A stretch of DNA of 64,000 bases from Actinomycetota bacterium (lineage in GTDB: Bacteria > Actinomycetota > UBA4738 > HRBIN12), in the NCBI GenBank assembly GCA_038249195.1, contig JBBRWM010000005.1:190220-254219 (forward strand), in the 5' to 3' direction. Made by a program: the position numbers and the translations under genes. The notes under the pieces are model-generated. The model saw only the letters and a list, made by a program, of their open reading frames with translations. It was not told the origin of the DNA and did not search any database. This document shows positions 1-64,000 of this stretch, one piece after another. Every line of letters begins with the position of its first letter. Within the stretch, counting starts at the first letter, position 1.

Positions 1-1427
1 GGCACGGCGCCCGCCGCGCCGCCGATCACGATGTTCTGCGTGGTGGTGCGCTTGAGCCACATCGTGTAGACGAAGACGTAGAACGCGATGGCGGCCAACG
101 CGAGCTCCGCCGCCAGGACGTTCACCGCGATGGCGAGGAAGAAGAACGAGATCGCCCCCAGCACGAACGCGAAGCGCAGCGCCTGATCGGGGGTGACCGC
201 GGATGAGGGCAGCGGGCGCCGGCGCGTGCGCCTCATCACCTCGTCGATGTCGCGGTCGAGGTACTGGTTCGTGGCGTTCGCGGAGCCGGCCGCCAGGGCG
301 CCGCCCAAGAGGGTCGCGAGGACCAACCGGAGGGGCGGCATCCCGTGGCCGGCCAGGAACATGGCAGGAACCGTGGTGACGAGGAGCAGGAAGATGATCT
401 CCGGTTTGGTGAGGCGGTAGTACGCGGTGATGCGATCCTTCGCCGACGTGGGGCTCGGCGACCGCGCCTCCTCCGCATGTGTGTCGTCGTCCGTGGCCCT
501 CGCGCCGGCCGCCCGGGCGCTCGCCACGGTGGCGAGGGTCACGAGGCACGCCCAGACGAGCACGGACAGCGCCACGTGCATGACCACCGCCCACGGCTTG
601 AGTCGCGTCCACACCTGGGCGGCGCCAACCAGGATCTGTGCCACGAACAGGGCGACCGCCAACGTCGAGAGCGCGACCAGGTTCTTGGAGCGCTGTGCCA
701 TCGTGCGGGCCCGGATCATCGCGAAGAGTACGAGGAGGAAGACGAGGGCCGCGAGGATCCGATGCAGGAACATCGCCGTATCCGCTCCTCCGAGCGCGGG
801 CACGAGCTTGCCGTCCATCAGGGGCCAGTCCGTGAAGGCCAGCCCGGCCCCCTTGGCGCGGACGTAGGTGCCCACGAGCAGGAGCACGGCGGTCGCGCCC
901 ACGGTGAGGAGCGAGAGACGGGCGAAGCCGTCGCCGCGCGTCGCCGTCCGCGTCGCCCCCGTCCGCGTCGCCCCCGTCCGCGTCGCCCCCGTCCGCAGGA
1001 AGCTGTTCGCCGCGAGGTAGGTCACGTCGGCCACGAACGCGAGCGCCACCGCGAAATGGATCGTGACCCACCAGGGGTTCAGATCCGTCTTCACGACGAT
1101 GCCGCCTAGGACGGCCTGTCCCAGCACGAGGGGGATCGCGGCGAGGGCCGGCCATACGATGGAACGGATCTCCCGGTAGCCGCGCCACGCGAAGAACGCC
1201 GTGACGAAGACGAGGATCGTGGACACGAAGACCAGGAAGCGGTGGGAGAACTCGATCAGCGAGTGCACGGTGCCTTCGGGGAAGAGCTGGCCCGGGAAGC
1301 AGTTGGGCCAGGTGACGCACCCGAGCCCGGAGCCGGTCCCGCGCACCAGCCCGCCCACGCTGAACAACACGATGGTGCAGGCGGCGGTCGCGAGCGTGAG
1401 CTTCTGGAACCGGGAGGCCCGAGCCAT
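1..1427 (-). CDS. ctaA-ctaB: Fused heme A synthase (CtaA/COX15) + protoheme IX farnesyltransferase (CtaB/CyoE); 3' end outside window
   Basis: Not in the ORF track (no stop in window). Manual translation from ATG at 1427 gives MARASRFQKL...GSGLGCVTWPNC...IEFSHR (CtaA), continuing in the same frame into YYRLTKPEII...NQYLDRDIDEVMRRTRRRPLP...YTMWLKRTTTQNIVIGG (CtaB). Confidence 0.9.
   Translation of the reverse strand, partial: MARASRFQKLTLATAACTIVLFSVGGLVRGTGSGLGCVTWPNCFPGQLFPEGTVHSLIEFSHRFLVFVSTILVFVTAFFAWRGYREIRSIVWPALAAIPLVLGQAVLGGIVVKTDLNPWWVTIHFAVALAFVADVTYLAANSFLRTGATRTGATRTGATRTATRGDGFARLSLLTVGATAVLLLVGTYVRAKGAGLAFTDWPLMDGKLVPALGGADTAMFLHRILAALVFLLVLFAMIRARTMAQRSKNLVALSTLAVALFVAQILVGAAQVWTRLKPWAVVMHVALSVLVWACLVTLATVASARAAGARATDDDTHAEEARSPSPTSAKDRITAYYRLTKPEIIFLLLVTTVPAMFLAGHGMPPLRLVLATLLGGALAAGSANATNQYLDRDIDEVMRRTRRRPLPSSAVTPDQALRFAFVLGAISFFFLAIAVNVLAAELALAAIAFYVFVYTMWLKRTTTQNIVIGGAAGAV
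946..996. repeat. 15-bp tandem repeat (GTCCGCGTCGCCCCC x3.4) encoding RTGAT repeats inside ctaA
   Basis: Identical units at 946, 961 and 976 plus a partial unit at 991; in frame. Confidence 0.95.
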
Positions 1428-1477
1428 GCCCGCATGATAGACGCTGCGCGGGGCTCGGCGATTGCGATACTGGTCGG

Positions 1478-2353
1478 GTGCACGCCCCCGACGACCTGCT
1501 TCCACCCGCACCCATCGATGGCGTGGAGGCGGTGCTGGACGCCTTCCTGTCGGAGTGCCGCGAGGAGACCGAGGCCGACGAACCGCGCGCCACGCTGCCG
1601 CTCGAGGAGATCCGTCGCCTGGTCGCGGCCGGCGGCAAGCGTCTGCGCCCGGCGTTCTGCTTCTGGGGCTATCGCGCGGCGGGCGGCCCGCACGGGCGAC
1701 CCATCCTGCGAGCCGCCGCGGCCCTGGAGCTCCTCCACACCATGGCGTTGATCCACGACGACCTGATGGACGGGGCGACCGAGCGCCGGGGGGTGCCGGC
1801 GAGCGCGGCGTTCCTCGAGGCCGAGGCCGGACGGCTGCGGCTCCCCGTCGACGCCGAGACGTTCGGGCGTTCGGCGGCGATCCTCGCGGGCGACCTCGCG
1901 GCGGTGCTGGCCGACCGGCTGCTCCTGACATCCGGGTTCGCTCCCGAGCGGATCGTGGCGGCGCAGGCGCGCTACCACCGCATGCGCACCGAGATGGCCG
2001 AGGGGCAGTTCCTGGACGTCGCGGGGCTCGCGTCCGAGCCCGTTTCGGCGCGCCGGGCGGCCGTGCTCAAGGGGGGCGCCTACACGACGGAGGGGCCGCT
2101 GCTGATGGGCGCCGCGTTGGCCGGCGCCTCGGCGGACCAGGAGGCGGCGCTCGCGCGGTTCGGCGCGCCGCTGGGGGAGGCCTTCCAGCTGCGGGACGAC
2201 CTTCACGACGGCGACGGCGTGGCTGGGGCCACGCCCCGGGACGTGAACGAGCTCGTTGCGCGCGCCCGCGCGGAGCTCGACGCCACCTCCGTCCTGGACC
2301 CCGAGGCCGTGATCGCGCTGAGGGCGATGGCCGAGCGCTTGGAGATGACGTGA
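1478..2353 (+). CDS. Polyprenyl diphosphate synthase (GGPP synthase-like)
   Basis: GGKRLRP, ELLHTMALIHDDLMD...RRG (first Asp-rich motif), GQFLD, FQLRDD. Confidence 0.9.
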   Translation: MHAPDDLLPPAPIDGVEAVLDAFLSECREETEADEPRATLPLEEIRRLVAAGGKRLRPAFCFWGYRAAGGPHGRPILRAAAALELLHTMALIHDDLMDGATERRGVPASAAFLEAEAGRLRLPVDAETFGRSAAILAGDLAAVLADRLLLTSGFAPERIVAAQARYHRMRTEMAEGQFLDVAGLASEPVSARRAAVLKGGAYTTEGPLLMGAALAGASADQEAALARFGAPLGEAFQLRDDLHDGDGVAGATPRDVNELVARARAELDATSVLDPEAVIALRAMAERLEMT

Positions 2354-2775
2354 GCGACGACCTCGAATCCCTGCGCCGCGCCTTCAAGGACATCCCCGCC
2401 TGCCGGGTGGGCACCGTGCGCTCCGACGGAGGTCCCCACGTCTGCACCCGTTGGTTCGTGTGGCGCGACGACGCCCTCTATGTGGCCACGCGGATGGGGG
2501 GCCGGACCTGGGAGCACGGCATGCGCGACCCACGCGTGAGCGTCGTCATCGACCGCGGACGCGACTGGACCGAGCTCGCCGGGGTGCGGGTGGAGGGGGT
2601 CGCCGAGGCCCTGCCGGCCGAGCATCCGGACCTGCGCGCCCCCATGTCCGCTTGGCACGAGAAGTACCGAACGATGCTCGGCGGCGACTCGTTCGAGCGC
2701 TTGACGGAAGCCGTGCCCGCCCTCGGGTTCCTGCGCGTCCCCCCGTCACGGATGGAGGCCTGGGATCACCGTTGA
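2350..2775 (+). CDS. Pyridoxamine 5'-phosphate oxidase-like (split-barrel flavin/F420-binding) protein
   Basis: GTG overlaps the upstream stop; TVRSDGGPHV..WF..., RDPRVSVVID motifs. Confidence 0.75.
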   Translation: MSDDLESLRRAFKDIPACRVGTVRSDGGPHVCTRWFVWRDDALYVATRMGGRTWEHGMRDPRVSVVIDRGRDWTELAGVRVEGVAEALPAEHPDLRAPMSAWHEKYRTMLGGDSFERLTEAVPALGFLRVPPSRMEAWDHR

Positions 2776-2804
2776 AGCGTTCCGCGGTAGCCTGGAGAGG
2801 TACT

Positions 2805-2822
2805 TTGTGAACGGTTTCACAA
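2805..2822. promoter_or_regulatory. Rex (NADH/NAD+ redox-sensing repressor) operator
   Basis: Perfect palindrome TTGTGAA-cggt-TTCACAA in the spacer upstream of the reductase-nuo operon; matches the Rex consensus. Confidence 0.9.
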
Positions 2823-2864
2823 GCTGAGGCCCCGACCGTTCCTCGGGGCCACCGGGGGGAACGC

Positions 2865-4115
2865 GTGAGTTCGCAACGCATCGAGACCGACGTCCTGGTG
2901 GTGGGGGCCGGCCCGGGCGGGTCGGCGGCCGCCTATCACCTCGCGCGGCACGGGATCGACGTCACGCTCGTCGACCGGTCTTCCTTCCCGCGCGAGAAGG
3001 TCTGCGGCGACGGGCTCACCCCCCGAAGCGTCGGCGCGATGCTCCGGATGGGGATCGACCCCGATCAGCCGGGCTTCGAGCGGGTGCTCGGCCTCCGCGT
3101 GTACTCCCGTCGGGCCACAGTGGAGCTCCCGTGGCCCGAGCTGTCGAGCTGGCCGGGCTACGGGTTGGTGATGACCCGCCACGACTTCGACGCGCTGCTG
3201 GTCGATCGAGCGCGACAGGCGGGAGCGCGGCTCATGGAGGGGTCCGAGGTCCTGGGGCCGATCATCGAGGATGGATGGGTGCGCGGCGCCATGGTGCGTC
3301 CGGCGGGGGACAAGGATGCGGAACCCTCGCAGATCCGCGCGCGGTTCTCGATCGCCGCCGACGGGGCCGCGAGCCGCTTCGCGAAGCCCGCGGGCGTCGT
3401 CCGCGACGATTCGCGCCCGCTGGGGATCGCGGCGCGCCGCTACTACCGCAGCCCGTATCACCCCGGACCGTGGTTCGAATCATGGCTCGATCTGTGGGAG
3501 GGCGAGCTGCTCCTCCCCGGCTACGGCTGGCTCTTCCCCGTCGCCGGCGGGCGGATCAACCTCGGGGCGGGGCTGCTCAACACGTTCAAAGACTTCAGGT
3601 CGATCTCGGCCCAGCGCCTCTTCGACGCGTTCGCGACGATGCTCCCGGCGGACTGGGAGATCGACGAGGAGCATGCGGAGGGGAAGGTCCTGTCCGGGCC
3701 GCTGCCGATGAGCATGAACCGGGTGCCGCAGGCCGTGCCGGGCCTCCTGCTCGTGGGCGACGCCGCGGGGGCCGTCAACCCCTTCAACGGCGAGGGCATC
3801 GCCTATGCCATCGAGACCGCCGAGATCGCCGCCGAGCTCACGCACGAGGCCCTCGTGAAGGACCGCCCCGGGCTGGCCATGATGTACCCCACGGTGTTGC
3901 GTGAACGCTACGGCGCGTACTTCACGCTGGGGCGGGGGTTCGCCAAGATCGTCGGCCGCCCGGCCATCATGGGCGCGGCCACCCGCTACCTCCTGCCGAA
4001 CCAGCGGGTCATGAACTTGGCCATGCGCATGATGGCGAACCTCACCGACGGCAAGGATGGGGACGCGAAGGACAGGCTCTTCTACGTTATGGAACGGTTG
4101 GTGAAGGCGTCATGA
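2865..4115 (+). CDS. Geranylgeranyl reductase family FAD oxidoreductase (MenJ-like menaquinone reductase)
   Basis: DVLVVGAGPGG, FPREKVCGDGLTPR, GYGWLFP, VGDAAGAVNPFNGEGIAYA; typical position upstream of nuoA. Confidence 0.88.
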   Translation: MSSQRIETDVLVVGAGPGGSAAAYHLARHGIDVTLVDRSSFPREKVCGDGLTPRSVGAMLRMGIDPDQPGFERVLGLRVYSRRATVELPWPELSSWPGYGLVMTRHDFDALLVDRARQAGARLMEGSEVLGPIIEDGWVRGAMVRPAGDKDAEPSQIRARFSIAADGAASRFAKPAGVVRDDSRPLGIAARRYYRSPYHPGPWFESWLDLWEGELLLPGYGWLFPVAGGRINLGAGLLNTFKDFRSISAQRLFDAFATMLPADWEIDEEHAEGKVLSGPLPMSMNRVPQAVPGLLLVGDAAGAVNPFNGEGIAYAIETAEIAAELTHEALVKDRPGLAMMYPTVLRERYGAYFTLGRGFAKIVGRPAIMGAATRYLLPNQRVMNLAMRMMANLTDGKDGDAKDRLFYVMERLVKAS

Positions 4116-4122
4116 CAGTAGG

Positions 4123-4593
4123 ATGCCGCGCGTGCTGATCGACTACCTGCCCATCGCGATCATGGGGGCGTTGGCGATCGCCTTCGCGGCCGCCTCGATG
4201 GTCGCCTCCCGGGCCCTGCGACCTCATCGCCCCAACCCGGTGAAGCTCTCCGCGTACGAGTGCGGCAACGATCCGGTACGGCTGCCGCGCGGCGAGAAGT
4301 TCAGCGTGAAGTTCTACGTGGTGGCCATGCTTTTCATCATCTTCGACGTCGAGGTGATCTTCCTCTTCCCGTGGGCCGTGACCTTCCGCCAGCTGGGGTT
4401 GTTCGGCCTCGCGGAGATGGCCGTGTTCATCGCGCTCGTGTTCGTGGCCTACCTCTATATCTGGCGCAAGGGCGGGCTCGACTGGGTCGACGAGGTCACG
4501 CCGGCGCAGACCGAAGCCCTCGCGCGCGCGAAGGCGGAGACGGAGGCGGTCAGGGACGCGCCCGAAGAGCTGGGAGCCGTCGGTGCCCGTTGA
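4123..4593 (+). CDS. nuoA: NADH-quinone oxidoreductase subunit A (start may be GTG 4132)
   Basis: [31 protein letters not shown]. Confidence 0.95.
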
Positions 4594-5101
4594 GCGCGTC
4601 GAGGGCCTGCACCTCGGCAAGACGCCCGAGGAGATCGAGGAGGAGGTCAGCCGGGGCGTCCTGCTGACCTCGCTCGACCGGGCGGTGGGGTGGGCGCGGA
4701 AGCAGTCGATGTGGCCCGCCACCTTCGGGCTGGCGTGCTGTGCCATCGAGATGATGTCGGCGGGCGCGGGCAAGTACGACCTGTCGCGCTGGGGGATGGA
4801 ACTGTTCAGGGCGTCGCCGCGCCAGGCGGACCTGATGATCGTGGCGGGCCGGGTGAGCCAGAAGATGGCGCCGGTGCTGCGACGGATCTACGACCAGATG
4901 CCCGAGCCGCGCTGGGTGATCTCCATGGGCGTGTGCGCCTCGGCAGGCGGCATGTTCACGAACTACGCGATCGTCCAGGGCGTGGACACCATCGTCCCGG
5001 TGGACGTCTACGTCCCCGGGTGCCCGCCGAAGCCCGAGATGCTGATGTACGGGATCCTCACCTTGCAGGAGAAGGTGCGCACCGCGGAGCCGTTCAAGTG
5101 A
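4583..5101 (+). CDS. nuoB: NADH-quinone oxidoreductase subunit B
   Basis: [28 protein letters not shown]. Confidence 0.97.
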
Positions 5102-5598
5102 TCCCTCCCGCGATCGCCGAGCGCCTCGCGGACCGCTGGCCCGACTCCGTCGTGGCTCGGGGGGAGGTCACCGTCTTGGTGGCTCGGGAGGAACTGCTCG
5201 ACCTCCTGGGCTCGGCGCGCGAGGACGCGGAGCTCTCCTTCGACTTCCTCTCGTCCGTGAGCGCCACGGACTGGCCGGGCAAGGACCCGCGCTTCTGGGT
5301 GATCTACGAGCTCCGTTCGATGGAGCATCTTCACCGGTTGCGGGTGAAGGTGGGGCTGCGCGAGGACGACGCGCACCTGCCGAGCGTCACGTCGATGTTC
5401 CCCACCGCCAACTGGCACGAGCGGGAGACGTTCGACCTGTTCGGGATCGTATTCGACGGCCATCCCGACCTCACGCGGATCTTGCTGCCGGAGGGGTGGG
5501 AGGGTCACCCGCTGCTGAAGACCGAGGAGCTGGGCGGCGTCAACACGCGGTACCAGGGCGCGTTCATCCCCCCCGTCGACACGCGCCTCGGTACCTGA
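5098..5598 (+). CDS. nuoC: NADH-quinone oxidoreductase subunit C
   Basis: [36 protein letters not shown]; GTGA overlap with nuoB. Confidence 0.95.
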
Positions 5599-5609
5599 CG
5601 GGGGAAACG

Positions 5610-6878
5610 ATGCGGGACACACCGCTCGAGCGGCTCGTCGATCAAGCCTCCGGGGAGATCCGCCAGGAGACGATGATCATCAACATGGGGCCGCAGCACC
5701 CCTCCACCCATGGCGTGCTGCGGCTGTTGTTGGAACTCGACGGCGAGACCGTGATCAGTTGCAAGCCGGTCATCGGCTACCTCCACACCGGCATCGAGAA
5801 GAACACCGAGTACCGAACGTGGGGCCAGGGCATCACGTTCGTCACCCGAGCCGACTACCTGTCGCCGTTCTTCAACGAGCTGGGCTACTGCTTGGCGGTG
5901 GAGCGGCTGTTGGGGGTGGAGGCGCCGCCGCGAGCCCAGATCCTGCGCGTGATGTTCAACGAGCTGAATCGTATCTCGTCGCATCTCGTCTGGCTCGCCA
6001 CGAGCGCGCTCGAGCTCGGCGCGGTGAGCGTGATGCTCTACGGATTCCGCGAGCGCGAGGTGCTGCTGGACATCTTCGAGGGCGCCACGGGCCTGCGCAT
6101 GAACCACAACTACATCCGCATCGGCGGCGTCATCATGGACGTCGATGACGAGGGCCTCCCGAAGATCCGGGCGTTCCTCGATGCCATGCCCAAGCGGATC
6201 GACGACTACGAGTCGATCCTGAACGACAACCCCATCTGGCTGGAACGCAACGTCGGCGTGGGCAAGCTCTCCGCCGAGGACGCGCTGTCCTTCGGCGTCA
6301 CGGGCCCGATGCTGCGGGCCGCGGGCGTGGCCGCGGACGTGCGCAAGGACGCGCCGTACTGCGGCTACGAGACCTTCGACTTCGAGGTCCCCGTCCGAAC
6401 CGAGGCCGACGCCTATAGCCGCTACGTCCTGCGCCTGGCCGAGATGCGCGAGTCCATGAAGATCGTGGCCCAGTGCGTGGAGCGGCTGGACGAGCCCGGC
6501 CCCGTGATGGTGGACGACCCCAAGGTCGGCTGGCCCTCGAAGCTCTCGGTGGGCCCGGACGGGATCGGGAACGACCCTGCGTACCTGCGGCACATCATGG
6601 AGGAGTCGATGGAGGCGCTCATCCATCACTTCATGATGGTGACCCAGGGCGTCGAGGTCCCGCCGGGCGAGGTGTACCAGGCCGTGGAGTCCCCGCGGGG
6701 CGAGCTCGGTTTCTACGTGGTCTCCGACGGAGAGCACCGGCCGTATCGCGTGAAGATCCGAGACCCCTCGTTCGTGAACCTGCAGGCCACGGCCGCCATG
6801 GTGGAGGGCTCATTGGTGGCCGATGCGATCGCGGCCATCGCGAGCGTGGATCCCGTCCTGGGTGGGGTGGACCGCTGA
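5610..6878 (+). CDS. nuoD: NADH-quinone oxidoreductase subunit D
   Basis: [34 protein letters not shown]-terminal GGVDR. Confidence 0.97.
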
Positions 6879-7459
6879 TGACCGTGTTCGTCGACGCGGT
6901 GCGGCGGGAGGCGGGATCGATCATCGCCCGCTACCCCCAGGGCCGCGAGCGCTCGGCGATCATGCCCCTGCTGTACCTCGCCCAGTCGGAGGAGGGTCGG
7001 GTGACGCGCGAGGGGCTGCAGGAGGTCGCCGGTCTGCTGGGGCTCAAGACCGCCGAGGTCGAGGCCGTGGCGACGTTCTACTCGATGTACCGCCTCCGAC
7101 CCACCGGTGAGCATCTCGTCAACGTGTGCACGAACCTCGCCTGCTTGCTCCGGGGCGGCAAGGACGTGTACGAGGCCGCGCATCGAGCGGCCGTCGTGGC
7201 CCACGGCGAGGAGCTGTCCGAGGACGGCTTGCTCAGCGTGCACGAGGAGGAGTGCCTCGGCGTGTGCGAATTCGCGCCCGCCGTGCAGATCGACTTCGCG
7301 AACCACGACAACGTCACGCCCGAGCGGATGGGCGAGCTTATCGCCGAGCTTCGCGCGGGCCGCACGCCGGAACCCTCGCGCGGGCCGGCGATGCGCAGCT
7401 TCCGCCACGCCTCGCGCGTGCTCGCCGGCCTCGAACGGCCCGAGGAGGTGGGCGCGTGA
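6878..7459 (+). CDS. nuoE: NADH-quinone oxidoreductase subunit E
   Basis: VATFYSMY, VCTNLAC...ECLGVC [2Fe-2S] ligands. Confidence 0.95.
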   Translation: MTVFVDAVRREAGSIIARYPQGRERSAIMPLLYLAQSEEGRVTREGLQEVAGLLGLKTAEVEAVATFYSMYRLRPTGEHLVNVCTNLACLLRGGKDVYEAAHRAAVVAHGEELSEDGLLSVHEEECLGVCEFAPAVQIDFANHDNVTPERMGELIAELRAGRTPEPSRGPAMRSFRHASRVLAGLERPEEVGA

Positions 7460-8796
7460 GCCTCGAGTTCGAGCCGCGCCTCACGCGGGACTGGGACGAC
7501 CCGAGCGTCGCCACGCTCGCCGGGTACGTGGCTAAGGGAGGGTACGGCGCGCTGCGCGCCGCGCTGGAGATGTCCGGGGCGGATCTCATCCAGGTGGTGA
7601 AGGACTCGGGCCTGCGTGGACGCGGCGGCGCCGGGTTCCCCACGGGCATGAAATGGTCCTTCGTCCCCCAGGACACGGGCAAGCCAACCTACGTGACCGC
7701 GAACTATGACGAGTCGGAGCCCGGCACGTGCAACAACCGAGAGCTGGCCGAGCGCGACCCGCACCGGTTGATCGAAGGCACGGCCATCGCCGCCAAGGCC
7801 ATCGAGTGTCACCTCGCCTTCATCTACGTCCGCGGTGAGTACCTGTGGCAAGGCATGGTGATGCAGCGAGCGCTGGAGGAGGCCTACGCGGGCGGCTACC
7901 TGGGCAAGGGGATCGCCGGCAGCGACTACGACCTGGAGATCGTCCTGCACCGGGGCGCCGGTGCCTACATCTGCGGGGAGGAGACGGCCCTGCTGAACTC
8001 GCTCGAGGGGCTCCGCGGGGAGCCCCGCCTGCGCCCCCCCTTCCCCGCCGTCGAAGGCCTGTACGCGAGCCCCACGGTCATCAACAACGTCGAGACGCTC
8101 ATGAACGTCCCCGACATCGTGGCTCGAGGCGCCGATTGGTTCCGCTCGCAGGGGACGGAGAAGTCGCCGGGCACGAAGATGTTCACGATCAGCGGGAAGG
8201 TCGAGCGCCCGGGGAACTACGAGATCCCCATGGGCACCCCCTTCCGCGTGCTGCTCGAAGACCTCGGCGGGGGCGTGCTCCACGGCCGGGCGCTCAAGGC
8301 GTTCACCCCGGGCGGCTCGTCCACGCCGCTGCTCACCGCGGCGTCGATCGACGTTTCCCTGGACTACGAATCGATCGCGGAGGCGGGCTCGTTGCTCGGC
8401 ACCGGCGCGGTGATGGTGATGGACGACACCGACTGCGTGGTGGAGGCGGCCGAGCGCATGGTGCGGTTCTACGCACACGAGTCCTGCGGCAAGTGCACAC
8501 CGTGCCGCGAGGGGAGCTGGTGGGCCACCAGGGTGCTGGGGCGGCTCGAGGACGGGTTGGGGCGCGAACGAGACATCCCCCTCATGCACGACATGGGCAC
8601 GAACTTCCTGTTCCGCGCGTTCTGCGCGCTCGCCGACGGCACCGCTGCCGTGATCACCTCCTCGCTCGAGCATTTCGGTGACGAGTACGAGGAGCACGTT
8701 CGCCTGGGTCGCTGCCCGCTGCGGGCACCGGATCCTCAGGCTGGGACGGACCCCGACGCCCTCGCGATGGCGCCGCCGTCGGAGGTGGCCTCGTGA
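7456..8796 (+). CDS. nuoF: NADH-quinone oxidoreductase subunit F
   Basis: SGLRGRGGAGFPTGMKW, GAGAYICGEETALL, HESCGKCTPCREG. Confidence 0.97.
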   Translation: MSLEFEPRLTRDWDDPSVATLAGYVAKGGYGALRAALEMSGADLIQVVKDSGLRGRGGAGFPTGMKWSFVPQDTGKPTYVTANYDESEPGTCNNRELAERDPHRLIEGTAIAAKAIECHLAFIYVRGEYLWQGMVMQRALEEAYAGGYLGKGIAGSDYDLEIVLHRGAGAYICGEETALLNSLEGLRGEPRLRPPFPAVEGLYASPTVINNVETLMNVPDIVARGADWFRSQGTEKSPGTKMFTISGKVERPGNYEIPMGTPFRVLLEDLGGGVLHGRALKAFTPGGSSTPLLTAASIDVSLDYESIAEAGSLLGTGAVMVMDDTDCVVEAAERMVRFYAHESCGKCTPCREGSWWATRVLGRLEDGLGRERDIPLMHDMGTNFLFRAFCALADGTAAVITSSLEHFGDEYEEHVRLGRCPLRAPDPQAGTDPDALAMAPPSEVAS

Positions 8797-11201
8797 GGGG
8801 CGGGGTGACCCTCACGGTGGACGGGAAGGAGGTCACCGTGCCCAAGGGCACGCTGATAATCCGCGCGGCAGAGCAGCTCGGCATCGAGATCCCGCGGTTC
8901 TGCGATCACCCCCTGCTCGAGCCTGCCGGCGCGTGCCGCCAGTGCTACGTCCAGATCGAGGGGCAGCCCAAGCTCGCGACGTCCTGTACCGTGGGCGTGG
9001 CACCCGGCATGGTGGTCAAGACCCAGAACACGGACGAGACCGTCGCGCAGGCACAGGAGGCGAACCTGGAGTTCCTGCTGCTGAACCACCCCCTGGACTG
9101 CCCGATCTGCGACCGGGGCGGTGAGTGTCCGCTGCAGGACCAGACGATCGCGTACGGGCCCGGCGACACCCGTTTCATCGAGGCCAAGCGCACGTTCGTG
9201 AAGCCGATCCCGCTCTCCCCACTGGTGAACCTCGATCGCGAGCGCTGCATCCTGTGCGCGCGGTGTACGCGGTTCTGCGACGAGATCTCAGGGGACCGCT
9301 TCATCGAGTTGTTCGCTCGCGGGGCAGGGGAGCGCGTATCGATCGCGGCGGGCGAGGACTTCGAAAGCCCGTTCAGCGGCAATACGGTCCAGATCTGCCC
9401 CGTCGGCGCGCTCACCGCGGAGCCCTACCGTTTCGTGGCCCGCCCGTTCGACCTGTCCACCGTGGATTCGATCTGCCCACATTGCAGCGCGGGGTGCAAC
9501 GTCAAGGTGGACGTGCGCCGCGGCGAGGTCGTCCGCCAGCTCGCGCGCTCCGACTACGATGTGAACGACGCCTGGCTCTGCGACAAGGGCCGTTTCGCGT
9601 TCCGCTTCCCCGATGCGCCGGAGCGTCTCACCACGCCGTTGATCCGGGACCGTGGGCTGGAGCCCGCCTCGTTCGGCGAGGTGCTTACGCAGGTGGCCGG
9701 GCGGGCGGCGGGCGCCCGGGTGGCGATCCTCACCGGCGGCCGCCTCATGGACGAGGACTACTACGCCCTGTCCAAGCTGGCCCGAACCGTCCTGCGCACG
9801 AACGACCTGGACCATCGTCGCTCGCCGGGGGCGGGCGAGGCGGAGCGCTACGTCGCGGCCCAGCCCCTGTCGGTGTCCTACAAGGACGTCGAACGCGCCA
9901 AGGTCATCCTCGTGGCGGGCCTCGACGCGGAGCAGGAGATCCCGATCCTGCACCTGCGTCTGCGCAAGGCGGCAGCGCGGGGCGCGCGCCTGTGGGTGCT
10001 GCACCCGCGCCGCACGCGCCTGCACGACGTCGCCGCGCACATCCTCACCTCGCCCGAAGAAGCCGCCCGGCTCCTCGCCGGGGAGGGCCCCACCGGCAAC
10101 GCCGCGTTCGACGAAGCCGTCGGCGCGCTGCGAGACGCGGGCGAGGACGCCGTCGTGATCGCGGGCGAGCGGCTCGCCGGGCCCGCGGGCGGCGCGGAGG
10201 AGGCGATGGCGCTGGCGTTCGATGCCGGGGCTCGGTTCACCTACGTCACGCGCCGCGCGAACGATCGAGGAGCGCTGCGCGCCGGCGTGCATCCACGCCT
10301 GCTCCCGGGCGGGCGCACGTCCGCGGATGGCCTGGACGAGGTCGAGGCCGTCTGGGGCCCGGTGATGGATCGCGAACCGGGGCGCGACGCGCGGGCGATC
10401 CTGCAGGCCTGCGCCGACGGGGACATCGACGTGCTGTTCCTGGTGGGGGTGGATCCCCTGCGCGATGCCCCCGACGCGGCGCTGGCGTTGCGAGCGCTGC
10501 AGAACGTGCCCTACACCGTGGTGCAATCGCTGGAGCTCGGGTCGCTCGAACCCTTCGCGTCGGCGTTCCTGCCCGCCGCCGCGTTCTTGGAGAAGACCGG
10601 GCACGTCACGGATTGGGAGGGTCGCGGGCAGATGCTTCGGCCGGTGCGCGGGGCACCGGGGCTGTCCCGGCCGGACTGGGAGATCGCCGCGGGCCTCGCC
10701 CTCGCCTGCGGCGGCGACCTGGGGTTCGAGACGCTCGAGCAGCTGCACGAGGAGATGGCGCGCCTCCTCGGGCCTCGCCCCATCACGCTCGCGCTGCCGC
10801 CCCGCGAGGACCCGGCCTCGGCCTCGGCGTCGGCGTCGGCGTCGGAGGGTCTCGCGCTGGTCACCTACCCCCTCCTGGTGGACGAGGGCAGGCTCAGCGA
10901 GCGCGCCGATGAGCTCAAGGCGGCGCTCGAGCCCGACGCGTTCGTCGAGGTGCACCCCGAGGACGCCGCCGCGCTCGGGATCGCCGACGCCGGCCGTGCG
11001 CGCGTGCGCACGGAGGCCGGCGAGGCGGAGCTGCCGCTGCGGGTGACGCCGCACATCGCCCCAGGGACCGTGTTCGTGCCCTTCAACCAGCCCGGCCTCG
11101 CGGCGAACACACTCCTGAGCGGGACGTTCGACGCCAGGGCCACCCTGGAGGCGGTCGCGGGAACCGCCGCCGAGGCGGTCGGCGACGAGGTGTCTGCCTG
11201 A
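8793..11201 (+). CDS. nuoG: NADH-quinone oxidoreductase subunit G
   Basis: [47 protein letters not shown]. Confidence 0.95.
10815..10844. repeat. 6-bp microsatellite (GCc/gTCG x5) encoding (AS)5 in a NuoG linker
   Basis: gcctcg gcctcg gcgtcg gcgtcg gcgtcg. Confidence 0.8.
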
Positions 11202-12337
11202 TGGGCTTCTTCGACTGGGGCCTGTTGATCGTGCGGGTCGTGATGGTGTTCTTCGCGCTGCTCATCGCGGTGATGCTCTACATCTGGATGGAGCGCAAGG
11301 TGATCGCCGACATGCAGACCCGCATGGGGCCGATGCGCGCCGGGCCGCGCGGCGTGCTCATCACCCTCGCGGACGGCATCAAGCTCTTCTTCAAGGAGGG
11401 CATCACGCCCACCAACGCGGACCGCGGCGTCTACAACCTCGCGCCGATCCTCGCGATGTTCCCCGGGTTCCTGGCGTTCGCGGTGATCCCGTTCGGCGCC
11501 CCGGTCCTGCTCTTCGGGCGCGTGGTGCCGTTCCAGCTCACCGACCTCAACATCGGGGTCCTCTGGGTCCTGGCCATGACCTCCATCGCCGTCTACGGCG
11601 TGGTGCTCGCGGGCTGGTCGAGCGGCTCGAACTACCCGCTGCTGGGCGCGGTGCGCTCGAGCGCGCAGATGGTGAGCTACGAGGTGGGCATGAGCCTCGC
11701 CATCGTGGCCGTGATCATGTACAGCGGGCACCTGCGGATGTCCGAGATCGTGGCGGCGCAGGATCGATTCTGGAACGTGATCCCCCAGTTCCCGGCGTTC
11801 GTGGTGTTCCTGATCGGCGCGCTCGCCGAGACGAACCGCCCGCCGTTCGACCTCGCGGAGGCCGAGACGGAGTTGGTGGCCGGCTTCCACACCGAGTACT
11901 CGGGCATCAAGTTCGCGATGTTCTACCTCGGCGAGTACGTGAACACCGTGACCGTGTCCGCCGTCGCCGTCACGCTGTTCTTGGGCGGGTGGCGCGGGTA
12001 CTGGCCGTTCCACGGGGCCTGGGCGTGGCTCGGGCCCTTCCTGTGGTTCCTGCTCAAGCTCACGGCCGTGATCTACGTCCTGATCCTGATCCGCGCCACG
12101 ATGCCGCGCATGCGCTACGACCGGCTGATGAGCTTCGGGTGGAAGGTGTTGATCCCGTTCGGGCTGGTGTGGGTGTTGATCACGGGCGCCGTGGTCGTGC
12201 TCCCCGATCACTTCCAACGCCGTTCGATCCTGATCGGCGGCGCCGCGGTCCTGGGCGTGGTGGCTTTGGCGAGCCTGCTCCTGCCCGCCCTGAGGACGGG
12301 GTCTCCCGAGCCCGCCGACGAAGAGGTGACCTCGTGA
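11201..12337 (+). CDS. nuoH: NADH-quinone oxidoreductase subunit H
   Basis: [41 protein letters not shown]. Confidence 0.97.
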
Positions 12338-12852
12338 GCGACGAGCCGCGGACGCCGGAGACGCCCGAGCCGCAGCCGGGGTTCCTCGACGCTTCGTGGG
12401 CGCTCGCCAAGGGCATGGGCACGGTCTTCAAGCAAACGTTCCGCGCCGACAACACCCAGGAGTACCCCAAGGAGATCGCGGAGATCCCCGAGCGCGCGCA
12501 CACCGGGCGACATCTGCTGAATCGCCACGAAGACGGGCTGGAGAAATGCATCGGGTGCGAGCTGTGTGCCTACGCGTGCCCAGCCGACGCCATCTGGGTG
12601 GAGGGCGCCGACAACGATCCCGAGCACGCCGTGAGCCCCGGCGAGCGCTACGCGAAGGACTACCAGATCAACTACCTGCGCTGCATCATGTGCGGCCTGT
12701 GCGTCGAGGCGTGTCCCACTCGCGCGCTCACCCTCACCAGCCACTTCGAGATGGCCTTCACCAGCCGCGAGGATGCCGTCTGGAACAAGGAGCGGCTGCT
12801 CGAGCCCCCGCCGGAGATGGGCAAGGACAAGATCGACCGGGAGGGCACGTAG
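12334..12852 (+). CDS. nuoI: NADH-quinone oxidoreductase subunit I
   Basis: [13 protein letters not shown] and [13 protein letters not shown] [4Fe-4S] motifs. Confidence 0.96.
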
Positions 12853-13452
12853 GTGCCGCTCGACAACCTCGTCTTCTGGGTCTTCGCGCCCGTCTCCGTG
12901 GCCTCGGCGATCGCCATGCTCACGCGCCGCAACGCCGTGCACGCGGCGCTCTTCCTCATCGTGAACTTCTTCACGATCGCGGTCATGTACCTGCTGCTCG
13001 ACGCCCCGTTCCTCTTCGCGGTGCAGATCATCGTGTACGCCGGCGCCATCATGGTCCTGTTCCTGTTCGTGATCATGCTCCTGGGGGTCGACCGCAACGA
13101 GGCGCGGGGGGAGCGCCTGTTCGGGATGCGGACCATGGCCGGGATCCTCGCGGCCGGATTCGTGCTGGAGATGTTCTTCGCGCTGCGCGCCGGCATCGGG
13201 TTCGCGACGCGGGCGCCGGCCGGATTCGAGAAGGTGAACGCCCCCGCCAACACCCAGGCCCTGGCCAAGGTGCTGTTCACCCGATACTTCTTCCCCTTCG
13301 AGGTGACGTCCGTCCTGCTGATCATCGCCGCCATCGCCGCGATGGTCCTGGCGAACCGTAAGGCGCGCGCGATCACGCAGGCCGAGTTGGACGCGCACGA
13401 GAACGCGCAGGCCCGCTCGGCGGCCGCTCCGTCGGAGGCCCTCGCCCCGTGA
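12853..13452 (+). CDS. nuoJ: NADH-quinone oxidoreductase subunit J
   Basis: [30 protein letters not shown]. Confidence 0.95.
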
Positions 13453-13754
13453 GGACCCCGATCGCCTATTTCTTGTTGCTCTCGGGCATCCTGTTTGCCC
13501 TCGGCACGATGGGCGTGCTGATCCGCAAGAACGCGCTGCTGATCTTCATGTCCGTGGAGCTGCAGCTCAACGCCGTGAACCTCGCGCTGGTTGCGTTCTC
13601 CCGGCTGCACGGCAACCTCAACGGACAGGTGTTGGCGTTCTTCTCCATGGTGGTGGCTGCGGCCGAAGTCGTGGTGGGCCTCGCGATCATCGTCTCCGTG
13701 TACCGCCGTTCGCAGAGCGTGAACGTGGACGACGCGAGGTCCCTTCGGTGGTGA
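13449..13754 (+). CDS. nuoK: NADH-quinone oxidoreductase subunit K
   Basis: [24 protein letters not shown]. Confidence 0.95.
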
Positions 13755-15685
13755 CCTCGCTCGCGGCCGAGCTCGCTCCGGTCGGCAACGGCCGGGCCCT
13801 CGGCGTCCTCCCCCTGCTGTGGCTCGTGCCAGCGCTGCCGCTGGCTGCCGCCACCGTGAACCTGTTCCTCGGCCGGCGCCTCGGCCGCTTCGCGGGGTGG
13901 CTGGCCGTCGGGGCCATGACGGGGTCGTTCGCCATAGCCGTGCTGATGGTGCGCCAGCTCGCGAGCTTCGGCGGGGACGAGCGGCTCTACGTGCAGCACC
14001 TGTTCGACTGGATCCAGGTCGGATCCTTCAACGTGGACGCGTCCGTGCGGCTCGACGCGCTGTCGGCCACGATGATCCTCGTGGTCACGGGCATCGGCCT
14101 GCTCATCCACATCTACTCCATGGGCTACATGCACGGCGATCCGCGGTACGGGCGGTTCTTCGCCTACATGAACCTGTTCGTGTTCTTCATGCTGATGCTC
14201 GTCTTGGGCGCGAACTTCCTGATCCTGTACCTGGGCTGGGAGGGAGTGGGCCTGTGCTCCTACCTCCTCATCGGGTTCTGGTTCGAGAAGACCGACAACG
14301 CGAACGCGGCGAAGAAGGCGTTCGTCACCACCCGCATCGGCGACACCGCGATGCTGATCGGCATCGCGATGATCGTCATGAAGTTCGGGACCCTGAACTT
14401 CGAGGTGGTGTTCGGGACCGCCAACGCCACGCTGTCTAAGGGGGCGGCGACCACGATCGCGCTCTTGCTGTTCGCGGGCGCGGTCGGCAAGTCGGCCCAG
14501 GTCCCCCTGCACGTGTGGCTCCCCGACGCGATGGCCGGTCCCACGCCGGTGTCCGCCCTGATCCACGCCGCCACGATGGTGACGGCGGGCGTGTACCTCG
14601 TCCTGCGCACGCACGTGCTGTTCGAGGTGAGCGGCGCCGCGCTCGTGGTCGTGACCGTGATCGGCCTCATCACGATGCTGTATGCGGCCACGTGCGCGCT
14701 GGGCCAGGACGACCTCAAGCGGGTTCTCGCGTACTCCACCGTGAGCCAGCTCGGCTACATGTTCATCGCCGCGGGGCTTCGCGCCTACGCCCTGGCGCTG
14801 TTCATGCTCGTGGCGCACGCCTTCTACAAGGGCCTGATGTTCCTGGCGGCGGGCTCGGTGATGCACGGCATGCACGAAGAGACGGACATGAAGCAGATGG
14901 GGGGGCTCCTGCGGCGCATGCCGCTCACCGGGGCGACGTTCTTGATCGGCGCCATCTCGCTCGCGGCCGTTCCGCCGTTCACCGGGTTCTTCGCCAAGGA
15001 CGCGATCCTCGAGGTGGCGAACCACACCGGGCATCAGTGGGTCTACGTGCTCGGCACCGTGGGGGCGGTCATCTCTGCCGCGTACATGGGCAGGCTCGTG
15101 TTCCTCACGCTGTTCGGCCGACCGCGGACGCAAGCGGCCGAGCACGCGCACGAGTCGCCGCCCGTCATGACGGTGCCTCTCATCCTCCTCGCCGTGGGGG
15201 CGTTCGCGCTGGGGTTCGTGGTGGAACAGTCGCCCGAAGGAGCCTTCTCGCGGTGGGTCGAGTCGGCGCTGGGGGCGGTTCCCCGCGGCCCGCTCGGCCT
15301 CCCGACGACCGTGCTGATCGCGATCGCGACGGTGGTGGCCGTGGGGACGCTCATCGCGACGTGGGTGATCTACGCTTCCGGGCGGGTCGACTGGATGGCG
15401 CTGCGCGTGCGGCTGGCACCGCTCCAACGGTTGTTCGAGCACGGCTGGTACATCGACGACTACTACGCCACGGTGCTCGTGGCGCCCGGGAAGGCCGCTT
15501 CTGGCATCCTCGCCTACCGGTTCGACGCAGGGTTCATCGACGGCACGGTCAACGCCGTCGGGGGCTCGACGCGGCGGCTCGCGGCGGTGGGTCGCAAGAT
15601 CCAGACCGGGTACGTTCGGACCTACGCCCTCGCCCTGTTCGCGGGGGCCGTGGGGATCCTCGTGTACGTGGGGCTGCGACTGTGA
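13751..15685 (+). CDS. nuoL: NADH-quinone oxidoreductase subunit L
   Basis: [48 protein letters not shown]. Confidence 0.96.
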
Positions 15686-17214
15686 GCGCGCACCTGCTGA
15701 GCCTCACGATCTTCCTCCCGCTCGTGGGCCTCGTGATCCTCTTGCTCGGCCGCGGGTTGTCGAACGATACGGCACGATGGATCGCGCTCAGCACGGCGCT
15801 CGCCACGTTCGTGGTCTCCATGATCGTGCTCGGGCGCTTCGACAGCTCGTTGGCCGCCTACCAGATGGTCGAACGCGCGTCGTGGATCCCCAGCATCGGA
15901 CTGCAGTACCTCGTGGGCGTGGATGGCATCAGCTTGTGGATGGTGCTCCTGTCCACATTCCTGTTCCCGGTCGCGATCCTCGCGAGCTGGAAGGTGGACA
16001 AGGACGTCCGGCTGTACCTGGGCGCCATGCTTGCGCTGGAGACGGCCGTGCTGGGCACGTTCCTGACGCTCGACCTGCTCCTGTTCTTCCTGTTCTTCGA
16101 GGCGATCCTCGTGCCGATGTACCTGCTGATCGGTGGGTGGGGTGGCGACCGGCGGATCTACGCCGCCGTCAAGTTCTTCCTCTACACGATGGCCGGCTCT
16201 GCCTTCCTGCTCGTGGCCACCCTGTTCCTGGCCGCGCAGGCTGGGAGCAGTCTCGGCCACGTCACCTTCGACATCCGCGACCTGCAGGCGGTGGCGCACG
16301 GGCTGCCGGTGGCGACCACCCGCTGGCTCTTCCTGGCGTTCTTCGTGGCGTTCGCCGTGAAGGTGCCCATCTTCCCGCTGCACACCTGGCTGCCCGACGC
16401 GCACACCGAGGCTCCCACGGCCGGATCCGTGCTGCTCGCGGGCATCCTGTTGAAGGTGGGGGCGTACGGCCTGATCCGGTTCAACCTCGCGTTGTTCCCC
16501 GACGCCGCGAAGTACTTCGCGACGTTCGTCTCGATCCTCGCCGTGATCGGCATCATCTACGGGGCGGTGGTGGCCCTGATCCAGACGGACCTCAAGCGGT
16601 TGGTCGCGTACTCGTCGGTGTCGCACCTGGGGTTCGTCGTGCTGGGGATCTTCGCGTTCACGGAGCAGGCCCTGACCGGCGGCGTCCTGCAGATGGTGAA
16701 CCACGGGCTCGCGACGGGCGCCCTGTTCCTCCTGGTGGGGATGATGTACGAGCGCACGCACACCCGTGATCTGGGGAAGATGGGTGGCCTCGCCGGCGTG
16801 ATGCCGTGGCTCATGGGCGCGTTCTTGTTCGCCGTCTTCGCGGCGGCGGGACTGCCCGGGCTCAACAGCTTCGTCGGCGAGTTCCTGGTGATCGTGGGGA
16901 CATTCGCCGTAAGCCCGTGGTTCGGGTCGCTCGCCGCCCTCGCCGTGATCCTCGCCGCGATCTATCTCCTGTGGAGCTACCAGCGGATGGCACAAGGGCC
17001 CGTGCGTGAGGAGCACCGCTACCTGCCCGATGTGAGTCTGCGCGAGGTGGCCGTCCTCGTGCCCGTCCTCTCGCTCCTGCTCGTGTTCGGCGTGTATCCC
17101 AAGGTCCTGACGGACCGGATCGACCCCTCCGCGAAGGCCGTCGTCGTGCACGTGGATCCCCAGGGTCAGCCGACGCAGGTCGGCCTGGTGCAGGCGCAGG
17201 AGAGCCCGCCATGA
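15682..17214 (+). CDS. nuoM: NADH-quinone oxidoreductase subunit M
   Basis: KVPIFPLHTWLPDAHTEAPT, AYSSVSHLG, GLPGLNSFVGE. Confidence 0.96.
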   Translation: MSAHLLSLTIFLPLVGLVILLLGRGLSNDTARWIALSTALATFVVSMIVLGRFDSSLAAYQMVERASWIPSIGLQYLVGVDGISLWMVLLSTFLFPVAILASWKVDKDVRLYLGAMLALETAVLGTFLTLDLLLFFLFFEAILVPMYLLIGGWGGDRRIYAAVKFFLYTMAGSAFLLVATLFLAAQAGSSLGHVTFDIRDLQAVAHGLPVATTRWLFLAFFVAFAVKVPIFPLHTWLPDAHTEAPTAGSVLLAGILLKVGAYGLIRFNLALFPDAAKYFATFVSILAVIGIIYGAVVALIQTDLKRLVAYSSVSHLGFVVLGIFAFTEQALTGGVLQMVNHGLATGALFLLVGMMYERTHTRDLGKMGGLAGVMPWLMGAFLFAVFAAAGLPGLNSFVGEFLVIVGTFAVSPWFGSLAALAVILAAIYLLWSYQRMAQGPVREEHRYLPDVSLREVAVLVPVLSLLLVFGVYPKVLTDRIDPSAKAVVVHVDPQGQPTQVGLVQAQESPP

Positions 17215-18662
17215 TCGACACCCCGACCCTCGTGTTCGGTCCCGTCCTGCCGGAGCTCTTCCTGGTGGCCTTCGCGATCGTAGGCCTCCTGTACGAGGCC
17301 GTCGCGAAACGGTCCGATCGGTTGGTGCACCTCCTCATCGCGATGTCGGGGCTCGCCATGGCCGCGGCCTCCTCGATCATCTTGTGGAACTGGTCGGGCG
17401 ACGCCACGGTGCTGGGCGGCACGGTGAACGCCGACCGTTTCGCCGTCGTGGGCCGGCTGCTGGTCATCGCGATCGCCGCGTTCGGCGTGCTGTACGGGAA
17501 GCACTACCTGGAGCGTTCCGAACCGCAGCCCCGCGGGGAGTTCTTCCCGCTCGTGTTGTTCGCGACCTCGGGGATGACCTTGATCGTTGCCTCGGCCGAC
17601 CTGATCGTGACGTTCCTGGCGCTCGAGATCCTGTCGCTGTCGCTCTACGTGCTCACCGGTATCACGGGGCGTCGCGCCTCGAACGAGGCCGCGGTCAAGT
17701 ATTTCCTCCTGGGCGCGGCCTCCTCGGCCTTCTTCCTCTACGGCGTGGCGATGGCCTACGGCGCGACGAACACCACGTACATCACCGCCATGGCGCGCGC
17801 GCTCTCCGGCACGACCGGCAACCAGGCGATCGCACTGCTCGCCATGGCGTTCCTCGTGGTGGGCTTCGCGTTCAAGGTCTCGGCCGTGCCGTTTCACATG
17901 TGGACCCCCGACGTCTATCAGGGGGCGCCCACCCCGGTGACCGCCTACATGTCGACCTCGACCAAGGCCGCCGCGTTCCTGGCGCTGATACGGGTCTTCG
18001 ACGTGGCCCTGCAGCCGCTCACCTGGGATTGGACGCCGGTGATCTGGGTGCTGGCGGCCCTGTCCATCGTGGTGGGCTCCGTGCTCGCGATCGCGCAGAC
18101 CGACGTCAAGCGCATGCTCGCGTACTCGAGCATCGCCCAGGCCGGGTTCATCCTCACCGGCCTCACCTCCGCGAACAGCGTCGGCATCAGCGCGGCGATG
18201 TTCTACCTGGTGGCGTACGCCGCGATGACGCTCGGCGCCTTCGGCGTCGTGATGCTGGTGTCCGCGCGCGGCGAGGAGCAGACGTCGCTTTCGTCCTACA
18301 CGGGGCTCTTCCGGCGCAGCCCCCTGTTGGCGGGGTTGATGACCGTGTTCCTGCTGTCGCTCGCCGGCATCCCGCCGACGGCGGGTTTCATCGCCAAGGT
18401 CGGTGTCTTCTCTGCCGCCAGCAGCGCCGGCTACTGGCCCCTCGTGCTGATCGGCACGCTTGCGAGCGTGGCCGCGGCGTTCTTCTACCTCCGCGTCGTG
18501 GTGCTGATGGTCATGCGTGAGCCCGAGGGCTCCCACGACGAAGATCCCTCGTTGATGCCCCGGGTGGCCCTCGTCGTCCTCGCCGGAGCTACGATCCTGC
18601 TCGGCGTGCTGCCCGGCCTCATCACCGGCTTGTTGCGGGACGCCTCGGTGCTGAGATGGTGA
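17211..18662 (+). CDS. nuoN: NADH-quinone oxidoreductase subunit N
   Basis: EAAVKYFLLG, FKVSAVPFHMWTPDVYQGAP, KRMLAYSSIA. Confidence 0.96.
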   Translation: MIDTPTLVFGPVLPELFLVAFAIVGLLYEAVAKRSDRLVHLLIAMSGLAMAAASSIILWNWSGDATVLGGTVNADRFAVVGRLLVIAIAAFGVLYGKHYLERSEPQPRGEFFPLVLFATSGMTLIVASADLIVTFLALEILSLSLYVLTGITGRRASNEAAVKYFLLGAASSAFFLYGVAMAYGATNTTYITAMARALSGTTGNQAIALLAMAFLVVGFAFKVSAVPFHMWTPDVYQGAPTPVTAYMSTSTKAAAFLALIRVFDVALQPLTWDWTPVIWVLAALSIVVGSVLAIAQTDVKRMLAYSSIAQAGFILTGLTSANSVGISAAMFYLVAYAAMTLGAFGVVMLVSARGEEQTSLSSYTGLFRRSPLLAGLMTVFLLSLAGIPPTAGFIAKVGVFSAASSAGYWPLVLIGTLASVAAAFFYLRVVVLMVMREPEGSHDEDPSLMPRVALVVLAGATILLGVLPGLITGLLRDASVLRW

Positions 18663-18669
18663 GGATGCG

Positions 18670-19683
18670 ATGAGCCGCCGTGTGATCCCCGGATTGGAGG
18701 CCCCCGACGCCGCGTTGGAGTCGGAGGTCCGAACGCACCTGGACCAGGTCGAGCAGGCCCTCGAGAAGTCCGTGCGGGTGGAGTCTTCGGGCCTGCTATC
18801 GGAAACGTCCTCCTACCTGATCGCCGCGGGAGGCAAGCGGTTCCGAGCGATGCTCGTCCTGCTCGCCGGGTATTTCGGCGATCCCGCCGACCCTCGGTTG
18901 ATCCCGGGATCGGTCTCCATCGAGCTCGTGCACCTCGCCACGCTGTACCACGACGACGTGATCGACGAGGCGGATGCGCGCCGGGGGGCCCCGAGCGCCA
19001 ACAGCCGGTGGGACAACACCGTGGCGATCCTCACGGGCGATTTCCTGTTCGCGCGCGCCTCGGAGATCTCCACCGAGCTGGGCACCGAGGTATGCCGGCT
19101 CCTCGCGCGAACGATCGCGGTGCTGTGCGACGGTCAGATCCGCGAGGTGGAGAGCTCCGCGAAGGTGGATCAAGCGGTGGGGAACTACCTGGAGATCATC
19201 CGGCGCAAGACGGCCTCGCTGATCGGTACGTCGTGCCGCCTCGGAGGCATGTTGTCCGACGCCACGCCCGAGCGCACGGACATCCTGGAGGCCTTCGGCG
19301 ATGCCCTGGGGATGGCCTACCAGCTCTCCGACGACATCATGGACATCACGGCATCGCAGATGGAGCTGGGCAAGGAGCCGGGCGTCGACCTCAAGGAGGG
19401 CGTCTACACCCTGCCGGTGCTCCACGCCCTCGCCCACAACGAACGGCGTGAGGAGCTCGCGCGGATCCTCGGCCACGGAGCTCCCGACGGCGAGATGCTG
19501 GATCGCGCGCTCGAGATCGTGCGAAGCGGGGGGTCGGTCGAACACGCCCGTGCCGCCGTGACCGACGAGGTTGCGCGTGCCATCGGCCTCGCGGAGCGGC
19601 TGTCGACCGGGCCCGCTCGCCACGCCCTCGTCCAGCTCGCGCGCTTCCTGGCGGCGCGCTGCGGAGCGGAGCAACCCGCGTGA
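18670..19683 (+). CDS. Long-chain polyprenyl diphosphate synthase (menaquinone tail; HepT/GrcC-like)
   Basis: GGKRFR, ELVHLATLYHDDVIDEA..RRG, QLSDD, GKEPGVDL. Confidence 0.92.
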   Translation: MSRRVIPGLEAPDAALESEVRTHLDQVEQALEKSVRVESSGLLSETSSYLIAAGGKRFRAMLVLLAGYFGDPADPRLIPGSVSIELVHLATLYHDDVIDEADARRGAPSANSRWDNTVAILTGDFLFARASEISTELGTEVCRLLARTIAVLCDGQIREVESSAKVDQAVGNYLEIIRRKTASLIGTSCRLGGMLSDATPERTDILEAFGDALGMAYQLSDDIMDITASQMELGKEPGVDLKEGVYTLPVLHALAHNERREELARILGHGAPDGEMLDRALEIVRSGGSVEHARAAVTDEVARAIGLAERLSTGPARHALVQLARFLAARCGAEQPA

Positions 19684-19740
19684 TCGGCCGGCCGGTTCGC
19701 CCATGGGATCCTGCTAGGATCCGCGCGCGAGAGAGGGGTC

Positions 19741-20106
19741 ATGCCTAACTACTTCGAGTCCTACGCGGTCGTGCTCGCGGTCTTGGTCGCCGGGGCCTTG
19801 TTGGTGGGTGTCGCCTTTGGGACCGCCCGGCTCGTGGCCCCGCATAACCCCAACCACAGCAAGCTCACCACCTACGAGTGCGGCATCGACCCGGTCGGCG
19901 AGGGCTGGTCGCAGAGCCAGGTCCGCTACTACGTCTACGGCTTCCTCTTCGTGATCTTCGACGTGGAGAGCGTGTTCCTGTTCCCCTGGGCCCGGGTGTT
20001 CCAGCGCCTCGGCTACACGGCGGTGTTCGAGATGGCGCTGTTCGTCTTGATCCTCGCGGTAGGGCTGCTCTATGCCTGGCGGAAGGGGGTCTTGAAGTGG
20101 GCCTGA
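19741..20106 (+). CDS. nuoA2: Complex I subunit A, second copy
   Basis: [31 protein letters not shown]. Confidence 0.93.
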
Positions 20107-20609
20107 TCACCGACAAGACCCCGCTGCCGAAGGTCCAACCCGTCAAGTTCATCCTCAACTGGGGCCGCCGGTATTCCCTGTGGGTCATGAACTTCGGCCT
20201 CGCCTGCTGTGCCATCGAATTCATCGCCGCGTCCACGTCGAAGAACGACTTCATCCGGCTGGGCGTGATCCCCTTCGCGCACGGCCCCCGCCAGGCGGAC
20301 CTGCTGGTGGTGGCCGGCACACTCACGGACAAGATGGCCCCGGCCCTCAAGCGCGTGTACGACCAGATGCCCGAGCCCAAGTACGTGATCTCGTTCGGCT
20401 CGTGCTCCAACTGCGGTGGTCCGTACTGGGACTCCTACTCGGTCACCAAGGGCGTTGACCAGATCGTCCCCATCGACGTCTACGTGCCCGGCTGCCCCCC
20501 GCGCCCCGAGGCGCTCCTCCACGGCATCATCAAGCTGCAGGAGAAGATCAAGGACGAGGACATCCAGGAGAAGTTCCGTGGCCATCACGCCCAGCCCGCT
20601 CCCTCCTGA
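20097..20609 (+). CDS. nuoB2: Complex I subunit B, second copy
   Basis: [33 protein letters not shown]. Confidence 0.94.
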
Positions 20610-21105
20610 GGAGGTGGTCTCCCGGCTCCGCGCTCGGTTCGGGGCGGACGTCACGGAGGCCGCCGACGCCTTCGGCCACCCCGTCGTGACGGTCACGGTG
20701 GAGCGCTACCACGACCTGGTTCGGTTCCTGCGCGACGAGCCCGAGTTCGCGTGCGACTACTGCGACTTCACGGGCGCCGTGGACCGCGGCGATGAGGGCG
20801 GCTTCGAAGTCCTGACGCACGTCTTCTCGACCACGCACCATCACAACGTCCGCGTGCGCGTCCGGCTGCCGCACGAGAACCCGGTGTGCCCCACCGTCTC
20901 GGACCTCTACCCCACGTGCAACTGGCACGAGCGCGAGACGATGGAGATGTTCGGGATCCGCTTCGAGGGGCATCCCCAGCCCGTGAAGCTGCTGCTATCC
21001 GAGCCGTTCGAAGGCTATCCGCTCCGCAAGGACTTCGCCCTGATGACCCGCCAGGCCAAGCCGTGGCCGGGCGCCGTCGAGGGCGAGGAGGACGAGGACG
21101 AGTGA
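20578..21105 (+). CDS. nuoC2: Complex I subunit C, second copy
   Basis: [27 protein letters not shown]. Confidence 0.92.
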
Positions 21106-22109
21106 TCGCCACCACCGGCGTATCCATCTTCGACGACTGGACCGGCAACTTCTGGTTGGCCCTCGTCCTCAAGACGGTCGTGGTGATGCTCTTCTTCCTG
21201 GTGGTGCCGCTGGTGGTGGGCTACATGGAGCACAAGGTGCTGGCCCACATGCAGTCCCGGGTAGGGCCCATGGAGGCCGGCGCCTTTCACGGGTGGGCCC
21301 AGCTCGTCGCCGACGGCGTGAAGTTCATCCAGAAAGAGGACATCGTCCCGGAGGCGGCCGACCGCACGGTGTTCACCCTCGCGCCCGCGGTGGCCATGAT
21401 CCCGTACATCGCGATCTTGGTGGTGCTGCCATTCAGCCCGACGGCGTTCGCCCTGAATCTCGACGTGGGGATCTTCTTCGTGATGGCGATGTCGTCGGTA
21501 TCGGTGATCGGTGTGCTGATGGCCGGCTGGTCCTCCGCTAACAAGTTCTCGCTGATCGGGGCGCTGCGCGCCGCAGCACAGCTCATCGCCTACGAGCTCC
21601 CGCTCGTCCTGGCCGCCGCCGGCGTCGTGATGCTCGCCGGCACCCTGTCCTTGGTGGGGATCGTGGAGGCGCAGCGCGGGCTGTGGAACGTGGTCCCGTT
21701 GTTCCCGCTCTTCTTGATCTTCATGATGGCCTCGATCGCCGAGCTCACGCGCCCGCCCTTCGACATGCCCGTGGCGGACTCGGAGATCATCTTCGGCGCC
21801 TACACCGAGTACACAGGGCTGAAGTTCGCCTTCTTCCTGCTGGCGGAGTACGGCGGCATCGTGGCGCTCTCGGGGGTCGCCTCGGTGCTGTTCCTGGGCG
21901 GCTACCTGGGGCTGCCCTTGATCCCGTTGCCGCCGCCCGTGTGGATGATGGGCAAGATCATCGCGCTATCGTTCTTCGTCATCTGGCTGCGGGCGACCTA
22001 CCCGCGCCTGCGGGAGGATCAGCTCCAGCGGTTCGCCTGGCTCGCGTTGATCCCGATCTCGCTGGTCTGGATCCTGGGTACCGCGTTCGTCAAGGTCGCG
22101 GCGCAATAG
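21102..22109 (+). CDS. nuoH2: Complex I subunit H, second copy
   Basis: [41 protein letters not shown]. Confidence 0.94.
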
Positions 22110-22123
22110 AGGGGCGGGGGAGC

Positions 22124-22648
22124 GTGGAGAACGAGAAGAAGGACCAACCGGAGTCGGGGTTCGGGCAGGGGCTCCTGAAGGGGCTCGGGGTCACCCTCAA
22201 GACCATGCTGCGCCCTGCCATGACCCAGCAGTACCCCCACGTCAAGCCCGACCTCCCCGCGCGCACGCGCGGAGTCATCGCCCTCAAACAGGAGAACTGC
22301 ACCGTCTGCTACAAGTGCGCGCGCGAGTGCCCCGATTGGTGCATCTATATCGACGCGCACAAGGAGCAGCACGAGCCCGCGGCGGGTGGCAGGGCGCGCT
22401 CGGCCAAGATCCTCGACCGCTTCGCTATCGACTACGCGCTGTGCATGTACTGCGGCATCTGCGTGGAGGTCTGCCCCTTCGACGCGCTGTTCTGGAGCCC
22501 CGAGTTCGAATACTCGGAGTACGGGCAGGCCGAGCTCGTGCACGAGAAGGAGCGGCTGGAGGACTGGACCTACACGGTGCTGCCGCCTCCCGCGTTGGAA
22601 GAAGGCGCCGAAGCCCCGGAAGAGGCTCCCGAGGAGGAGGCCTCGTGA
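22124..22648 (+). CDS. nuoI2: Complex I subunit I, second copy
   Basis: [12 protein letters not shown] and [12 protein letters not shown] motifs. Confidence 0.93.
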
Positions 22649-23151
22649 CGGCACAGGAGTATGCGTTCCTGGTGCTCGCGATGGTGGGCAGCGTCAGCGC
22701 CGTCGCGGTCGTCACGGCGCGCAACGTCGTGCACGCGGCGCTCTATCTCGTGGTGACGTTGCTCTGCGTCGGCGCGACGTACCTCGTGCTCGGGGCGGAG
22801 TTCGTCGGCTGGGTGCAGATCCTGATCTACGTGGGCGCCATCGTCATCTTGTTCCTGTTCGGACTCATGCTCACCAAGGCACCTATCGGACGCGACACGC
22901 TGGACAACCAACAGCGGTGGATCGGCGCGATCGTGGGCGCCGGCGTGTTCGCCGGGCTCGTCTTCCTGATCCAGCAGGCGTGGCCGTTGCAGGACGCCTC
23001 CAAGAGTTACGGCTCGTTCTCCGGGAGCACAGCGGTGGTCGGCGACGCGATCTTCCGCAGCTACATCCTGCCGTTCGAGGCCATCTCGTTCCTGCTGCTG
23101 GCTGCGCTGATCGGCGCCATCGTGCTTGCTCGCAAGGACGACGGCGCATGA
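22645..23151 (+). CDS. nuoJ2: Complex I subunit J, second copy
   Basis: [31 protein letters not shown]. Confidence 0.93.
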
Positions 23152-23450
23152 TCCGGTTGCCGTTCGTGCTCTTCTTCTCCGCGTTGCTGTTCTCGGCCGG
23201 TGTATACGGCGTCCTGGCGCGCCGCAACGCGATCATGGTGTTGATGGCTATCGAGTTGATGCTGAACGCCGTCAACGTGAACCTGGTCGGGTTCTCCGCC
23301 TACCTCAAGGACGTCACGGGACAGGTGTTCGCGCTGTTCGTGATCGCGGTGGCCGCGGCCGAGGTCGGCATCGGGCTGGCGATCGTGATCCTGCTCTTCC
23401 GCAACCGTCAGTCGATCAACGTGGACGAGGTGAGCCTCCTCAAGTGGTAG
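23148..23450 (+). CDS. nuoK2: Complex I subunit K, second copy
   Basis: IELMLNAVNVNL, AAAEVGIGLAI. Confidence 0.94.
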   Translation: MIRLPFVLFFSALLFSAGVYGVLARRNAIMVLMAIELMLNAVNVNLVGFSAYLKDVTGQVFALFVIAVAAAEVGIGLAIVILLFRNRQSINVDEVSLLKW

Positions 23451-25426
23451 CCGAAACGGTCACGGTCAGCACGGGCGCCGTGAGCGTCTTCCTCAAGTAC
23501 GCCTGGGTGATCCCCCTCCTGCCGTTCGTCTCCGCGGTCATCACCCTGTTCTTCGGCAAGCGCACACCGGGCCGCGGCTCGGTCTACGGCATCGTGTTCG
23601 TGGGCGCCGCATGCGCGATGTCGTTCGGCGTCCTCTGGCACTTCATCCAGGGCGGGGGACCGTACGAGTCGGCGATGTCGTGGTTCCAGGTCGGACCGCT
23701 GCATCTGGAGTTGGGCATCCTGGTCGACGGGCTCACGGCGATCATGCTGGTGGTCGTCTGCTTCATCTCGCTCATGGTGCACATCTACTCGCTCGGCTAC
23801 ATGCACGGCGACAAACGGTTCACGTGGTTCTACTTCGTGCTGTCCATGTTCACCGCCGCGATGCTCACGGTGGTGATCTCCAACAACCTGATCCAGCTGC
23901 TGATCGGATGGGAGGTCATGGGCATCTGCTCGTACCTCTTGATCGGCCACTGGTGGGAGGAGAAGGAGAACTCGAACGCGTCCATCAAGGCGTTCATCAC
24001 CACGCGCATCGGCGACGTGCCGTTCATGTTCGGGATCTTCGCGCTGATCGCGGCCACCGGATTCACGACCACGTCGATCCGCGGGGTCACCGAGGCCATC
24101 GGGATGCCCGGCGTCTCGGCGCTCTACGTATCGATGGCCGCGATCCTCCTGTTCGGCGGGACCGTGGGCAAGTCCGCGCAGTTCCCCCTGCACGTCTGGC
24201 TTCCCGACGCGATGGCGGGGCCCACGCCGGTGTCGGCCCTCATCCACGCGGCGACGATGGTGGCGGCCGGCGTGTACCTCGTCGGGCGGCTCTTCGAGAT
24301 CTTCCTGGACGCGAGCCCGTGGGTGCTCACCGTCGTGAGCGTCGTAGCCGTGATCACGATGGTGGGCGCCGCCCTGCTCGCGATCGTGCAAAACGACATC
24401 AAGCGCGTGCTGGCGTACTCCACGCTGTCCCAGCTCGCCTACATGGTGGGCGGGCTCTCGCTCGGCGCCGCGGGCCTCACGGCCGGGTTCTTCCACCTGT
24501 TCACGCACGCGTTCTTCAAGGGGTTGCTGTTCCTGTGCGCCGGGTCCCTGATCCACGCCGTGCACTCCAACAACATGAGCGACATGGGCGGCCTGCGCAA
24601 GAAGATGCCCATCACGTTCTGGACCATGCTGATCGGCTCGCTCGCCCTGGCCGGCATCTTACCGTTCGCGGGGTTCTGGTCCAAAGACGAGTTGCTGGTG
24701 GTGGCGCAGGAGACGCACCACTACTGGTTGTTCGCGGCGTTCCTGTTCACCGCGCTGCTCACCGCGTTCTACACCGCGCGCATGATGCTGCTCACGTTCT
24801 ACGGCGATTACCGCGGCCACGCCAGCCCCCACGAGTCGCCGCCCTCCATGTCCGGACCGCTCGTGATCCTCGCGGGCGTGACGACGTTCGTGGGGCTCCT
24901 GGGCGCGCCGCAGCTGGGCGCCGTGTTCGGGAAATGGGTGTTCTACGACGTCATCGAGGCGGCGAAGTTCGTCCCGTGGATCGGGCTGCTGGGCACCGTG
25001 CTGGCGGTGGCGGGCATCCTCGGGGGGTACGCCTTGTACAAGACCTACCGCGAGCCGGACCCCATGGAGGCCACGCTCGGCCCGCTCTGGGGCGTGTTCC
25101 AGGAGCGCTACTACATCGACGCCTTCTACATGCGCGCCATCGTGCTCCCAACCCGCGACAAGCTCTCGGCCGGCGTGTACTGGTTCAACCAGAACGTCCT
25201 GGACGGCATCGTGAACGGTATGGCCGCGCTCGCCCGCGGGGTGGCGAGGCTGGTGATCTGGTTCGACCGCAACGTGATCGACGGCGTCGTGAACGGGCTC
25301 GGCGACCTGACCGGCCAGGCCGCCGGCGCCTTGAAGTTCATCCAATCCGGCAACGTTCAGTGGTACGCGGCGGGCCTATTCGTGGGCGTCGTCGCGCTTG
25401 CAGTCGTCTTCATCAAGATCGCGTGA
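23444..25426 (+). CDS. nuoL2: Complex I subunit L, second copy (start may be GTG 23480)
   Basis: [39 protein letters not shown]. Confidence 0.94.
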   Translation: MVAETVTVSTGAVSVFLKYAWVIPLLPFVSAVITLFFGKRTPGRGSVYGIVFVGAACAMSFGVLWHFIQGGGPYESAMSWFQVGPLHLELGILVDGLTAIMLVVVCFISLMVHIYSLGYMHGDKRFTWFYFVLSMFTAAMLTVVISNNLIQLLIGWEVMGICSYLLIGHWWEEKENSNASIKAFITTRIGDVPFMFGIFALIAATGFTTTSIRGVTEAIGMPGVSALYVSMAAILLFGGTVGKSAQFPLHVWLPDAMAGPTPVSALIHAATMVAAGVYLVGRLFEIFLDASPWVLTVVSVVAVITMVGAALLAIVQNDIKRVLAYSTLSQLAYMVGGLSLGAAGLTAGFFHLFTHAFFKGLLFLCAGSLIHAVHSNNMSDMGGLRKKMPITFWTMLIGSLALAGILPFAGFWSKDELLVVAQETHHYWLFAAFLFTALLTAFYTARMMLLTFYGDYRGHASPHESPPSMSGPLVILAGVTTFVGLLGAPQLGAVFGKWVFYDVIEAAKFVPWIGLLGTVLAVAGILGGYALYKTYREPDPMEATLGPLWGVFQERYYIDAFYMRAIVLPTRDKLSAGVYWFNQNVLDGIVNGMAALARGVARLVIWFDRNVIDGVVNGLGDLTGQAAGALKFIQSGNVQWYAAGLFVGVVALAVVFIKIA

Positions 25427-25442
25427 GAGGGAGAACGAACCC

Positions 25443-26978
25443 ATGACCTGGCAGAACTCGGCGATCACGATCACCACCTTCTTGCCCATCCTCGGCGCGG
25501 TTGTCATCCTGTTCATGCCGAAGGAGAAGGACAAGGCCGTCCGCGGGCTCGCGATCGTGTTCACGGGGGCAGCTCTTGTGTTCGCCGTCGCCATGGCGCT
25601 GGGGTTCGAGCACGGCAAGGACGGCCTGCAGTACGTCCTGGACGTGAAATGGATCCCCGTGATCGGCGCGCGCTACCACGTGGGCATCGACGGCATCTCG
25701 CTCCCGCTCTACGTCTTGACCTTCCTCCTTTCGTTCCTGTGCGCGATCTACTCGTGGAGGTACGTGCCCGAGGCCGGTCGCACCAAGGCGTTCCTCGCCC
25801 TCATGCTGCTGCTCGAGACCGGCATGGCCGGCACCTTCATCGCGTTCGACCTGATCCTGTTCTTCGTCTTCTGGGAGCTCGTGCTCGTGCCGATGTACTT
25901 CTTGATCGGGATCTGGGGTTCCACCAACCGCGAGTACGCCTCCATCAAGTTCTTCCTGTACACGTTGTTCGGGTCCGTCTTCATGCTGCTGGGGTTCCTG
26001 GCGATGTACTTCAGCGGCCCCACGGTCGACGGCGTGCACACGTTCGACATGCAGGTGCTCACGGCCTTCGGGGCGGCGGGTGGGTTCAGCCACACGTTCC
26101 AACTCGTCGTGTTCGGCGCGGTGGCCCTGGGCTTCGCGGTGAAGGTGCCGATGTGGCCGTTCCACACCTGGCTGCCAGACGCCCACACGGAGGCCCCCAC
26201 CATCGGATCGGTCCTGTTGGCGGGCGTCATGCTGAAGATGGGCACGTACGGGTTCATCCGGATCGCGCTGCCGATGCTGCCCGAGGGCGCTCGCACCTAC
26301 GCGCCGTGGATCGGCCTGCTGGCCGCGATCGGCATCATCTATGCCTCGCTCGCCTGCCTGGCGCAGAAGGACCTCAAGCGGCTGATCGCGTTCAGCTCGG
26401 TGGGGCATATGGGGTTCGTGATGCTGGGGATCGCGACGCTCACCACCATCGGGATCCAGGCCGCGGTCTTCGGCATGGTGGCCCACGGCATCATCACCGG
26501 CATGCTGTTCTTCTGCGTGGGTTCCATCTACGACCGCTACCACACGCGCGAGATCGCCGAGATCGGCGGAGGCCTGATGGCCGAGCTGCCGAAGATGGGC
26601 GGCATCTTCGCGTTCGTGGCGATCGCGTCCCTCGGCCTACCCGGGCTCGCCGGCTTCTGGGGCGAGGTCATGGCGCTCCTGTCCTCGTTCAGCCCCGCGC
26701 CGGGGCTCAACGTGGCGCTGTTCCGCGGCTTCATGATCGCGGGCGGCGTGGGCACGGTGCTCACGGCCGGCTACTTCTTGTGGATGATCCAGCGCGTGGA
26801 CATGGGTGCGATGCCCGAGCGCTGGCAGGCCAAGAGCTTCCGCGACATCATCGCGGTGGAGTGGGTCTCGTGGGTGCCCTTGCTCGCGTTCATCGTGATC
26901 CTGGGGCTGTTCCCGGCGATCATCTTCAACCTCACCCAGACCGGGGCGCAGGCGCTCTCGGCCCTCTTCGGCGGATGA
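25443..26978 (+). CDS. nuoM2: Complex I subunit M, second copy
   Basis: KVPMWPFHTWLPDAHTEAPT, GLPGLAGFWGE. Confidence 0.94.
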   Translation: MTWQNSAITITTFLPILGAVVILFMPKEKDKAVRGLAIVFTGAALVFAVAMALGFEHGKDGLQYVLDVKWIPVIGARYHVGIDGISLPLYVLTFLLSFLCAIYSWRYVPEAGRTKAFLALMLLLETGMAGTFIAFDLILFFVFWELVLVPMYFLIGIWGSTNREYASIKFFLYTLFGSVFMLLGFLAMYFSGPTVDGVHTFDMQVLTAFGAAGGFSHTFQLVVFGAVALGFAVKVPMWPFHTWLPDAHTEAPTIGSVLLAGVMLKMGTYGFIRIALPMLPEGARTYAPWIGLLAAIGIIYASLACLAQKDLKRLIAFSSVGHMGFVMLGIATLTTIGIQAAVFGMVAHGIITGMLFFCVGSIYDRYHTREIAEIGGGLMAELPKMGGIFAFVAIASLGLPGLAGFWGEVMALLSSFSPAPGLNVALFRGFMIAGGVGTVLTAGYFLWMIQRVDMGAMPERWQAKSFRDIIAVEWVSWVPLLAFIVILGLFPAIIFNLTQTGAQALSALFGG

Positions 26979-26988
26979 CCAGGCCCCC

Positions 26989-28452
26989 GTGAACATCGAC
27001 TACCACGCGCTCCTGCCGGAGTTCATCCTCTCGGGCACGATCCTGCTCGTGTTGATCGTCGACGTCTTCCTGTCGGCGCGGCGCAAGTGGCTGGCCATGC
27101 CGCTGGCGCTGGTGGGCGTGATCGCGACGCTCGTGGCCACGCTCACCCTGATCGGGAGCACCCCGCGGGTGGCGTTCGGCGGCGTCTTCGTGCTCGATAA
27201 CTTCGCGCTGCTGTTCCAGGTCTTCTTCCTGATCGTCGCGATCGTGGTGCTGGCCATCTCGCTGCGCTACTTCCGCGAGGGCGGCTTCTACCAGGGCGAG
27301 TACTACTTCTTGCTGTTGACCTCGTTCCTCGGGTGTCTGCTGATGCCGGCCTCGCGCGACCTGCTGATGCTCTTCATCTCCCTGGAGCTCGTGTCCGCGC
27401 CTGGCTTCTTGATGTCGGCGTTCCGCAAGAACGACCTGCGTTCCAACGAGGCGGGCCTCAAGTTCTTCCTGATCGGCGTGCTCTCCACCGCGGTCATGCT
27501 GTACGGCATGAGCGTGATCTACGGGCTCACGGGCACGACTCGTCTGGAGGGCATCGCGGCGAAGCTCGCGGGGATCTCCGGCGGCCAGGAGACGATGGCG
27601 CTCGCCGCGATCTTGTTCGTGGTGGTGGGCTTCGCGTTCAAGGTGAGCGCGGTGCCGTTCCAGTTCTGGGCGCCCGACACCTACGAGGGTTCGCCGGTGC
27701 CGGTGGCGGCCTTCCTGGCGGTCGCGTCCAGCGCCGCCGGCTTCGCGGGCCTCCTCCAGCTCATGTTCGTGGCGTTCATCCACCAGTACGAGTTCTGGGT
27801 GCCGATCTTCGCGCTGCTGTCCGTGGCCACGATGTTCGTGGGGAACCTCATCGCGTTGAAGCAGACGCAGGTGGTGCGCCTGCTGGCGTACTCCGGGATC
27901 GCGCAGGCGGGCTACATCCTGCTGCCGTTCGCGTTGGTGACCGCCGACCCCGCCAACAATCACACGGCGTTCTCCTCGGCCGTGACCTACATCTTGATCT
28001 ACGGAGTCATGACCATCGGTGCCTACGCCGTGGCGGTGGCCGTGAGTCGAACCTCGCCGCGGCTGCTCATCGCGGATTTCGCTGGGCTCGCCCGCCGCTC
28101 GGCCTTCCTGGCGGTGGCCATGACGTTGTTCTGGATCTCCCTTGCCGGCGTGCCGCCCACCGGCGGGTTCTGGGCCAAGATCCTCATCTTCCGCGCGGCC
28201 GTCGACCGGGGCGGATCGCTCGGCGTGTGGCTCGCCGTGCTGATGCTTGTGAACTCCGTGATCAGCGTCTTCTACTACTTCGCGGTCCCGCGCCAGATGA
28301 TCTTCAAGCCCGCCGCGGACGAGTCCCCCCTGCGGACGTCGTGGCTCGTCACGGCCGTGGTCGGGGTGGCGGCGCTCGCGATCCTCGCGATCTTCATCCT
28401 TCCGAACCCGTTCGCGCGGCTGGCCGATCTTTCGACGCTGATCCCTGGGTAG
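26989..28452 (+). CDS. nuoN2: Complex I subunit N, second copy
   Basis: EAGLKFFLIG, FKVSAVPFQFWAPDTYEGSP. Confidence 0.94.
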   Translation: MNIDYHALLPEFILSGTILLVLIVDVFLSARRKWLAMPLALVGVIATLVATLTLIGSTPRVAFGGVFVLDNFALLFQVFFLIVAIVVLAISLRYFREGGFYQGEYYFLLLTSFLGCLLMPASRDLLMLFISLELVSAPGFLMSAFRKNDLRSNEAGLKFFLIGVLSTAVMLYGMSVIYGLTGTTRLEGIAAKLAGISGGQETMALAAILFVVVGFAFKVSAVPFQFWAPDTYEGSPVPVAAFLAVASSAAGFAGLLQLMFVAFIHQYEFWVPIFALLSVATMFVGNLIALKQTQVVRLLAYSGIAQAGYILLPFALVTADPANNHTAFSSAVTYILIYGVMTIGAYAVAVAVSRTSPRLLIADFAGLARRSAFLAVAMTLFWISLAGVPPTGGFWAKILIFRAAVDRGGSLGVWLAVLMLVNSVISVFYYFAVPRQMIFKPAADESPLRTSWLVTAVVGVAALAILAIFILPNPFARLADLSTLIPG

Positions 28453-28692
28453 GTATCTCCGGTTGAGGGCTGACGCGTGACGTTGTCCGCGGCGGCCCGC
28501 TGCGGGGAACGCTTCCCTCGCATCGCGCGCCGCCTTCGGGCGCGCTCGCTCAGTCCAGATGTTCCCCTCTGCGGGCCGTCGCTCCCAGGGTTCGTGACGG
28601 TTCCCACCCGGGGCGGCGAACCTCGTGGGTCGACGTAGCGAATCTTCCTTGAGACGCTGGGTACAGCGGCGATGCATGCAGAGGAGCGCGAG

Positions 28693-29619
28693 ATGACGCC
28701 CGGGATCAATCGGATCAAGACCTGGACCTTGATCGCCGCGATGGGCGGCCTCTTCGTCCTGGTCGGCGGGGCGGTAGGGGCCTTCACGAAGCTGGGGACC
28801 AGCACCGGGGCGCTGATCTTCCTGGGGATCGGCTTGATCTTCAACGCCGCGATGTACTGGTACTCGGACAAGATCGCGATCGCCACCACTCGTTCGAAGC
28901 CTGTCACCGAGCAAGAGCAGCCGGCGCTCTACCGGATCGTGCGGGAGCTGGCAGCCGACGAGCGGATCCCGATGCCCAAGATCTTCGTCTCCACGATGGC
29001 GCAGCCCAACGCGTTCGCCACGGGGCGCAACCCGAGCAACGCCTCCGTCGCCGTCACGGCGGGCATCTTGCAGTTGCTGGACGAGCGCGAGCTCCGCGGG
29101 GTGCTCGCGCACGAGCTGTCCCACGTGGTCAACCGCGACATCCTGATCTCCTCGATCGCGGCGGCCATAGGCATGAGCATCACGTTCATCGCCCGCTTCG
29201 GGTTCTTCTTCGGCAGCGATCGAGAGGGCGGCGGCATGAGCATGCTCGTCGCGTGGATCCTCGCGCCGCTGGCGGCGATGATGATCCAGATGGCCGTCTC
29301 GCGCTCACGCGAATATCAGGCCGACGAGTCCGGCGCGTTCTTGTCGAAGGACCCCGATGCGCTCGCGAGCGCGCTCCGCAAGCTGGAGCAGACCTCCCGG
29401 CAGATCCCGGCGCTCGCGAGCGTCAGCCCGGCCGAGGCCCACCTGTTCATCGTGAACCCGATGGCCTCGCTGCGCGGGAAGGGGATGAGCGGGTTGTTCT
29501 CCACCCACCCGCCCACGGCCGAGCGGATCGCCCGGTTGGAGACCATCAAGTCCCGGATCGACGGTGGCGGCGTGCCGCCGGCGCGGCCCGACGCCGTGCA
29601 GCAGTTCCGCGAGCTGTAG
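28693..29619 (+). CDS. htpX: Zinc metalloprotease HtpX (M48)
   Basis: PNAFATGRNP, VLAHELSHV, SRSREYQAD, FSTHPP; GAGGAG RBS at 28681. Confidence 0.95.
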   Translation: MTPGINRIKTWTLIAAMGGLFVLVGGAVGAFTKLGTSTGALIFLGIGLIFNAAMYWYSDKIAIATTRSKPVTEQEQPALYRIVRELAADERIPMPKIFVSTMAQPNAFATGRNPSNASVAVTAGILQLLDERELRGVLAHELSHVVNRDILISSIAAAIGMSITFIARFGFFFGSDREGGGMSMLVAWILAPLAAMMIQMAVSRSREYQADESGAFLSKDPDALASALRKLEQTSRQIPALASVSPAEAHLFIVNPMASLRGKGMSGLFSTHPPTAERIARLETIKSRIDGGGVPPARPDAVQQFREL

Positions 29620-29670
29620 CCCGGCCGGTTCCTGACCCCGCCGAGAGTCACCGCAGGACCAGCCGTCCGA

Positions 29671-31038
29671 TCAGGTCATCGTGCCGAGGACGGCGAGCAC
29701 GTGATCGATCGTCGTGCGGGGGTTGACGAAGCACAGACGTGCGACGCGCTCGCCTCGATAGGTCGTGGGTTGGACGAAGGCGATCTGGGCTTCGAGCAGG
29801 CGCTTCCACCAGTGCTCGTAGTCGGCGTCGGACCAGTCCCTGCGGCGGAACAGGACGACGGACAGCTCGGGCTCCATGAGCAACTCGAGGTTCTCGCGGC
29901 GGCGGATCTCGTCCACGGTCTGGCTTGTGAGCGTGAGGACCTGCTCGACGGCGTCGCGGTAGGCGTCGGTTCCGTAGGTGGCGAGGGAGAACCAGAAGGG
30001 GAGGCCGCGAGGGCGCCGCGTGAGGTGGTAGGCGTAGTCCGCAGGGTTCCATTCGCTCCACTCCGCGCCCTCTTGGTTCACCGTGTCGAGGTAGCCGGCC
30101 TCCTGGCGGAACACCCCGCGGGCGCGCGCGGGGTTGCGGTAGATCAGGGCACAGCAGTCGTAGGGCGCGAAGAGCCACTTGTGCGGGTCGACGATGAAGG
30201 AGTCGGCGCGTTCGATGCCGTCGAAACGTGCCCGGATCGAGGGGGCCACGAGCCCGGCGCCGCCGTAGGCGCCGTCGACGTGCATCCACAGACCACGTTT
30301 AGCGCACACGTCGGCGACCCCAGCGAGGTCGTCCACGGTACCGGCGTTCGTGGCGCCGGCGCTCGCCACCACCGCGAACACGCCGGCGAGGTCCTCGGCG
30401 CTCCGCGCGTCGAGCGCGGCGCGCAGCGCGGGTCCGGTCAGCCGCCCGCGTTCGTCGCCCTCCACGTGGAACACGCCGACGTCCATGACGCGCGTGGCGG
30501 TGACGATCGAGGAGTGTGCGCTCTCGGCGAGGGCCACCTTCCAGCCGGATGCCGGTCGCTCCCGCGCCGATGCGGCGGCGTGACGGGCCGCCACCAGGGC
30601 GGAGAGGTTCCCCGCCGAGCCGCCGGAGACGAACACGCCGCCCGCTTCGGGCGGGAGCCCGGCGAGGTCGGCCACCCAGCGCAGGGCCTGGTTCTCGGCC
30701 CAGATCGCCCCCGCGCCGTCGAGCCAGCCCGCGGCGATGGTGGAAGACGCGCCGACCACGAGGTCGAAGAGCACGGAGGCCTTCGTCGGCGCGGCCGGGA
30801 CGAAGGCCATGGATGAGGGGTGATCGGTGGAGATGGTGGCCGGCGCCAGCACCTCGGACCAGATCCGCAGCGCCTCGTCGCCGCCCAGCCCCTCGGGCGT
30901 GATCGTGTCGCCGGCGCGGCGATCGAGCTCGTCCCCGTCGGCCGAGCCGTCCAGGGGCTGGGGGCTCGCGATCCGGTTGCGCGCGTACGCGACGATCGCC
31001 CGCGAGAGGTCGTCGGTCTCCTCGGTGTAGCGATGCAT
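29671..31038 (-). CDS. Group II PLP-dependent amino-acid decarboxylase
   Basis: GGVFVSGGSAGN, WMHVDGAYGG, DSFIVDPHKWLFAP; start MHRYTEE at 31038. Confidence 0.88.
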   Translation of the reverse strand: MHRYTEETDDLSRAIVAYARNRIASPQPLDGSADGDELDRRAGDTITPEGLGGDEALRIWSEVLAPATISTDHPSSMAFVPAAPTKASVLFDLVVGASSTIAAGWLDGAGAIWAENQALRWVADLAGLPPEAGGVFVSGGSAGNLSALVAARHAAASARERPASGWKVALAESAHSSIVTATRVMDVGVFHVEGDERGRLTGPALRAALDARSAEDLAGVFAVVASAGATNAGTVDDLAGVADVCAKRGLWMHVDGAYGGAGLVAPSIRARFDGIERADSFIVDPHKWLFAPYDCCALIYRNPARARGVFRQEAGYLDTVNQEGAEWSEWNPADYAYHLTRRPRGLPFWFSLATYGTDAYRDAVEQVLTLTSQTVDEIRRRENLELLMEPELSVVLFRRRDWSDADYEHWWKRLLEAQIAFVQPTTYRGERVARLCFVNPRTTIDHVLAVLGTMT

Positions 31039-31058
31039 GTGGCGCTCGGGCCGAACCC

Positions 31059-32471
31059 CTACGCGGTGAGCTCGGTGCAGAATGCGCCGAACGCTTCGAC
31101 GTAGGTCTGGATGTCGGCCTCGGTGTGCTGCACGGAGATGGTCCACTGCTCTTCGTCGCCGGGCGTCATGAAGATGCCGCGGTTCACCATCCAGGGGTAG
31201 GACGCCCAGTAGATCTCCGGGATGGTCTCCAGGAAGTCCTGGTAGTTCGTGAGCGGCTCCGCGCGGTAGGAGACGCAGCCCTTGGCGCCCAGATCCACCG
31301 TGTGCGCGGGGATGCCCGATCCGCTGATCGCCCGGTCGCATCCCTCGGCCAGCAGGGTGCCCAGCTTGCCCAGGTGGTCGTACGCGTCGCGGGTCAGCAC
31401 CTGCGTGAGGGCCGCCAGGCCGATGGCCGCGGATAAGGGATTGCCGTTGAACGTGCCCTGCTGCGCGGCGCCCTTGGTCACGAAGTCCATGACGGCCGCA
31501 TCGCCCCCGAAGGCGCCGATCGTGGAGCCCCCGCCGATGGCCTTGGCCCAGGCCGCCAGGTGCGGCATCACGCCGTAGCGCTCGGCGGCCCCGCCGTAGG
31601 CGATCGTGCCGCCGCACTTCACCTCGTCGAAGATCAAGATCGCGCCGTGTTTCTCGCACACGTCCTTGAGCGCCTGGAGGTAGCCGTCGGCTGGCACGAC
31701 GATGCCGATGTTCATCATCACCGGTTCCAGGATGACGGCCGCGATCTGCCCGGGGTTGTCCACGAACGCCTGCTCGACGGCCGCGGCGTCGTTGAACGGC
31801 GCGATGATGGTGGTGTCCCAGAGCGCCCGCGGGACGCCCTTGGACGTGGGCTCGGTGGTGTACCAGCTCTTGCCCTCGTGCTCGACGCTGTGCCGCAGGC
31901 CCAGGACGTCGGCCTCGGGGACCACGGAGAAGAGCACCGAGTCATGGTGGCCGTGGTAGGACCCCTCCATCTTGAGGATCTTGTCGCGTCCCGTGGCGGC
32001 GCGCGCCACGCGGATGGCGTCCATGGTCGCCTCGGTCCCCGAGTTCACGAAGCGCACCTGATCGCACCCGAACCGTTCGCAGACGGCCTCGGCCAGCGCC
32101 ACGGTCGTCTCGGTGGTCACGGCGAAGTGGATCGCGTCCTCGGCGGCGGCGTGGATCGCCTCGACGATCTTGGGGTGGGCGTGGCCCACCACGTTCACAC
32201 CGAAGCCACCGTGGAAGTCCGTGTACGTGGTGCCGTCGACGTCGGTGACGGTGGCGCCCTTGCCGTGCGCGAGGTAGACCGGGTACGGGTCGCCCACCTG
32301 GAAGTTCGACACCACGCCGCTCGGCAGCGACTTGAGCGCCCGCCGATAGAGCCTCTCCGAACCCTGGGTCCGGGTCAACCACACCTGCGTCTCTGACTCG
32401 GCGATCTCCGCCGCGCGGGCCTTCAGCCGTTCGAGGTCCAAAGGGGTTCCCTCCTCCTGAGGAACGCTCAA
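31059..32471 (-). CDS. Class III aminotransferase (glutamate-1-semialdehyde aminomutase-like)
   Basis: RFVNSGTEATM, GSYHGHHD, LIFDEVK, AKAIGGG, GTFNGNPLS. Confidence 0.88.
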   Translation of the reverse strand: MSVPQEEGTPLDLERLKARAAEIAESETQVWLTRTQGSERLYRRALKSLPSGVVSNFQVGDPYPVYLAHGKGATVTDVDGTTYTDFHGGFGVNVVGHAHPKIVEAIHAAAEDAIHFAVTTETTVALAEAVCERFGCDQVRFVNSGTEATMDAIRVARAATGRDKILKMEGSYHGHHDSVLFSVVPEADVLGLRHSVEHEGKSWYTTEPTSKGVPRALWDTTIIAPFNDAAAVEQAFVDNPGQIAAVILEPVMMNIGIVVPADGYLQALKDVCEKHGAILIFDEVKCGGTIAYGGAAERYGVMPHLAAWAKAIGGGSTIGAFGGDAAVMDFVTKGAAQQGTFNGNPLSAAIGLAALTQVLTRDAYDHLGKLGTLLAEGCDRAISGSGIPAHTVDLGAKGCVSYRAEPLTNYQDFLETIPEIYWASYPWMVNRGIFMTPGDEEQWTISVQHTEADIQTYVEAFGAFCTELTA

Positions 32472-32540
32472 TCTACTCGGCGCCCGTCGCCCCAGGCAAT
32501 CCGCTCGACGAACGGGTGGTCGGTTGCGGCGGGATGTCCG

Positions 32541-33038
32541 CTAGGGCCGGTAGTTCGTGAACTGGAGGGCGAGGCCGAAGTCGTGTTCCTTGACCGCTCG
32601 GATGGCGGCTTGCAGATCGTCCTTGGATTTGCCGAGCACGCGCACCTGCGCGCCCTGGATCTGCGTCTGCGCCTTGGGAACGGCCTGTCGCACGAACTTG
32701 GAGATCTCCTTGGTCTTCTCGTCGGGGATCCCCGTGATGATCTCGATGCTCTGGCGCGCCGTCCCCTTCGCGGCCTCCTCGAGAGGCCCGGGCTTCAGCG
32801 ACTTGAGTGGCACGCTGCGCTTGACGGCGCGCTCCTGCAGGACCTGCCAGGCGGCCTTGAGCCGGTCCTCCGTGGAGGAATGGAACTCGATCTTCTCGTC
32901 GGCGAGCGCCACCGTGGTCCCCGTGCCCTTGAAGTCGAAGCGCTGCGAGATCTCGCGCGATGCCTGATCGACCGCGTTGCGCACCTCCTGCAGGTCCACT
33001 TCGGAGACGATGTCGAAGGAGAACTGGTCCTTGGCCAT
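32541..33038 (-). CDS. yajQ: YajQ family cyclic-di-GMP-binding protein
   Basis: SFDIVSEVDLQEVRNAV..RFDFKGT, KSKDDLQ, LQFTNYR. Confidence 0.95.
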   Translation of the reverse strand: MAKDQFSFDIVSEVDLQEVRNAVDQASREISQRFDFKGTGTTVALADEKIEFHSSTEDRLKAAWQVLQERAVKRSVPLKSLKPGPLEEAAKGTARQSIEIITGIPDEKTKEISKFVRQAVPKAQTQIQGAQVRVLGKSKDDLQAAIRAVKEHDFGLALQFTNYRP

Positions 33039-33060
33039 GGCCCGCAGGATAGCGGACCTG

Positions 33061-34143
33061 TCACCGAGGGTCGTCCACGAGCCGGCCGTCGAGGATCGTG
33101 AGCGCCGGCGCGAGGAACGTTCCCTCACCCTCCCGCGGGTCGTCCCTGAACGCCACGATGTCGGCGGGAGCCCCCTCCTCGATCCCCGCGAAGCCCAGGT
33201 ATGAACGAGCCGTCCACGATGCGGCACCCAGCGCCGTGGACGCGGGGAGGCCAGCTGTGACCATGAGCTCGACCTCGTGACGGACCATGCCATGGGGCCC
33301 CATGCCGGCGTCGGTCCCGGCCAAGATCGTCATGCCCGCCTCGGCGGCGGCGCGCAGTGTCTCGGGTTGTCGGTCGAGGCCATCGTCGATGGCGCTAACC
33401 ATCGCCGCCGGCCAATCCATCTCACGGACCATCTCCCGGATCCCCACGTCGATCGAGAGGGTAGGCACCCAAGCCACGCCTTTCGCGATCGCGATGTCGA
33501 GCTGGTCCGGCTGCATGAAGCTCGCATGTTCCAGCGAATCGAACCCGACTTCGATCGCGTCCTGGACGACCTCGGCGAGCGTGCAATGGATGGCGATCCT
33601 TCCGCCGCCCTCATGCACGCGCGCGGCGGCCTCCTGCATCGCATCTCGGGTGAACGTGCGGATGAGGCCAGGTCCGGGGAACGGAGAATCTCCGATCACC
33701 TTGGCCCACCCGCTCCCGGTAGAGAGCTCTTCGACGGCTGCGTCGGGTAGCTCCTGGTCGCCAACTTCCCGAGCGAGTCCGGGGAAGTAGCGGTCTGGAG
33801 GAGCGAGGAAGCGTCCCGCTGTGAGGACACGTGGAAGTCCCAGATCCGGCCCGATCCCCTCAGAGGCGTGATCGGGGCTTCCCGGCTCGCGGATGAGTAG
33901 GACCCCGGCGTCCAACTGAGCGGCCGCGCTCGCCTCGGCCCGCTCGCGTGCCGAGGCGTCATCGGGCGCGGGGCTCGCCAATGAAAGGTGAGCGTGCGCA
34001 TCGACCAACCCGGGCAGCAAGAACCCGTCATCCATCAGGGTATCCGCGTCGTCGACCCCCGTGAAGCTGATGCGTCCGTCGACGATGAACAGTTCCCGTA
34101 TGTCCCCTCCGGGGAGGACCGTGCCACGGATCCGATAGGCCAT
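33061..34143 (-). CDS. Metal-dependent amidohydrolase family protein
   Basis: LPGLVDAHAHL, IAIHC, SLEHAS, LAGTDAG, GAPADIV. Confidence 0.85.
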   Translation of the reverse strand: MAYRIRGTVLPGGDIRELFIVDGRISFTGVDDADTLMDDGFLLPGLVDAHAHLSLASPAPDDASARERAEASAAAQLDAGVLLIREPGSPDHASEGIGPDLGLPRVLTAGRFLAPPDRYFPGLAREVGDQELPDAAVEELSTGSGWAKVIGDSPFPGPGLIRTFTRDAMQEAAARVHEGGGRIAIHCTLAEVVQDAIEVGFDSLEHASFMQPDQLDIAIAKGVAWVPTLSIDVGIREMVREMDWPAAMVSAIDDGLDRQPETLRAAAEAGMTILAGTDAGMGPHGMVRHEVELMVTAGLPASTALGAASWTARSYLGFAGIEEGAPADIVAFRDDPREGEGTFLAPALTILDGRLVDDPR

Positions 34144-34202
34144 CGCGTCACCCTTCACTCGAGTGTCCCGAGGTACACCTCTTCGTTATCATTGTCCTCC
34201 CT

Positions 34203-34284
34203 GGGAGGATGCCCGAGTGGCCAAAGGGAGCGGGCTGTAAACCCGTCGGCGTAGCCTACGGAGGTTCGAATCCTCCTCCTCCCA
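34203..34284 (+). tRNA. tRNA-Tyr (GTA), CCA not encoded
   Basis: Acceptor stem GGGAGGA/TCCTCCC; anticodon arm GCGGG-CT-GTA-AA-CCCGT; long variable arm; T arm GGAGG-TTCGAAT-CCTCC; ends ...A-CCG. Confidence 0.97.
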
Positions 34285-34321
34285 CCGACCGACTGACGGA
34301 CCACCACCACCGATCGTCGCC

Positions 34322-34897
34322 TTAGGGGTACAGTTGGTGCGCCACGCGGTAGCGGAGGTAGATGACTCGCGAGCTGAAGGTGCGGGTCTCGACGAAATCG
34401 AGATCCACTCGGCGCTCGCCCCGGGGGAAGAACGAAACGCCACCGCCGACCAGCACCGGGTAGACCATCGCCCGCTACTCGTCGATCAGCCCCAACGCGG
34501 CCGCCTCGGCGGCGAGGGTCGCGCCGCCGATTGCGATCTCGTCCTGCGCCGGCTCGGCTCGCAACCGCTCGATCTCCTCCGCCAGGCCACCGGAGGCCAG
34601 GCGGGCCGTGCCCTCCACCGCGGATAGCGTGGTGGAGAACACCACCTTTGGGAGCGGCTTCCAGAGCGCGGCCCACTCGAGCTCTGCGACGTCGAGCGAT
34701 GGATCCTGGTCGGCGGTCTCCCAGTAGAGCATCGACTCGTACAGCCGTCGGCCCAACAGGTGGACGCCGACGCCGCGGATCTCGTCGATCCAGAAGCGAA
34801 AGACGTCCGCGTCGGGCGCCGTCCAGTCGAAGTGACCGTCCGGCCCGACGATGTAGCCGTCGAGCGAGACGTTCATCGAGTAGGTCACGCTGCGCAT
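34322..34897 (-). pseudogene. Dihydrofolate reductase/RibD-C family protein with in-frame TAG
   Basis: MRSVTYSMNVSLDGYI...LGRRLYE...GLIDE-TAG(34475-34477)-RAMVYPVLVGGG...; frame continues to TAA at 34322; the family normally reads DEY at this site. Confidence 0.85.
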
Positions 34898-35186
34898 CAG
34901 AAGTCCTCCTCGGGTTCGACGATACGACCACCGGGCGCCGCAGAACTCATCGCGGCTCGCGGTATCCCCTAGGTAGCGATAACGCTGTTTCCACAGACCT
35001 GGACTGCAGCGGCCAGGTTCAACCAAGAGGCCGTCGTGCCCCCAGGATTCGCAGCACCGGATCCTAGGATCACCGCCAACGGAGGTATGAGACTCGTGAG
35101 GAACAGGCGCAACTGCGATCTCGAACACGATCGGCCGAGAACTGCGACGGTTCGAGTTGAGATCAAGCCGACGCACGGTCCGTGGC

Positions 35187-35795
35187 CTACGGGCGACGTT
35201 CCGGGATCTTCGACCCCGGCGCGTGAGAGAGCCACGTAGGCGCTCCGAGCGCGAGCACGCGACGCTGTCCCTCGGTCGTGCCGCTGCCGAGCTCGCCGAA
35301 CCATACGCCCACGTCGCCTCCCAGAACGTTGATGCCGGCGCCGGTCTCGACGACGACGACCTGATGTCCTTCCGTATGCCCGGGCGCCGGCAGCAGGCGG
35401 ATTCCCGGTAGCAGCTCCACCTCGCCTTCGTGCTCGACATACGTCGCCCCGTCGAAGTCGACCCATTCTCGGATCGTGTAGTCGTCGAGCGAACGCGCGT
35501 CGGCGAGCTCGCGTGCCTGGACGTGGATCGGCACGCCCGGGAAGAGGCGGTTGCCGCCGCAGTGGTCGAAATGCAGGTGGGTGTTGATGACGCAGGCGAC
35601 GTCGCGCGGGATGTTCTCGGGGTGCGGCGTCGGGCTCATATCGTCGAACTCAGGCCTCGAGTCGATCATGCCGGTGTCGACGAGCACACGGCCCCCCGGG
35701 TGGTCGATCGTCCAGACGAACACGGGCATGCGCTCGCCCTCGACGAGGAGCTCTGCCGCGAGGTGGGCGTTGATCTTGCGTCCTGGCATGACCAT
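35187..35795 (-). CDS. Metallo-beta-lactamase-fold hydrolase (AHL-lactonase-like)
   Basis: VLVDTG, THLHFDHCGGN (HxHxDH), APGHTEGHQ, GGD; AAGGAG RBS. Confidence 0.85.
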   Translation of the reverse strand: MVMPGRKINAHLAAELLVEGERMPVFVWTIDHPGGRVLVDTGMIDSRPEFDDMSPTPHPENIPRDVACVINTHLHFDHCGGNRLFPGVPIHVQARELADARSLDDYTIREWVDFDGATYVEHEGEVELLPGIRLLPAPGHTEGHQVVVVETGAGINVLGGDVGVWFGELGSGTTEGQRRVLALGAPTWLSHAPGSKIPERRP

Positions 35796-35806
35796 CAACT
35801 GCTCCT

Positions 35807-36004
35807 TCAGATCATTTGGGGACGCTGCTCGACGGGCAGCCGCTCCACCTGATGGACGGCTCTCCGTTGGTCAATCGCCTGTTCCGTGAGTCGCTCGCGG
35901 TGCAGCTCCAGGTGGCGACGGATGACGCGTGGGTCTCGCGTCTCCGGACGGCCGACCCTGGCTCGAACGGGATTCAGGTTACCGCAGGCAGGGCAGCTCG
36001 CCAT
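35807..36004 (-). pseudogene. Chimeric remnant: zinc-ribbon N-terminus (MASCPACGNLNP) joined to a MerR-like coiled-coil fragment
   Basis: The first 16 aa resemble the CxxCGxxN zinc-ribbon start of actinobacterial adenylate/guanylate cyclase proteins but lack the second Cys pair; followed by DPRVIRRHLELHRERL. Confidence 0.4.
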
Positions 36005-36044
36005 GGGATGCAGCGTTGGCCATCGGCCGACCGGGGGAAGCGCG

Positions 36045-37334
36045 TTACGGGCGCCAGAGCGGGGCGTTCCAGTCGCTGCGGCCGTCGTCGGCGGCCCGGG
36101 TGATGCCGCCGGATCCATCGGCGTTGACGAACCAGACGGCGTCGTGGGCGAAGACACCCAGCTGAGTGCCGTCGGGCGACCAGGTGCCGCCGAACGCTTC
36201 GGCGACGGTCACGAGACCGGTGCCGTCGGCGTTCATGACGTAGGCGGTTCCTTTGCCGCAGTTGAAGGCGATCCTGGTGCTGTCGGGCGACCAGGCGGGG
36301 AGGCCACAGCCGTAGTTCGTGGGGACGCTTTGGGGGTCCGTGAGGCGGGTGAGGCCGGTGCCGTCGGCGTGCATCACGTAGACGTCCGACCGACCGACGA
36401 TCTCCGATCCGCTCGCGTCCACCCCGACGAAGGCGATGGCGGTTCCGTCCGGGGACCAGGTCGGCTGCTCCAGCCGGCCGCAGCTCCGGTAGTCCTGGCG
36501 CGTGAAGCACCCGTCGGCGATCCCCGCGCCGGTCGCATCCAGCAGCGGGTGGAGGTGGGAGCCGTCGGCGTTCACGACATAGAGCCGGGAGTCCAACGGA
36601 TCGTAGGTCGGCGACCCGGTGGGCTCGCTGTTCTGCGAGAACACCAGCTGCCGTCCGTCGGGCGACCAGGAGAACGGCCGCCGGGCGTCCTGCCACGAGT
36701 CGACGTTCCCGCCCGCGGGCGAGATCCGCGACGCGCCCGTGCCGTCGGGGCGCACGACGTACAGGCCGTCGCCCCCGACGGTGTTTTTCACGTACGCGAT
36801 CAGGCTCCCGTCCGGGGAGAACGCGGAGTAGCCGTCCCACTCCGGATCGTTCGTCAGACGCGTTTCGCCCGAGCCATCGGCGTTCACCGCGAACAGGTCC
36901 TGACCCAAGGGCGCGTTGCGTTGCACGCTTAGCTGGGTGCCGTCGGGCGACCACGACTCGGCCTCGTTGTTCTGATGCCCGTCGGTCACCTGGGTGACGG
37001 AGCCGTCGGTCTGCTCCATGTACACCTGGAGCGATCCGAAGGGCCGGGCACCGGGCGTGACGCTGCTCGTGAACGCGAACGCGCCGGAGGGCAGGAGCGA
37101 TCCTGGCTGAGGCACGATGGTCGCGGCAGGACGCTGTGCGTCGTCGGCGCGCAGGAGGCTCGCGCCGAGCACGCCCGCCACCAGCGCCAGCGCCAGCGCC
37201 GATCCCACGACGCCGGCGGCGATCCGTCGGTTCCGCTGTTTGCGGTCGCGGCGACGGAGCAGCCGCTCGAAGGCGGGCTCGGGGACCGGCACCTGCCGGG
37301 TGATGCGTTCGAGCTCGGGGCGGGTTTCAGGCAT
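36045..37334 (-). CDS. Membrane-anchored TolB/PD40 beta-propeller protein, probable anti-sigma factor
   Basis: Basic N-terminus, one TM segment, about six WSPDG/FSPDG repeats; overlaps the upstream sigma gene. Confidence 0.8.
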   Translation of the reverse strand: MPETRPELERITRQVPVPEPAFERLLRRRDRKQRNRRIAAGVVGSALALALVAGVLGASLLRADDAQRPAATIVPQPGSLLPSGAFAFTSSVTPGARPFGSLQVYMEQTDGSVTQVTDGHQNNEAESWSPDGTQLSVQRNAPLGQDLFAVNADGSGETRLTNDPEWDGYSAFSPDGSLIAYVKNTVGGDGLYVVRPDGTGASRISPAGGNVDSWQDARRPFSWSPDGRQLVFSQNSEPTGSPTYDPLDSRLYVVNADGSHLHPLLDATGAGIADGCFTRQDYRSCGRLEQPTWSPDGTAIAFVGVDASGSEIVGRSDVYVMHADGTGLTRLTDPQSVPTNYGCGLPAWSPDSTRIAFNCGKGTAYVMNADGTGLVTVAEAFGGTWSPDGTQLGVFAHDAVWFVNADGSGGITRAADDGRSDWNAPLWRP

Positions 37335-37869
37335 CGCGGGCCTCCATGGCTGTCCTCATCGCGGCCCGCCCCTGCGAGGCGAGCGAGCGGACCGTTCCCG
37401 CCGCCACGCCCAGCGTCTGGGCGGCCTCCTCGGCCGGGTAGCCCAGGAGGTCGGTGAGCATCAGAGCCGCGCGCTGGCGGGGGGTGAGCGTGCGCAGGGC
37501 GCCGACCAGCTCGTCGTGGAGGTCGGTGGCCGCGAACGGATCCTCGGCGGGGCCGGGGCTGAACGTGCGCTTGGCCGCCACCGCCACGCGCCGCCGCCGG
37601 CCGAGGGCGCCGTTGACGGCGGCGCGGCAGAGGTACCCGGCCGGGTTCTCCATGGCGCGCACCCGGTCCCAGCGCTCCCAGATCTTCAGGAACGCGTCCT
37701 GCATGACCTCCTCGGCCTCCTGGGCGTTGCCCGTGACCAGGTAGAGCGCGCGGAACAGGCGCTCGTGCTCGGCCTCGAACAGGTCCTCGAAGGTCTGCGC
37801 CTGCGCGGCCTCGGTCTTCTCAGGGACGACGGTGAGCCGGTCCCGGTCCAGTTCCGATGCCCGATCCAT
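37327..37869 (-). CDS. ECF RNA polymerase sigma factor (SigE-like)
   Basis: AEEVMQDAFLKIWERW (region 2), LTPRQRAAL...EEAAQTLG...GTVRS (region 4); GAGGAGG RBS. Confidence 0.9.
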   Translation of the reverse strand: MDRASELDRDRLTVVPEKTEAAQAQTFEDLFEAEHERLFRALYLVTGNAQEAEEVMQDAFLKIWERWDRVRAMENPAGYLCRAAVNGALGRRRRVAVAAKRTFSPGPAEDPFAATDLHDELVGALRTLTPRQRAALMLTDLLGYPAEEAAQTLGVAAGTVRSLASQGRAAMRTAMEARDA

Positions 37870-38019
37870 ACCTCCTCAATGCTGGACGCACCCGGAACGT
37901 TCAGGCAAGGGGCGGATCCCATGAGGTGTCTGTCGTGCGGATCAGATCGGGATGGTGCCGCGCCAGACGTAGGCCAGTCCACCACATCGCTCACGATGGC
38001 TGCTCCGTAGACTCGGAGC

Positions 38020-38926
38020 GTGTCCGACCAGTTGATCCTCGTGACCGGAGCGTCTGGAGCCGTCGGCGGTGGGCTCACCGACCGCCTCCGGGGGGACGGG
38101 CGTCACGTGCGCGTGGCGGGACGACGTCCGGGGATGCTCGTGGAGCGATGGCCCAGCGTCGACGCGGTCGAGCTCGACGTGCTCCGCCCCGACTCGACTT
38201 CGCCCGTCGTGGAAGGCGTGAGCACCCTCGTCTACCTGGTGCACTCGATGGAGGCGGGCGCCGGGCGACTTCCACATGCGCGATGCCGACGGCGCTCGGA
38301 ACCTCGCCCGCGCGGCCCGAGCGGCGGGCGTGGAGCGTGTCGTCTACCTGAGCGGACTGGGGGATCAGCGCGGACCGCTGTCTCAGCATCTCTGGAGCCG
38401 TCACGAGGTGGGCCGCATCCTCGCGGCGGAGGGGCCGCCGGTGGTGGAGCTCCGGGCCGCGATGGTGATCTCGGCCGACTCGGCATCGTTCCGCATGCTC
38501 ACGGACTTCATCCACCGGCTGCCGGCCATGGTGCTGCCGAAGTGGGCCGAGACCCCCACCCAGCCCATCGCGGGGGAGGATGTACTCACGTACCTGGCGG
38601 CCGCGCTCGACGTCGCCACCGACGATCACCACACGATCGTAGAGATCGGGATGCCCGAGGTGCTCACCTACCGCGCCATGATCGAACGCGTGGCGCCGAA
38701 GCTGGGGCGCTCGCCGGTCCTGGTCGAGGTGCCGTTCCTCACGCCGAAGCTCTCCTCCTACTGGGCGGGGCTCACGACCTCGGTCTCGCCCTCGCTCGCC
38801 CAGCCCCTGATCGAGGGCCTGTCGACGCCGACGGTCGTGCGGTCCGACCTCGCCCTGCACCTGTTCCCCGAGATCGAGCCGCTCGGGTTCGACGACACGG
38901 TGGATCGCGCCCTCGCGCAGCGATAG
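38020..38926 (+). pseudogene. NAD(P)H-binding atypical SDR (YbjT-like), frameshifted near 38262
   Basis: ILVTGASGAVG...YLVHSM in one frame continues as DFHMRDADGARNLARAA...VYLSGLG in the next frame; extra G in GCCGGGCGAC. Confidence 0.8.
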
Positions 38927-38995
38927 CAGCCCGCCACGCAGTGGACTCGGCTGTGACATGGTGAGAGGACATCACGCCCACGGAAGGCGCAAGCC

Positions 38996-39130
38996 ATGGC
39001 CAGCAAGGACAAGGGCGGCAAGAGCTCCAAGACGGCGGCCTCGAAGTCGTTGAAGGAGAAGCGCGCCGCGAAGAAGGCTAAGGGCTCCTCCGATTCCTCC
39101 GGCTCGAGTTTCAGTATCGGCGGGACGTGA
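38996..39130 (+). CDS. Small Lys/Ser-rich basic protein (44 aa)
   Basis: MASKDKGGKSSKTAASKSLKEKRAAKKAKGSSDSSGSSFSIGGT; GGAAGG RBS; AAG-rich codon usage; below the ORF-track cutoff. Confidence 0.7.
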   Translation: MASKDKGGKSSKTAASKSLKEKRAAKKAKGSSDSSGSSFSIGGT

Positions 39131-39146
39131 CGCCAACAGCACGCAC

Positions 39147-39590
39147 GTGAACGCGGCCCGTGCCGTCGTCCGCATGGCGCTGGCCGCCTTCATGGTGGTG
39201 GCCGGCATCGGCCACCTCGTGGCGACCGAATCGTTTCTCGGGCAGACGCCTACTTGGCTCCCCTGGCGCACCGGGATCATCTGGGCAAGCGGCGTGGTGG
39301 AGATCGGGCTCGGCTCGGGGCTCGCGCTCACGAGCGGTGAACGCCGGCGCCGCGTTGGGTGGGCCCTCGCGATCTTCTACGTGGTGATCTTCCCTGGCAA
39401 CGTCTACCAGGCCCTCGCCGGCACGGACGCCTTCGGCCTGGACACCCCGCTCGCCCGGTGGGCGCGGCTGCTGTTCCAGCCGCTCTTGATCGTGGCGGCC
39501 CTGTGGAGCAGCGGGGCGTGGCCCGCCCATCGCCGTCCGCCCGGGGGCGGGTCGGAGCCAGCGGACGGCCCGCTCAGCCCGGCTGCTTGA
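39147..39590 (+). CDS. DoxX-like membrane protein
   Basis: AGIGHL, SGVVEIGLG, IFPGNVYQ, RLLFQPLLI pattern; about four TM segments. Confidence 0.75.
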   Translation: MNAARAVVRMALAAFMVVAGIGHLVATESFLGQTPTWLPWRTGIIWASGVVEIGLGSGLALTSGERRRRVGWALAIFYVVIFPGNVYQALAGTDAFGLDTPLARWARLLFQPLLIVAALWSSGAWPAHRRPPGGGSEPADGPLSPAA

Positions 39591-39681
39591 TCAGGCGGGC
39601 TAGCGCGAGCTGCCTCGGGTAGGTAACCGCTCACCAGAGGTGCCCTTCCTTCGATCTCGACCTCCGCCGCACCGTCGTCCA

Positions 39682-39756
39682 CTTCATGCGCGATCCCCAG
39701 CCCCAGCCCCACCCGCCACGTTCACCGAGGCGTTCGCTCGTCCACCTCGAAGAACG
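39682..39756 (-). pseudogene. Possible histidine-kinase HATPase (F/G2 box) fragment
   Basis: FFEVD...ERGG / VGLGLGIAHE across a frameshift. Confidence 0.3.
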
Positions 39757-39768
39757 TGCAGGAGAGGT

Positions 39769-39796
39769 TTGCACTAAGACGCGTATGGCGTAACAT
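39769..39796 (+). promoter_or_regulatory. Putative sigma70-type promoter of the abiEi-abiEii operon
   Basis: TTGCAC-N16-TAACAT in an AT-rich patch 21 nt before the ATG. Confidence 0.45.
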
Positions 39797-39817
39797 TGTG
39801 ACGTGAAAGGCGCGCAG

Positions 39818-40597
39818 ATGAAAACACGAACAATTTCAGCCAGTCTGGCGCCGGTTTTGGAGGAACTTGAGCTCCGCCAGCCAGCCGTGGTTACTCGTGC
39901 GCTTCTCGGGGAGATCGCGTCGAGCACACAGATCCGTCTCGACGTGGACGAACTCGCACGCCGCCTCGTTCGCATCGGCTGGCTCCTCCCACTGCGCAAG
40001 CGGGACGCCTGGGAGTTCGCCCCCGCCGCGCGCGCGGGCCGGTACCGATCCGGAGATCCCTGGATCGAGTTGCGAGCGCTGCTGGTGCACGAACCCCAGA
40101 CATCGGTGGCCGTGGCCTTCGAATCCGCGGTTTGGGAGCTGGGTCACTCCGCTCACCAGCCAGCGGTCCCGGTGCTCGCCCATCGCCGCGGTTGGCGTCC
40201 CCCGCCTTCCCTCGACGTCCGGAGCGTCACGTTCGACTGGCGCATGCCCACGAGGCCTCTTCGGGGTCTGCCAGTGTGGACGGAGGCCACCGCGGTGGTG
40301 GCAGCCGCATTCCGCCCGTCTGCCCAAGGGAACTGGGCCAACGCGGACGACTGGCTCCCCAACACCTTTCGCCCGGCGACGGTGGACGATGTCTTCGAGG
40401 AAGCTCGAGGTCGTAACGTCGCGACCTTGGCTCGCCTCGGCTACCTAGCGGAGTGGGCAGAGCGCGATGACATCGCCCACCGAATCGAGGAGTTGCTCCC
40501 TGCTCGCCTGCCGGTAACGTTCCTCGGGTCGCGCGATAGGCGGAATCGATGGAGCAGCCGGTGGCATGTCTACGACGCGGTGCTGCCGGACCGATGA
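39818..40597 (+). CDS. abiEi: Type IV toxin-antitoxin antitoxin AbiEi (Rv2827c/MenA4-like)
   Basis: N-terminal wHTH (RPAVVT..., RLVRIGWLLPL..WEFAP), GDPWIELR, AVWELG, ARLGYL; ATGA-coupled to the toxin gene. Confidence 0.85.
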   Translation: MKTRTISASLAPVLEELELRQPAVVTRALLGEIASSTQIRLDVDELARRLVRIGWLLPLRKRDAWEFAPAARAGRYRSGDPWIELRALLVHEPQTSVAVAFESAVWELGHSAHQPAVPVLAHRRGWRPPPSLDVRSVTFDWRMPTRPLRGLPVWTEATAVVAAAFRPSAQGNWANADDWLPNTFRPATVDDVFEEARGRNVATLARLGYLAEWAERDDIAHRIEELLPARLPVTFLGSRDRRNRWSSRWHVYDAVLPDR

Positions 40598-41463
40598 TCG
40601 CCCAAGGGTACCTCTCTCGCCACTTCCAAGGGCGAAGCGGGATGGCGGATCCAGCCTTGCTCGATGTCGCGCAGGACTACGCGCTGAAGTTCCTCCACGA
40701 CGAAGGCCTTTTCGACCGTGGAGTGGTGCTCAAAGGCGGAACGTCGCTGCGCAAGCTCCGGGTCGGCAACGCCGGGCGTTTCTCAACTGATCTGGACTTT
40801 GCGGTGCCTGACGTCGGAACCGCCGAACTGCTGCTCGACAGCATCGACGGCGCCGAGTTGTTCGACGTCCGGTTCTCCTTGTCCGACAGGGAAGCGCTCC
40901 GAGCGAAGCTCCTCGTAGAGACACCACTTGGCCGACCGCAGATCCCGGCGAGGATCGAGATCTCACTTCGGCCTCTATGGTTGGCGACTGCGCTCATGAT
41001 CCCGGTTGCCCTCCCGGTCCATGCCGGCTATGAGTTCACCCTGCCGCCCATACCAGCTCCGGCCCTGGAAGAGTCCCTCTCGGAGAAGCTTGCGGCATGG
41101 CGGCGCCGGCGGAAGATCCGAGATCTGTACGATCTTGACCTCTTCGGCCGTGGAGGCCTTGACCAGGCGCTCATCCGTTGCCTTCTCGTGCTCAAGGTCT
41201 GGCACGACGTCGTGGACGACGGCCTCGGGGTGGGCCCCTTTGATCCCGCCGAGATCGTCGCGGACATCGACGTCCGCGGGCTCCCTTCCGAGGACATCGG
41301 ACTCCTCACTCAGCCCGTGGATCCCGTTGCATGGCTCGCTCGAGTTCGAGCGAGGTACGGTTTCCTCACCCAACTCGACGACGCCGAAGAGCGCGTAGCC
41401 AGGTGCAGCCCCGCCGACCGATACGAGGTATCACAGCTGATTGCGGCACTCATGTCTCGATAG
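40594..41463 (+). CDS. abiEii: Type IV toxin-antitoxin nucleotidyltransferase toxin AbiEii (Rv2826c/MenT4-like)
   Basis: ALLDVAQD, LKGGTSLRK...GRFSTDLDF, EKLAA...RDLYDL, VLKVWHDVVDD. Confidence 0.9.
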   Translation: MIAQGYLSRHFQGRSGMADPALLDVAQDYALKFLHDEGLFDRGVVLKGGTSLRKLRVGNAGRFSTDLDFAVPDVGTAELLLDSIDGAELFDVRFSLSDREALRAKLLVETPLGRPQIPARIEISLRPLWLATALMIPVALPVHAGYEFTLPPIPAPALEESLSEKLAAWRRRRKIRDLYDLDLFGRGGLDQALIRCLLVLKVWHDVVDDGLGVGPFDPAEIVADIDVRGLPSEDIGLLTQPVDPVAWLARVRARYGFLTQLDDAEERVARCSPADRYEVSQLIAALMSR

Positions 41464-41514
41464 CCAGACTCAGCCGGGGATGTTCGAGGGTGCGGAAGCG
41501 GACGGCCCGTTGGT

Positions 41515-41985
41515 CTACGCCATCTCCGAGATGCACGCTTGGAGGGCACCCACATCTCGATCCAGTCGCTCACCCGGCATCGCCGGCGGTTCCGGGTCCG
41601 GGAAGGGGAACGGCCAGCCTGGCTTCGGGTCGTCCTCATAGCGGGGAACGATGTGCGTGTGGAGGTGGGGGACACTGTTGCCCAACAGGTTGTAGTTCAT
41701 CTTCACCGGCCGCATCGTCCTCTCGATCGCGGCGCCGACGAGCCGCAACTCCCGCCAGTACGCAACCGCCTCCGCTTCGGTCAGCTCGGTTGGTTCCGCG
41801 ACATGCCTTCCTCGCCAGATCGCGACCGTCAGACCCCGCTGGATGTCTGTTCGCCGGAGGTAGGCGTCCACGACTTCGCCGGCGAAGAACCGGACGCCGT
41901 CTCGGGTCTGATCAGGGCGTCCTTCCGCGCAGGCGGGACACCCGATGCCGGCCTTCCACTCGAAGAACACGGGGGACCATCCCAT
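41515..41985 (-). CDS. HIT family nucleotide hydrolase
   Basis: CPAC near the N-terminus; KMNYNLLGNSVPHLHTHIVPRY (HxHxH). Confidence 0.88.
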   Translation of the reverse strand: MGWSPVFFEWKAGIGCPACAEGRPDQTRDGVRFFAGEVVDAYLRRTDIQRGLTVAIWRGRHVAEPTELTEAEAVAYWRELRLVGAAIERTMRPVKMNYNLLGNSVPHLHTHIVPRYEDDPKPGWPFPFPDPEPPAMPGERLDRDVGALQACISEMA

Positions 41986-42044
41986 GACGTCAGAGCCTAT
42001 CCACCGGATGCCGATGCTCGCGTGCGTCGGGCTAAGCTCGCGAC

Positions 42045-42650
42045 ATGAGCGAGACGCCGGAGCAGTTCTACGCACGTGTCGTGGGTTCCATCCGCAGGCC
42101 CGATCTGGAGGGGTGGGACACGTGGCCCTTCCAGGGCGAGATGTACCCCCGGGATCTCGACCCCCCCGCTGCGGCGGATGTTTCGCGGGACGGTCGAGGT
42201 GGCGTCGACTGCAACGGTTGCGAGACGCCGGATGAGCAGTTCCTGTGGACGAACGCGAGCTGGCGCGTGCGCCCGCCAACCGAGCCGGCCGGCCTCCCGC
42301 TGGTCCTCTTCCTTGAGCCCCGCCTGCACGTCGGAGAGCCCGGAGATCTGCCGGATGACCTGGCTGGCGAGTTCGGTATGATGGTCGCGCGCATCGACCG
42401 CGCGATGCGCTCCATCGACGGCATCGAGCGCGTGCACGTCTGCCGATGGGGAGAGGGGTCCGAGCACCTGCACTGGTGGTTCCTCGCGCGTCCAACTCGG
42501 ATGCTGCAACTCGCCAGCAGCTTCGCCGAGATCTGGGACGATATGCTGCCACCGACGCCCCAGCCTTTCTGGGACGCGAACCTGTCGTGTGTCAAGGCTT
42601 CTCTCGACGCGGGAGGGGAGCCAAGTGGGCCTCGCCGGATCCCGCCTTGA
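42045..42650 (+). CDS. HIT-like protein with variant HLHWW motif
   Basis: CNGC, LEPRLH, RVHVCRWGEGSEHLHWWFLARP. Confidence 0.7.
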   Translation: MSETPEQFYARVVGSIRRPDLEGWDTWPFQGEMYPRDLDPPAAADVSRDGRGGVDCNGCETPDEQFLWTNASWRVRPPTEPAGLPLVLFLEPRLHVGEPGDLPDDLAGEFGMMVARIDRAMRSIDGIERVHVCRWGEGSEHLHWWFLARPTRMLQLASSFAEIWDDMLPPTPQPFWDANLSCVKASLDAGGEPSGPRRIPP

Positions 42651-42735
42651 TCGGGCGAACGAGAGTCCGCCGGCCCTCCGGCGACAAAGGGGCGGCGCCG
42701 CATCTCGCTATCGCTCGGTGCCCTATCATCGTCCG

Positions 42736-43473
42736 ATGTCAGAGCAGCCACGCATGGATCCGGTCCGGGGCGCCGCCGCGCTTGTCGATGACCGTTTCAG
42801 CGATGCTCGCGCCGCGATCCTCGCGGGGAGCGTCGTTACCGGGCACGCCACGGCCGCATCTGACCTCGATATCGTGGTCATCGGCGATGATGGGAGCGCG
42901 CCCTGCCGGATTTGCCTCGTGTATCAGGGCTGGCCGGCTGAGGCCTTCATCCACACCGAGGACACGATCCACGGGTTCTGGGCGCTCAAGGATGAGCTGG
43001 TGCGGCCGGCGCTGGCCCTGATGTGCGCGCGGGGCGAGATCCTGCGGGACCGCGATGGCAGCGGGGCGCGGATCCAGTCCGAGGCTCGCGAGCATCTCGA
43101 TGCCGGACCACCGGCGCTCTCGGCTGCCGACCGCGACGGCCTCCGCTACTCGCTTACCGACTGCCTGGATGACTTCCTGGCGGGTCCGCGACACGAGGAG
43201 CTGCCGTTCATCGTAAGCACCCTCACGGAGTGTCTCTGCGAGGTTGCTATGGAGAACCGACGAGCGTTCCGGGGGAGCGGCAAGTGGATCTACCGCATGG
43301 CCCACGAGGCCGACCCGGCCTTCGCAGCCGAGCTGTCGGCCGCGCTGGAGGCGATCGGCGCCGGCGATCATGACCTTCTTGCAGACCTAGCCCGGGCCGA
43401 ACTCGATGCAGCCGGCGGTCCGCTGTTCGACGGCTACCGGGCCGACGGCCGTCCCATCCTGGCGAGCGGGTAG
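42736..43473 (+). CDS. Pol-beta superfamily nucleotidyltransferase domain protein
   Basis: LAGSVVTG...SDLDIVV (GS..DxD) followed by a helical C-terminal domain. Confidence 0.8.
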   Translation: MSEQPRMDPVRGAAALVDDRFSDARAAILAGSVVTGHATAASDLDIVVIGDDGSAPCRICLVYQGWPAEAFIHTEDTIHGFWALKDELVRPALALMCARGEILRDRDGSGARIQSEAREHLDAGPPALSAADRDGLRYSLTDCLDDFLAGPRHEELPFIVSTLTECLCEVAMENRRAFRGSGKWIYRMAHEADPAFAAELSAALEAIGAGDHDLLADLARAELDAAGGPLFDGYRADGRPILASG

Positions 43474-43500
43474 CCGAACGGCGATCGGGACCGTGGACAC

Positions 43501-43730
43501 GGCTCGTCCCCGGTCGACGCCGAAGATGCGCTCCAGGACACGCTGCTTCGTGCCTGGCGCGGACTCGCGCGCTACGAAGAGCGAAGCTCGCTTCGCTCCT
43601 GGCTGTATCGCATCGCTACCAACGTCTGTCTGCGCGCGATCGAACAACGGTCCAGGCGGGTGCTCCCGATCGACTACGTGCCCGCGACCGATCCGCATGA
43701 GGGCCTGGGCGATCCGGTGATGGAGCCTCA
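43501..43730 (+). pseudogene. Fragment of a SigG-like ECF sigma factor (region 2 only)
   Basis: DAEDALQDTLLRAWRGLARYEERSSLRSWLYRIATNVCL...RRVLPID; no start codon, no region 4. Confidence 0.8.
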
Positions 43731-43792
43731 GCGGATGCGTGGTAGCGGATCACGGCGATCGTGTATCCGCGAGCGTGAATGGCCGACGCGCC

Positions 43793-44731
43793 TCATCGGC
43801 GGCCATCGCTCGGAGCAGATGGTTGCGGGGTCCCGGCGCGTCGAGACGGGAGTAAAGTTCGGCGATCGGCGAGGACCTCCTCCACCGTGCGTTTCGCGAG
43901 CGCCACGAACGCCGGGTTGGTCTCTCGGTAGTACGGGATGATCATGACGGCCTGATGGAGGGCGTAGCCCCACGCACGCAGGTAGGTCTCGTCGTCGACC
44001 TCGAGTGCGTCACGGAACACCCGACGCCCGACAGGACCGAAGACGCTCCAAGCGGCGATCACGTCGGCCGCCGGGTCTCCGACCCCTGCGCCACCGAAGT
44101 CGATGATTGCTCGAAGTCGACCGTGTTGAACGAGCAGGTTCGGCCTGAGCAGGTCGGCGTGTATCCAGGCGGGCTTCCCTCGCCACGCCGGTGCGTCGAG
44201 CGCCTGCTCCCAGGCGCTCGTTGCAGCTTCGGTGTCGATGACGCTCCGCGACGACCGGATCGCCTCACGCGTGTCGGCATCGAGATCCCCGAGCGGACGT
44301 CGACCCGCCCGAGGCGCCCCGGCGACGGGCTCCATGCCTCGCAGATCGATGACGAATCGAGCGAGATCGAGGGCGGCGCGCCGTTCATCGTCAACGAGGT
44401 CATCCGCATACGGCTCGCCTTCGATCCATCCGTAGACCGCCCAGGAGAAGGGATAGCCGTTCGCCGGGCGACCGAGTGCCACGGGCCGGGGAACCTGCAG
44501 GGAGACATGCGGGGCGAGCTTCGGAAGCCAGGTCCACTCCGTTTGCAGGTCCTTCGCCCATGACGCGACGCGGGGCAGTCGCGCGCAGAGATGATCGCCG
44601 AGTCGGTAGATGGCATTCACCGTTCCGGTCGATCGAACCTCGCTGATCGCCAGGTCGCGCATCTGCGGGAGCTGTGCGCTCACGAGGCGAGCCACGAGAT
44701 CGACGTCGATGTCGACCTCGTCCGGATGCAT
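43793..44731 (-). CDS. Aminoglycoside phosphotransferase (APH) family kinase
   Basis: GTVNAIYRLG, RLPR, WIHADLLRPNLL, IIDFG..GVGDPAAD. Confidence 0.88.
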   Translation of the reverse strand: MHPDEVDIDVDLVARLVSAQLPQMRDLAISEVRSTGTVNAIYRLGDHLCARLPRVASWAKDLQTEWTWLPKLAPHVSLQVPRPVALGRPANGYPFSWAVYGWIEGEPYADDLVDDERRAALDLARFVIDLRGMEPVAGAPRAGRRPLGDLDADTREAIRSSRSVIDTEAATSAWEQALDAPAWRGKPAWIHADLLRPNLLVQHGRLRAIIDFGGAGVGDPAADVIAAWSVFGPVGRRVFRDALEVDDETYLRAWGYALHQAVMIIPYYRETNPAFVALAKRTVEEVLADRRTLLPSRRAGTPQPSAPSDGRR

Positions 44732-44821
44732 CTTGGCGACACCCTCCGGCTCGTCTCCGCACGGCTTCTCTCGCACATCCACATCATCGCCGAGTGAACG
44801 TTGCAGCGACGACCGAGCGGA

Positions 44822-46738
44822 TCACACCGGGCAGTTCCACGAGGAAGGCTGGCGCGGAGGATCGGATGACTCGCGGACGGTGTGCGAGGGCGAAGAACGG
44901 CCGCGGCCGAGCGCCCTCAGCGCGTTGAGGATCGAGGTCACGTCGATGGCTTCCTGGACGAGGGCCCCGCCCACCGGGCCGATCACGCCCACGGCGCCCA
45001 GGGTCATGAAGCCGAACGCGAGTCCCATGCCGAGCAGGGCACTCTGCGCCGCGATCGAGCGCGAGCGACGTCCGATGGCAACGGCGTCGACGAGCCGATC
45101 GAGCCGATCGACGGCGAAGACGACGTCGGCCGCCTCCGTCGAGGCCGTGGCGCCGCGTGCACCCATCGCGACGCCCACGTCCGCCATCGACAGCGCCGGT
45201 GCGTCGTTGATGCCGTCTCCGACCATGATGGTGATGTGGCCGGCTCGACGCTCCGAGGCCACGGCCTCGACCTTCTGGGCCGGGGAGCAAGCGGACAACA
45301 CATCGTCGAGGCCGATGGGCCCGGCGATCGTGGTGGCGACCTCGGGCCGGTCTCCCGTGACCATGATCGTTCGTTCGATGCCCAGCCTCCTCAGCGACGC
45401 GACCACATCGGCAGCCTCTTGCCGCGGGGGGTCGTCGAGCACCACGGCCCCGGCGACCACGTCGTCGACGCCCACGAGGGCGAAGGAGGAGCCGGCCAGT
45501 GTGGCGCGCCGGAGCGCCTCTGCCGCGGCCGAGGGGCAGGCACGGCCCGCCGCCACGAAGCTCGCGCTCCCGACCGTCACCTCCCTGCCGTCGACGCGCC
45601 CGCGGATCCCGACGCCGTGCGTCTCGGTCACTGCCTCGGGCACGGACAGCGCGAGGCCGCGCTCCCGCGCGCCCCGGACGATGGCCTCCGCCACAACGTG
45701 CGGCGAGGCCTGATCCAACGAGGCCGCGAGGCGGAGCACCGCGCGTTCGTCGAGACCGCCGAACGACTCGACCCGGGCCACCGCGGGGGCGCCGGTCGTC
45801 AGCGTGCCGGTCTTGTCGAACAGCACCACGCTCGCGCGGCCGAGCGCCTCGAGGGCCCCGCCTCCCTTCACGATGATGCCGAGGCGGGCTGCCCGCGAGA
45901 TTCCGGCCACGATCGCCACGGGGACCGCGAGGATCAGGGGGCAGGGGGTCGCGACCAAGAGCACCGAGAGCGCACGCACCGGATCGCCGGTGGCGATCCA
46001 TGCGGTCGCGGCCATCGCGAGCGCCACCGGCACGAAGATGTCCGCGTACCGATCGGCCAGGCGTGTCGCCGGCGCCTTCGACGTCTCCGCCTCACGCACC
46101 AGACGGATGATCCCGGCGTAGGTGCTGGCCTCGGCCGTGGCGGAGGCTCGCAGGTCGAACCCCGTCCCGGCGTTCACGACTCCCGAACGCACGGGCTCAC
46201 CCGCTCGCCGGTCCAGCAAGCGAGATTCGCCGGTGAGAGCCGATTCGTCCAGGACGGCGGGACCAAGGGCCACCCCGTCGACGGGCACCACCTCGCCGCT
46301 CTTGATCAGGAGGACATCGCCGGGGCGCACGCGCTCGATGGGCCATCCGACGAGCCGTCCGTCCTCGTAGCGCGTGACCGACCGGGGGGCGCGCTCGACC
46401 AGCGCGGACAGGTCCCGTCGAGCTCGGCGGTTCGCGAAGGCTTCGAGCGCCCTTCCGCTCGAGAGCATGAGGGTGATGATGGCCCCGGCGAGGTATTCGC
46501 CGAGGGCGAGCGATCCGGCGATCGCGAGGACGGCCACCACGTCAACGCCGGCCTCCCGCTTCCGCAGGCTCGCGACGACGCCGATCAGGAGCGGCACGAG
46601 GGCGACGGCCGTGATGAAGCCCCATGCGATCTCGGCCATCCCGTGGGCGCCCGCGAGCCAGAGGATCGCCCCGGCGGCCACGACGGACGCAGACGTCACG
46701 AACCAGAGCCCGCTCACGTTCCTCGCCGAGTCGTTCAT
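44822..46738 (-). CDS. Heavy-metal P1B-type ATPase (PCP motif, P1B-5-like)
   Basis: LTGES, ATPCPLILAVP, DKTGTLT, MVGDGINDAPAL, QEAIDV..LNALR. Confidence 0.9.
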   Translation of the reverse strand: MNDSARNVSGLWFVTSASVVAAGAILWLAGAHGMAEIAWGFITAVALVPLLIGVVASLRKREAGVDVVAVLAIAGSLALGEYLAGAIITLMLSSGRALEAFANRRARRDLSALVERAPRSVTRYEDGRLVGWPIERVRPGDVLLIKSGEVVPVDGVALGPAVLDESALTGESRLLDRRAGEPVRSGVVNAGTGFDLRASATAEASTYAGIIRLVREAETSKAPATRLADRYADIFVPVALAMAATAWIATGDPVRALSVLLVATPCPLILAVPVAIVAGISRAARLGIIVKGGGALEALGRASVVLFDKTGTLTTGAPAVARVESFGGLDERAVLRLAASLDQASPHVVAEAIVRGARERGLALSVPEAVTETHGVGIRGRVDGREVTVGSASFVAAGRACPSAAAEALRRATLAGSSFALVGVDDVVAGAVVLDDPPRQEAADVVASLRRLGIERTIMVTGDRPEVATTIAGPIGLDDVLSACSPAQKVEAVASERRAGHITIMVGDGINDAPALSMADVGVAMGARGATASTEAADVVFAVDRLDRLVDAVAIGRRSRSIAAQSALLGMGLAFGFMTLGAVGVIGPVGGALVQEAIDVTSILNALRALGRGRSSPSHTVRESSDPPRQPSSWNCPV

Positions 46739-46839
46739 CGATCGCCTCCCGGGGCCGATCCCCTCCCAACGCGACCGTAGCCCCCGCACCAGCCGGTTCG
46801 GTCGCCGTTGGGCCCGCTCCGGCGGGGACTCCTGGCCGT

Positions 46840-46992
46840 TCGCTCGCCTGGTTCAACCACCACGGCCAGGCGATCTGGCGGGAGCCGCGCGGGGTGGCCG
46901 CCGGCGACGACGTGCCGCAGCTGTCGATCCATCGCGGCGCCCTTCGCTCGTGTTGTTGGACGCCGTTCGGGAGCGACTGGGAGACGACGCCG
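46840..46992 (+). pseudogene. Internal fragment of a flavin-dependent monooxygenase
   Basis: LAWFNHHGQAIWREPRGVAAG..PQLSIHRGAL then frameshift to LLDAVRERLG. Confidence 0.6.
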
Positions 46993-47060
46993 AGATGACC
47001 GCCGAGGGCGACCTCCTCCTCAGGGCCGCCGAGATCCACTCCACAGTGCGACAGGGGGAC

Positions 47061-47192
47061 TCAGCGACCGGCCGCCCTCCGGAACTCGCGCACCATGAGG
47101 TCCCGCCAGACGCCACCGGCCACGTACGGATCGTCGGTGACCCACGCGTCGAGCTCCTCGCGGTCGGTGAAGTCCACCACCATCACTCCACC
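47061..47192 (-). pseudogene. C-terminal fragment of a YciI family protein
   Basis: GGVMVVDFTDREELDAWVTDDPYVAGGVW...stop; N-terminal half absent. Confidence 0.65.
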
Positions 47193-47260
47193 GGCCCACG
47201 GCTCGCGCCGCGGATGCCACTGGCTGGACGGTGGCCGGCGCCGTGACTACCGTGCCCCGG

Positions 47261-48466
47261 ATGACGCTAGGCGATCTGACGATGGGTGGGCGGGCAAGGG
47301 CTGGGATCATCGCGATAGCCGTCGGGCTCGCCGCGTGCCAGGCCGAGCAGCCGGCACCGCCGGACCAAGGATCGGCAAGTGGGGCGACGCCGGCCCCGAC
47401 GATCCCGCCTCCCGGTGGGCCTGCCGTCGAGACCGTGACCCCCATCGCCACGATGGCGCAGCCGCGGGCCGTCCAGACCGCGACGCGACTCCCTGGCGGC
47501 TCGGTTCTCGTGGTGGGCGGTTGCACGGACCCGGGGTGCGAGCTGGGCAGTGGGGACAGGCGGCAGAGATCTTCGATCCATCCACGGGCAGCTTCCTGCG
47601 CTCGGGCAGGCTGCGGCTCGGCTTCCGGGACGACCACACGGCCACGCTGTTGAAGGGCGGCCGGGTCCTGATCGCCGGTGGATGGGGCTCCTTGGACGTG
47701 CTGAGCACCACGGAGTTGTTCGACCCCGCGTCCGGCTCCTTCTCCGTTGGTCCGCCGATGCGATCGCCGCGCGCGGGCTTCACGGCCGTGCGACTGCGCG
47801 ACGGTCGGGTGCTCCTGGCCGGTGGGTTCCTGGACAACGAACCCACCACGGCGGCGGCGGATCTGTACGACCCCGGCGCCGACGCCATCGGGCGGACAGG
47901 ATCCATGGGGCGGCCCCGGGGCGCCTACGTGGCGGCCCTGATGCCCGACGGGGCGGGTCCTGATTGCGGGGGGCATCGACGACGGGCGGGTCCTGGCATC
48001 GGCCGAGATCTACGATCCGGTGAGCGGGACGTTCGCCTCGACCGGTCCCATGAGCCGACCCAGGTACAAGGCCGGGGCCATCGCCCTCGCCGATGGGACC
48101 GTCATGGTCGTCGGCGGATCGGCCGACATCGAGGGCAGCCGCCGCTACGCAAGCACGGAGGTCTACGATCCCGTCTCGGGAACGTTCGCGCCAGGGCCGG
48201 CGATGGCCCACCCCCGCTACAAGATCGGCTCGTCGCTGGTCCCGCTTCCGCATGGGGACGTGCTCGTGGCGGGAGGGGCGGCCCAGGTCGAGCGATACGA
48301 CGCCGGCGCGGGACGGTTCGTACCCGTGGAGGGGAGCCTCGACGGAGCTCGGCTCTTCCTGACGGCGACGGGTCTCGGGCGCCGGGACGCGCTGCTGCTC
48401 GGCGGCTACGACGACCAGATCGTGCCCACGAGCCAGGCGTGGGAGTACCGCTCGCCTGCTCGATGA
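47261..48466 (+). pseudogene. Kelch-repeat lipoprotein split by two frameshifts (about 47560 and 47952)
   Basis: Lipobox GLAAC; repeated ATxLxxGxVLxxGG...ExYDP kelch blades spread over three frames. Confidence 0.8.
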
Positions 48467-48525
48467 CGATCGCCGACGTGCCGGAGTCGACGAGCCGGTC
48501 GAGCACGCCGAGCAGGTTGTACGCG
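48459..48525 (-). pseudogene. Short fragment of a UvrA/DrrC-like ABC ATPase
   Basis: NLLGVLDRLVDSGTSAIVIE resembles the LLxxLDRLVDxGxSVIVIEH segment after the Walker B motif. Confidence 0.5.
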
Positions 48526-48580
48526 TCCGTCCTCGTGGTCTCGCTCACCGTGCCTTCATCCGCATCGTAATCTGCTCCGC

Positions 48581-50365
48581 GTGCGGCAGATCGAGGACTA
48601 CGCGCTGATCGGCGACCTGCAGACCGCCGCGCTCGTGAGCCGCGCGGGCTCCATCGACTGGTGCTGTTTCCCACGGTTCGATTCCGCCGCCTGCTTCGCG
48701 GCCCTCCTTGGCACGAGCGACGCCGGCCGATGGCTCCTGGCGCCGGCGACCCACGTGCGTCGTCACACCCGCCGGTACCGCCCCGACACCCTCATCCTCG
48801 AGTCGGTCTTCGAGACCGACGAGGGGACGATCCGCGTGATCGATCTCATGCCGCCCCGCGGGCACGCGCCCGACATCGTCCGCATCGTGGAGGGCCTGTC
48901 CGGGAGCGTCCCGATGCGTTCCGAGCTCGTCATCCGGTTCGACTACGGGCGCATCCTTCCCTGGGTGCGGCGGGTCGACGACTCCTTGATCGCGATCGCC
49001 GGGCCCGACGCGCTGTGCCTACGATCGCCCGTGGCGACGCATGGCGAGGACATGAAGACCGTTTCGGAGTTCGCCGTCGAGGCCGGCGATCGGCTGGGGT
49101 TCGTCCTGACGTGGTTCCCGTCCCACGAGTCGATGCCCCACGCTGTGGATCCGGAGCGAGCGCTGAGTGACACCGAGGACTATTGGCTCGATTGGGCGGC
49201 CACGCTCGCGAGCGACGGCGACTATCACGAGGAGGTGAACCGCTCGCTCATCGTGCTGAAGGCGATGACGTATGCCCCCACCGGAGGGTTGGTGGCGGCC
49301 CCCACCACGTCGCTGCCGGAGTGGATCGGCGGCGGGCGCAATTGGGACTACCGGTTCTGCTGGCTCCGCGACGCGACGCTCACCCTCGTTGCGATGTTGG
49401 AGGCAGGCTCACGCGAGGAGGCCGTGCGGTGGCGGGCGTGGCTGCTGCGCGCCGTGGCCGGCGATCCGGCCGACCTGCAGATCATGTACGGGATCGACGG
49501 CGGGCGGCGCCTCGACGAGGAGGAGCTGGGCTGGCTGGAGGGGTTCGAGGGCTCGACGCCGGTGCGGGCCGGCAACGCCGCCTGCGGCCAGCTTCAGCTC
49601 GACGTGTACGGAGAGGTGCTCGACGCGCTCTATCAAGCCCGTCGGCACGGGGCACCTCCCGACGACGACGCCTGGTCCCTGCAGCGCAAGCTGCTCGGCT
49701 GGCTGGAACAGGGATGGCGGCGGAAGGACACGGGCATCTGGGAAGTCCGCGGCCCCGCCCGGCATTTCACGCATTCCAAGGTGATGGCGTGGGTCGCGTT
49801 CGACCGCGCGGTCAAGGCCCACGACGAGTTCGAGCGCACGGGGCCGGCCGATCGCTGGCGGGAGATCCGCGACGAGATCCATGCCGACGTGCTCGCGAAC
49901 GCCTGGGACACCGACAGCCAGGCCTTCACGCAGTCCTACGGTTCGCAGGACCTGGACGCGAGCGTGTTGCTCATGCCGCACGTGGGCTTCATCGACGCGA
50001 ATGATCCGCGATTCCTGTCCACCGTGAAGGCCGTCCGGCGCGAGCTGACGAAGGACGGGCTCGTGCTCCGGTACCGTTCGCGCCGCGACGGCGCCGTCGA
50101 CGGGTTGTCCGACCCGGAGGGGATCTTCTTGCCGTGCTCCTTCTGGCTCGCCGACGTGCTCGCGATGCAGGGCGATATCGAAGGCGCGCGCGAGCTGTTC
50201 GAACGCTTGCTCGACCTGCGCAACGACGTGGGACTCCTCTCGGAGGAGTTCGACGCGGGATCCGGCCGGCTGTTGGGCAATTTCCCGCAGGCGTTCACGC
50301 ACCTGTCCCTCATCAACACGGCCTTCGTCCTGAAGGAGGGCCGCGCCATGCGTCAGGCGGGGTGA
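48581..50365 (+). CDS. Glycoside hydrolase family 15 (trehalase/glucoamylase-like)
   Basis: IEDYALIGD, AAPTTSLPE..GGGRNWDYRFCWLRD, QLDVYGE, GIWEVRG, LLSEE...GNFPQAFTH. Confidence 0.93.
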   Translation: MRQIEDYALIGDLQTAALVSRAGSIDWCCFPRFDSAACFAALLGTSDAGRWLLAPATHVRRHTRRYRPDTLILESVFETDEGTIRVIDLMPPRGHAPDIVRIVEGLSGSVPMRSELVIRFDYGRILPWVRRVDDSLIAIAGPDALCLRSPVATHGEDMKTVSEFAVEAGDRLGFVLTWFPSHESMPHAVDPERALSDTEDYWLDWAATLASDGDYHEEVNRSLIVLKAMTYAPTGGLVAAPTTSLPEWIGGGRNWDYRFCWLRDATLTLVAMLEAGSREEAVRWRAWLLRAVAGDPADLQIMYGIDGGRRLDEEELGWLEGFEGSTPVRAGNAACGQLQLDVYGEVLDALYQARRHGAPPDDDAWSLQRKLLGWLEQGWRRKDTGIWEVRGPARHFTHSKVMAWVAFDRAVKAHDEFERTGPADRWREIRDEIHADVLANAWDTDSQAFTQSYGSQDLDASVLLMPHVGFIDANDPRFLSTVKAVRRELTKDGLVLRYRSRRDGAVDGLSDPEGIFLPCSFWLADVLAMQGDIEGARELFERLLDLRNDVGLLSEEFDAGSGRLLGNFPQAFTHLSLINTAFVLKEGRAMRQAG

Positions 50366-50449
50366 GGCCACTCGTGGGCTCGCCGGAAAGGGCACGGCGT
50401 CGCCCGGGTCGATCTGGCGATCCGGAAGGCGACCGGCGATCGTCGTGGG

Positions 50450-50604
50450 GCAGCGGGTCGCGAGCGGATCTCGAGCTCCCCGTCGAGGGCCGAGAGCCGG
50501 TCCGCCATGCCCTGGAGCCCGGTGCCCTCACGCGTGGCGGCCGGGTCGAACCCCACGCCGTCGTCGGTGACGTCGAACCCGAGGTGCCCATCGGCCTCCC
50601 ACAC
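50450..50604 (-). pseudogene. C-terminal HATPase fragment of a NarX-type sensor kinase
   Basis: FDVTDDGVGFDP...GTGLQGMADRLSALDGELEIRSRP; no upstream kinase domains. Confidence 0.7.
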
Positions 50605-50624
50605 GGGGATCTCGGGGCAGGTCG

Positions 50625-50760
50625 CGGGCCCGGCAGCATAGGCCGGATCGCGCGAGGGATCGGGGATGCGGGGATCAAACCTCGGGTCATGTACGTGGCC
50701 GGCGACAACCGGGCCGTGGTCGTCAGCGACGACAATGCTCGGACGATGGAGTTGATGAGC
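50625..50760 (+). pseudogene. Possible ACT-domain protein fragment
   Basis: PGSIGRIARGIGDAGI..VMYVAGDNRAVVVSDD. Confidence 0.35.
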
Positions 50761-50851
50761 TCCTACAGCGTTGCCCGGATCAAGGATCCATGGCGACGGG
50801 GCCCGCTCCGCGTCGAGACAACCACGCCAGGCGTTCGCCCCCGCGCAAAGC

Positions 50852-51406
50852 CTACCCGTCGGGGGTCGTGCGCCCGTACTGATCCGGGATGCTTCCCCAA
50901 CCCCACGTGACGACAGGACCCTTCGGACGCACGCCGTACACGTCCTCCGGGTCGACTCCGACCTCGATCACCGTGCACCGGTGTGTCCAGCCATCTCCGA
51001 AGTCGAATTCGTACTCGAAGACCTCCCCCTCCTCCCGCCGCGCGAGCTTGCTCCGCGCGGCGTCACGATACGGAAGCTCGTCGTCCGGGATCCCGATCCC
51101 GACGCCATCGGCCATCCGAAAGGCGTACAGATGTCCCAGATCCCACCGTGCGAACGCGGCGTTGATCGTCTCGGCGAGCTGCCGGAACGTGTGCTGGGGC
51201 GAGATCAACACGTCGCGCCCCGGAGGTGGGTCGCACACGATACCGCGGCCATGCGGGAGCTCGATCCTGATGACGTACCAACCGTCGAGTCGTCCCGAAG
51301 GCCCGGGCTTCGGAAGCGTGATCCTCTCCAGCCGCTCCGCGAGGAGCGACATCGTCTCCGGATCCTTGGCCTCCACCAGGCGCAAGATCCGCTCGCGATC
51401 GTCCAC
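50852..51406 (-). CDS. pRiA4b ORF-3-like (IS1096 passenger TnpR-like) protein
   Basis: TFRQLAETINAAFARWDLGHLYAF...FEYEFDFGDGWTHRC. Confidence 0.75.
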   Translation of the reverse strand: MDDRERILRLVEAKDPETMSLLAERLERITLPKPGPSGRLDGWYVIRIELPHGRGIVCDPPPGRDVLISPQHTFRQLAETINAAFARWDLGHLYAFRMADGVGIGIPDDELPYRDAARSKLARREEGEVFEYEFDFGDGWTHRCTVIEVGVDPEDVYGVRPKGPVVTWGWGSIPDQYGRTTPDG

Positions 51407-51649
51407 GTGCCGCCACCCCCCGATCCGCGACGCGAAAGGCGCATCCTAAGCACGGAACCCGTAGTCGCGCCATCCGAGGCGGCGGAGGATCGGCGGTGGT
51501 GCGAGCAACGTCACCGCGCGGCGACCGGACCCAACTGCTGAGCGAGGGGTTCCGCGAGGAGGGCGATCGCTACGAGATCACCGTCGGTGGGGGAGAGTGC
51601 CAAGCCTACGTCTCCTTGGGTGATCGTCCGCCACGTTGGCCCTCTATCG

Positions 51650-52300
51650 CTAGGTGGTGACGCCGAGGTCCTGGCCGATCAGGCTCGTGAGCGTCGCCTC
51701 ACCGAGACCGCCCACCCAGATGTCGGCGATCGCTCCGCCCGGCCGCACGAAGATCGTGGTGGGCATCCCCGTTGTGCCGGCCGCGCGGAAGAAGGCCCCT
51801 GAGGCGTCGATCCCGGCCGGGTAGGTGATACCCGTTCGCTGGGCGAGCGCGATGCTGGCCGCCGTGCTATCGCTCTGCGAGACGCCGAGGAAGCGCACTC
51901 GATCGCCGAGGGCCTGATGGACCTTCTCGAACTCGGGCATCTCGCCTACACAGTTCGGGCACCAGGACGCGAAGAAGTTGATGACGAGCGGCTTGTCGGA
52001 GAGGGTGGCATAGTCGATCGTACCGCTGCCCTCGAGGGTTGGGAGCTCGAGCCGTTCGAGGGTGCCGCCTCTGCGGATCGTTCCCGCGTACGCAACCTCC
52101 TGGGACGAGTCGCGGCGGATGTCTCGGGTCAGGACGAGCCCGATCGCGCCCACCAGGACAACCACCGTCTCCAGCACGCCAAACCGCCGCAGCCCGGCAC
52201 CGGCGCGATCCCGCCGCCGCTGTCGCTTCCGCTCCGCCGCGGCCTTGGCGCGACGTTCGGTCTTGCGCGCCCTCGCTCCGTCATCTCGTCCTATCGACAT
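51650..52300 (-). CDS. Membrane-anchored TlpA/ResA-like thiol-disulfide oxidoreductase (start uncertain)
   Basis: TM segment, KPLVINFFASWCPNC..EMP, GMPTTIFV. Confidence 0.85.
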   Translation of the reverse strand: MSIGRDDGARARKTERRAKAAAERKRQRRRDRAGAGLRRFGVLETVVVLVGAIGLVLTRDIRRDSSQEVAYAGTIRRGGTLERLELPTLEGSGTIDYATLSDKPLVINFFASWCPNCVGEMPEFEKVHQALGDRVRFLGVSQSDSTAASIALAQRTGITYPAGIDASGAFFRAAGTTGMPTTIFVRPGGAIADIWVGGLGEATLTSLIGQDLGVTT

Positions 52301-52302
52301 AG

Positions 52303-52330
52303 GGACGCCGTGGATGCCCCAACGATTCCT
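52303..52330 (-). promoter_or_regulatory. ECF promoter motif AGGAAT-N17-CGTCC facing the TlpA gene
   Basis: Minus strand AGGAAT cgttggggcatccacgg CGTCC; same spacing as three other copies. Confidence 0.75.
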
Positions 52331-52338
52331 TGATGTTG

Positions 52339-52366
52339 GGGAATCCCAGGGGGCGCACGCGCGTCC
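52339..52366 (+). promoter_or_regulatory. ECF promoter motif GGGAAT-N17-CGTCC facing the DUF3179 gene
   Basis: GGGAAT cccagggggcgcacgcg CGTCC. Confidence 0.8.
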
Positions 52367-52392
52367 ACCTTTGATAGAGATTGGAGGCGCCG

Positions 52393-53463
52393 GTGGGAGT
52401 GCATGGATCGACCCCTGGCATCCGCGGCCGGACGGTGGGGCTGGCTGTAACGCTCGCGCTCATGGCCGCGGCTTGCACGCATTCGACGGCGCCGCCGGAC
52501 TCGAGCTCGAGCCGTGCCTCGCAACAGGAACCCGGTCCGATCGCGCCCTCACCGCTGGTCGAAGCGGACCAGATCGTCTCTGGCGGCGTGCCCCCCGATG
52601 GCATCCCGCCGATCGACGACCCCACATTCGTCCTTGCGACCGGTGCTCCGAAGTTGGCCCCCCAAGAGCCCGTCATCGCGGTCGAGATCAACGGGGTGTC
52701 GAAGGCCTACCCGGTGCGGATCATGACCTGGCACGAGGTCGTGAACGACGAGTTCGCCGGGGCGCCGGTCCTCGTCACGTATTGCCCGCTGTGCAACACC
52801 CGCATCGCGTTCCTGCGCCCGAGGATCGAGGGCGAAGTTCTCGACTTCGGCACCAGCGGCAAGCTCTACGACTCCAACCTCGTCATGTACGACCGCCAGA
52901 CCATGTCGTATTGGCCGCAGGCGTTGGGCGTGGCGATCACCGGACCGCTCACCGGCACCAAGCTCACCTTCGCTCCAGCGCGATTGCTCGCGTGGTCGGA
53001 CTGGCGGGCGGCGAACCCCCAGGGTCTCGTCCTTTCCGCGAATACGGGGTTCGCGCGCGCCTACGGCACGAACCCGTACGTCGGGTACGAGAACGCCCGG
53101 TTCCCGTTCCTGTTCAACGGTGACCTGGATCCCAGGCTCCCGGCGACGGAGCACGTGCTCGGCGCGCCCGGGATCCGGCCGATCGCATTCTCATACTCGG
53201 CGCTGTCAAGACGCGCCGCCGCGGGCGAATCGTCGACGAACAGACGGGGCACGACGTGGACGATAGACGGGCGGGGTGTGTCGGGTCCGCTCGCGGGGTC
53301 GAGGCTTCGCGCCGCGTTGGCGATCGACAGCTTCTGGTTCGATTGGGCGGCGTTCCATCCAGATACGACGGTATACGGTGCGCCGGATCGGCTGGGTCGC
53401 TCCCCCAGGGTCAACAGGTCAACCCGCCACTCGATCGGTCGTCCCGGAGCCCTCGATGCGTAG
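52393..53463 (+). CDS. DUF3179-domain lipoprotein
   Basis: Lipobox MAAAC; GGVPPDGIPPID, KAYP..WHEVVND, VTYCPLCNT, FGTSGKLYDSNLVMYDRQT, FWFDWAAFHPDT. Confidence 0.85.
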   Translation: MGVHGSTPGIRGRTVGLAVTLALMAAACTHSTAPPDSSSSRASQQEPGPIAPSPLVEADQIVSGGVPPDGIPPIDDPTFVLATGAPKLAPQEPVIAVEINGVSKAYPVRIMTWHEVVNDEFAGAPVLVTYCPLCNTRIAFLRPRIEGEVLDFGTSGKLYDSNLVMYDRQTMSYWPQALGVAITGPLTGTKLTFAPARLLAWSDWRAANPQGLVLSANTGFARAYGTNPYVGYENARFPFLFNGDLDPRLPATEHVLGAPGIRPIAFSYSALSRRAAAGESSTNRRGTTWTIDGRGVSGPLAGSRLRAALAIDSFWFDWAAFHPDTTVYGAPDRLGRSPRVNRSTRHSIGRPGALDA

Positions 53464-54162
53464 AACGGTTCCTCGATCGAAGACCGGAGCGACGGTGTGC
53501 CCGAGGGCCGAATACACGTGGGGCGGGACCGAGATATCGGCCAGGTACAGCTCACCGACGAGTGCGGCGCCGAGTCGCAGGCCGATCTTGGGCATGGCGA
53601 GCGTTAGCGTCGATGTCGCGTGAACGCACGGGTCGCCGATGCGTCCAGATGACGTGTCGAGCCCGCTGGGGACATCGAGCGAGCAGACCGGGGCGGCTTG
53701 TACCGCCGTCCACGAGATGAGCTCGGCCGCCAGCCCCCGGGGGTCGCCCGACAACGCGTACCCGATGAGCGCATCGATCACGACGTCGGCGTCGACCGGC
53801 TCGCTGGCGACAGGAACCCCCATGCGCCGGAGCGTTTCGAGCTGGCGCCTCGGTACCTCTCCCAACTCGCCGGCAGTTGTCGACGGAACCACGGTTACGG
53901 CAACGCCGCGGACGGCGAGGTGCCGCGCCGCCACCATCCCGCCACCCCCGTTGCCCCCGCTTCCCACGAGCACTGTCACGTCGGCCGGCGCGAACCGCCA
54001 GAGCACGAGCTCCGCCAGGTTCGCGCCCGCGTTCTCCATCATCTGGATCAGCCCGATACCCAGATCTTCCACCATGATGCGATCGACCTCACGCATCTCG
54101 TCGGTGCTCAGCCAGGCCAGCTCACGAGCGTCGACAACAGGGACGCGCGGGCGCTCACTCAT
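53419..54162 (-). CDS. nnrE: Stand-alone NAD(P)H-hydrate epimerase (YjeF N-terminal domain)
   Basis: MREVD, MMENAG, GSGGNGGGG..AARHL, IDALIGY, SLDVPSG, TLTLAMPK, LADISVP. Confidence 0.88.
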   Translation of the reverse strand: MSERPRVPVVDARELAWLSTDEMREVDRIMVEDLGIGLIQMMENAGANLAELVLWRFAPADVTVLVGSGGNGGGGMVAARHLAVRGVAVTVVPSTTAGELGEVPRRQLETLRRMGVPVASEPVDADVVIDALIGYALSGDPRGLAAELISWTAVQAAPVCSLDVPSGLDTSSGRIGDPCVHATSTLTLAMPKIGLRLGAALVGELYLADISVPPHVYSALGHTVAPVFDRGTVLRIEGSGTTDRVAG

Positions 54163-56053
54163 GGCCGAGGGAACCTTCGGCGCGTTCCGCTCGCGCGATC
54201 GCCACCGCCGCGTTGACCAGGCCGATGTGGCTGAATGCCTGAGGGAAGTTGCCGAGGAGTTCGCCGGTGTTGGGCTCCACCTCCTCGGCCAACAGTCCAA
54301 CGTCGTTGGCGTAACCGATCGCACGCTCGAACGTCGCCCGAGCATCCGCGAGGCGACCCGCCATGGCCTGCGCTTGGGCGAGCCAGAACGTGCACAGGAG
54401 GAAGCTGCCTTCCTCGCCATCCAGGCCGTCACGGCTCCGATAGCGCACGACGAGCCCTCGCTCGTCGGTGAGTCGTTCGCCGATGGCATCGATCGTGGCG
54501 AGCATGCGGGGATCGGTCGCCGAGATGAACCCCACGATCGGCATCATGAGCACAGAGGCGTCGAGGTCGCTCGAACCGAGAGACTGAGTGAAGGCGCCCG
54601 CGCTGTTACTCCATCCTTCGTCGAGGATCGCGGTGCGGATCTCGGATCGAGCGCGTCGCCAGTCGTCGACGCGGTCGGTCGCGCCGAGGCCGTCTGCCAG
54701 CGCGATCGCGCGATCCACCGCGACCCAGCACATGAGTTTGGAATACAGGAATGGGCGGCGACCGCCGCGCACCTCCCAGATGCCTTCGTCGTCTTCGCGC
54801 CACCGCTCGGCCGCGGCGTCCGCGACGTCGGCAAGGAAGTGTCTCGTGAGGTCATCGAACTCGTCGAACTCCTCCCGGAAGACGGCAGCGGCATCGAGCA
54901 ACTCGCCGTACACGTCCAGCTGGAGTTGATCCCAGGCACCGTTGCCGATCCGGACCGGCGAGCTGCCCCGATACCCGCGCAGGTGGGGGAGCTCGCGTTC
55001 GGAAAGATCATGTTCGCCACCGATCCCGAACATGATCTGCAGGCCGGACCCCTCGTGCAGGCTTTCGGCAGCCGAGCCGGCCATCCACGAGAAGAAGTGA
55101 TGTGCCTCCGCCGGACACGCGGTCTTGCTCAATGCCTGGATCGTGAAGCTCGCGTCACGAACCCAGGCGTATCGGTAGTCCCAGTTCCTGACGCCGCCGA
55201 CCGTCTCGGGCAGCGACGTTGTCGGGGCGGCGACCATCGCCCCGGTTGGACGGAAGGTCAGCGCTTGCAACACTCGGCCGCTGTGCATCACGAGCTCGCG
55301 CCACGGGCCGTCGTATCCATCATGGGCCCGGGACCAAGCGGCCCATATGTCGATGGTCTGGTCGATCAGCTGCTCGGCGTCGGCCTCATCGAACGACCGG
55401 GGCGCGGGCTCCCAACTCTGTGCGTGGTTGAGGGCGAACGTCAAACGCTCGCCCACTCGGAGTTCGACCTCTGCCTTCGCCGTCGACCCCTCGACATCGA
55501 AGGGAACCCGGCCAGAGAGAACCAGCACGCTCGCGCCGCCGCGAGCGATGAGCCCGCCGTCGATCGTGCGGAGTAGTGGCGAGATGAGACCGTATTCGGG
55601 CCGCGGAGCGTACTCGACGCCGATGCGCACACCCCCCTGGGTGCAGACCACCCGGCGGATGAGCGCACCCGGTGCCACACCGCCGACCTCATGAGTGCCG
55701 TCGACGCTAGCGCCGACCGCGTACGCGTCTTCCAGCGTGATGGTGCCCGATACGGTGCTGAACGTGGTCTCAAGGACCATCGTGCCGTCCAGGTAACGGC
55801 GTTGCACTTCTGCCGTTTCGGTTGGCGCGATCGTCCAGTGACCGGCTCGCTCGTCCAGCAACCGACAGAACACGGGCGCCGCGTCGAAGCGGTCGAAGCA
55901 CAGCCAGTCGATCGATCCGGCCTTGGATACCAGGGCCGATCCGTGGGAATCGGAGAGCAGGCCGTAGTCGGCGATCGGAGTGCTCAAGTGGTCATCAGCC
56001 GTGCCCGGCCCCGACGTGTCGGGTGCTGCCACCCTCCGGATCGCGCGTGTCAT
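54155..56053 (-). CDS. Glycoside hydrolase family 15 (second copy)
   Basis: IADYGLLSD, AAPTTSLPE..GGVRNWDYRYAWVRD, QLDVYGE, LLAEE...GNFPQAFSH; overlaps the nnrE start. Confidence 0.93.
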   Translation of the reverse strand: MTRAIRRVAAPDTSGPGTADDHLSTPIADYGLLSDSHGSALVSKAGSIDWLCFDRFDAAPVFCRLLDERAGHWTIAPTETAEVQRRYLDGTMVLETTFSTVSGTITLEDAYAVGASVDGTHEVGGVAPGALIRRVVCTQGGVRIGVEYAPRPEYGLISPLLRTIDGGLIARGGASVLVLSGRVPFDVEGSTAKAEVELRVGERLTFALNHAQSWEPAPRSFDEADAEQLIDQTIDIWAAWSRAHDGYDGPWRELVMHSGRVLQALTFRPTGAMVAAPTTSLPETVGGVRNWDYRYAWVRDASFTIQALSKTACPAEAHHFFSWMAGSAAESLHEGSGLQIMFGIGGEHDLSERELPHLRGYRGSSPVRIGNGAWDQLQLDVYGELLDAAAVFREEFDEFDDLTRHFLADVADAAAERWREDDEGIWEVRGGRRPFLYSKLMCWVAVDRAIALADGLGATDRVDDWRRARSEIRTAILDEGWSNSAGAFTQSLGSSDLDASVLMMPIVGFISATDPRMLATIDAIGERLTDERGLVVRYRSRDGLDGEEGSFLLCTFWLAQAQAMAGRLADARATFERAIGYANDVGLLAEEVEPNTGELLGNFPQAFSHIGLVNAAVAIARAERAEGSLGHE

Positions 56054-56185
56054 CGACCGTTAGCCTCTCTCATCCCTCACACCCCGGCAGTCTCACGAAA
56101 GAGGTTCCCGTTACGCTCGGCCGTATGCCGAAGCTGATCCTGGGTAGCCCGACGCCGATCATCGCGGTGGGTCTGGCGACGACTA

Positions 56186-56212
56186 AGACGGGTCGTCTGA
56201 GCGCTCGTTCCC
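56186..56212 (-). promoter_or_regulatory. Degenerate ECF promoter GGGAAC-N16-CGTCT facing the GH15-nnrE operon
   Basis: Minus strand GGGAAC gagcgctcagacgacc CGTCT; two mismatches and a spacer one nucleotide shorter. Confidence 0.35.
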
Positions 56213-56232
56213 TGACGCCCGGGACCTTCCCA

Positions 56233-56260
56233 GGGAATACGAGTGAGGGTTCAGGCGTCC
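56233..56260 (+). promoter_or_regulatory. ECF promoter motif GGGAAT-N17-CGTCC facing the radical SAM operon
   Basis: GGGAAT acgagtgagggttcagg CGTCC, 50 nt before ATG 56311. Confidence 0.8.
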
Positions 56261-56310
56261 GAGTGTTGAGGCGAGATGTCCTGGCCTCGTTCACGAGAAC
56301 GGGAGACGCG

Positions 56311-56793
56311 ATGGTGACGTTCCAGACAGGCCCCGCATTGTTCAGCGGCTTCGTGGCAACCGTCGCGATGACGATGGTGATGATGGCGGGCCGGGCGATG
56401 GGGATGACGACGATGGACATGCCGCTCATCCTCGGTGGCATGGTCACGGCGGACGGATCAAGAGCGCGGCGCCTCGGGCTGGCCATCCACGTCGTGATGA
56501 TGGGGACCGTCGCCTTCGGGGTTGTCTATGCAGCTCTGTTCACTTTGCTCGACTCCGACGCCGCGCTGACTGGCGTGGCGATCGGCCTCGTCCACGGTCT
56601 TCTATTCGGCCTCATGGTGCTCCCGATGATGCCGGCGATCCACCCACGGATGAAGGCCTCAGCCGATGGGTTCCACCTCGATCCCCCGAGAATCATGGGC
56701 GCCACCTACGGTCGAGGTACGGGGATAGGTCTTCTCCTCGCGCACGCAACCTACGGCCTGGTCATAGCACTGGTGTATGGAGCCATCACGTGA
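56311..56793 (+). CDS. Met/His-rich four-TM membrane protein of unknown function
   Basis: About four hydrophobic helices with intramembrane His (AIHVVMMG, LVHG, LAHATYG) and a Met cluster; GGGAG RBS; GTGA overlap with the radical SAM gene. Confidence 0.75.
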   Translation: MVTFQTGPALFSGFVATVAMTMVMMAGRAMGMTTMDMPLILGGMVTADGSRARRLGLAIHVVMMGTVAFGVVYAALFTLLDSDAALTGVAIGLVHGLLFGLMVLPMMPAIHPRMKASADGFHLDPPRIMGATYGRGTGIGLLLAHATYGLVIALVYGAIT

Positions 56794-58331
56794 CGCGCGA
56801 GCATCCGACGCCTTCCCCAGCAGGAACTCCACCTCCGAGAGCCGATCGAGATGAGGTCTTCTTGGAGGTAACGAAGAGCATCTGCCCGCTGTGCAAACGG
56901 GTGCTCGACGCCGAGGTGAACATCCGCGACAACAGAGTCATCCTTCGCAAACGCTGCCCCGACCACGGCGAGTTCGAAGCGCTCGTCTACGGGGACGCCA
57001 CGATGTACATGGACGCGCTGCGGTTCAACAAGCCGGGCACGTACCCGCTCGAGACACAGACCGAAGTCGTCGACGGGTGCCCGTTGGATTGCGGGCTGTG
57101 TCCGGACCACAAGCAGCACGCGTGCGTCGGCTTGATCGAGGTGAACTCGAATTGCAACCTGGACTGCCCGGTGTGTTTCGCCGACTCCGGGCATCAGGCA
57201 GACGGGTTCTCGCTGACCATGGAGCAGGTCGAGCTCGGCCTCGACACCTTCGTCCGGGCTGAAGGCGAACCAGAGGTGCTGATGCTCTCCGGCGGCGAGC
57301 CCTCCATCCACCCGCAGATCCTGGGATTCATCGCCATGGCACGGGACAAGGGGATCCGTCACGTCGTTCTGAACACGAACGGGATCCGATTGGCTCGAGA
57401 CCGTGCCTTCGCTGCTGCATTGGCCAAGGAACGCACCGCGATCTACCTGCAGTTCGATGGACTTCGGGAAGACACCCACGTCCGGATCAGGGGCCGCGAT
57501 CTGCGCACGTTGAAGGATCAGGCCCTCGACCGCTGTGCCGAGTTCGGTCTGTCGGTCACGTTGGTGGCGGCCGTGGAGAAGGGTGTGAACGACGACGAGC
57601 TCGCCGACATCCTGCGCTTCGGATTCGCCCATCCGGCGGTGCATTCGGTGGTGTTCCAGCCGGTCACGCACGCGGGACGTCATCTCCAGTTCGAGCCACT
57701 CGAGCGGCTCACGAACTCCGACGTGATCCACGCGATCGTGGACCAGATGCCCGAGACGTTCGAGCTGAACGACTTCTTCCCGGTGCCCTGTTGCTTCCCG
57801 ACCTGTCGGAGTGTCACCTACCTGCTGGTCGACGGTGAAGACATCGTGCCGGTGCCGAGGATCCTCAACATCGAAGATCACCTCGACTACGTGACGAATC
57901 GCGCGCTGCCCGACCCCGCGATCCGCGGGGCATTGGAGAGGCTCTGGAGCGCATCGGCGGTGCCGGGAACTGCCGACACGGCGGAACAGCTCGCCTGTGC
58001 GACGTGCGCGATCGACCTGCCGGAAGCGGTTCGCAACCTCACGGACAAGGCGTTCATGATCGTGATCCAGGACTTCCAAGACGCATATACGTTGAACGTA
58101 CGGCAGCTCATGAAGTGCTGCGTCGAACAGATCACACCCGACGGACGTCTGATCCCGTTCTGCGCGTACAACTCGGTCTGGTATCGCGAGGAGATCCGAG
58201 CCCAGCTCACCGGCTTGACGGTCGAAGATGTGGTTCCCAATGCACGAGCCTTGCAACCGCTGCTGCGATCCGGCCCGCACGGTTCCAAGGTGGTGGGGCG
58301 GCCATCGGCGACGACCCATCCTCGGAACTGA
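56790..58331 (+). CDS. Multi-cluster radical SAM enzyme of the Tes/GDGT-MAS (MJ0619)/TrsS-like family
   Basis: SICPLC...CPDHGEF, GCPLDCGLCPDH, CNLDCPVC (CX3CX2C), SGGEP, LNTNG, YLQFDG, FQP, KCC..ITPDGRLIPFCAYN. Confidence 0.85.
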   Translation: MTREHPTPSPAGTPPPRADRDEVFLEVTKSICPLCKRVLDAEVNIRDNRVILRKRCPDHGEFEALVYGDATMYMDALRFNKPGTYPLETQTEVVDGCPLDCGLCPDHKQHACVGLIEVNSNCNLDCPVCFADSGHQADGFSLTMEQVELGLDTFVRAEGEPEVLMLSGGEPSIHPQILGFIAMARDKGIRHVVLNTNGIRLARDRAFAAALAKERTAIYLQFDGLREDTHVRIRGRDLRTLKDQALDRCAEFGLSVTLVAAVEKGVNDDELADILRFGFAHPAVHSVVFQPVTHAGRHLQFEPLERLTNSDVIHAIVDQMPETFELNDFFPVPCCFPTCRSVTYLLVDGEDIVPVPRILNIEDHLDYVTNRALPDPAIRGALERLWSASAVPGTADTAEQLACATCAIDLPEAVRNLTDKAFMIVIQDFQDAYTLNVRQLMKCCVEQITPDGRLIPFCAYNSVWYREEIRAQLTGLTVEDVVPNARALQPLLRSGPHGSKVVGRPSATTHPRN

Positions 58332-58335
58332 CGGC

Positions 58336-59142
58336 ATGACGACGATCGTCGATCCCGCAACGGTGAAGGCATGCTGCACCTCGCTGTACGAACACAGGCT
58401 CACGGGGTGGCTGCTGGAGGATGGATTTCATCCCGGTGGTGTGGCCCTGACTGACCGACTCGTCGAGCTCCTCGAGGTGTCGGCCGAACAGCAGGTGGTC
58501 GACGTCGCCGCCGGGCCGGGAACGTCGGCACTTCGCGTCGCAGCCACGATGGATGCTCGGGTGCACGGAGTGGATCTGTCCTCGGCACTCGTCGAGGCGG
58601 CGACCGAGCGGGCACGAAACCAGGGTCTATCCGATCGCGTTGTTTTCACCGTCGGCGATGCGGAGCGCCTGCCGCTGGGCGACGGTGCGGCGGACGTGGT
58701 TCTGTGCGAATGCTCGCTCTGCATCTTCCCGGATAAGCGCGATGCCGTACGGGAGATGGCCCGCGTGGTTCGGCCGGGTGGGCGGGTGGGTGTCGCGGAC
58801 GTCGTGGTCGATCGACGCCGTCTTCCTCCGGAACTCGATACCCTCGCGGCACGCGTCGCGTGCATCGCGGATGCGCGAACCCTCGAGGAGAACATCGGTC
58901 TTCTCCAGGGGGGAGGTCTCCGCATCGACGTCATCGAACGTCACGACGCGGCGGTCATGGCGATGCTCGACCGGATCGACGCGCGTCTCGCTATCGCTCG
59001 GATGGCCCTCCCTGCGGAGCGAACCGACGACATCCGGCGTGCGCGCTCGATCGTGTCGTCCGTCAGGCGGGTGGTCGAAGACGGTGTGGTCGGCTACGCC
59101 CTCGTCGTGGCGACCAGAGCGGACGGCGATCGTGTCGCGTGA
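58336..59142 (+). CDS. Class I SAM-dependent methyltransferase, Cys-rich (ArsM-like Cys pattern)
   Basis: KACC, HPGG, VDVAAGPG, GDAERLP, VLCECSLC, RPGGRV, ACIADA. Confidence 0.85.
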   Translation: MTTIVDPATVKACCTSLYEHRLTGWLLEDGFHPGGVALTDRLVELLEVSAEQQVVDVAAGPGTSALRVAATMDARVHGVDLSSALVEAATERARNQGLSDRVVFTVGDAERLPLGDGAADVVLCECSLCIFPDKRDAVREMARVVRPGGRVGVADVVVDRRRLPPELDTLAARVACIADARTLEENIGLLQGGGLRIDVIERHDAAVMAMLDRIDARLAIARMALPAERTDDIRRARSIVSSVRRVVEDGVVGYALVVATRADGDRVA

Positions 59143-59185
59143 TCCAGCCGACGTCTTCGCGCCGGACCGCGCCGAGCGGTCGACC

Positions 59186-59213
59186 GGGAATCATCGCCGT
59201 GTTTCGGGCGTCC
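59186..59213 (+). promoter_or_regulatory. ECF promoter motif GGGAAT-N17-CGTCC (probable autoregulatory promoter of the sigma gene)
   Basis: GGGAAT catcgccgtgtttcggg CGTCC, 18 nt before the sigma ATG. Confidence 0.82.
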
Positions 59214-59231
59214 AAGTCGGTGTGACGACAT

Positions 59232-59759
59232 ATGGCCACTGATCAGGACGAGTTCTTGCGAGCCACGATGGGATGCCTGGATCTCGTCCATAACCTGGCG
59301 CGGCGGACGGTGTATTCACCTGAGGATGCCCAGGATCTCGTGCAGGAGACCTATCTCGCCGCCTTCCGTGCATGGCAGGACGACCGGCGCCCCAACAAGG
59401 TCGAACCGTGGATCGCGACCATCTGCCTGAACCTCGGGCGGTCCTTCTTCCGGCGACGCGCTCGTCGGCCATATGAGGTTGCGCTCGACGATCGCTTGAT
59501 CGTGTTGCCCGATGGCTCCGACCCCGAAGCTGACGCGATCGCGACGCTCGATCGCGAGGCGCTACACGCGGCGATGTGGCAACTCCCGGAGGAACAACGC
59601 ACTGCCATCACCCTCGTCGATCTCGGGGGTTTGAGCACAGCCGAGGCCGCCGAGGTGATGGGAACGCCCCAGGGGACGGTCCTGTCTCGCCTTCATCGCG
59701 GTCGTCGAGCGCTCGCGATCCTGATGACCAACGACATCCCGCAGCGGGAGGTGACCTGA
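59232..59759 (+). CDS. ECF sigma factor (SigH/SigR-like)
   Basis: DAQDLVQETYLAAFRAW; LPEEQRTAITLVD..S..EAAEVMGTPQGTVLSRLHRGR. Confidence 0.92.
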   Translation: MATDQDEFLRATMGCLDLVHNLARRTVYSPEDAQDLVQETYLAAFRAWQDDRRPNKVEPWIATICLNLGRSFFRRRARRPYEVALDDRLIVLPDGSDPEADAIATLDREALHAAMWQLPEEQRTAITLVDLGGLSTAEAAEVMGTPQGTVLSRLHRGRRALAILMTNDIPQREVT

Positions 59760-60065
59760 ATGTCCCGAGAGCGGATCGATCCGGCTCTGGATATCCGACG
59801 CGCCCACGACCCCGAGATGAACGCGTCGCTCTATCTGGCCGGCGAGCTGCCGAGGCGATTGACCCGCTGGCTCGAGCGTCACCTCCTCGAGTGTGATGAC
59901 TGCTGGCGGGAAGTGTGGCTGGCTCGGCGTGGCCGCTTCATCGCCGAGCACGCCCGCGAGCTGGCGCCCCCAACCCTTCGAGACGCGGTGCGTGGTGCGG
60001 TTCAGCTATCGGCGACCGAGTATCGATCGGCACGTCGTCGCAGGGCCTGGTTCCGCCGACGCTGA
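59760..60065 (+). CDS. Zinc-binding anti-sigma factor (zf-HC2/ZAS)
   Basis: YLAGEL...LERHLLECDDC (HxxxCxxC); small, soluble, directly after the sigma gene. Confidence 0.88.
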   Translation: MSRERIDPALDIRRAHDPEMNASLYLAGELPRRLTRWLERHLLECDDCWREVWLARRGRFIAEHARELAPPTLRDAVRGAVQLSATEYRSARRRRAWFRRR

Positions 60066-60123
60066 CGAGCGGTCGCGCTGATGGCCTGGCGGCACTGAGG
60101 ACCCTGACAGCTTGTCCCCGACG

Positions 60124-60677
60124 TCAAGACCGCGCGGGGCCTCGCTCGTAGAGCTTCATCGCCCGGCGGAAGCCGACGAGGCCGATCAACGCGCACCGGA
60201 CAGCGCTGAGCAGCGCGCTGTTGCCGATCGCCGTCCCCATCAGGAGTCCGCGCAACGTTTCGATGAACGGCGTGAACGGCTGGTATTCGGCGAAGCGGAT
60301 CCCCGCCGGCATCGAGTCAACGGGGACGAATCCGCTGCTGAGGAACGGCAACAGGTTGGCCATGAGCGCCGGGTTCTCCTCGCCGGTCAGGAGCGTGTCC
60401 ACCGCGGAGAACTGCCCGGTGACCCCGATGACGTCGCGGACGGCGTTCGGCTCCCGTGCCGCGTCGTGGCCCGCGACCCGCACCGTTCCGGAGTCGGGAT
60501 CGAGCAGCGTCGACAGGATGTGCACGGTCGTGGTCTTCCCGGCGCCGTTCGGCCCGAGCAAGCGAAGACCGAACCGGTTGCGATCTGGAGGTCGATGCCG
60601 TCCAGCGCGACCGTGTCGCCGAACGACTTGCGGAGGCCGGCGACCTCGAGCGCCGGGGCGGTGGTGGTGGCGGTCAC
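60124..60677 (-). pseudogene. Collapsed DrrA/DrrB-type ABC exporter: ATPase 5' part fused to permease 3' part
   Basis: GLRKSFG..LDGIDL / frameshift / LLGPNGAGKTT...GQFSAVDTLLTGEEN then directly LPFLSSGFVPVDSMP...YQPFTPFIETLRGLL; no ABC signature or Walker B. Confidence 0.85.
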
Positions 60678-61552
60678 GACGCATCCCTGCCTGCGCGGCT
60701 CGACAGCGAACGGTGGATCTCGATGTCGCCGAACGAGGTCGACGCGTGCACCTCGACCGTGGCCATCCCCGCCTCGGGACTCACAGAGTCATCAAGGCCG
60801 TTGTGCACGTTGCCGAACTTGGTATGGAGGTCGAGCCAGGCCGCGACGCCGTCGAGGACACCGACCTCGATCTGGCCGAACGCAGTCTGCGCAACGGCTG
60901 CACCACGCGCGACCTCCCCGATGCGAACGTCGCCCTTGGCCGTCTTGGCGACGACCCCTTCGTGCGCCCGATCGACGGAGATCGAACCATCGGCTGCGCT
61001 CACGCGGGCTGCACCCGATACCTCGCCGATCCAGGTGTCGCCGCTCGAGTTCTTCGTCGCGGCGGTCCCGTCGATGCTGCCGATCCGCACAGCGCCGGAG
61101 CCCGTGACGATCTCCACCTTGCCGACGGCCCGTTCCATCGTGATGTCGCCGACACCGGTCTTGAGGTTCAGGCGGCCCGTCTCGTCGAGCCGGATCTCGC
61201 CGACACCGACCTTGCACTGGCACTCGCCGAGCCGGCCGCGGCCGTGCACCGCCCCCACTCCCGCCTCGACACGCACGCGCGAGCCCTCGGGCAGACCGAT
61301 CTCGACGTCGATCGATCCGCCGCCCCGGTGCGGGCTCCATTGCCGCCAGCCGCTTTGCGCCTTGACCTGCAGGTTTCCGTTCGCGTAGTCGACGCGGGTC
61401 TGCTCGGCGGCCGTAACATCGGCCTTCTTCGTCAGGTCGCTCGGTCGCACCTCGACGGTGGTCTCGGTGCGATCGCTCGCCTCGATCCGGAGGTCCCCGA
61501 CGCCGAGCTCCACATCGACGGAGATCGGCTCGGGGGTGTCGAACGTCGCCAT
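60674..61552 (-). CDS. DUF4097 beta-strand repeat protein
   Basis: MATFDTPEPISV..., repeated KTG.GDI / GEV.G units, AWLDLHTKFGNV; GGAGG RBS. Confidence 0.82.
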   Translation of the reverse strand: MATFDTPEPISVDVELGVGDLRIEASDRTETTVEVRPSDLTKKADVTAAEQTRVDYANGNLQVKAQSGWRQWSPHRGGGSIDVEIGLPEGSRVRVEAGVGAVHGRGRLGECQCKVGVGEIRLDETGRLNLKTGVGDITMERAVGKVEIVTGSGAVRIGSIDGTAATKNSSGDTWIGEVSGAARVSAADGSISVDRAHEGVVAKTAKGDVRIGEVARGAAVAQTAFGQIEVGVLDGVAAWLDLHTKFGNVHNGLDDSVSPEAGMATVEVHASTSFGDIEIHRSLSSRAGRDAS

Positions 61553-61572
61553 GGCAGTTCCTCCTGTCTCGT

Positions 61573-62106
61573 TCATCGGGCCCAGCCCGAGTAACGCTGG
61601 GCGCCGTGTGGGGCACGTCGTTCGCGGCCGCGGATCCCTTCGCTGCGCTCGAGTCGAGCGGCGGCGGCTCGCACCAACCACGCGTTGATCGACAGCCCCT
61701 CGCGCTCGGCGGCGTGTTCGATCCCGGCCTTGAGGGTCTCGGGCATGCGGACGTTGATCCGCGAGATCGTGCCCTCGTCGCCTTCGCCCGCGGGGCGCGA
61801 AGCGACCCAGTCGCCCCGGTCCAAGTCCTCCCCTTCGGCCTCTTCCTGGACAGCCAGATCGGCTGGCGGTCGTGTCACCACGAACTGCGGCTCACGCCCT
61901 CGGAGTCGGAGCTCGACCGAGCCGGGGGCCAGCTCGACCGTGATCTCCTCCGCCGCGGCCGCCAACACGTCCTGGATCGCGAGCCGGATGGCGGCGTCCA
62001 GCGGTTGGGCGAGGCGTCTCGCGAGCTCGCGCGCCTCCTCGCCGCCCGCCTGAGCCGCGGCGTCGAGGTGCGCGTGGATGTCCCCGATGAATGGTCCCAG
62101 TTCGAT
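61573..62106 (-). CDS. Actinobacterial HicB-like ribbon-helix-helix regulator; start codon reads ATC
   Basis: (I)ELGPFIGDIHAHLDAAAQAGGEEARELARRL...ELAPGSVELRLRGREP...RINVRMPETLK..IEHAAEREGLSINAWLVRA. Confidence 0.75.
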   Translation of the reverse strand: MELGPFIGDIHAHLDAAAQAGGEEARELARRLAQPLDAAIRLAIQDVLAAAAEEITVELAPGSVELRLRGREPQFVVTRPPADLAVQEEAEGEDLDRGDWVASRPAGEGDEGTISRINVRMPETLKAGIEHAAEREGLSINAWLVRAAAARLERSEGIRGRERRAPHGAQRYSGWAR

Positions 62107-62112
62107 GGCAGC

Positions 62113-62141
62113 ATTCTGGCATCATGATAATGCCGTGTCAA
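62113..62141 (-). promoter_or_regulatory. Sigma70 promoter TTGACA-N17-CAGAAT with overlapping TGCC/GGCA repeats
   Basis: TTGACA (62141-62136), 17 nt, CAGAAT (62118-62113), 6 nt, then the ATC start, i.e. leaderless geometry. Confidence 0.75.
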
Positions 62142-62176
62142 TGCCGTTCGTGTGCCATCAGGGTCCAGGACGGCAC

Positions 62177-63046
62177 CTAGTCGGGCAGGAGCGGTACCTG
62201 AAGGCTCTGGGGGCGCCGGAGGAGCACACCGCGCGTGATGGCCGCTGATCCGAAGCGGTCGTGCACCGCGTCGAGCGTGGCGTCGATGGAAGAGGCGAGG
62301 AGGCCGTCGAACGGCAAGGCGAGCTGGATCGCGCCGTCGTCGAGGGGGTTGGTGAAGCTCACGCCGATCAGCGTGATGCCCTGATCCTGGATCATCGGCA
62401 GGGCCGCCGCGAGGAGGGCTCTGGCGGCTCCGAGCATCGTCTCGGTGTCCACCGTAGCCTCGGGAAGGGTGTGCGAGCGCGTCGCTCGGGTGAAGTCGTC
62501 GAACCGGAGGCGGAGCACGACCGTGCGGCAGACCCGGTGCGCCGATCGCAGCCTGCGCGCCAGCCGATCCACCAGGGCGATGAGGTTTGTCCAGCGCCTC
62601 ATCTGACTTCGGTCGTCGGCCGAGCGCCCGCTGGGTCCCGATCCAGCGGCGCCGGCGGCCGACGTCGACGCGCCGAGGATCCCGGTTGTGGGCGAGCGCG
62701 TGGAGGTGGCGGCCCGCGGCGCGGCCCAGGATCCGCATCGTCGAGGAACGCCTTCGCCGATCGAGAGCCCCTCAACGAAGGGCGTCGTGTCGTTGAACCT
62801 CGAACATGGCCTTGCTCGCGGCGCCGTAGGCGTCCATCCGTGGCGCCACGACGATCGCGTCCGGACACAGGCGGGAAGCCTCGAACTCGCCCATCGGGGT
62901 TCGCACGCCGTAGGCCTTCGCCTCGTAGCTGGCGGCGAGCACCACGCCGCCGCCGACGATGACGGGCGCCCCCGCAGGTTGGGATGCTCGACCGATGTGT
63001 AGAAGGAGTCGGCGTCCGCGTGCAAGATTGTGCCCTCGTTCGACAC
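62177..63046 (-). pseudogene. dinB: DNA polymerase IV, multiple frameshifts and large internal deletions
   Basis: ILHADADSFYTSVE, VLAASYEAKAYGVRTPM, TPFVEGLSI, RTVVLRLRFDDF..ATRSHTL, LDAVHDRFG scattered across frames in about 870 bp. Confidence 0.88.
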
Positions 63047-63136
63047 TGACGTAGGCTCGCTTGAGCCTCCGACATCGAGGAGGCGGCCAAGTCGTGGACC
63101 GCTATCATCGGGACCGGCACCACGGAGGGGGAAACC

Positions 63137-63577
63137 ATGAAGCGTTTCGAGGATCGGATCTCGATCAACGCGCCGGCAACTCGCGTCTTCGACTACGTCG
63201 CCGATTTCACTCGACATGGCGAATGGGGAGGACACGGCCTCGAAGCGACCAAGACGGGCGAGGGTCCCGTGGCGGTGGGATCGACCTTCTCGACGACGGC
63301 GAAACAGTTCGGGACGCAGCGCGAGCAGAGCACGGTCACCGAGGTCGTCCCCGGCACGTCGTTCGCCTGGGATTCCACGGGCGCGCTCGGCCGCGCCCAT
63401 CACGCGTTCTCGCTCTCCGAAGACGCCGGGTCGACGACGCTGACCAAGAGTGCGGAGCTCGTCGAGCCGACCTTCCTGGCGAAGCTCACGGGCTGGAAGC
63501 TCTCGAGGGACATACCCAAGGGCCTCCACAGCGACCTCGCCAACATCAAGGCCAACGTGGAAGGGTCCGCGACCTGA
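63137..63577 (+). CDS. SRPBCC (START/polyketide cyclase-like) protein
   Basis: ISINAPATRVFDYVADF..HGEW...DLANIKA; GGAGG RBS. Confidence 0.85.
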   Translation: MKRFEDRISINAPATRVFDYVADFTRHGEWGGHGLEATKTGEGPVAVGSTFSTTAKQFGTQREQSTVTEVVPGTSFAWDSTGALGRAHHAFSLSEDAGSTTLTKSAELVEPTFLAKLTGWKLSRDIPKGLHSDLANIKANVEGSAT

Positions 63578-63589
63578 CCTAACCACGGC

Positions 63590-63757
63590 ATGATCGGTCG
63601 GCCCAGCGTGACCAGACGGACGTTCCGCGCGGCCGAGCGCCAGCCCATCGCGCGCGCGGCGGGCGAGTAGTCGATCGCGCCCGGAGGAAGCCGAACGGAC
63701 AGCGCCTGCGACCTGATCGAGAACGAGCGGCGGATCCATCGCGAGCGCCTCCCCCGT
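63590..63757 (-). pseudogene. Possible C-terminal fragment of a diacylglycerol-kinase-family protein
   Basis: GEALAMDPPL / frameshift / FSIRSQALSVRLPPGAIDYSPAA. Confidence 0.4.
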
Positions 63758-64000
63758 CCAGTCCAACGTCAGACGGGCGATCCCGAGGACACTTCGAAGG
63801 AAGGCGCCGATTACGAACGCAGCCTCAGACGTGGACGGGGTAGCTGTACCTGATCCTGGCCGACGCGATGGCGCATTCAGAGGTGGGCGGCGCGTGCACG
63901 TGCAGGATCGACTGGGTGGGCGTGTGACGCAGGGTCTTGTGGCACCCGTAGTAGCCGCCATCGATCCCGAACGAGACCGACCTGATCCGTTGTCCCGGCT

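What the first reader, a model, noticed from the sequence alone, without database searches (positions are those of the whole stretch)
51650..60065. Self-contained ECF-sigma regulon defined by four copies of (G/A)GGAAT-N17-CGTCC
Seen in sequence: the same bipartite motif with an exact 17-nt spacer occurs four times, always intergenic and always pointing into the adjacent gene. The copies are at 52303-52330(-) before TlpA, 52339-52366(+) before DUF3179, 56233-56260(+) before membrane protein/radical SAM/methyltransferase, and 59186-59213(+) before the ECF sigma itself. A weaker copy at 56186-56212(-) faces GH15-nnrE. Established knowledge: ECF sigmas usually autoregulate, SigR/SigH recognise GGAAT-N18-GTT, and HxxxCxxC zinc anti-sigmas can sense thiol oxidation. 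Inference: these seemingly unrelated genes form one stress-responsive system (extracytoplasmic thiol redox proteins + radical SAM + methyltransferase, perhaps also NAD(P)HX repair) driven by the local sigma with a variant GTCC -10 element. I know of no description of this regulon.
Basis: partly seen in the sequence, partly recalled or inferred. Interest (0 to 1): 0.85.

Follow-up and report, generated by a model that had tools for sequence, protein, structure and literature searches.

The report
Conserved ECF sigma mini-regulon, uncultured Actinomycetota
Four matching promoter-like sites around one alternative sigma factor gene mark a small, evolutionarily conserved stress regulon that ties several proteins of unknown function to redox maintenance outside the cell membrane.

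Summary
RGGAAT-N17-CGTCC occurs 4 times in the window (0.15 expected) and 5 times in the whole 2.82-Mb genome. All four window copies are intergenic and point into the next gene.

No transcription data exist.
- Among 29 orthologous sigma loci, 22 carry GGAAT-N17-CGTC within 250 nt upstream of the sigma gene.
- Among 80 loci holding the radical SAM gene, the motif is about 13-15 times denser in the 6 that also hold the sigma orthologue.
- A matrix built only from relatives' sites ranks the window's four sites 1, 2, 5 and 9 genome-wide.

The conserved core is sigma, a zinc-finger (HxxxCxxC) anti-sigma, a TlpA-like thioredoxin (often with CcdA) and the DUF3179 lipoprotein. The radical SAM/methyltransferase pair, DUF6789, NnrE, DUF1684 and DUF7482 are recurrent accessories. 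GH15 is not supported.

The sigma is not SigR/SigH. A true SigH-RsrA pair lies elsewhere in the genome, and GGAAT-N18-GTT sites there precede thioredoxin, DnaK and Lon.

The inducing signal is unknown, and thiol sensing is not supported by RsrA's sequence determinants. This is a new, uncharacterised member of a known kind of system, of moderate interest.

The parts
59186..59213 (+). Autoregulatory promoter-like site (GGGAATC-N16-GCGTCC) 18 nt before the sigma ATG
   Evidence: It is the top-scoring site in the whole genome with a matrix built from relatives only (28.1 bits). The equivalent site is present in 22 of 29 orthologous loci.
59232..59759 (+). ECF sigma factor (175 aa; sigma-70 regions 2 and 4 only)
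   Evidence: Pfam Sigma70_r2 50.7 bits and r4_2 60.8 bits. TIGR02937 75.4 bits against a cut-off of 42.9, but below the cut-offs for SigM (101.2 vs 190), SigE-fam (92.3 vs 141.55) and SigH_actino (90.3 vs 251.55). The closest solved chains are M. tuberculosis SigH and SigE. It is 34% identical to the genome's own SigH.
59760..60065 (+). Soluble zinc-finger (ZAS-type) anti-sigma, 101 aa; the ATG abuts the sigma stop codon; H15, H41, C45 and C48 are putative Zn ligands
   Evidence: zf-HC2 30.1 bits against a cut-off of 22.2. Sequence. HxP[ED]-x18-30-HxxxCxxC is present in 31 of 34 orthologous ORFs. The RsrA model scores 23 bits against a cut-off of 62.5.
52303..52330 (-). Promoter-like site facing the TlpA-like gene, back-to-back with the next site
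   Evidence: matrix rank 5 genome-wide (19.5 bits). Caveat: the ATG at 52300 lies only 2 nt after CGTCC.
51650..52300 (-). Membrane-anchored TlpA/ResA-like thiol:disulfide oxidoreductase (WCPNC active site)
   Evidence: AhpC-TSA 55.9, Redoxin 53.2 and Thioredoxin 32.2 bits. Sequence. Orthologues lie under the motif in 14 of 15 loci where present, mostly as sigma-antisigma-TlpA operons.
52339..52366 (+). Promoter-like site facing DUF3179
   Evidence: matrix rank 2 genome-wide (21.5 bits).
52393..53463 (+). DUF3179 lipoprotein with an invariant TYCPLCN motif; its central domain is predicted to have a Rieske-like fold
   Evidence: PF11376 292.7 bits. Lipobox and sequence. Invariant W-H-E and C-P-L-C in 50 homologues. 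AlphaFold2 model pLDDT 78.1. VIA-align top Z 7.2 to Rieske ferredoxins over residues 100-201. Under the motif in 16 of 17 loci.
56233..56260 (+). Promoter-like site facing the DUF6789-radical SAM-methyltransferase operon
   Evidence: matrix rank 9 genome-wide (16.1 bits). Equivalent sites precede the radical SAM gene in L022, L023, L024, L025, L047, L160 and L161.
56311..56793 (+). Met-rich membrane protein (DUF6789)
   Evidence: PF20587 28.9 bits against a cut-off of 27.1. Sequence. Similar Met-rich membrane proteins follow motif sites in L153, L158, L159, L162, L164, L166, L167 and L170.
56790..58331 (+). Radical SAM enzyme of the TrsS/Tes family with an N-terminal zinc ribbon
   Evidence: Radical_SAM 74.7 and Zn_ribbon_HMPTM 62.3 bits. 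TrsS 347.3 bits (cut-off 490) and Tes 322.7 bits (cut-off 450). Its start overlaps the DUF6789 stop codon.
58336..59142 (+). SAM-dependent methyltransferase, DVU_1556-like and ArsM-like (the longer ORF starts at 58228)
   Evidence: Methyltransf_31/25/11 at about 78 bits. DVU_1556 family 130.7 bits (cut-off 155). It accompanies the radical SAM gene in most of the 80 loci.
56187..56211 (-). Weak candidate site (GGAAC-N16-CGTCt) facing GH15-NnrE; status open
   Evidence: The back-to-back geometry matches the family's habit, and N16 spacers occur in relatives. However, GGAAC departs from the near-invariant GGAAT.
53419..54162 (-). NAD(P)H-hydrate epimerase NnrE; possible member through the weak site
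   Evidence: YjeF_N 129.4 bits; TIGR00197 127 bits against a cut-off of 88.6. It lies in motif-driven operons in L025, L160 and L164, and also next to the sigma in L119 and L153.
54155..56053 (-). GH15/trehalase-like hydrolase; neighbour, not supported as a member
   Evidence: Glyco_hydro_15 251.3 bits. Under the motif in 0 of 3 loci where present.

Best explanation
The stretch holds an autoregulated ECF sigma / zinc-finger anti-sigma pair together with its complete local regulon.

**Mechanism.** In the resting state the 101-aa soluble anti-sigma, whose His-His-Cys-Cys site probably holds zinc, sequesters the sigma. An unknown stimulus releases the sigma. I consider oxidative or electrophilic damage connected with the cell envelope the most likely stimulus. 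The freed sigma directs RNA polymerase to four promoters of the form GGAATC-N16-(G)CGTCC:
- its own (positive feedback);
- the TlpA-like thioredoxin;
- the DUF3179 lipoprotein;
- the DUF6789 / radical SAM / methyltransferase operon.

**Output.** The products act mostly outside the cytoplasmic membrane. TlpA (with CcdA in relatives) delivers reducing power. DUF3179, with its invariant CPLC site on a Rieske-like domain, is the conserved client or effector. The radical SAM/methyltransferase pair and the Met-rich membrane protein are an add-on module of unknown chemistry.

**Relation to SigH.** The sigma is a separate family from SigR/SigH. SigH coexists in the genome, and its candidate promoters differ at the last base of the -10 core (GTT versus GTC).

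**Shown by computation:** the sites, their conservation, their co-occurrence with the sigma, and the protein families.

**Inferred:** that the sigma binds these sites, that the anti-sigma inhibits it, the nature of the signal, and every biochemical role.
For: **Statistics in this genome**
- The window holds 4 sites against 0.15 expected.
- Four of the 5 genome-wide strict sites lie in this 7 kb.
- A matrix built from 23 relatives' sites, with no window site, was scanned over both strands of 2.8 Mb. It puts the window sites at ranks 1, 2, 5 and 9. Among the top 30, the only other hits that are intergenic and within about 130 nt upstream of a same-strand gene are two weak ones, C4:111431 and C8:60720.

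**Autoregulation is conserved**
- Of 29 non-self sigma orthologues (58-79% identity), 22 have GGAAT-N17-CGTC within 250 nt upstream. In 21 of these it ends 7-20 nt before the start, and in one (L133) 35 nt before.
- Two more have an N16 spacer, 2 have one mismatch, and 3 have nothing.
- The same holds in other classes of the phylum: L179 and L183, and L182 with GCAAT.

**Co-occurrence with the sigma**
- Among 80 radical SAM loci, the 6 with the sigma orthologue and anti-sigma have 17 strict sites in 106 kb.
- The other 74 have 15 in 1,219 kb. The 57 of these with GC above 0.62 have 10 in 951 kb (Poisson p 6e-15).

**Targets are conserved** (28 loci, relaxed pattern). Counts are loci under the motif out of loci where the gene is present:

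| Gene | Under motif / present |
|---|---|
| sigma | 21 / 28 |
| DUF3179 | 16 / 17 |
| TlpA | 14 / 15 |
| CcdA | 8 / 9 |
| radical SAM | 7 / 11 |
| DUF7482 | 4 / 6 |
| DUF1684 | 3 / 4 |
| NnrE | 3 / 5 |

In G092 the only two genome-wide GGAAT-N17-CGTCC hits are the divergent pair at the sigma locus.

**Protein features**
- The sigma has regions 2 and 4 only.
- The anti-sigma has HxxxCxxC plus a conserved N-terminal His at RsrA's Cys11 spacing (26 residues). The pattern is kept in 31 of 34 orthologues.

**Distinct from SigH**
- The genome's true SigH scores 267.6 bits (cut-off 251.55) and its RsrA 66.6 bits (cut-off 62.5). Both lie on contig 1, and that SigH is 34% identical to this sigma.
- Four of the 9 GGAAT-N18-GTT hits are intergenic. 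They precede pirin, thioredoxin, DnaK and Lon.

**Other**
- No sigma-70-type promoter match was found in the 9.8 kb (0 against 1.0 expected).
Against: - There is no transcription evidence of any kind. No RNA run holds this sequence, so transcription starts are unmapped.
- Related genomes are not independent samples. Some promoters are identical between loci (L021 and L168), so counts and the Poisson p overstate the support.
- My gene calls for relatives are crude (tblastn plus a codon-usage ORF picker), and operon chains are inferred from spacing alone.
- The TlpA copy is geometrically awkward. The ATG that preserves the conserved basic tail lies 2 nt after CGTCC, so this site may give a leaderless or truncated message, or not serve tlpA as assumed.
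- Seven of 28 sigma loci show no site with the relaxed pattern.
- Several relatives' sites end in CGTT, the SigH-type core, so cross-recognition by SigH is not excluded.
- The signal is not established. The anti-sigma lacks RsrA's Cys11, matches the published redox determinants only in part, and about 9 of 34 orthologues are long membrane-anchored forms.
- The genome is 97.5% complete in 41 contigs, so unassembled targets are possible.
Confidence: 0.85

Rival explanations
1. The sites are read by the genome's canonical SigH/SigR-type sigma (contig 1), not by the local sigma. On this view the cluster is simply part of the general thiol-stress regulon.
For: The -35 box (GGAAT) and the spacing are the same as in the GGAAT-N18-GTT sites found before thioredoxin, DnaK and Lon. 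A few relatives' sites end in CGTT (L022 +2223, L047 -9516 and +12267). The closest solved sigma is M. tuberculosis SigH.
Against: The motif tracks the presence of this particular sigma. There are 17 sites in 106 kb with it, against 10 in 951 kb without it in high-GC radical SAM loci. The 10 radical SAM loci that hold DUF3179 but not this sigma carry 1 strict site in all. The site precedes this sigma's own gene in 22 of 29 loci. The fifth base is C in all four window sites, and the core is GTC, not GTT. I did not test whether the control genomes encode SigH.
Confidence: 0.06
2. The bipartite motif is the operator of another DNA-binding regulator, for example a repressor, rather than a promoter.
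For: Nothing specific. Bipartite conserved boxes can be operators, and back-to-back copies resemble an inverted pair.
Against: The boxes are directional and always point into a gene. Upstream of the sigma orthologues they end at a narrow distance from the start codon, 7-20 nt in 21 of the 22 strict cases. They match the general ECF -35/-10 layout, and they precede an ECF sigma gene. No other conserved regulator gene was seen in the loci.
Confidence: 0.04
3. The regulon is as in the best explanation, but the signal and function concern a soft metal or metalloid or chalcogen (Cu, As, Se, Hg), not oxidants. The radical SAM/methyltransferase pair would then form an organo-element compound.
For: - The methyltransferase resembles ArsM and DVU_1556-type enzymes, and the radical SAM protein resembles TrsS, which is listed as a selenoprotein (table in PMC13188914).
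- DUF3179 occurs as a UxxC/T selenoprotein in other lineages (tables in PMC13188914 and PMC9312934).
- Regulon members in relatives include Met/His-rich DUF4399-like lipoproteins, a cupredoxin-like lipoprotein, a rhodanese and a weakly MerT-like membrane protein.
- The DUF6789 protein is Met-rich.
Against: All family matches for the radical SAM protein and the methyltransferase are below curated cut-offs. No arsenic, copper or mercury resistance genes were seen in the loci. TlpA/CcdA, a membrane molybdopterin oxidoreductase of the sulfite-oxidase/MsrP type and NnrE fit damage repair as well. The paper that defines TrsS was not available.
Confidence: 0.25
4. The four copies are a chance or compositional coincidence, or remnants of a duplicated DNA element.
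For: The genome is GC-rich, and short GC-rich words recur.
Against: None of 100 shuffles reached 4. No extended repeat covers the sites. The spacers are unrelated. The sites are conserved in position across orthologous loci.
Confidence: 0.01

Closest known systems
SigR-RsrA (Streptomyces coelicolor) / SigH-RshA (Mycobacterium): ECF sigma with a soluble ZAS anti-sigma
   Same: Both have a small ECF sigma co-transcribed with a ~100-aa soluble HxxxCxxC anti-sigma, an autoregulatory promoter, a GGAAT -35 box and the same spacing to the GT of the -10 core. The N-terminal ligand position is 26 residues before the His of HxxxCxxC, as in RsrA. The promoter consensus GGAAT-N18-GTT is recalled, and RsrA residue numbers are from the abstract of PMC3177212.
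   Different: Below the family cut-offs: SigH_actino 90.3 bits against 251.55, and RsrA 23 against 62.5. A true SigH-RsrA pair exists elsewhere in the genome, and that SigH is 34% identical to this sigma. The -10 core is GTC(C), not GTT. His replaces RsrA's Cys11. The targets are extracytoplasmic proteins rather than cytoplasmic thioredoxin and proteostasis genes.
M. tuberculosis SigM (NCBIfam PRK09643)
   Same: It is the best-scoring named NCBIfam model for the sigma (101.2 bits). I recall a GGAAC / GTCCGA-type promoter being reported for SigM, which resembles CGTCC. I did not verify this in a paper.
   Different: The score is far below the cut-off of 190. The anti-sigma type and the regulon are different (recalled).
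ChrR / RslA-type ZAS anti-sigmas with His-His-Cys-Cys zinc sites
   Same: The putative ligand set is H15, H41, C45 and C48. Only the CxxC cysteines are available for oxidation, as described for RslA (title and abstract of PMC2877774 seen in the listing).
   Different: There is no C-terminal cupin domain or membrane domain in the window's protein. No solved structure matches by sequence.
TrsS radical SAM (seleno)protein with a DVU_1556-family methyltransferase; tetraether lipid synthase Tes
   Same: The radical SAM protein aligns over the full TrsS model (residues 27-461 to model positions 2-430 of 441). The adjacent methyltransferase best matches the DVU_1556 family.
   Different: Both are below cut-off (347.3 against 490; 130.7 against 155), and Tes scores 322.7 against 450. 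No selenocysteine codon was noted. The function of TrsS is itself unknown to me. The defining paper (Haft and Tolstoy 2025) was not held.
TlpA/ResA-CcdA extracytoplasmic reducing pathway
   Same: It is a membrane-anchored thioredoxin-fold protein with a CxxC site. It is paired with a DsbD_TM (CcdA) protein in 9 of 28 related loci.
   Different: Scores are below the ResA, TlpA and DsbE equivalog cut-offs. No cytochrome c maturation genes were seen nearby. Its conserved partner is DUF3179.

Membership tests
ECF (group 4) sigma-70 factors | Only regions 2 and 4 are present; matches the family model above cut-off | tested here: met
   Sigma70_r2 50.7 bits and Sigma70_r4_2 60.8 bits. TIGR02937 75.4 bits against a cut-off of 42.9. 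Length 175 aa.
ECF (group 4) sigma-70 factors | Co-transcribed cognate anti-sigma and an autoregulatory promoter with -35 (G)GAA(C/T) and -10 CGT boxes | tested here: met
   The anti-sigma ATG abuts the sigma stop codon. The site at 59186-59213 is conserved in 22 of 29 orthologous loci. Actual transcription was not testable.
SigR/SigH family (TIGR02947) | Score above the curated cut-off | tested here: not met
   90.3 bits against 251.55. The genome's contig-1 sigma scores 267.6.
SigR/SigH family (TIGR02947) | Promoter GGAAT-N18-GTT (recalled consensus) | tested here: not met
   All four window sites read GGAAT-N18-GTC. GTT-type sites occur elsewhere before thioredoxin, DnaK and Lon.
RsrA (TIGR03988), redox-sensing ZAS | Score above cut-off; Cys at the N-terminal ligand position; the E39/E40/L45/E46-type flanks | tested here: not met
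   23 bits against 62.5. His15 stands in place of Cys11. The flanks read H-LLE-C-DD-C-WRE, against RsrA's H-FEE-C-SP-C-LEK (abstract of PMC3177212).
ZAS anti-sigma factors (zf-HC2) | HxxxCxxC motif in an N-terminal anti-sigma domain | tested here: met
   PF13490 30.1 bits against a cut-off of 22.2. The sequence shows H41-x3-C45-x2-C48. The motif is kept in 31 of 34 orthologues.
ZAS anti-sigma factors (zf-HC2) | Binds zinc and binds its sigma | not testable with these tools
   Needs metal analysis and a binding assay. I did not run a complex prediction, because a textbook pair would pass by likeness to solved structures.
SigM (PRK09643) | Score above the curated cut-off | tested here: not met
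   101.2 bits against 190.
TrsS radical SAM (NF045646) / Tes (NF045702) | Score above the curated cut-off | tested here: not met
   347.3 bits against 490, and 322.7 against 450. Membership of the radical SAM superfamily itself is met (PF04055 74.7 bits against 29.5).
DVU_1556 family methyltransferase (NF045667) | Score above the curated cut-off | tested here: not met
   130.7 bits against 155.
DUF3179 (PF11376) | Score above the gathering cut-off | tested here: met
   292.7 bits against 27. The CPLC motif is invariant in 50 homologues.
Rieske-type fold (for the DUF3179 core) | Structural match of the domain; Cys/His ligands on two loops | tested here: inconclusive
   VIA-align top Z 7.2, rmsd 2.8 A, 95 residues (3gce_A). 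Twenty-one chains reach Z of 5 or more, and nearly all the listed rows are Rieske proteins. Z below 8 is in the common range, and Foldseek gave nothing at E <= 0.001. The candidate ligands H114, C131 and C134 do not reproduce the CxH...CxxH pattern (recalled).
TlpA/ResA thiol:disulfide oxidoreductases | Thioredoxin fold with CxxC, membrane anchor or signal, above equivalog cut-off | tested here: inconclusive
   The Pfam redoxin families are above cut-off, and WCPNC and a TM segment are present. The ResA, DsbE and TlpA equivalog or subfamily cut-offs are not reached (54.2 against 170; 41.2 against 123; 26.8 against 230).

The most novel reading that the evidence does not exclude
One cell runs two paralogous zinc-anti-sigma/ECF circuits that share the -35 box and the spacing. 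A single base of the -10 core (GTT for SigH, GTC for this sigma) would keep them apart, one guarding the cytoplasm and the other the cell envelope. The second circuit would define an undescribed extracytoplasmic pathway. In it a Rieske-fold CPLC lipoprotein (DUF3179), kept reduced by TlpA/CcdA, works with a TrsS/Tes-like radical SAM enzyme and a methyltransferase on a chalcogen, metalloid or membrane-lipid substrate.
Probability: 0.2. Interest if true: 0.7.

Novelty: new member of a known kind. Interest (0 to 1): 0.45.

Why it matters
**A functional handle on unknown families.** The regulon places several protein families with no known role under one stress-responsive control and in one cellular compartment. 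These are DUF3179, DUF6789, DUF1684, DUF7482 and a TrsS/Tes-like radical SAM enzyme with its methyltransferase. DUF3179 alone has thousands of homologues: 5,186 of the 8,000 candidates scored had E <= 1e-10.

**Almost no literature.** DUF3179 appears in three papers in the searched library, and in the two I read only as a table entry.

**A compact test system.** The system has one sigma, one anti-sigma and four short promoters. It could serve as an orthogonal switch. Together with the genome's SigH, it is also a natural test case for how closely related ECF sigmas avoid cross-talk.

**Uncultured lineages only.** All close homologues of the sigma come from metagenomes or metagenome-assembled genomes and carry only generic names. 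Prediction is therefore currently the only route to its biology.

**In print.** My searches found no description of this regulon. The group tables of the ECF classification (PMC7826278) are in supplements that I could not open. The sigma may already carry a group number there.

Tried and rejected
- **RNA evidence.** The look-up of sequencing runs listed no RNA holder, only three DNA runs of one sediment-metagenome study. No reads were laid, and nothing can be said about expression.
- **TrsS literature.** The defining paper (Haft and Tolstoy 2025) is not held, by PMC id or by DOI. A search for 'DVU_1556' found nothing.
- **ECF group assignment.** The main text of PMC7826278 gave no group with this gene context. 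Its supplements are closed, so the group number is unknown.
- **ECF specificity paper.** PMC7776599 has no text matches for the motif words.
- **Anti-sigma structure.** The anti-sigma has no PDB match by sequence.
- **DUF3179 function.** The ESM Atlas returned only DUF3179 clusters. Foldseek against the PDB gave no match at E <= 0.001.
- **Extra regulon members in this genome.**
  - C4:111431 (TGGAAT..CGTCC) precedes a KdpD-like kinase/response-regulator operon. It scores low (13.2 bits) and I treat it as chance.
  - C1:216695 lies at the start of a pyridoxamine-phosphate oxidase gene, 292 nt from a DinB-family gene, and was not pursued.
  - C3:333157 has no downstream gene.
- **Whole-genome scans of relatives.** Scans of 5 relatives with the strict CGTCC form were informative only for G092 and G249. 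G025's real sites end in CGTCg or CGTCt, so its 10 hits (control 4) are mostly noise. G116 had none.
- **First gene caller.** My first GC3-threshold caller was too strict and I replaced it with a codon-usage caller.
- **Complex prediction.** I did not run complex prediction, because a sigma/ZAS pair would pass by likeness to solved structures.

**Unpublished genomes.**
- The tallies 44 of 294 and 21 of 401 include unpublished genomes: G042, G043, G046, G048, G065 and G292 in the first, and G294, G310 and G503 in the second.
- L134 (G292) is one of the 29 loci and one of the 34 ORFs. Without it the counts are 21 of 28 and 31 of 33.
- G029 supports no claim.
- The 28-locus census uses no genome that or 88 flagged as unpublished.

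Full report
**1. The observation**

The pattern RGGAAT-N17-CGTCC matches four times in the 64-kb window, at 52303-52330(-), 52339-52366(+), 56233-56260(+) and 59186-59213(+). The chance expectation is 0.15, and none of 100 shuffles reached four.

The window is C5:190220-254219 of an assembly of 2,816,490 bp in 41 contigs, with 69.4% GC. In the whole assembly the strict pattern occurs five times on both strands, four of them here.

The four copies share only the two boxes. Their spacers differ, and no longer repeat family covers them. A sigma-70-type promoter scan of 51000-60800 found nothing, against 1.0 expected.

**2. The genes**

| Coordinates | Product | Key evidence |
|---|---|---|
| 51650-52300(-) | Membrane-anchored thioredoxin-fold protein | WCPNC site |
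| 52393-53463(+) | DUF3179 lipoprotein | Lipobox; YCPLCN motif |
| 53419-54162(-) | NnrE | |
| 54155-56053(-) | GH15 | |
| 56311-56793(+) | Met-rich DUF6789 membrane protein | |
| 56790-58331(+) | Radical SAM enzyme | Best matches TrsS (347 bits, cut-off 490) and Tes (323, cut-off 450) |
| 58336-59142(+) | Methyltransferase | Best matches the DVU_1556 family (131 bits, cut-off 155) and ArsM |
| 59232-59759(+) | ECF sigma | |
| 59760-60065(+) | zf-HC2 anti-sigma, 101 aa | ATG abuts the sigma stop codon |

**3. Is the motif tied to this sigma?**

Three independent kinds of comparison say yes.

*(a) Orthologous sigma loci.* Orthologues of the sigma (E <= 1e-40) occur in 44 of 294 genomes of the same class, G000 included. 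They occur in only 3 of 37 genomes of its own genus.
- In the 29 non-self loci fetched, GGAAT-N17-CGTC lies within 250 nt upstream of the sigma gene in 22. In 21 of these it ends 7-20 nt before the start, and in one (L133) 35 nt before.
- Two more have a 16-nt spacer, two have one mismatch, and three have nothing.
- Outside the class, 15 further genomes of a 401-genome sample of the phylum have orthologues at about 50-57% identity.
- Among those, L179 and L183 show GGAATC-N16-GCGTCC before the sigma and, divergently, before DUF7482. L182 uses GCAAT.

*(b) Radical SAM loci as a control.* A search of GTDB genomes with a radical SAM alignment returned 80 loci from Actinomycetota, Chloroflexota, Dormibacterota, Acidobacteriota, Bacteroidota and a few Streptomyces.
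- Only six also encode the sigma orthologue and anti-sigma.
- These six hold 17 strict sites in 106 kb. The other 74 hold 15 in 1,219 kb. Three of those 15 are on L023, a 4-kb contig that may simply end before the sigma.
- Among high-GC loci the background is 10 sites in 951 kb.
- Ten loci have DUF3179 next to the radical SAM gene but lack this sigma. Together they carry one strict site.

*(c) A matrix built from relatives.* A position weight matrix built from 23 sites of relatives only, scanned over both strands of the genome, ranks the window's sites 1, 2, 5 and 9. The sigma's own promoter ranks first. Among the 30 best hits, the only others that are intergenic and closely precede a same-strand gene are two weak ones. 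One of them precedes a KdpD-like two-component operon.

The relatives' consensus is gGGAATC-N15-gGCGTCC.

**4. The regulon in relatives**

I tallied 28 sigma-bearing loci with a relaxed pattern, tblastn for known members, and operons inferred from spacing.

| Gene | Loci under a motif site / loci where present |
|---|---|
| sigma | 21 / 28 |
| DUF3179 | 16 / 17 |
| TlpA | 14 / 15 |
| CcdA (DsbD_TM) | 8 / 9 |
| radical SAM | 7 / 11 |
| DUF7482 | 4 / 6 |
| DUF1684 | 3 / 4 |
| NnrE | 3 / 5 |
| DUF6789 | 2 / 5 |
| GH15 | 0 / 3 |

- The usual layout is sigma-antisigma-TlpA(-CcdA/-NnrE), with DUF3179 transcribed divergently from back-to-back sites. The window's 52303-52366 pair has the same geometry.
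- L160 has seven sites in 6 kb.
- Further genes behind sites include Met-rich membrane proteins, a rhodanese, a membrane-bound molybdopterin oxidoreductase, a cupredoxin-like lipoprotein, Met/His-rich DUF4399-like lipoproteins and an SRPBCC protein.
- In G092 the only two genome-wide hits of GGAAT-N17-CGTCC are the divergent pair at the sigma locus.
- The radical SAM gene was not found at orthologue level in the 24 same-genus genomes searched.
- The system is therefore patchy. Its core is sigma, anti-sigma, TlpA and DUF3179, and the radical SAM module is an accessory that the window's genome happens to carry.

**5. What kind of sigma?**

- It is an ECF sigma (TIGR02937 above cut-off) but falls below the cut-offs of every named equivalog.
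- The closest solved chains are M. tuberculosis SigH and SigE.
- The genome has a true SigH (267.6 bits against 251.55) with a true RsrA (66.6 against 62.5) on contig 1. That SigH is 34% identical to this sigma.
- GGAAT-N18-GTT, the SigR/SigH consensus as I recall it, occurs nine times in the genome. Four of these hits are intergenic, and they precede pirin, thioredoxin, DnaK and Lon.
- The window's sites read GGAAT-N18-GTC. The two circuits therefore appear to share the -35 box and the spacing and to differ in the -10 core. That this single base insulates them is an inference.

**6. The anti-sigma and the signal**

- The protein has H41-x3-C45-x2-C48, and His15 lies 26 residues before His41, which is the spacing of Cys11 to His37 in RsrA.
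- The pattern HxP[ED]-x18-30-HxxxCxxC is present in 31 of 34 orthologous ORFs. The three misses are over-long ORF calls.
- Most orthologues are short and soluble. Nine have a transmembrane segment, and about ten have a ~200-residue tail.
- The abstract of Jung et al. 2011 (PMC3177212) names E39, E40, L45 and E46 as the determinants of RsrA's redox sensitivity. This protein keeps only the equivalent of E40, and that position varies among orthologues.
- Thiol oxidation is therefore possible through the CxxC pair, but sequence does not indicate it. The membrane-anchored relatives hint at an envelope-derived signal.

**7. The conserved target DUF3179**

- An alignment of 50 homologues shows invariant W-H-E and Y-C-P-L-C-N.
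- An AlphaFold2 model has mean pLDDT 78.1 and pTM 0.73.
- Foldseek found nothing at E <= 0.001.
- VIA-align matched residues 100-201 to Rieske ferredoxins and Rieske domains almost exclusively. The top Z is 7.2 (rmsd 2.8 A over 95 residues), and 21 chains reach Z of 5 or more. That Z is in the range the tool calls common, so I treat the fold as a lead.
- Two reviews list DUF3179 as a selenoprotein family with UxxC/T in some organisms (tables in PMC13188914 and PMC9312934). This fits a redox-active or metal-binding CxxC.

**8. Weak points**

- There are no RNA data.
- Relatives are kin, so counts overstate independence.
- Gene calls in relatives are approximate.
- The TlpA ATG lies 2 nt after CGTCC. 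The basic N-terminal tail it encodes is conserved in orthologues, so the site's geometry there is unexplained.
- The weak site before GH15-NnrE has GGAAC and a 16-nt spacer. Chance gives 0.006-0.011 such matches per 260-nt strand. The back-to-back geometry and NnrE's membership in relatives speak for it. The departure from the near-invariant T, and GH15's lack of support, speak against it.

**9. Verdict**

This is a real, conserved, autoregulated ECF sigma/ZAS anti-sigma regulon of a family known only from uncultured Actinomycetota. The kind of system is ordinary. The specific family, its GTC-type promoter and its target set are, as far as my searches show, undescribed. The supplements of the ECF classification, which I could not read, may already list the group.

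Noticed in passing
window 52298-52307 (-): The TlpA-like gene's only in-frame canonical start that keeps the conserved basic N-terminal tail (ATG 52300) lies 2 nt after the CGTCC box. The next in-frame start (GTG 52177) would remove the tail. This implies a leaderless or unusual initiation, or a promoter that does not serve the full-length gene.
   Followed up: partly
window 52393-53463 (+): The window's DUF3179 protein lacks an internal stretch of roughly 45 residues that is nearly invariant in 49 homologues (alignment columns 369-415 of A2). The deletion is in frame. It could be natural or an assembly artefact.
   Followed up: no
G000 C1:249571-250399 (L177): A canonical SigH (TIGR02947 above cut-off) and RsrA (TIGR03988 above cut-off) pair. 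GGAAT-N18-GTT sites elsewhere precede pirin (C4:78461), thioredoxin (C4:26835), DnaK (C5:34823) and Lon (C9:52993). A GGAAT-N19-GTT site precedes a YceI gene (C8:33228).
   Followed up: partly
G000 C3:327000-333964 (L104): The fifth strict motif copy (C3:333157) lies in a ~5.6-kb stretch bounded by two tRNA-Ile(gat) genes in the same orientation. The stretch holds a TPR-LuxR regulator and a sigma-70 region-2-only ORF, and no gene follows the motif. It is possibly an integrated element at a tRNA gene.
   Followed up: partly
window 48581-50365 (+) and 54155-56053 (-): Two GH15/trehalase-like paralogues lie within 6 kb. The first carries a weak TPR match at its C-terminus.
   Followed up: no
L034-L037, L048, L052, L059, L066, L069, L071: Other, more distant ECF sigmas (32-40% identical) sit within 10 kb of the radical SAM/methyltransferase pair. 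They are often accompanied by DUF3179 and TlpA-like genes but lack the GGAAT-N17-CGTC motif. These may be different ECF families controlling the same module through other promoters.
   Followed up: no
L078, L079, L116, L126, L129-L131, L133, L135: Orthologous anti-sigmas come in a long form: a ~200-residue tail, with a predicted transmembrane segment in all of these but L131. The short soluble form is the one seen in the window.
   Followed up: partly
window 59232-59270 (+): The stored protein for this sigma (P0124, 163 aa) covers 93% of the 175-aa ORF. That fits a start 12 codons later, at the Met of MGCLDL. Orthologues align from residue 1, so the ATG at 59232 is the better start.
   Followed up: partly
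window 50852-51406 (-): A PRiA4_ORF3-like (plasmid pRiA4b ORF-3) protein lies just downstream of the TlpA-like gene.
   Followed up: no
L165:10757-10996(-), L166:7283-7489(+): Small rhodanese-domain ORFs directly behind motif sites end right after the YCWDSA segment, at 68-79 residues. They are possibly truncated calls or mini-rhodaneses.
   Followed up: no

What the first reader, a model, noticed from the sequence alone, without database searches (positions are those of the whole stretch)
56790..58331. Tetraether-lipid-synthase (Tes/GDGT-MAS)-like radical SAM enzyme in an actinobacterial island
Seen in sequence: besides CX3CX2C the protein has an N-terminal CxxC...CxxH site, a CPxxCGLCxxH motif and a C-terminal CC...TPDGRLIPFCxYN motif. 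Established knowledge: this architecture is that of archaeal MJ0619/Tes (GDGT-MAS), which makes C(sp3)-C(sp3) bonds between lipid tails. Bacterial homologues, including the TrsS-type proteins that pair with a methyltransferase, are largely uncharacterised. Inference: it either makes membrane-spanning or cross-linked lipids (the producers of soil branched GDGTs are only partly known) or catalyses a different, unknown radical reaction.
Basis: partly seen in the sequence, partly recalled or inferred. Interest (0 to 1): 0.75.

Follow-up and report, generated by a model that had tools for sequence, protein, structure and literature searches.

The report
Tes-like radical enzyme with methyltransferase partner
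This actinobacterial gene encodes a relative of the archaeal tetraether-lipid synthase that sits next to a cysteine-rich, arsenite-methyltransferase-like enzyme in every relative checked; the pair probably carries out an unknown radical-plus-methylation reaction, not tetraether synthesis.

Summary
It has the full GDGT-MAS/Tes fold: 7TOL E 2.7e-75, TM 0.76-0.81.

It is not a Tes or a TrsS:
- It scores below both NCBIfam cut-offs (323 of 450 bits; 347 of 490 bits).
- It falls in a third clade. An AU test rejects joining it with Tes (p 2.6e-13).
- It has Gln where archaeal Tes has the conserved Met439 and Tyr459.
- It carries seven further invariant cysteines, including a triad (C112, C334, C444) absent from Tes.

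The conserved unit is two genes, not three. A methyltransferase follows the enzyme in 77 of 77 related loci that have downstream DNA. That methyltransferase keeps both cysteines that align with the arsenite-methyltransferase cysteines, plus an N-terminal CC.

The pair is accessory. It was found in 12 of 401 sampled Actinomycetota genomes and in 0 of 4 congeners, and it lies in a stretch that differs from the closest congener.

Links to lipids are indirect. Links to arsenic or selenium were not found.

My best reading is radical C-H activation of a hydrophobic chain, coupled to methylation of a heteroatom. The product is unknown. Earlier notes of this scan describe the same pair on other DNA.

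The parts
56311..56793 (+). DUF6789-family small membrane protein (160 aa). It is translationally coupled to the radical SAM gene. It is a lineage-specific extra and not part of the conserved unit.
   Evidence: Pfam DUF6789 E 1.7e-6. ATG at 56311 follows GGGAGA. Its stop overlaps the GTG at 56790. tblastn finds it in 1 of 80 related loci, L007 only.
56790..58331 (+). Tes/TrsS-superfamily radical SAM enzyme (513 aa). Its sites are:
- a rubredoxin-like site (C32, C35, C56, H59)
- an N-terminal cluster (C97, C101, C104, H107)
- the radical SAM cluster (C122, C126, C129)
- a C-terminal cluster triad (C339, C443, C458)
- seven further invariant Cys (C112, C249, C334, C335, C403, C406, C444)
58336..59142 (+). 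Class I SAM methyltransferase (268 aa), a relative of the DVU_1556 family. It has an N-terminal CC (C14, C15), an HPGG motif, and C127/C130/C177. Numbering counts from 58333, one residue before the ATG. C127 and C177 align with the two cysteines of Chlamydomonas ArsM.
   Evidence: It lies directly downstream in 77 of 77 loci that have downstream DNA and in 5 of 5 further homologues.
59232..59759 (+). ECF-type sigma factor, 90 nt downstream on the same strand. It may be the regulator. Membership of the unit is not shown.
   Evidence: Pfam Sigma70_r2/r4. A sigma-factor cluster lies within 5 kb in 18 of 81 sources, the window included.
59760..60065 (+). Anti-sigma factor with an HxxxCxxC (ZAS) motif. 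It starts directly after the sigma gene's stop.
   Evidence: The translation shows HLLECDDC. There is a weak NCBIfam RsrA match: 23 bits against a cut-off of 62.5.

Best explanation
This is a two-enzyme module, and probably a complex.

- **The radical step.** The radical SAM enzyme uses the Tes scaffold: a SAM-cleaving cluster, two auxiliary clusters and a rubredoxin-like site. It abstracts hydrogen from an unactivated carbon of a hydrophobic chain, most likely a lipid or isoprenoid tail.
- **The capture step.** Tes captures the radical on the C-terminal cluster and then joins a second tail. Here the radical is instead captured by a soft heteroatom held at the active site. Sulfur is the most likely; selenium or arsenic are possible. 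The extra cysteines C112, C334 and C444 and their neighbours would hold it.
- **The methylation step.** The ArsM-like methyltransferase binds that heteroatom between its paired cysteines and methylates it, either before or after the radical step.
- **The product.** The product would be a chain carrying a methylated heteroatom group, not a membrane-spanning lipid.

Shown here: the fold, the ligand sets, the separate clade, the constant pairing and the accessory distribution. Inferred: the substrate class, the heteroatom and the order of steps.
For: **Fold and ligands**
- The fold and all Tes metal ligands are kept, so radical chemistry next to a C-terminal cluster is feasible.
- In GDGT-MAS the substrate radical is stored as a C-S bond to that cluster (PMC9433317, passages read).

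**Differences at the active site**
- The Tes hallmarks Met439 and Tyr459 align with Q427 and Q447.
- C112, C334 and C444 are invariant in 79-80 of 80 clade members.
- These three are common in every non-Tes group (0.50-1.00 of rows) and nearly absent from Tes. C112 is in 0 of 8 rows; C334 and C444 are each in 1 of 8 rows.
- They persist in the LGT-fused clade, where the three C-terminal cluster ligands are lost. This makes them a separate site.

**The methyltransferase**
- C127 and C177 align with the 'SNCV' and 'GECLAGA' cysteines of ArsM 5EVJ.
- C14, C127, C130 and C177 are invariant in 29 of 29 aligned partners, and C15 is nearly invariant.
- The methyltransferase domain fused to a true TrsS (P0223) keeps the equivalents of C127 and C177.

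**Pairing**
- The partner is adjacent in 77 of 77 loci with downstream DNA and in 5 of 5 further homologues. The gap between the genes is 4 nt.

**Hydrophobic or lipid link**
- A sister clade is fused to the phosphatidylglycerol-using LGT domain in 50 of 55 hits.
- CDP-alcohol phosphatidyltransferase-like genes lie just after the methyltransferase in 12 + 7 of 80 loci. Patatin is nearby in 8 loci and SRPBCC in 11.

**Against a core membrane role**
- The pair was found in 12 of 401 sampled genomes, 0 of 4 congeners and 0 of 22 genomes of the same family.
Against: - No substrate or product has been observed.
- I could not measure where the extra cysteines sit in the model, because no coordinates are given. 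They may simply bind a fifth iron-sulfur cluster used for electron transfer.
- The LGT-linked sister clade has no methyltransferase in 0 of 80 loci. The lipid link and the methyltransferase link therefore come from different clades.
- The nearest solved methyltransferases are sugar and natural-product O-methyltransferases (3BUS at E 5e-23; ArsM at only 1.8e-9).
- The neighbour genes with lipid names occur in a minority of loci. Each was labelled from a single representative per cluster.
Confidence: 0.4

Rival explanations
1. It is a genuine membrane-spanning lipid synthase. Like Tes, it couples two alkyl tails tail-to-tail. The methyltransferase adds methyl branches or modifies the head group, giving brGDGT-like or diabolic-acid-like lipids in some Actinomycetota.
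For: - Whole-length Tes fold and all cluster ligands.
- Bacterial Tes homologues have been proposed as brGDGT enzymes (PMC8941075, passages read; PMC11868695, passages read).
- Phospholipid-type neighbour genes occur in 19 of 80 loci.
- GDGT-MAS variants M439A and Y459F/L are still active, so losing these residues need not abolish coupling (PMC9433317).
Against: - It lies outside the Tes clade (AU p 2.6e-13) and below the Tes cut-off.
- It is present in 12 of 401 genomes and absent from the congeners searched, which is odd for a membrane-architecture gene.
- A C-methylase of saturated tails would not need the ArsM cysteine pair.
- The papers I read state that no bacterial Tes homologue has been verified. 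The verified bacterial enzyme, Mss, was described as not detectable with Tes as query (PMC13159169).
Confidence: 0.15
2. It is an organo-metalloid pathway of the ArsS/ArsM or ArsL/ArsM type. The methyltransferase methylates As(III), or Sb, Se or Te. The radical SAM enzyme forms a carbon-metalloid bond to a lipid-like chain, for example an arsenolipid.
For: - The methyltransferase keeps both cysteines that align with the ArsM cysteines, plus an N-terminal CC.
- NCBIfam ArsM-type models are among its hits: 94 bits for PRK11873 and 70 bits for the arsinothricin ArsM.
- Radical SAM plus ArsM pairs are the known route to C-As bonds (PMC12159101, passages read; abstracts listed).
- A three-cysteine site (C112, C334, C444) is the usual As(III) ligand set. 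This last point is recalled, not tested here.
Against: - No Acr3 was found in this 97.5%-complete genome.
- The best ArsM-family match in the genome is this methyltransferase itself, at 93 bits against a cut-off of 263.
- None of the 12 recurrent neighbour clusters I put through Pfam had an ars-type domain.
- SelD is not enriched among carriers: 9 of 12 carriers against 275 of 401 sampled genomes.
- Earlier notes of this scan on other genomes also report no conserved arsenic link (these notes are unchecked).
Confidence: 0.15
3. The substrate is not a lipid. The pair modifies a cofactor, small metabolite or protein, as may be true of the TrsS systems that carry NTP-transferase and DUF5714 fusions. 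The Tes-like tunnel has been re-used for another substrate.
For: - The C-terminal half fits the TrsS model end to end (residues 27-461 on model positions 2-430 of 441), whereas it fits Tes only in two pieces.
- True TrsS proteins occur fused to a MobA-like NTP transferase with an HD domain, and to DUF5714. These look like cofactor chemistry.
- Q427 and Q447 make the site more polar than in Tes.
- Thiol-redox genes (redoxin, DsbD_TM, DUF3179) and a ZAS anti-sigma factor recur nearby.
Against: - The protein is in a clade separate from TrsS.
- The sister clade is fused to LGT, a lipid-handling membrane enzyme.
- The redox neighbours occur in only 6-18 of 81 sources.
Confidence: 0.2

Closest known systems
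GDGT-MAS / tetraether synthase Tes (M. jannaschii MJ0619, PDB 7TOL/7TOM; NCBIfam NF045702)
   Same: - Domain order and fold: TM 0.76-0.81 over 483-509 columns.
- The rubredoxin-like CX2CX20CX2H site.
- The N-terminal C/C/C/H cluster.
- The CX3CX2C motif.
- The three C-terminal cluster cysteines.
   Different: - 27-30% identity over the structural alignment; 323 bits against a cut-off of 450.
- A separate clade.
- Gln in place of Met439 and Tyr459.
- Seven extra invariant Cys.
- A constant methyltransferase partner.
- Bacterial, accessory and patchy in distribution.
TrsS radical SAM (seleno)protein with the DVU_1556-family methyltransferase (NCBIfam NF045646, NF045667). It is listed as a selenoprotein family in PMC13188914 (table passage). 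The source paper, Haft & Tolstoy 2025, is not held.
   Same: - The same superfamily.
- The same kind of partner. The methyltransferases are 27% identical and share the C127 and C177 equivalents.
- C112 and C249 are shared.
- Function is untested in both.
   Different: - 347 bits against a cut-off of 490, and 131 bits against 155 for the methyltransferase.
- Outside the TrsS clade, which has SH-aLRT support of 98.
- TrsS keeps Met at the Met439 column in 26 of 26 rows, whereas this clade has Gln.
- C335 and C403 are absent from TrsS rows, and C406 is in only 0.31 of them.
- No NTP-transferase or DUF5714 partner was seen here.
ArsM arsenite methyltransferase, and the ArsS/ArsM and ArsL/ArsM pairs
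   Same: - A radical SAM gene sits next to a methyltransferase with paired cysteines.
- The cysteines align with ArsM 5EVJ, and the DVxVDR-RLP stretch is shared.
   Different: - The methyltransferase is not a member of the ArsM family (94 bits against 263).
- The radical SAM enzyme's best NCBIfam hits are TrsS and Tes, and no ArsS or ArsL model is among the 25 shown.
- No ars genes were found around it or in the genome search.
LGT-fused Tes-like radical SAM proteins of Planctomycetota and Verrucomicrobiota MAGs (unnamed clade found here)
   Same: - The same large unassigned superclade.
- They keep C112, C334 and C444.
   Different: - They are fused or adjacent to LGT in 61 of 80 loci and have no methyltransferase in 0 of 80 loci.
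- They have lost the three C-terminal cluster ligands.

Membership tests
Tes / GDGT-MAS (NF045702) | Score at or above the curated equivalog cut-off (450 bits) | tested here: not met
   322.7 bits, in two stretches. The genome search gave 262 + 60 bits.
Tes / GDGT-MAS (NF045702) | Four metal sites: a rubredoxin-like C,C,C,H site; an N-terminal cluster with C,C,C,H; CX3CX2C; and a C-terminal cluster with three Cys | tested here: met
   C32/C35/C56/H59, C97/C101/C104/H107, C122/C126/C129 and C339/C443/C458. These are the same columns as in 8 of 8 Tes rows. The motifs follow PMC9433317.
Tes / GDGT-MAS (NF045702) | Met439 and Tyr459, reported as completely conserved in 1000 archaeal homologues | tested here: not met
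   They align with Q427 and Q447. At the first column 10 of 10 clade rows have Gln. At the second they have Gln, Glu or Met. Tes rows have Met in 6 of 8 and Tyr in 6 of 8 (PMC9433317).
Tes / GDGT-MAS (NF045702) | Whole-length fold like 7TOL/7TOM | tested here: met
   AlphaFold2 model with pLDDT 89.3 and pTM 0.89. Foldseek E 4e-44, TM 0.76-0.81. The next-best fold is MoaA at TM 0.38.
Tes / GDGT-MAS (NF045702) | Placement inside the Tes clade | tested here: not met
   Tes is a separate clade (99). Forcing the clade together with Tes costs 100.6 log-likelihood units, p-AU 2.6e-13. The group was named after a tree had been seen.
Tes / GDGT-MAS (NF045702) | Couples two lipid tails (C-C bond) and binds phospholipid in hydrophobic pockets | not testable with these tools
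   No model coordinates are given, and no biochemistry is possible.
TrsS (NF045646) | Score at or above the curated cut-off (490 bits) | tested here: not met
   347.3 bits.
TrsS (NF045646) | Placement inside the TrsS clade | tested here: not met
   The TrsS rows form one clade with support 98 that lacks the window's protein. The FastTree result is the same.
TrsS (NF045646) | A partner methyltransferase of the DVU_1556 family (cut-off 155 bits) | tested here: inconclusive
   The partner is present and homologous, but it scores 131.2 bits, below the cut-off. It is 27% identical to the methyltransferase domain of the TrsS fusion P0223.
TrsS (NF045646) | A selenocysteine/cysteine position that defines the selenoprotein | not tested
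   The position is not given in the review table, and the source paper is not held.
ArsM (NF008823), for the methyltransferase | Score at or above the cut-off (263 bits) | tested here: not met
   94 bits; 93.3 bits in the genome search.
ArsM (NF008823), for the methyltransferase | The two substrate-binding cysteines about 50 residues apart | tested here: met
   C127 and C177 align with the cysteines of 5EVJ. That those residues bind As(III) is recalled from the literature and was not read here.
ArsM (NF008823), for the methyltransferase | Arsenic-resistance gene context | tested here: not met
   No Acr3 in the genome. None of the 12 recurrent neighbour clusters scanned with Pfam had an ars-type domain.
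Mss (bacterial membrane-spanning lipid synthase) | Homology to the Thermotoga/Thermoanaerobacter Mss | not tested
   No Mss sequence was available to me. PMC13159169 reports that Tes used as a query finds nothing in those genomes. A protein this close to GDGT-MAS is therefore unlikely to be an Mss orthologue.

The most novel reading that the evidence does not exclude
The pair is the missing enzyme system for lipids with a heteroatom at an unactivated carbon. The Tes-like enzyme makes an alkyl radical on a lipid tail. It joins that radical to sulfur, selenium or arsenic held by the extra cysteine triad. The ArsM-like partner methylates the same atom. The products would be methylthio-, methylseleno- or dimethylarsinoyl-lipids. 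The last would be the first biosynthetic route to arsenic-containing fatty acids or hydrocarbons.
Probability: 0.12. Interest if true: 0.9.

Novelty: new variant of a known kind. Interest (0 to 1): 0.55.

Why it matters
Genome surveys count bacterial 'Tes homologues' as potential producers of the branched tetraethers used as palaeoclimate proxies. This clade has the Tes fold, but it differs at hallmark residues and always travels with an ArsM-like methyltransferase. Counting such genes as tetraether synthases is therefore unsafe.

The family is large: 702 representatives at E 1e-30 or better. Most of those I scanned fit neither named family (65 of 99).

If the chemistry is radical C-heteroatom bond formation on lipids, it would be a new enzyme reaction. 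Cultured carriers exist, including Kitasatospora, Streptomyces and Nocardia species, so the question can be tested.

Tried and rejected
- **Complex prediction of enzyme plus methyltransferase.** The verdict was weak support: ipSAE 0.46 against a best control of 0.00. The mark was reached by 116 of 157 solved complexes and 2 of 215 mismatches. At 0.60 or under it was reached by only 18 of those solved complexes and by both mismatches. The runs agree in at least 63% of contacts, and partner pLDDT is at least 78. No interface was given. My own alignments were used, so the counts hold only roughly.
- **Selenium link.** SelD is present in this genome, but also in 275 of 401 sampled genomes. Nine of the 12 carriers have it, so there is no enrichment. 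Both tallies include unpublished genomes: G120, and 14 handles.
- **Arsenic link.** No Acr3 was found and no true ArsM.
- **Sequencing runs.** The best DNA holder may be the source sample. One RNA-library run holds contigs about 92% alike over the DUF6789, radical SAM and sigma genes. Contigs cannot show transcription, so this is a hint only.
- **First neighbour clustering.** It timed out. A too-strict GC3 filter then dropped the window's own gene. I reran it with a looser filter. Its counts are lower bounds. It also merged the enzyme and the methyltransferase into one cluster because one locus has them in a single open frame.
- **A frame error of mine.** My first 'membrane protein' query was out of frame. 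I corrected it.
- **Queries that could not be made.** Haft & Tolstoy 2025 is not held, so I did not see what it says about TrsS.
- **Literature searches for a characterised actinobacterial member.** Searches found none. Supplementary tables of the Tes surveys were not opened and may list this clade.
- **Pocket and cysteine-distance analysis.** This was not possible, because model coordinates are not returned.
Full report
**1. The observation**

The ORF at window 56790-58331 (+) is open.
- C32xxC35...C56xxH59
- C97PLDC101GLC104PDH107
- C122x3C126x2C129
- KC443C444VEQITPDGRLIPFC458AYN

Its codon usage is that of a real gene in this 68% G+C genome: GC3 is 0.81 and GC2 is 0.43. Pfam finds the HMPTM zinc ribbon (E 3e-17) and the Radical_SAM domain (E 1.3e-20). 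The only close solved relative is GDGT-MAS (7TOL/7TOM), at E 2.7e-75 over residues 26-471. MoaA follows at 4e-7.

An AlphaFold2 model built on 65 sequences has pLDDT 89.3 and pTM 0.89. Foldseek superposes it on 7TOM/7TOL at TM 0.76-0.81 over 483-509 columns. The next-best fold is MoaA at TM 0.38.

**2. Gene limits and the local operon**

- The methyltransferase begins at ATG 58336, 4 nt after the radical SAM stop at 58329-58331. Relatives align from just after that ATG.
- Upstream, a 160-aa DUF6789 membrane protein (56311-56793; Pfam E 1.7e-6) ends 4 nt inside the GTG start of the radical SAM gene.
- Downstream on the same strand lie an ECF sigma factor (59232-59759) and an anti-sigma factor with HLLECDDC, an HxxxCxxC motif (59760-60065).
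- A database gene call for the identical protein is 489 aa. Relatives align from residue about 12-17, which favours the longer start.

**3. What is conserved**

A scan of one genome per species returned 80 loci encoding relatives 62-82% identical. All are labelled Actinomycetota except one short contig labelled Gammaproteobacteria. They include Acidimicrobiia, Thermoleophilia/Gaiellales, Mycobacterium, Mycolicibacterium, Nocardia, Streptomyces and others.

- **Methyltransferase.** tblastn finds it on the same strand directly after the radical SAM gene in 77 of 80 loci. The other three (L016, L026, L054) end at the radical SAM match, so the count is 77 of 77 with downstream DNA. Five further actinobacterial homologues at 41-65% identity all have it too (5 of 5).
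- **DUF6789 gene.** It is found in 1 of 80 loci. The conserved unit is therefore two genes.
- **Other neighbours.** These recur only in minorities of the 81 sources, which are the 80 loci plus the window. The ORFs were pre-filtered by GC3, so the counts are lower bounds, and each Pfam label was checked on one representative per cluster:

| Neighbour | Sources |
|---|---|
| DUF3179 | 18 |
| ECF sigma | 18 |
| CDP-alcohol phosphatidyltransferase-like, just after the methyltransferase | 12 + 7 |
| SRPBCC | 11 |
| Crp | 11 |
| DsbD_TM | 11 + 10 |
| Redoxin | 9 + 6 |
| Patatin | 8 |

**4. Family placement**

NCBIfam gives TrsS 347.3 bits (cut-off 490) and Tes 322.7 bits (cut-off 450). The methyltransferase scores 131.2 bits on the DVU_1556 family (cut-off 155).

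A search of 1.84 billion representatives found 702 at E 1e-30 or better. I scanned 99 full-length ones among the best 150. Of these, 26 pass the TrsS cut-off, 8 pass the Tes cut-off, and 65 pass neither.

- In a FastTree of 108 rows, the ten clade members sit with 52 unassigned rows on one side of a 99-supported branch. All Tes and TrsS rows, with 12 unassigned rows, sit on the other side.
- An IQ-TREE (LG+C20 PMSF, short search) of 51 rows gives the same picture. The clade lies inside a 26-row set (SH-aLRT 99), Tes is one clade (99) and TrsS is one clade (98).
- Holding the clade together with Tes costs 100.6 log-likelihood units, p-AU 2.6e-13. The group was named after a tree had been seen.

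**5. Residues**

By the published numbering of GDGT-MAS (PMC9433317, passages read), the following are all present:
- the rubredoxin-like motif CX2CX20CX2H
- the N-terminal cluster (three Cys plus His)
- the CX3CX2C motif

In a 108-row alignment, three C-terminal cysteine columns (C339, C443, C458) are filled in all 8 Tes rows, all 26 TrsS rows and all 10 clade rows. I take these to be the C-terminal cluster ligands.

The paper reports Met439 and Tyr459 as completely conserved in 1000 archaeal homologues. Here they align with Q427 and Q447. TrsS rows keep Met in 26 of 26.

Beyond the Tes set, this clade has seven more cysteines, each invariant in 79-80 of 80 members: C112, C249, C334, C335, C403, C406 and C444.
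- C112, C334 and C444 are common to all non-Tes groups. C112 is in 0 of 8 Tes rows, and C334 and C444 are each in 1 of 8 Tes rows.
- In the LGT-fused clade the three C-terminal cluster ligands are replaced, yet C112, C334 and C444 remain. These three therefore form a site of their own.
- In sequence they lie 10 residues before the radical SAM motif, 5 residues before C339, and next to C443. I infer, but could not measure, that they are near the active site.

**6. The methyltransferase**

Overall it is an ordinary class I enzyme. Its nearest solved relatives are RebM-like O-methyltransferases at E 5e-23, and ArsM scores only 1.8e-9. In a search with residues 100-210 alone, however, the Chlamydomonas ArsM (5EVJ) aligns so that:
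- C127 falls on the cysteine of 'SNCV'
- C177 falls on the cysteine of 'GECLAGA'
- a DVxVDR-RLP stretch is shared

That these are the As(III)-binding cysteines of ArsM is recalled, not read here.

C14, C127, C130 and C177 are invariant in 29 of 29 aligned partners, and C15 is nearly invariant. Across 77 partners these residues are kept in 75-77. The methyltransferase domain that is naturally fused to a true TrsS (P0223) keeps the equivalents of C127 and C177 at 27% identity. The pairing and its cysteines are thus shared by two separate branches of the superfamily.

**7. Links to lipids**

One unassigned representative (P0152) is a fusion of an LGT domain with the Tes-like enzyme. LGT is prolipoprotein diacylglyceryl transferase.
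- Of 55 proteins matching its first 330 residues, 50 carry LGT plus the HMPTM zinc ribbon.
- In 80 metagenome loci of that clade, LGT is present in 61 and the methyltransferase in 0.

The lipid-handling partner and the methyltransferase partner therefore mark different clades. The lipid link for the window's clade rests on the shared scaffold and on the minority neighbours listed in section 3.

**8. Distribution**

- In an even sample of the phylum, 12 of 401 genomes have a match at E 1e-60 or better. This count includes the window's genome and one unpublished genome, G120.
- Eight of the 12 are at 61% identity or more, and four are at 42-45%.
- None of 4 same-genus genomes (92-97% complete) has it, and none of 22 genomes of the same family.
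- Against the closest congener, window 26001-33054 matches at 94% and 60121-64000 at 83-93%. The stretch between has only paralogue-level matches, and the two flanks lie on different contigs there.
- That stretch also holds an AbiEii toxin gene, a heavy-metal P-type ATPase, a plasmid pRiA4b ORF-3-like gene and two GH15 genes.
- G+C is 0.639 at 56-58 kb, against 0.66-0.72 in most of the window.
- 'Accessory region' is supported. I saw no integrase.

**9. Tests of the metalloid and selenium ideas**

- No Acr3 was found in this 97.5%-complete genome.
- The best ArsM-family match in the genome is the partner methyltransferase itself, at 93 bits.
- SelD is present. It is also present in 275 of 401 sampled genomes, a tally that includes 14 unpublished genomes. 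Nine of the 12 carriers have it. There is no enrichment.

**10. Mechanism**

Shown:
- a complete Tes scaffold with all clusters
- an extra cysteine site
- replacement of the two Tes hallmark residues
- a constant, translationally coupled partner with ArsM-type paired cysteines
- an accessory distribution

Inferred: the enzyme abstracts hydrogen from a hydrophobic chain as Tes does. It does not couple a second tail. Instead the radical is joined to a soft heteroatom, and the partner methylates that atom. Sulfur is the default because no metalloid context was found.

I put this at 0.40. The rivals are true tail-to-tail coupling (0.15), a metalloid pathway (0.15) and a non-lipid substrate (0.20).

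**11. What is known**

- Bacterial Tes homologues have been noted and proposed for branched tetraethers, but they are unverified (PMC8941075; PMC11868695; PMC13459092).
- The verified bacterial enzyme is Mss (PMC13159169; PMC13274423).
- TrsS is catalogued as a selenoprotein family (PMC13188914), but its source paper is not held.
- My searches found no paper on this actinobacterial clade or on its ArsM-like partner.
- Earlier notes of this scan describe the same kind of pair in other genomes: Thorarchaeota, haloarchaea and several bacterial phyla. These are unchecked notes. My own tests agree with them on the pairing, the ArsM-like cysteines and the lack of an arsenic context.

**12. Verdict**

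This is a real gene pair: a new actinobacterial branch of a widespread, uncharacterised variant of the Tes/TrsS kind. It should not be annotated as a tetraether synthase. Its interest is moderate to high for enzymology, and the product remains unknown.

Noticed in passing
window 51650-52300 (-) and 52381-53463 (+): A divergent pair of a redoxin/AhpC-TSA-like gene and a DUF3179 gene. DUF3179 recurs within 5 kb of the radical SAM-methyltransferase pair in 18 of 81 sources and in 2 of 5 further loci. A review lists DUF3179 as a selenoprotein family in some organisms (PMC13188914, table passage read).
   Followed up: partly
window 48581-50365 (+) and 54155-56053 (-): Two GH15 (glucoamylase/trehalase-like) paralogues with TREH_N domains lie 4 kb apart on opposite strands.
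   Followed up: no
window 40549-41463 (+): An AbiEii nucleotidyltransferase toxin domain of a type IV toxin-antitoxin system lies in the variable stretch. The neighbouring antitoxin was not looked for.
   Followed up: no
window 44822-46789 (-): A heavy-metal (Cd/Zn-type) P-type ATPase. It scores 506 bits on TIGR01525, above the cut-off.
   Followed up: no
window 50852-51406 (-): A plasmid pRiA4b ORF-3-like protein (Pfam E 2.2e-13). This hints that the variable stretch was acquired.
   Followed up: no
window 33055-60100: About 27 kb has no high-identity counterpart in the closest same-genus genome, while both flanks match at 83-94%. The flanks lie on different contigs there, so the limits of the region are uncertain.
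   Followed up: partly
proteins P0152, P0275-P0326; loci L087-L166: A clade of Tes-like radical SAM proteins is fused or adjacent to an LGT domain, in MAGs labelled Planctomycetota (Tepidisphaerales) and Verrucomicrobiota. It has lost the three C-terminal cluster cysteines, keeps C112/C334/C444, and has no methyltransferase neighbour.
   Followed up: partly
proteins P0203, P0236, P0218, P0258, P0223: True TrsS proteins occur fused to a MobA-like NTP transferase with an HD domain (DVU_1551 family), to DUF5714, or to the DVU_1556 methyltransferase.
   Followed up: no
window 62177-63961 (-): A protein with an IMS_C (impB/mucB/samB C-terminal) domain, possibly an ImuB-like translesion factor. It is conserved in congeners.
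   Followed up: no
L075 4131-7355 (+): In one Streptomyces locus the radical SAM gene and the methyltransferase lie in a single stop-free frame. This may be a natural fusion or a sequencing error. It was not examined further.
   Followed up: no
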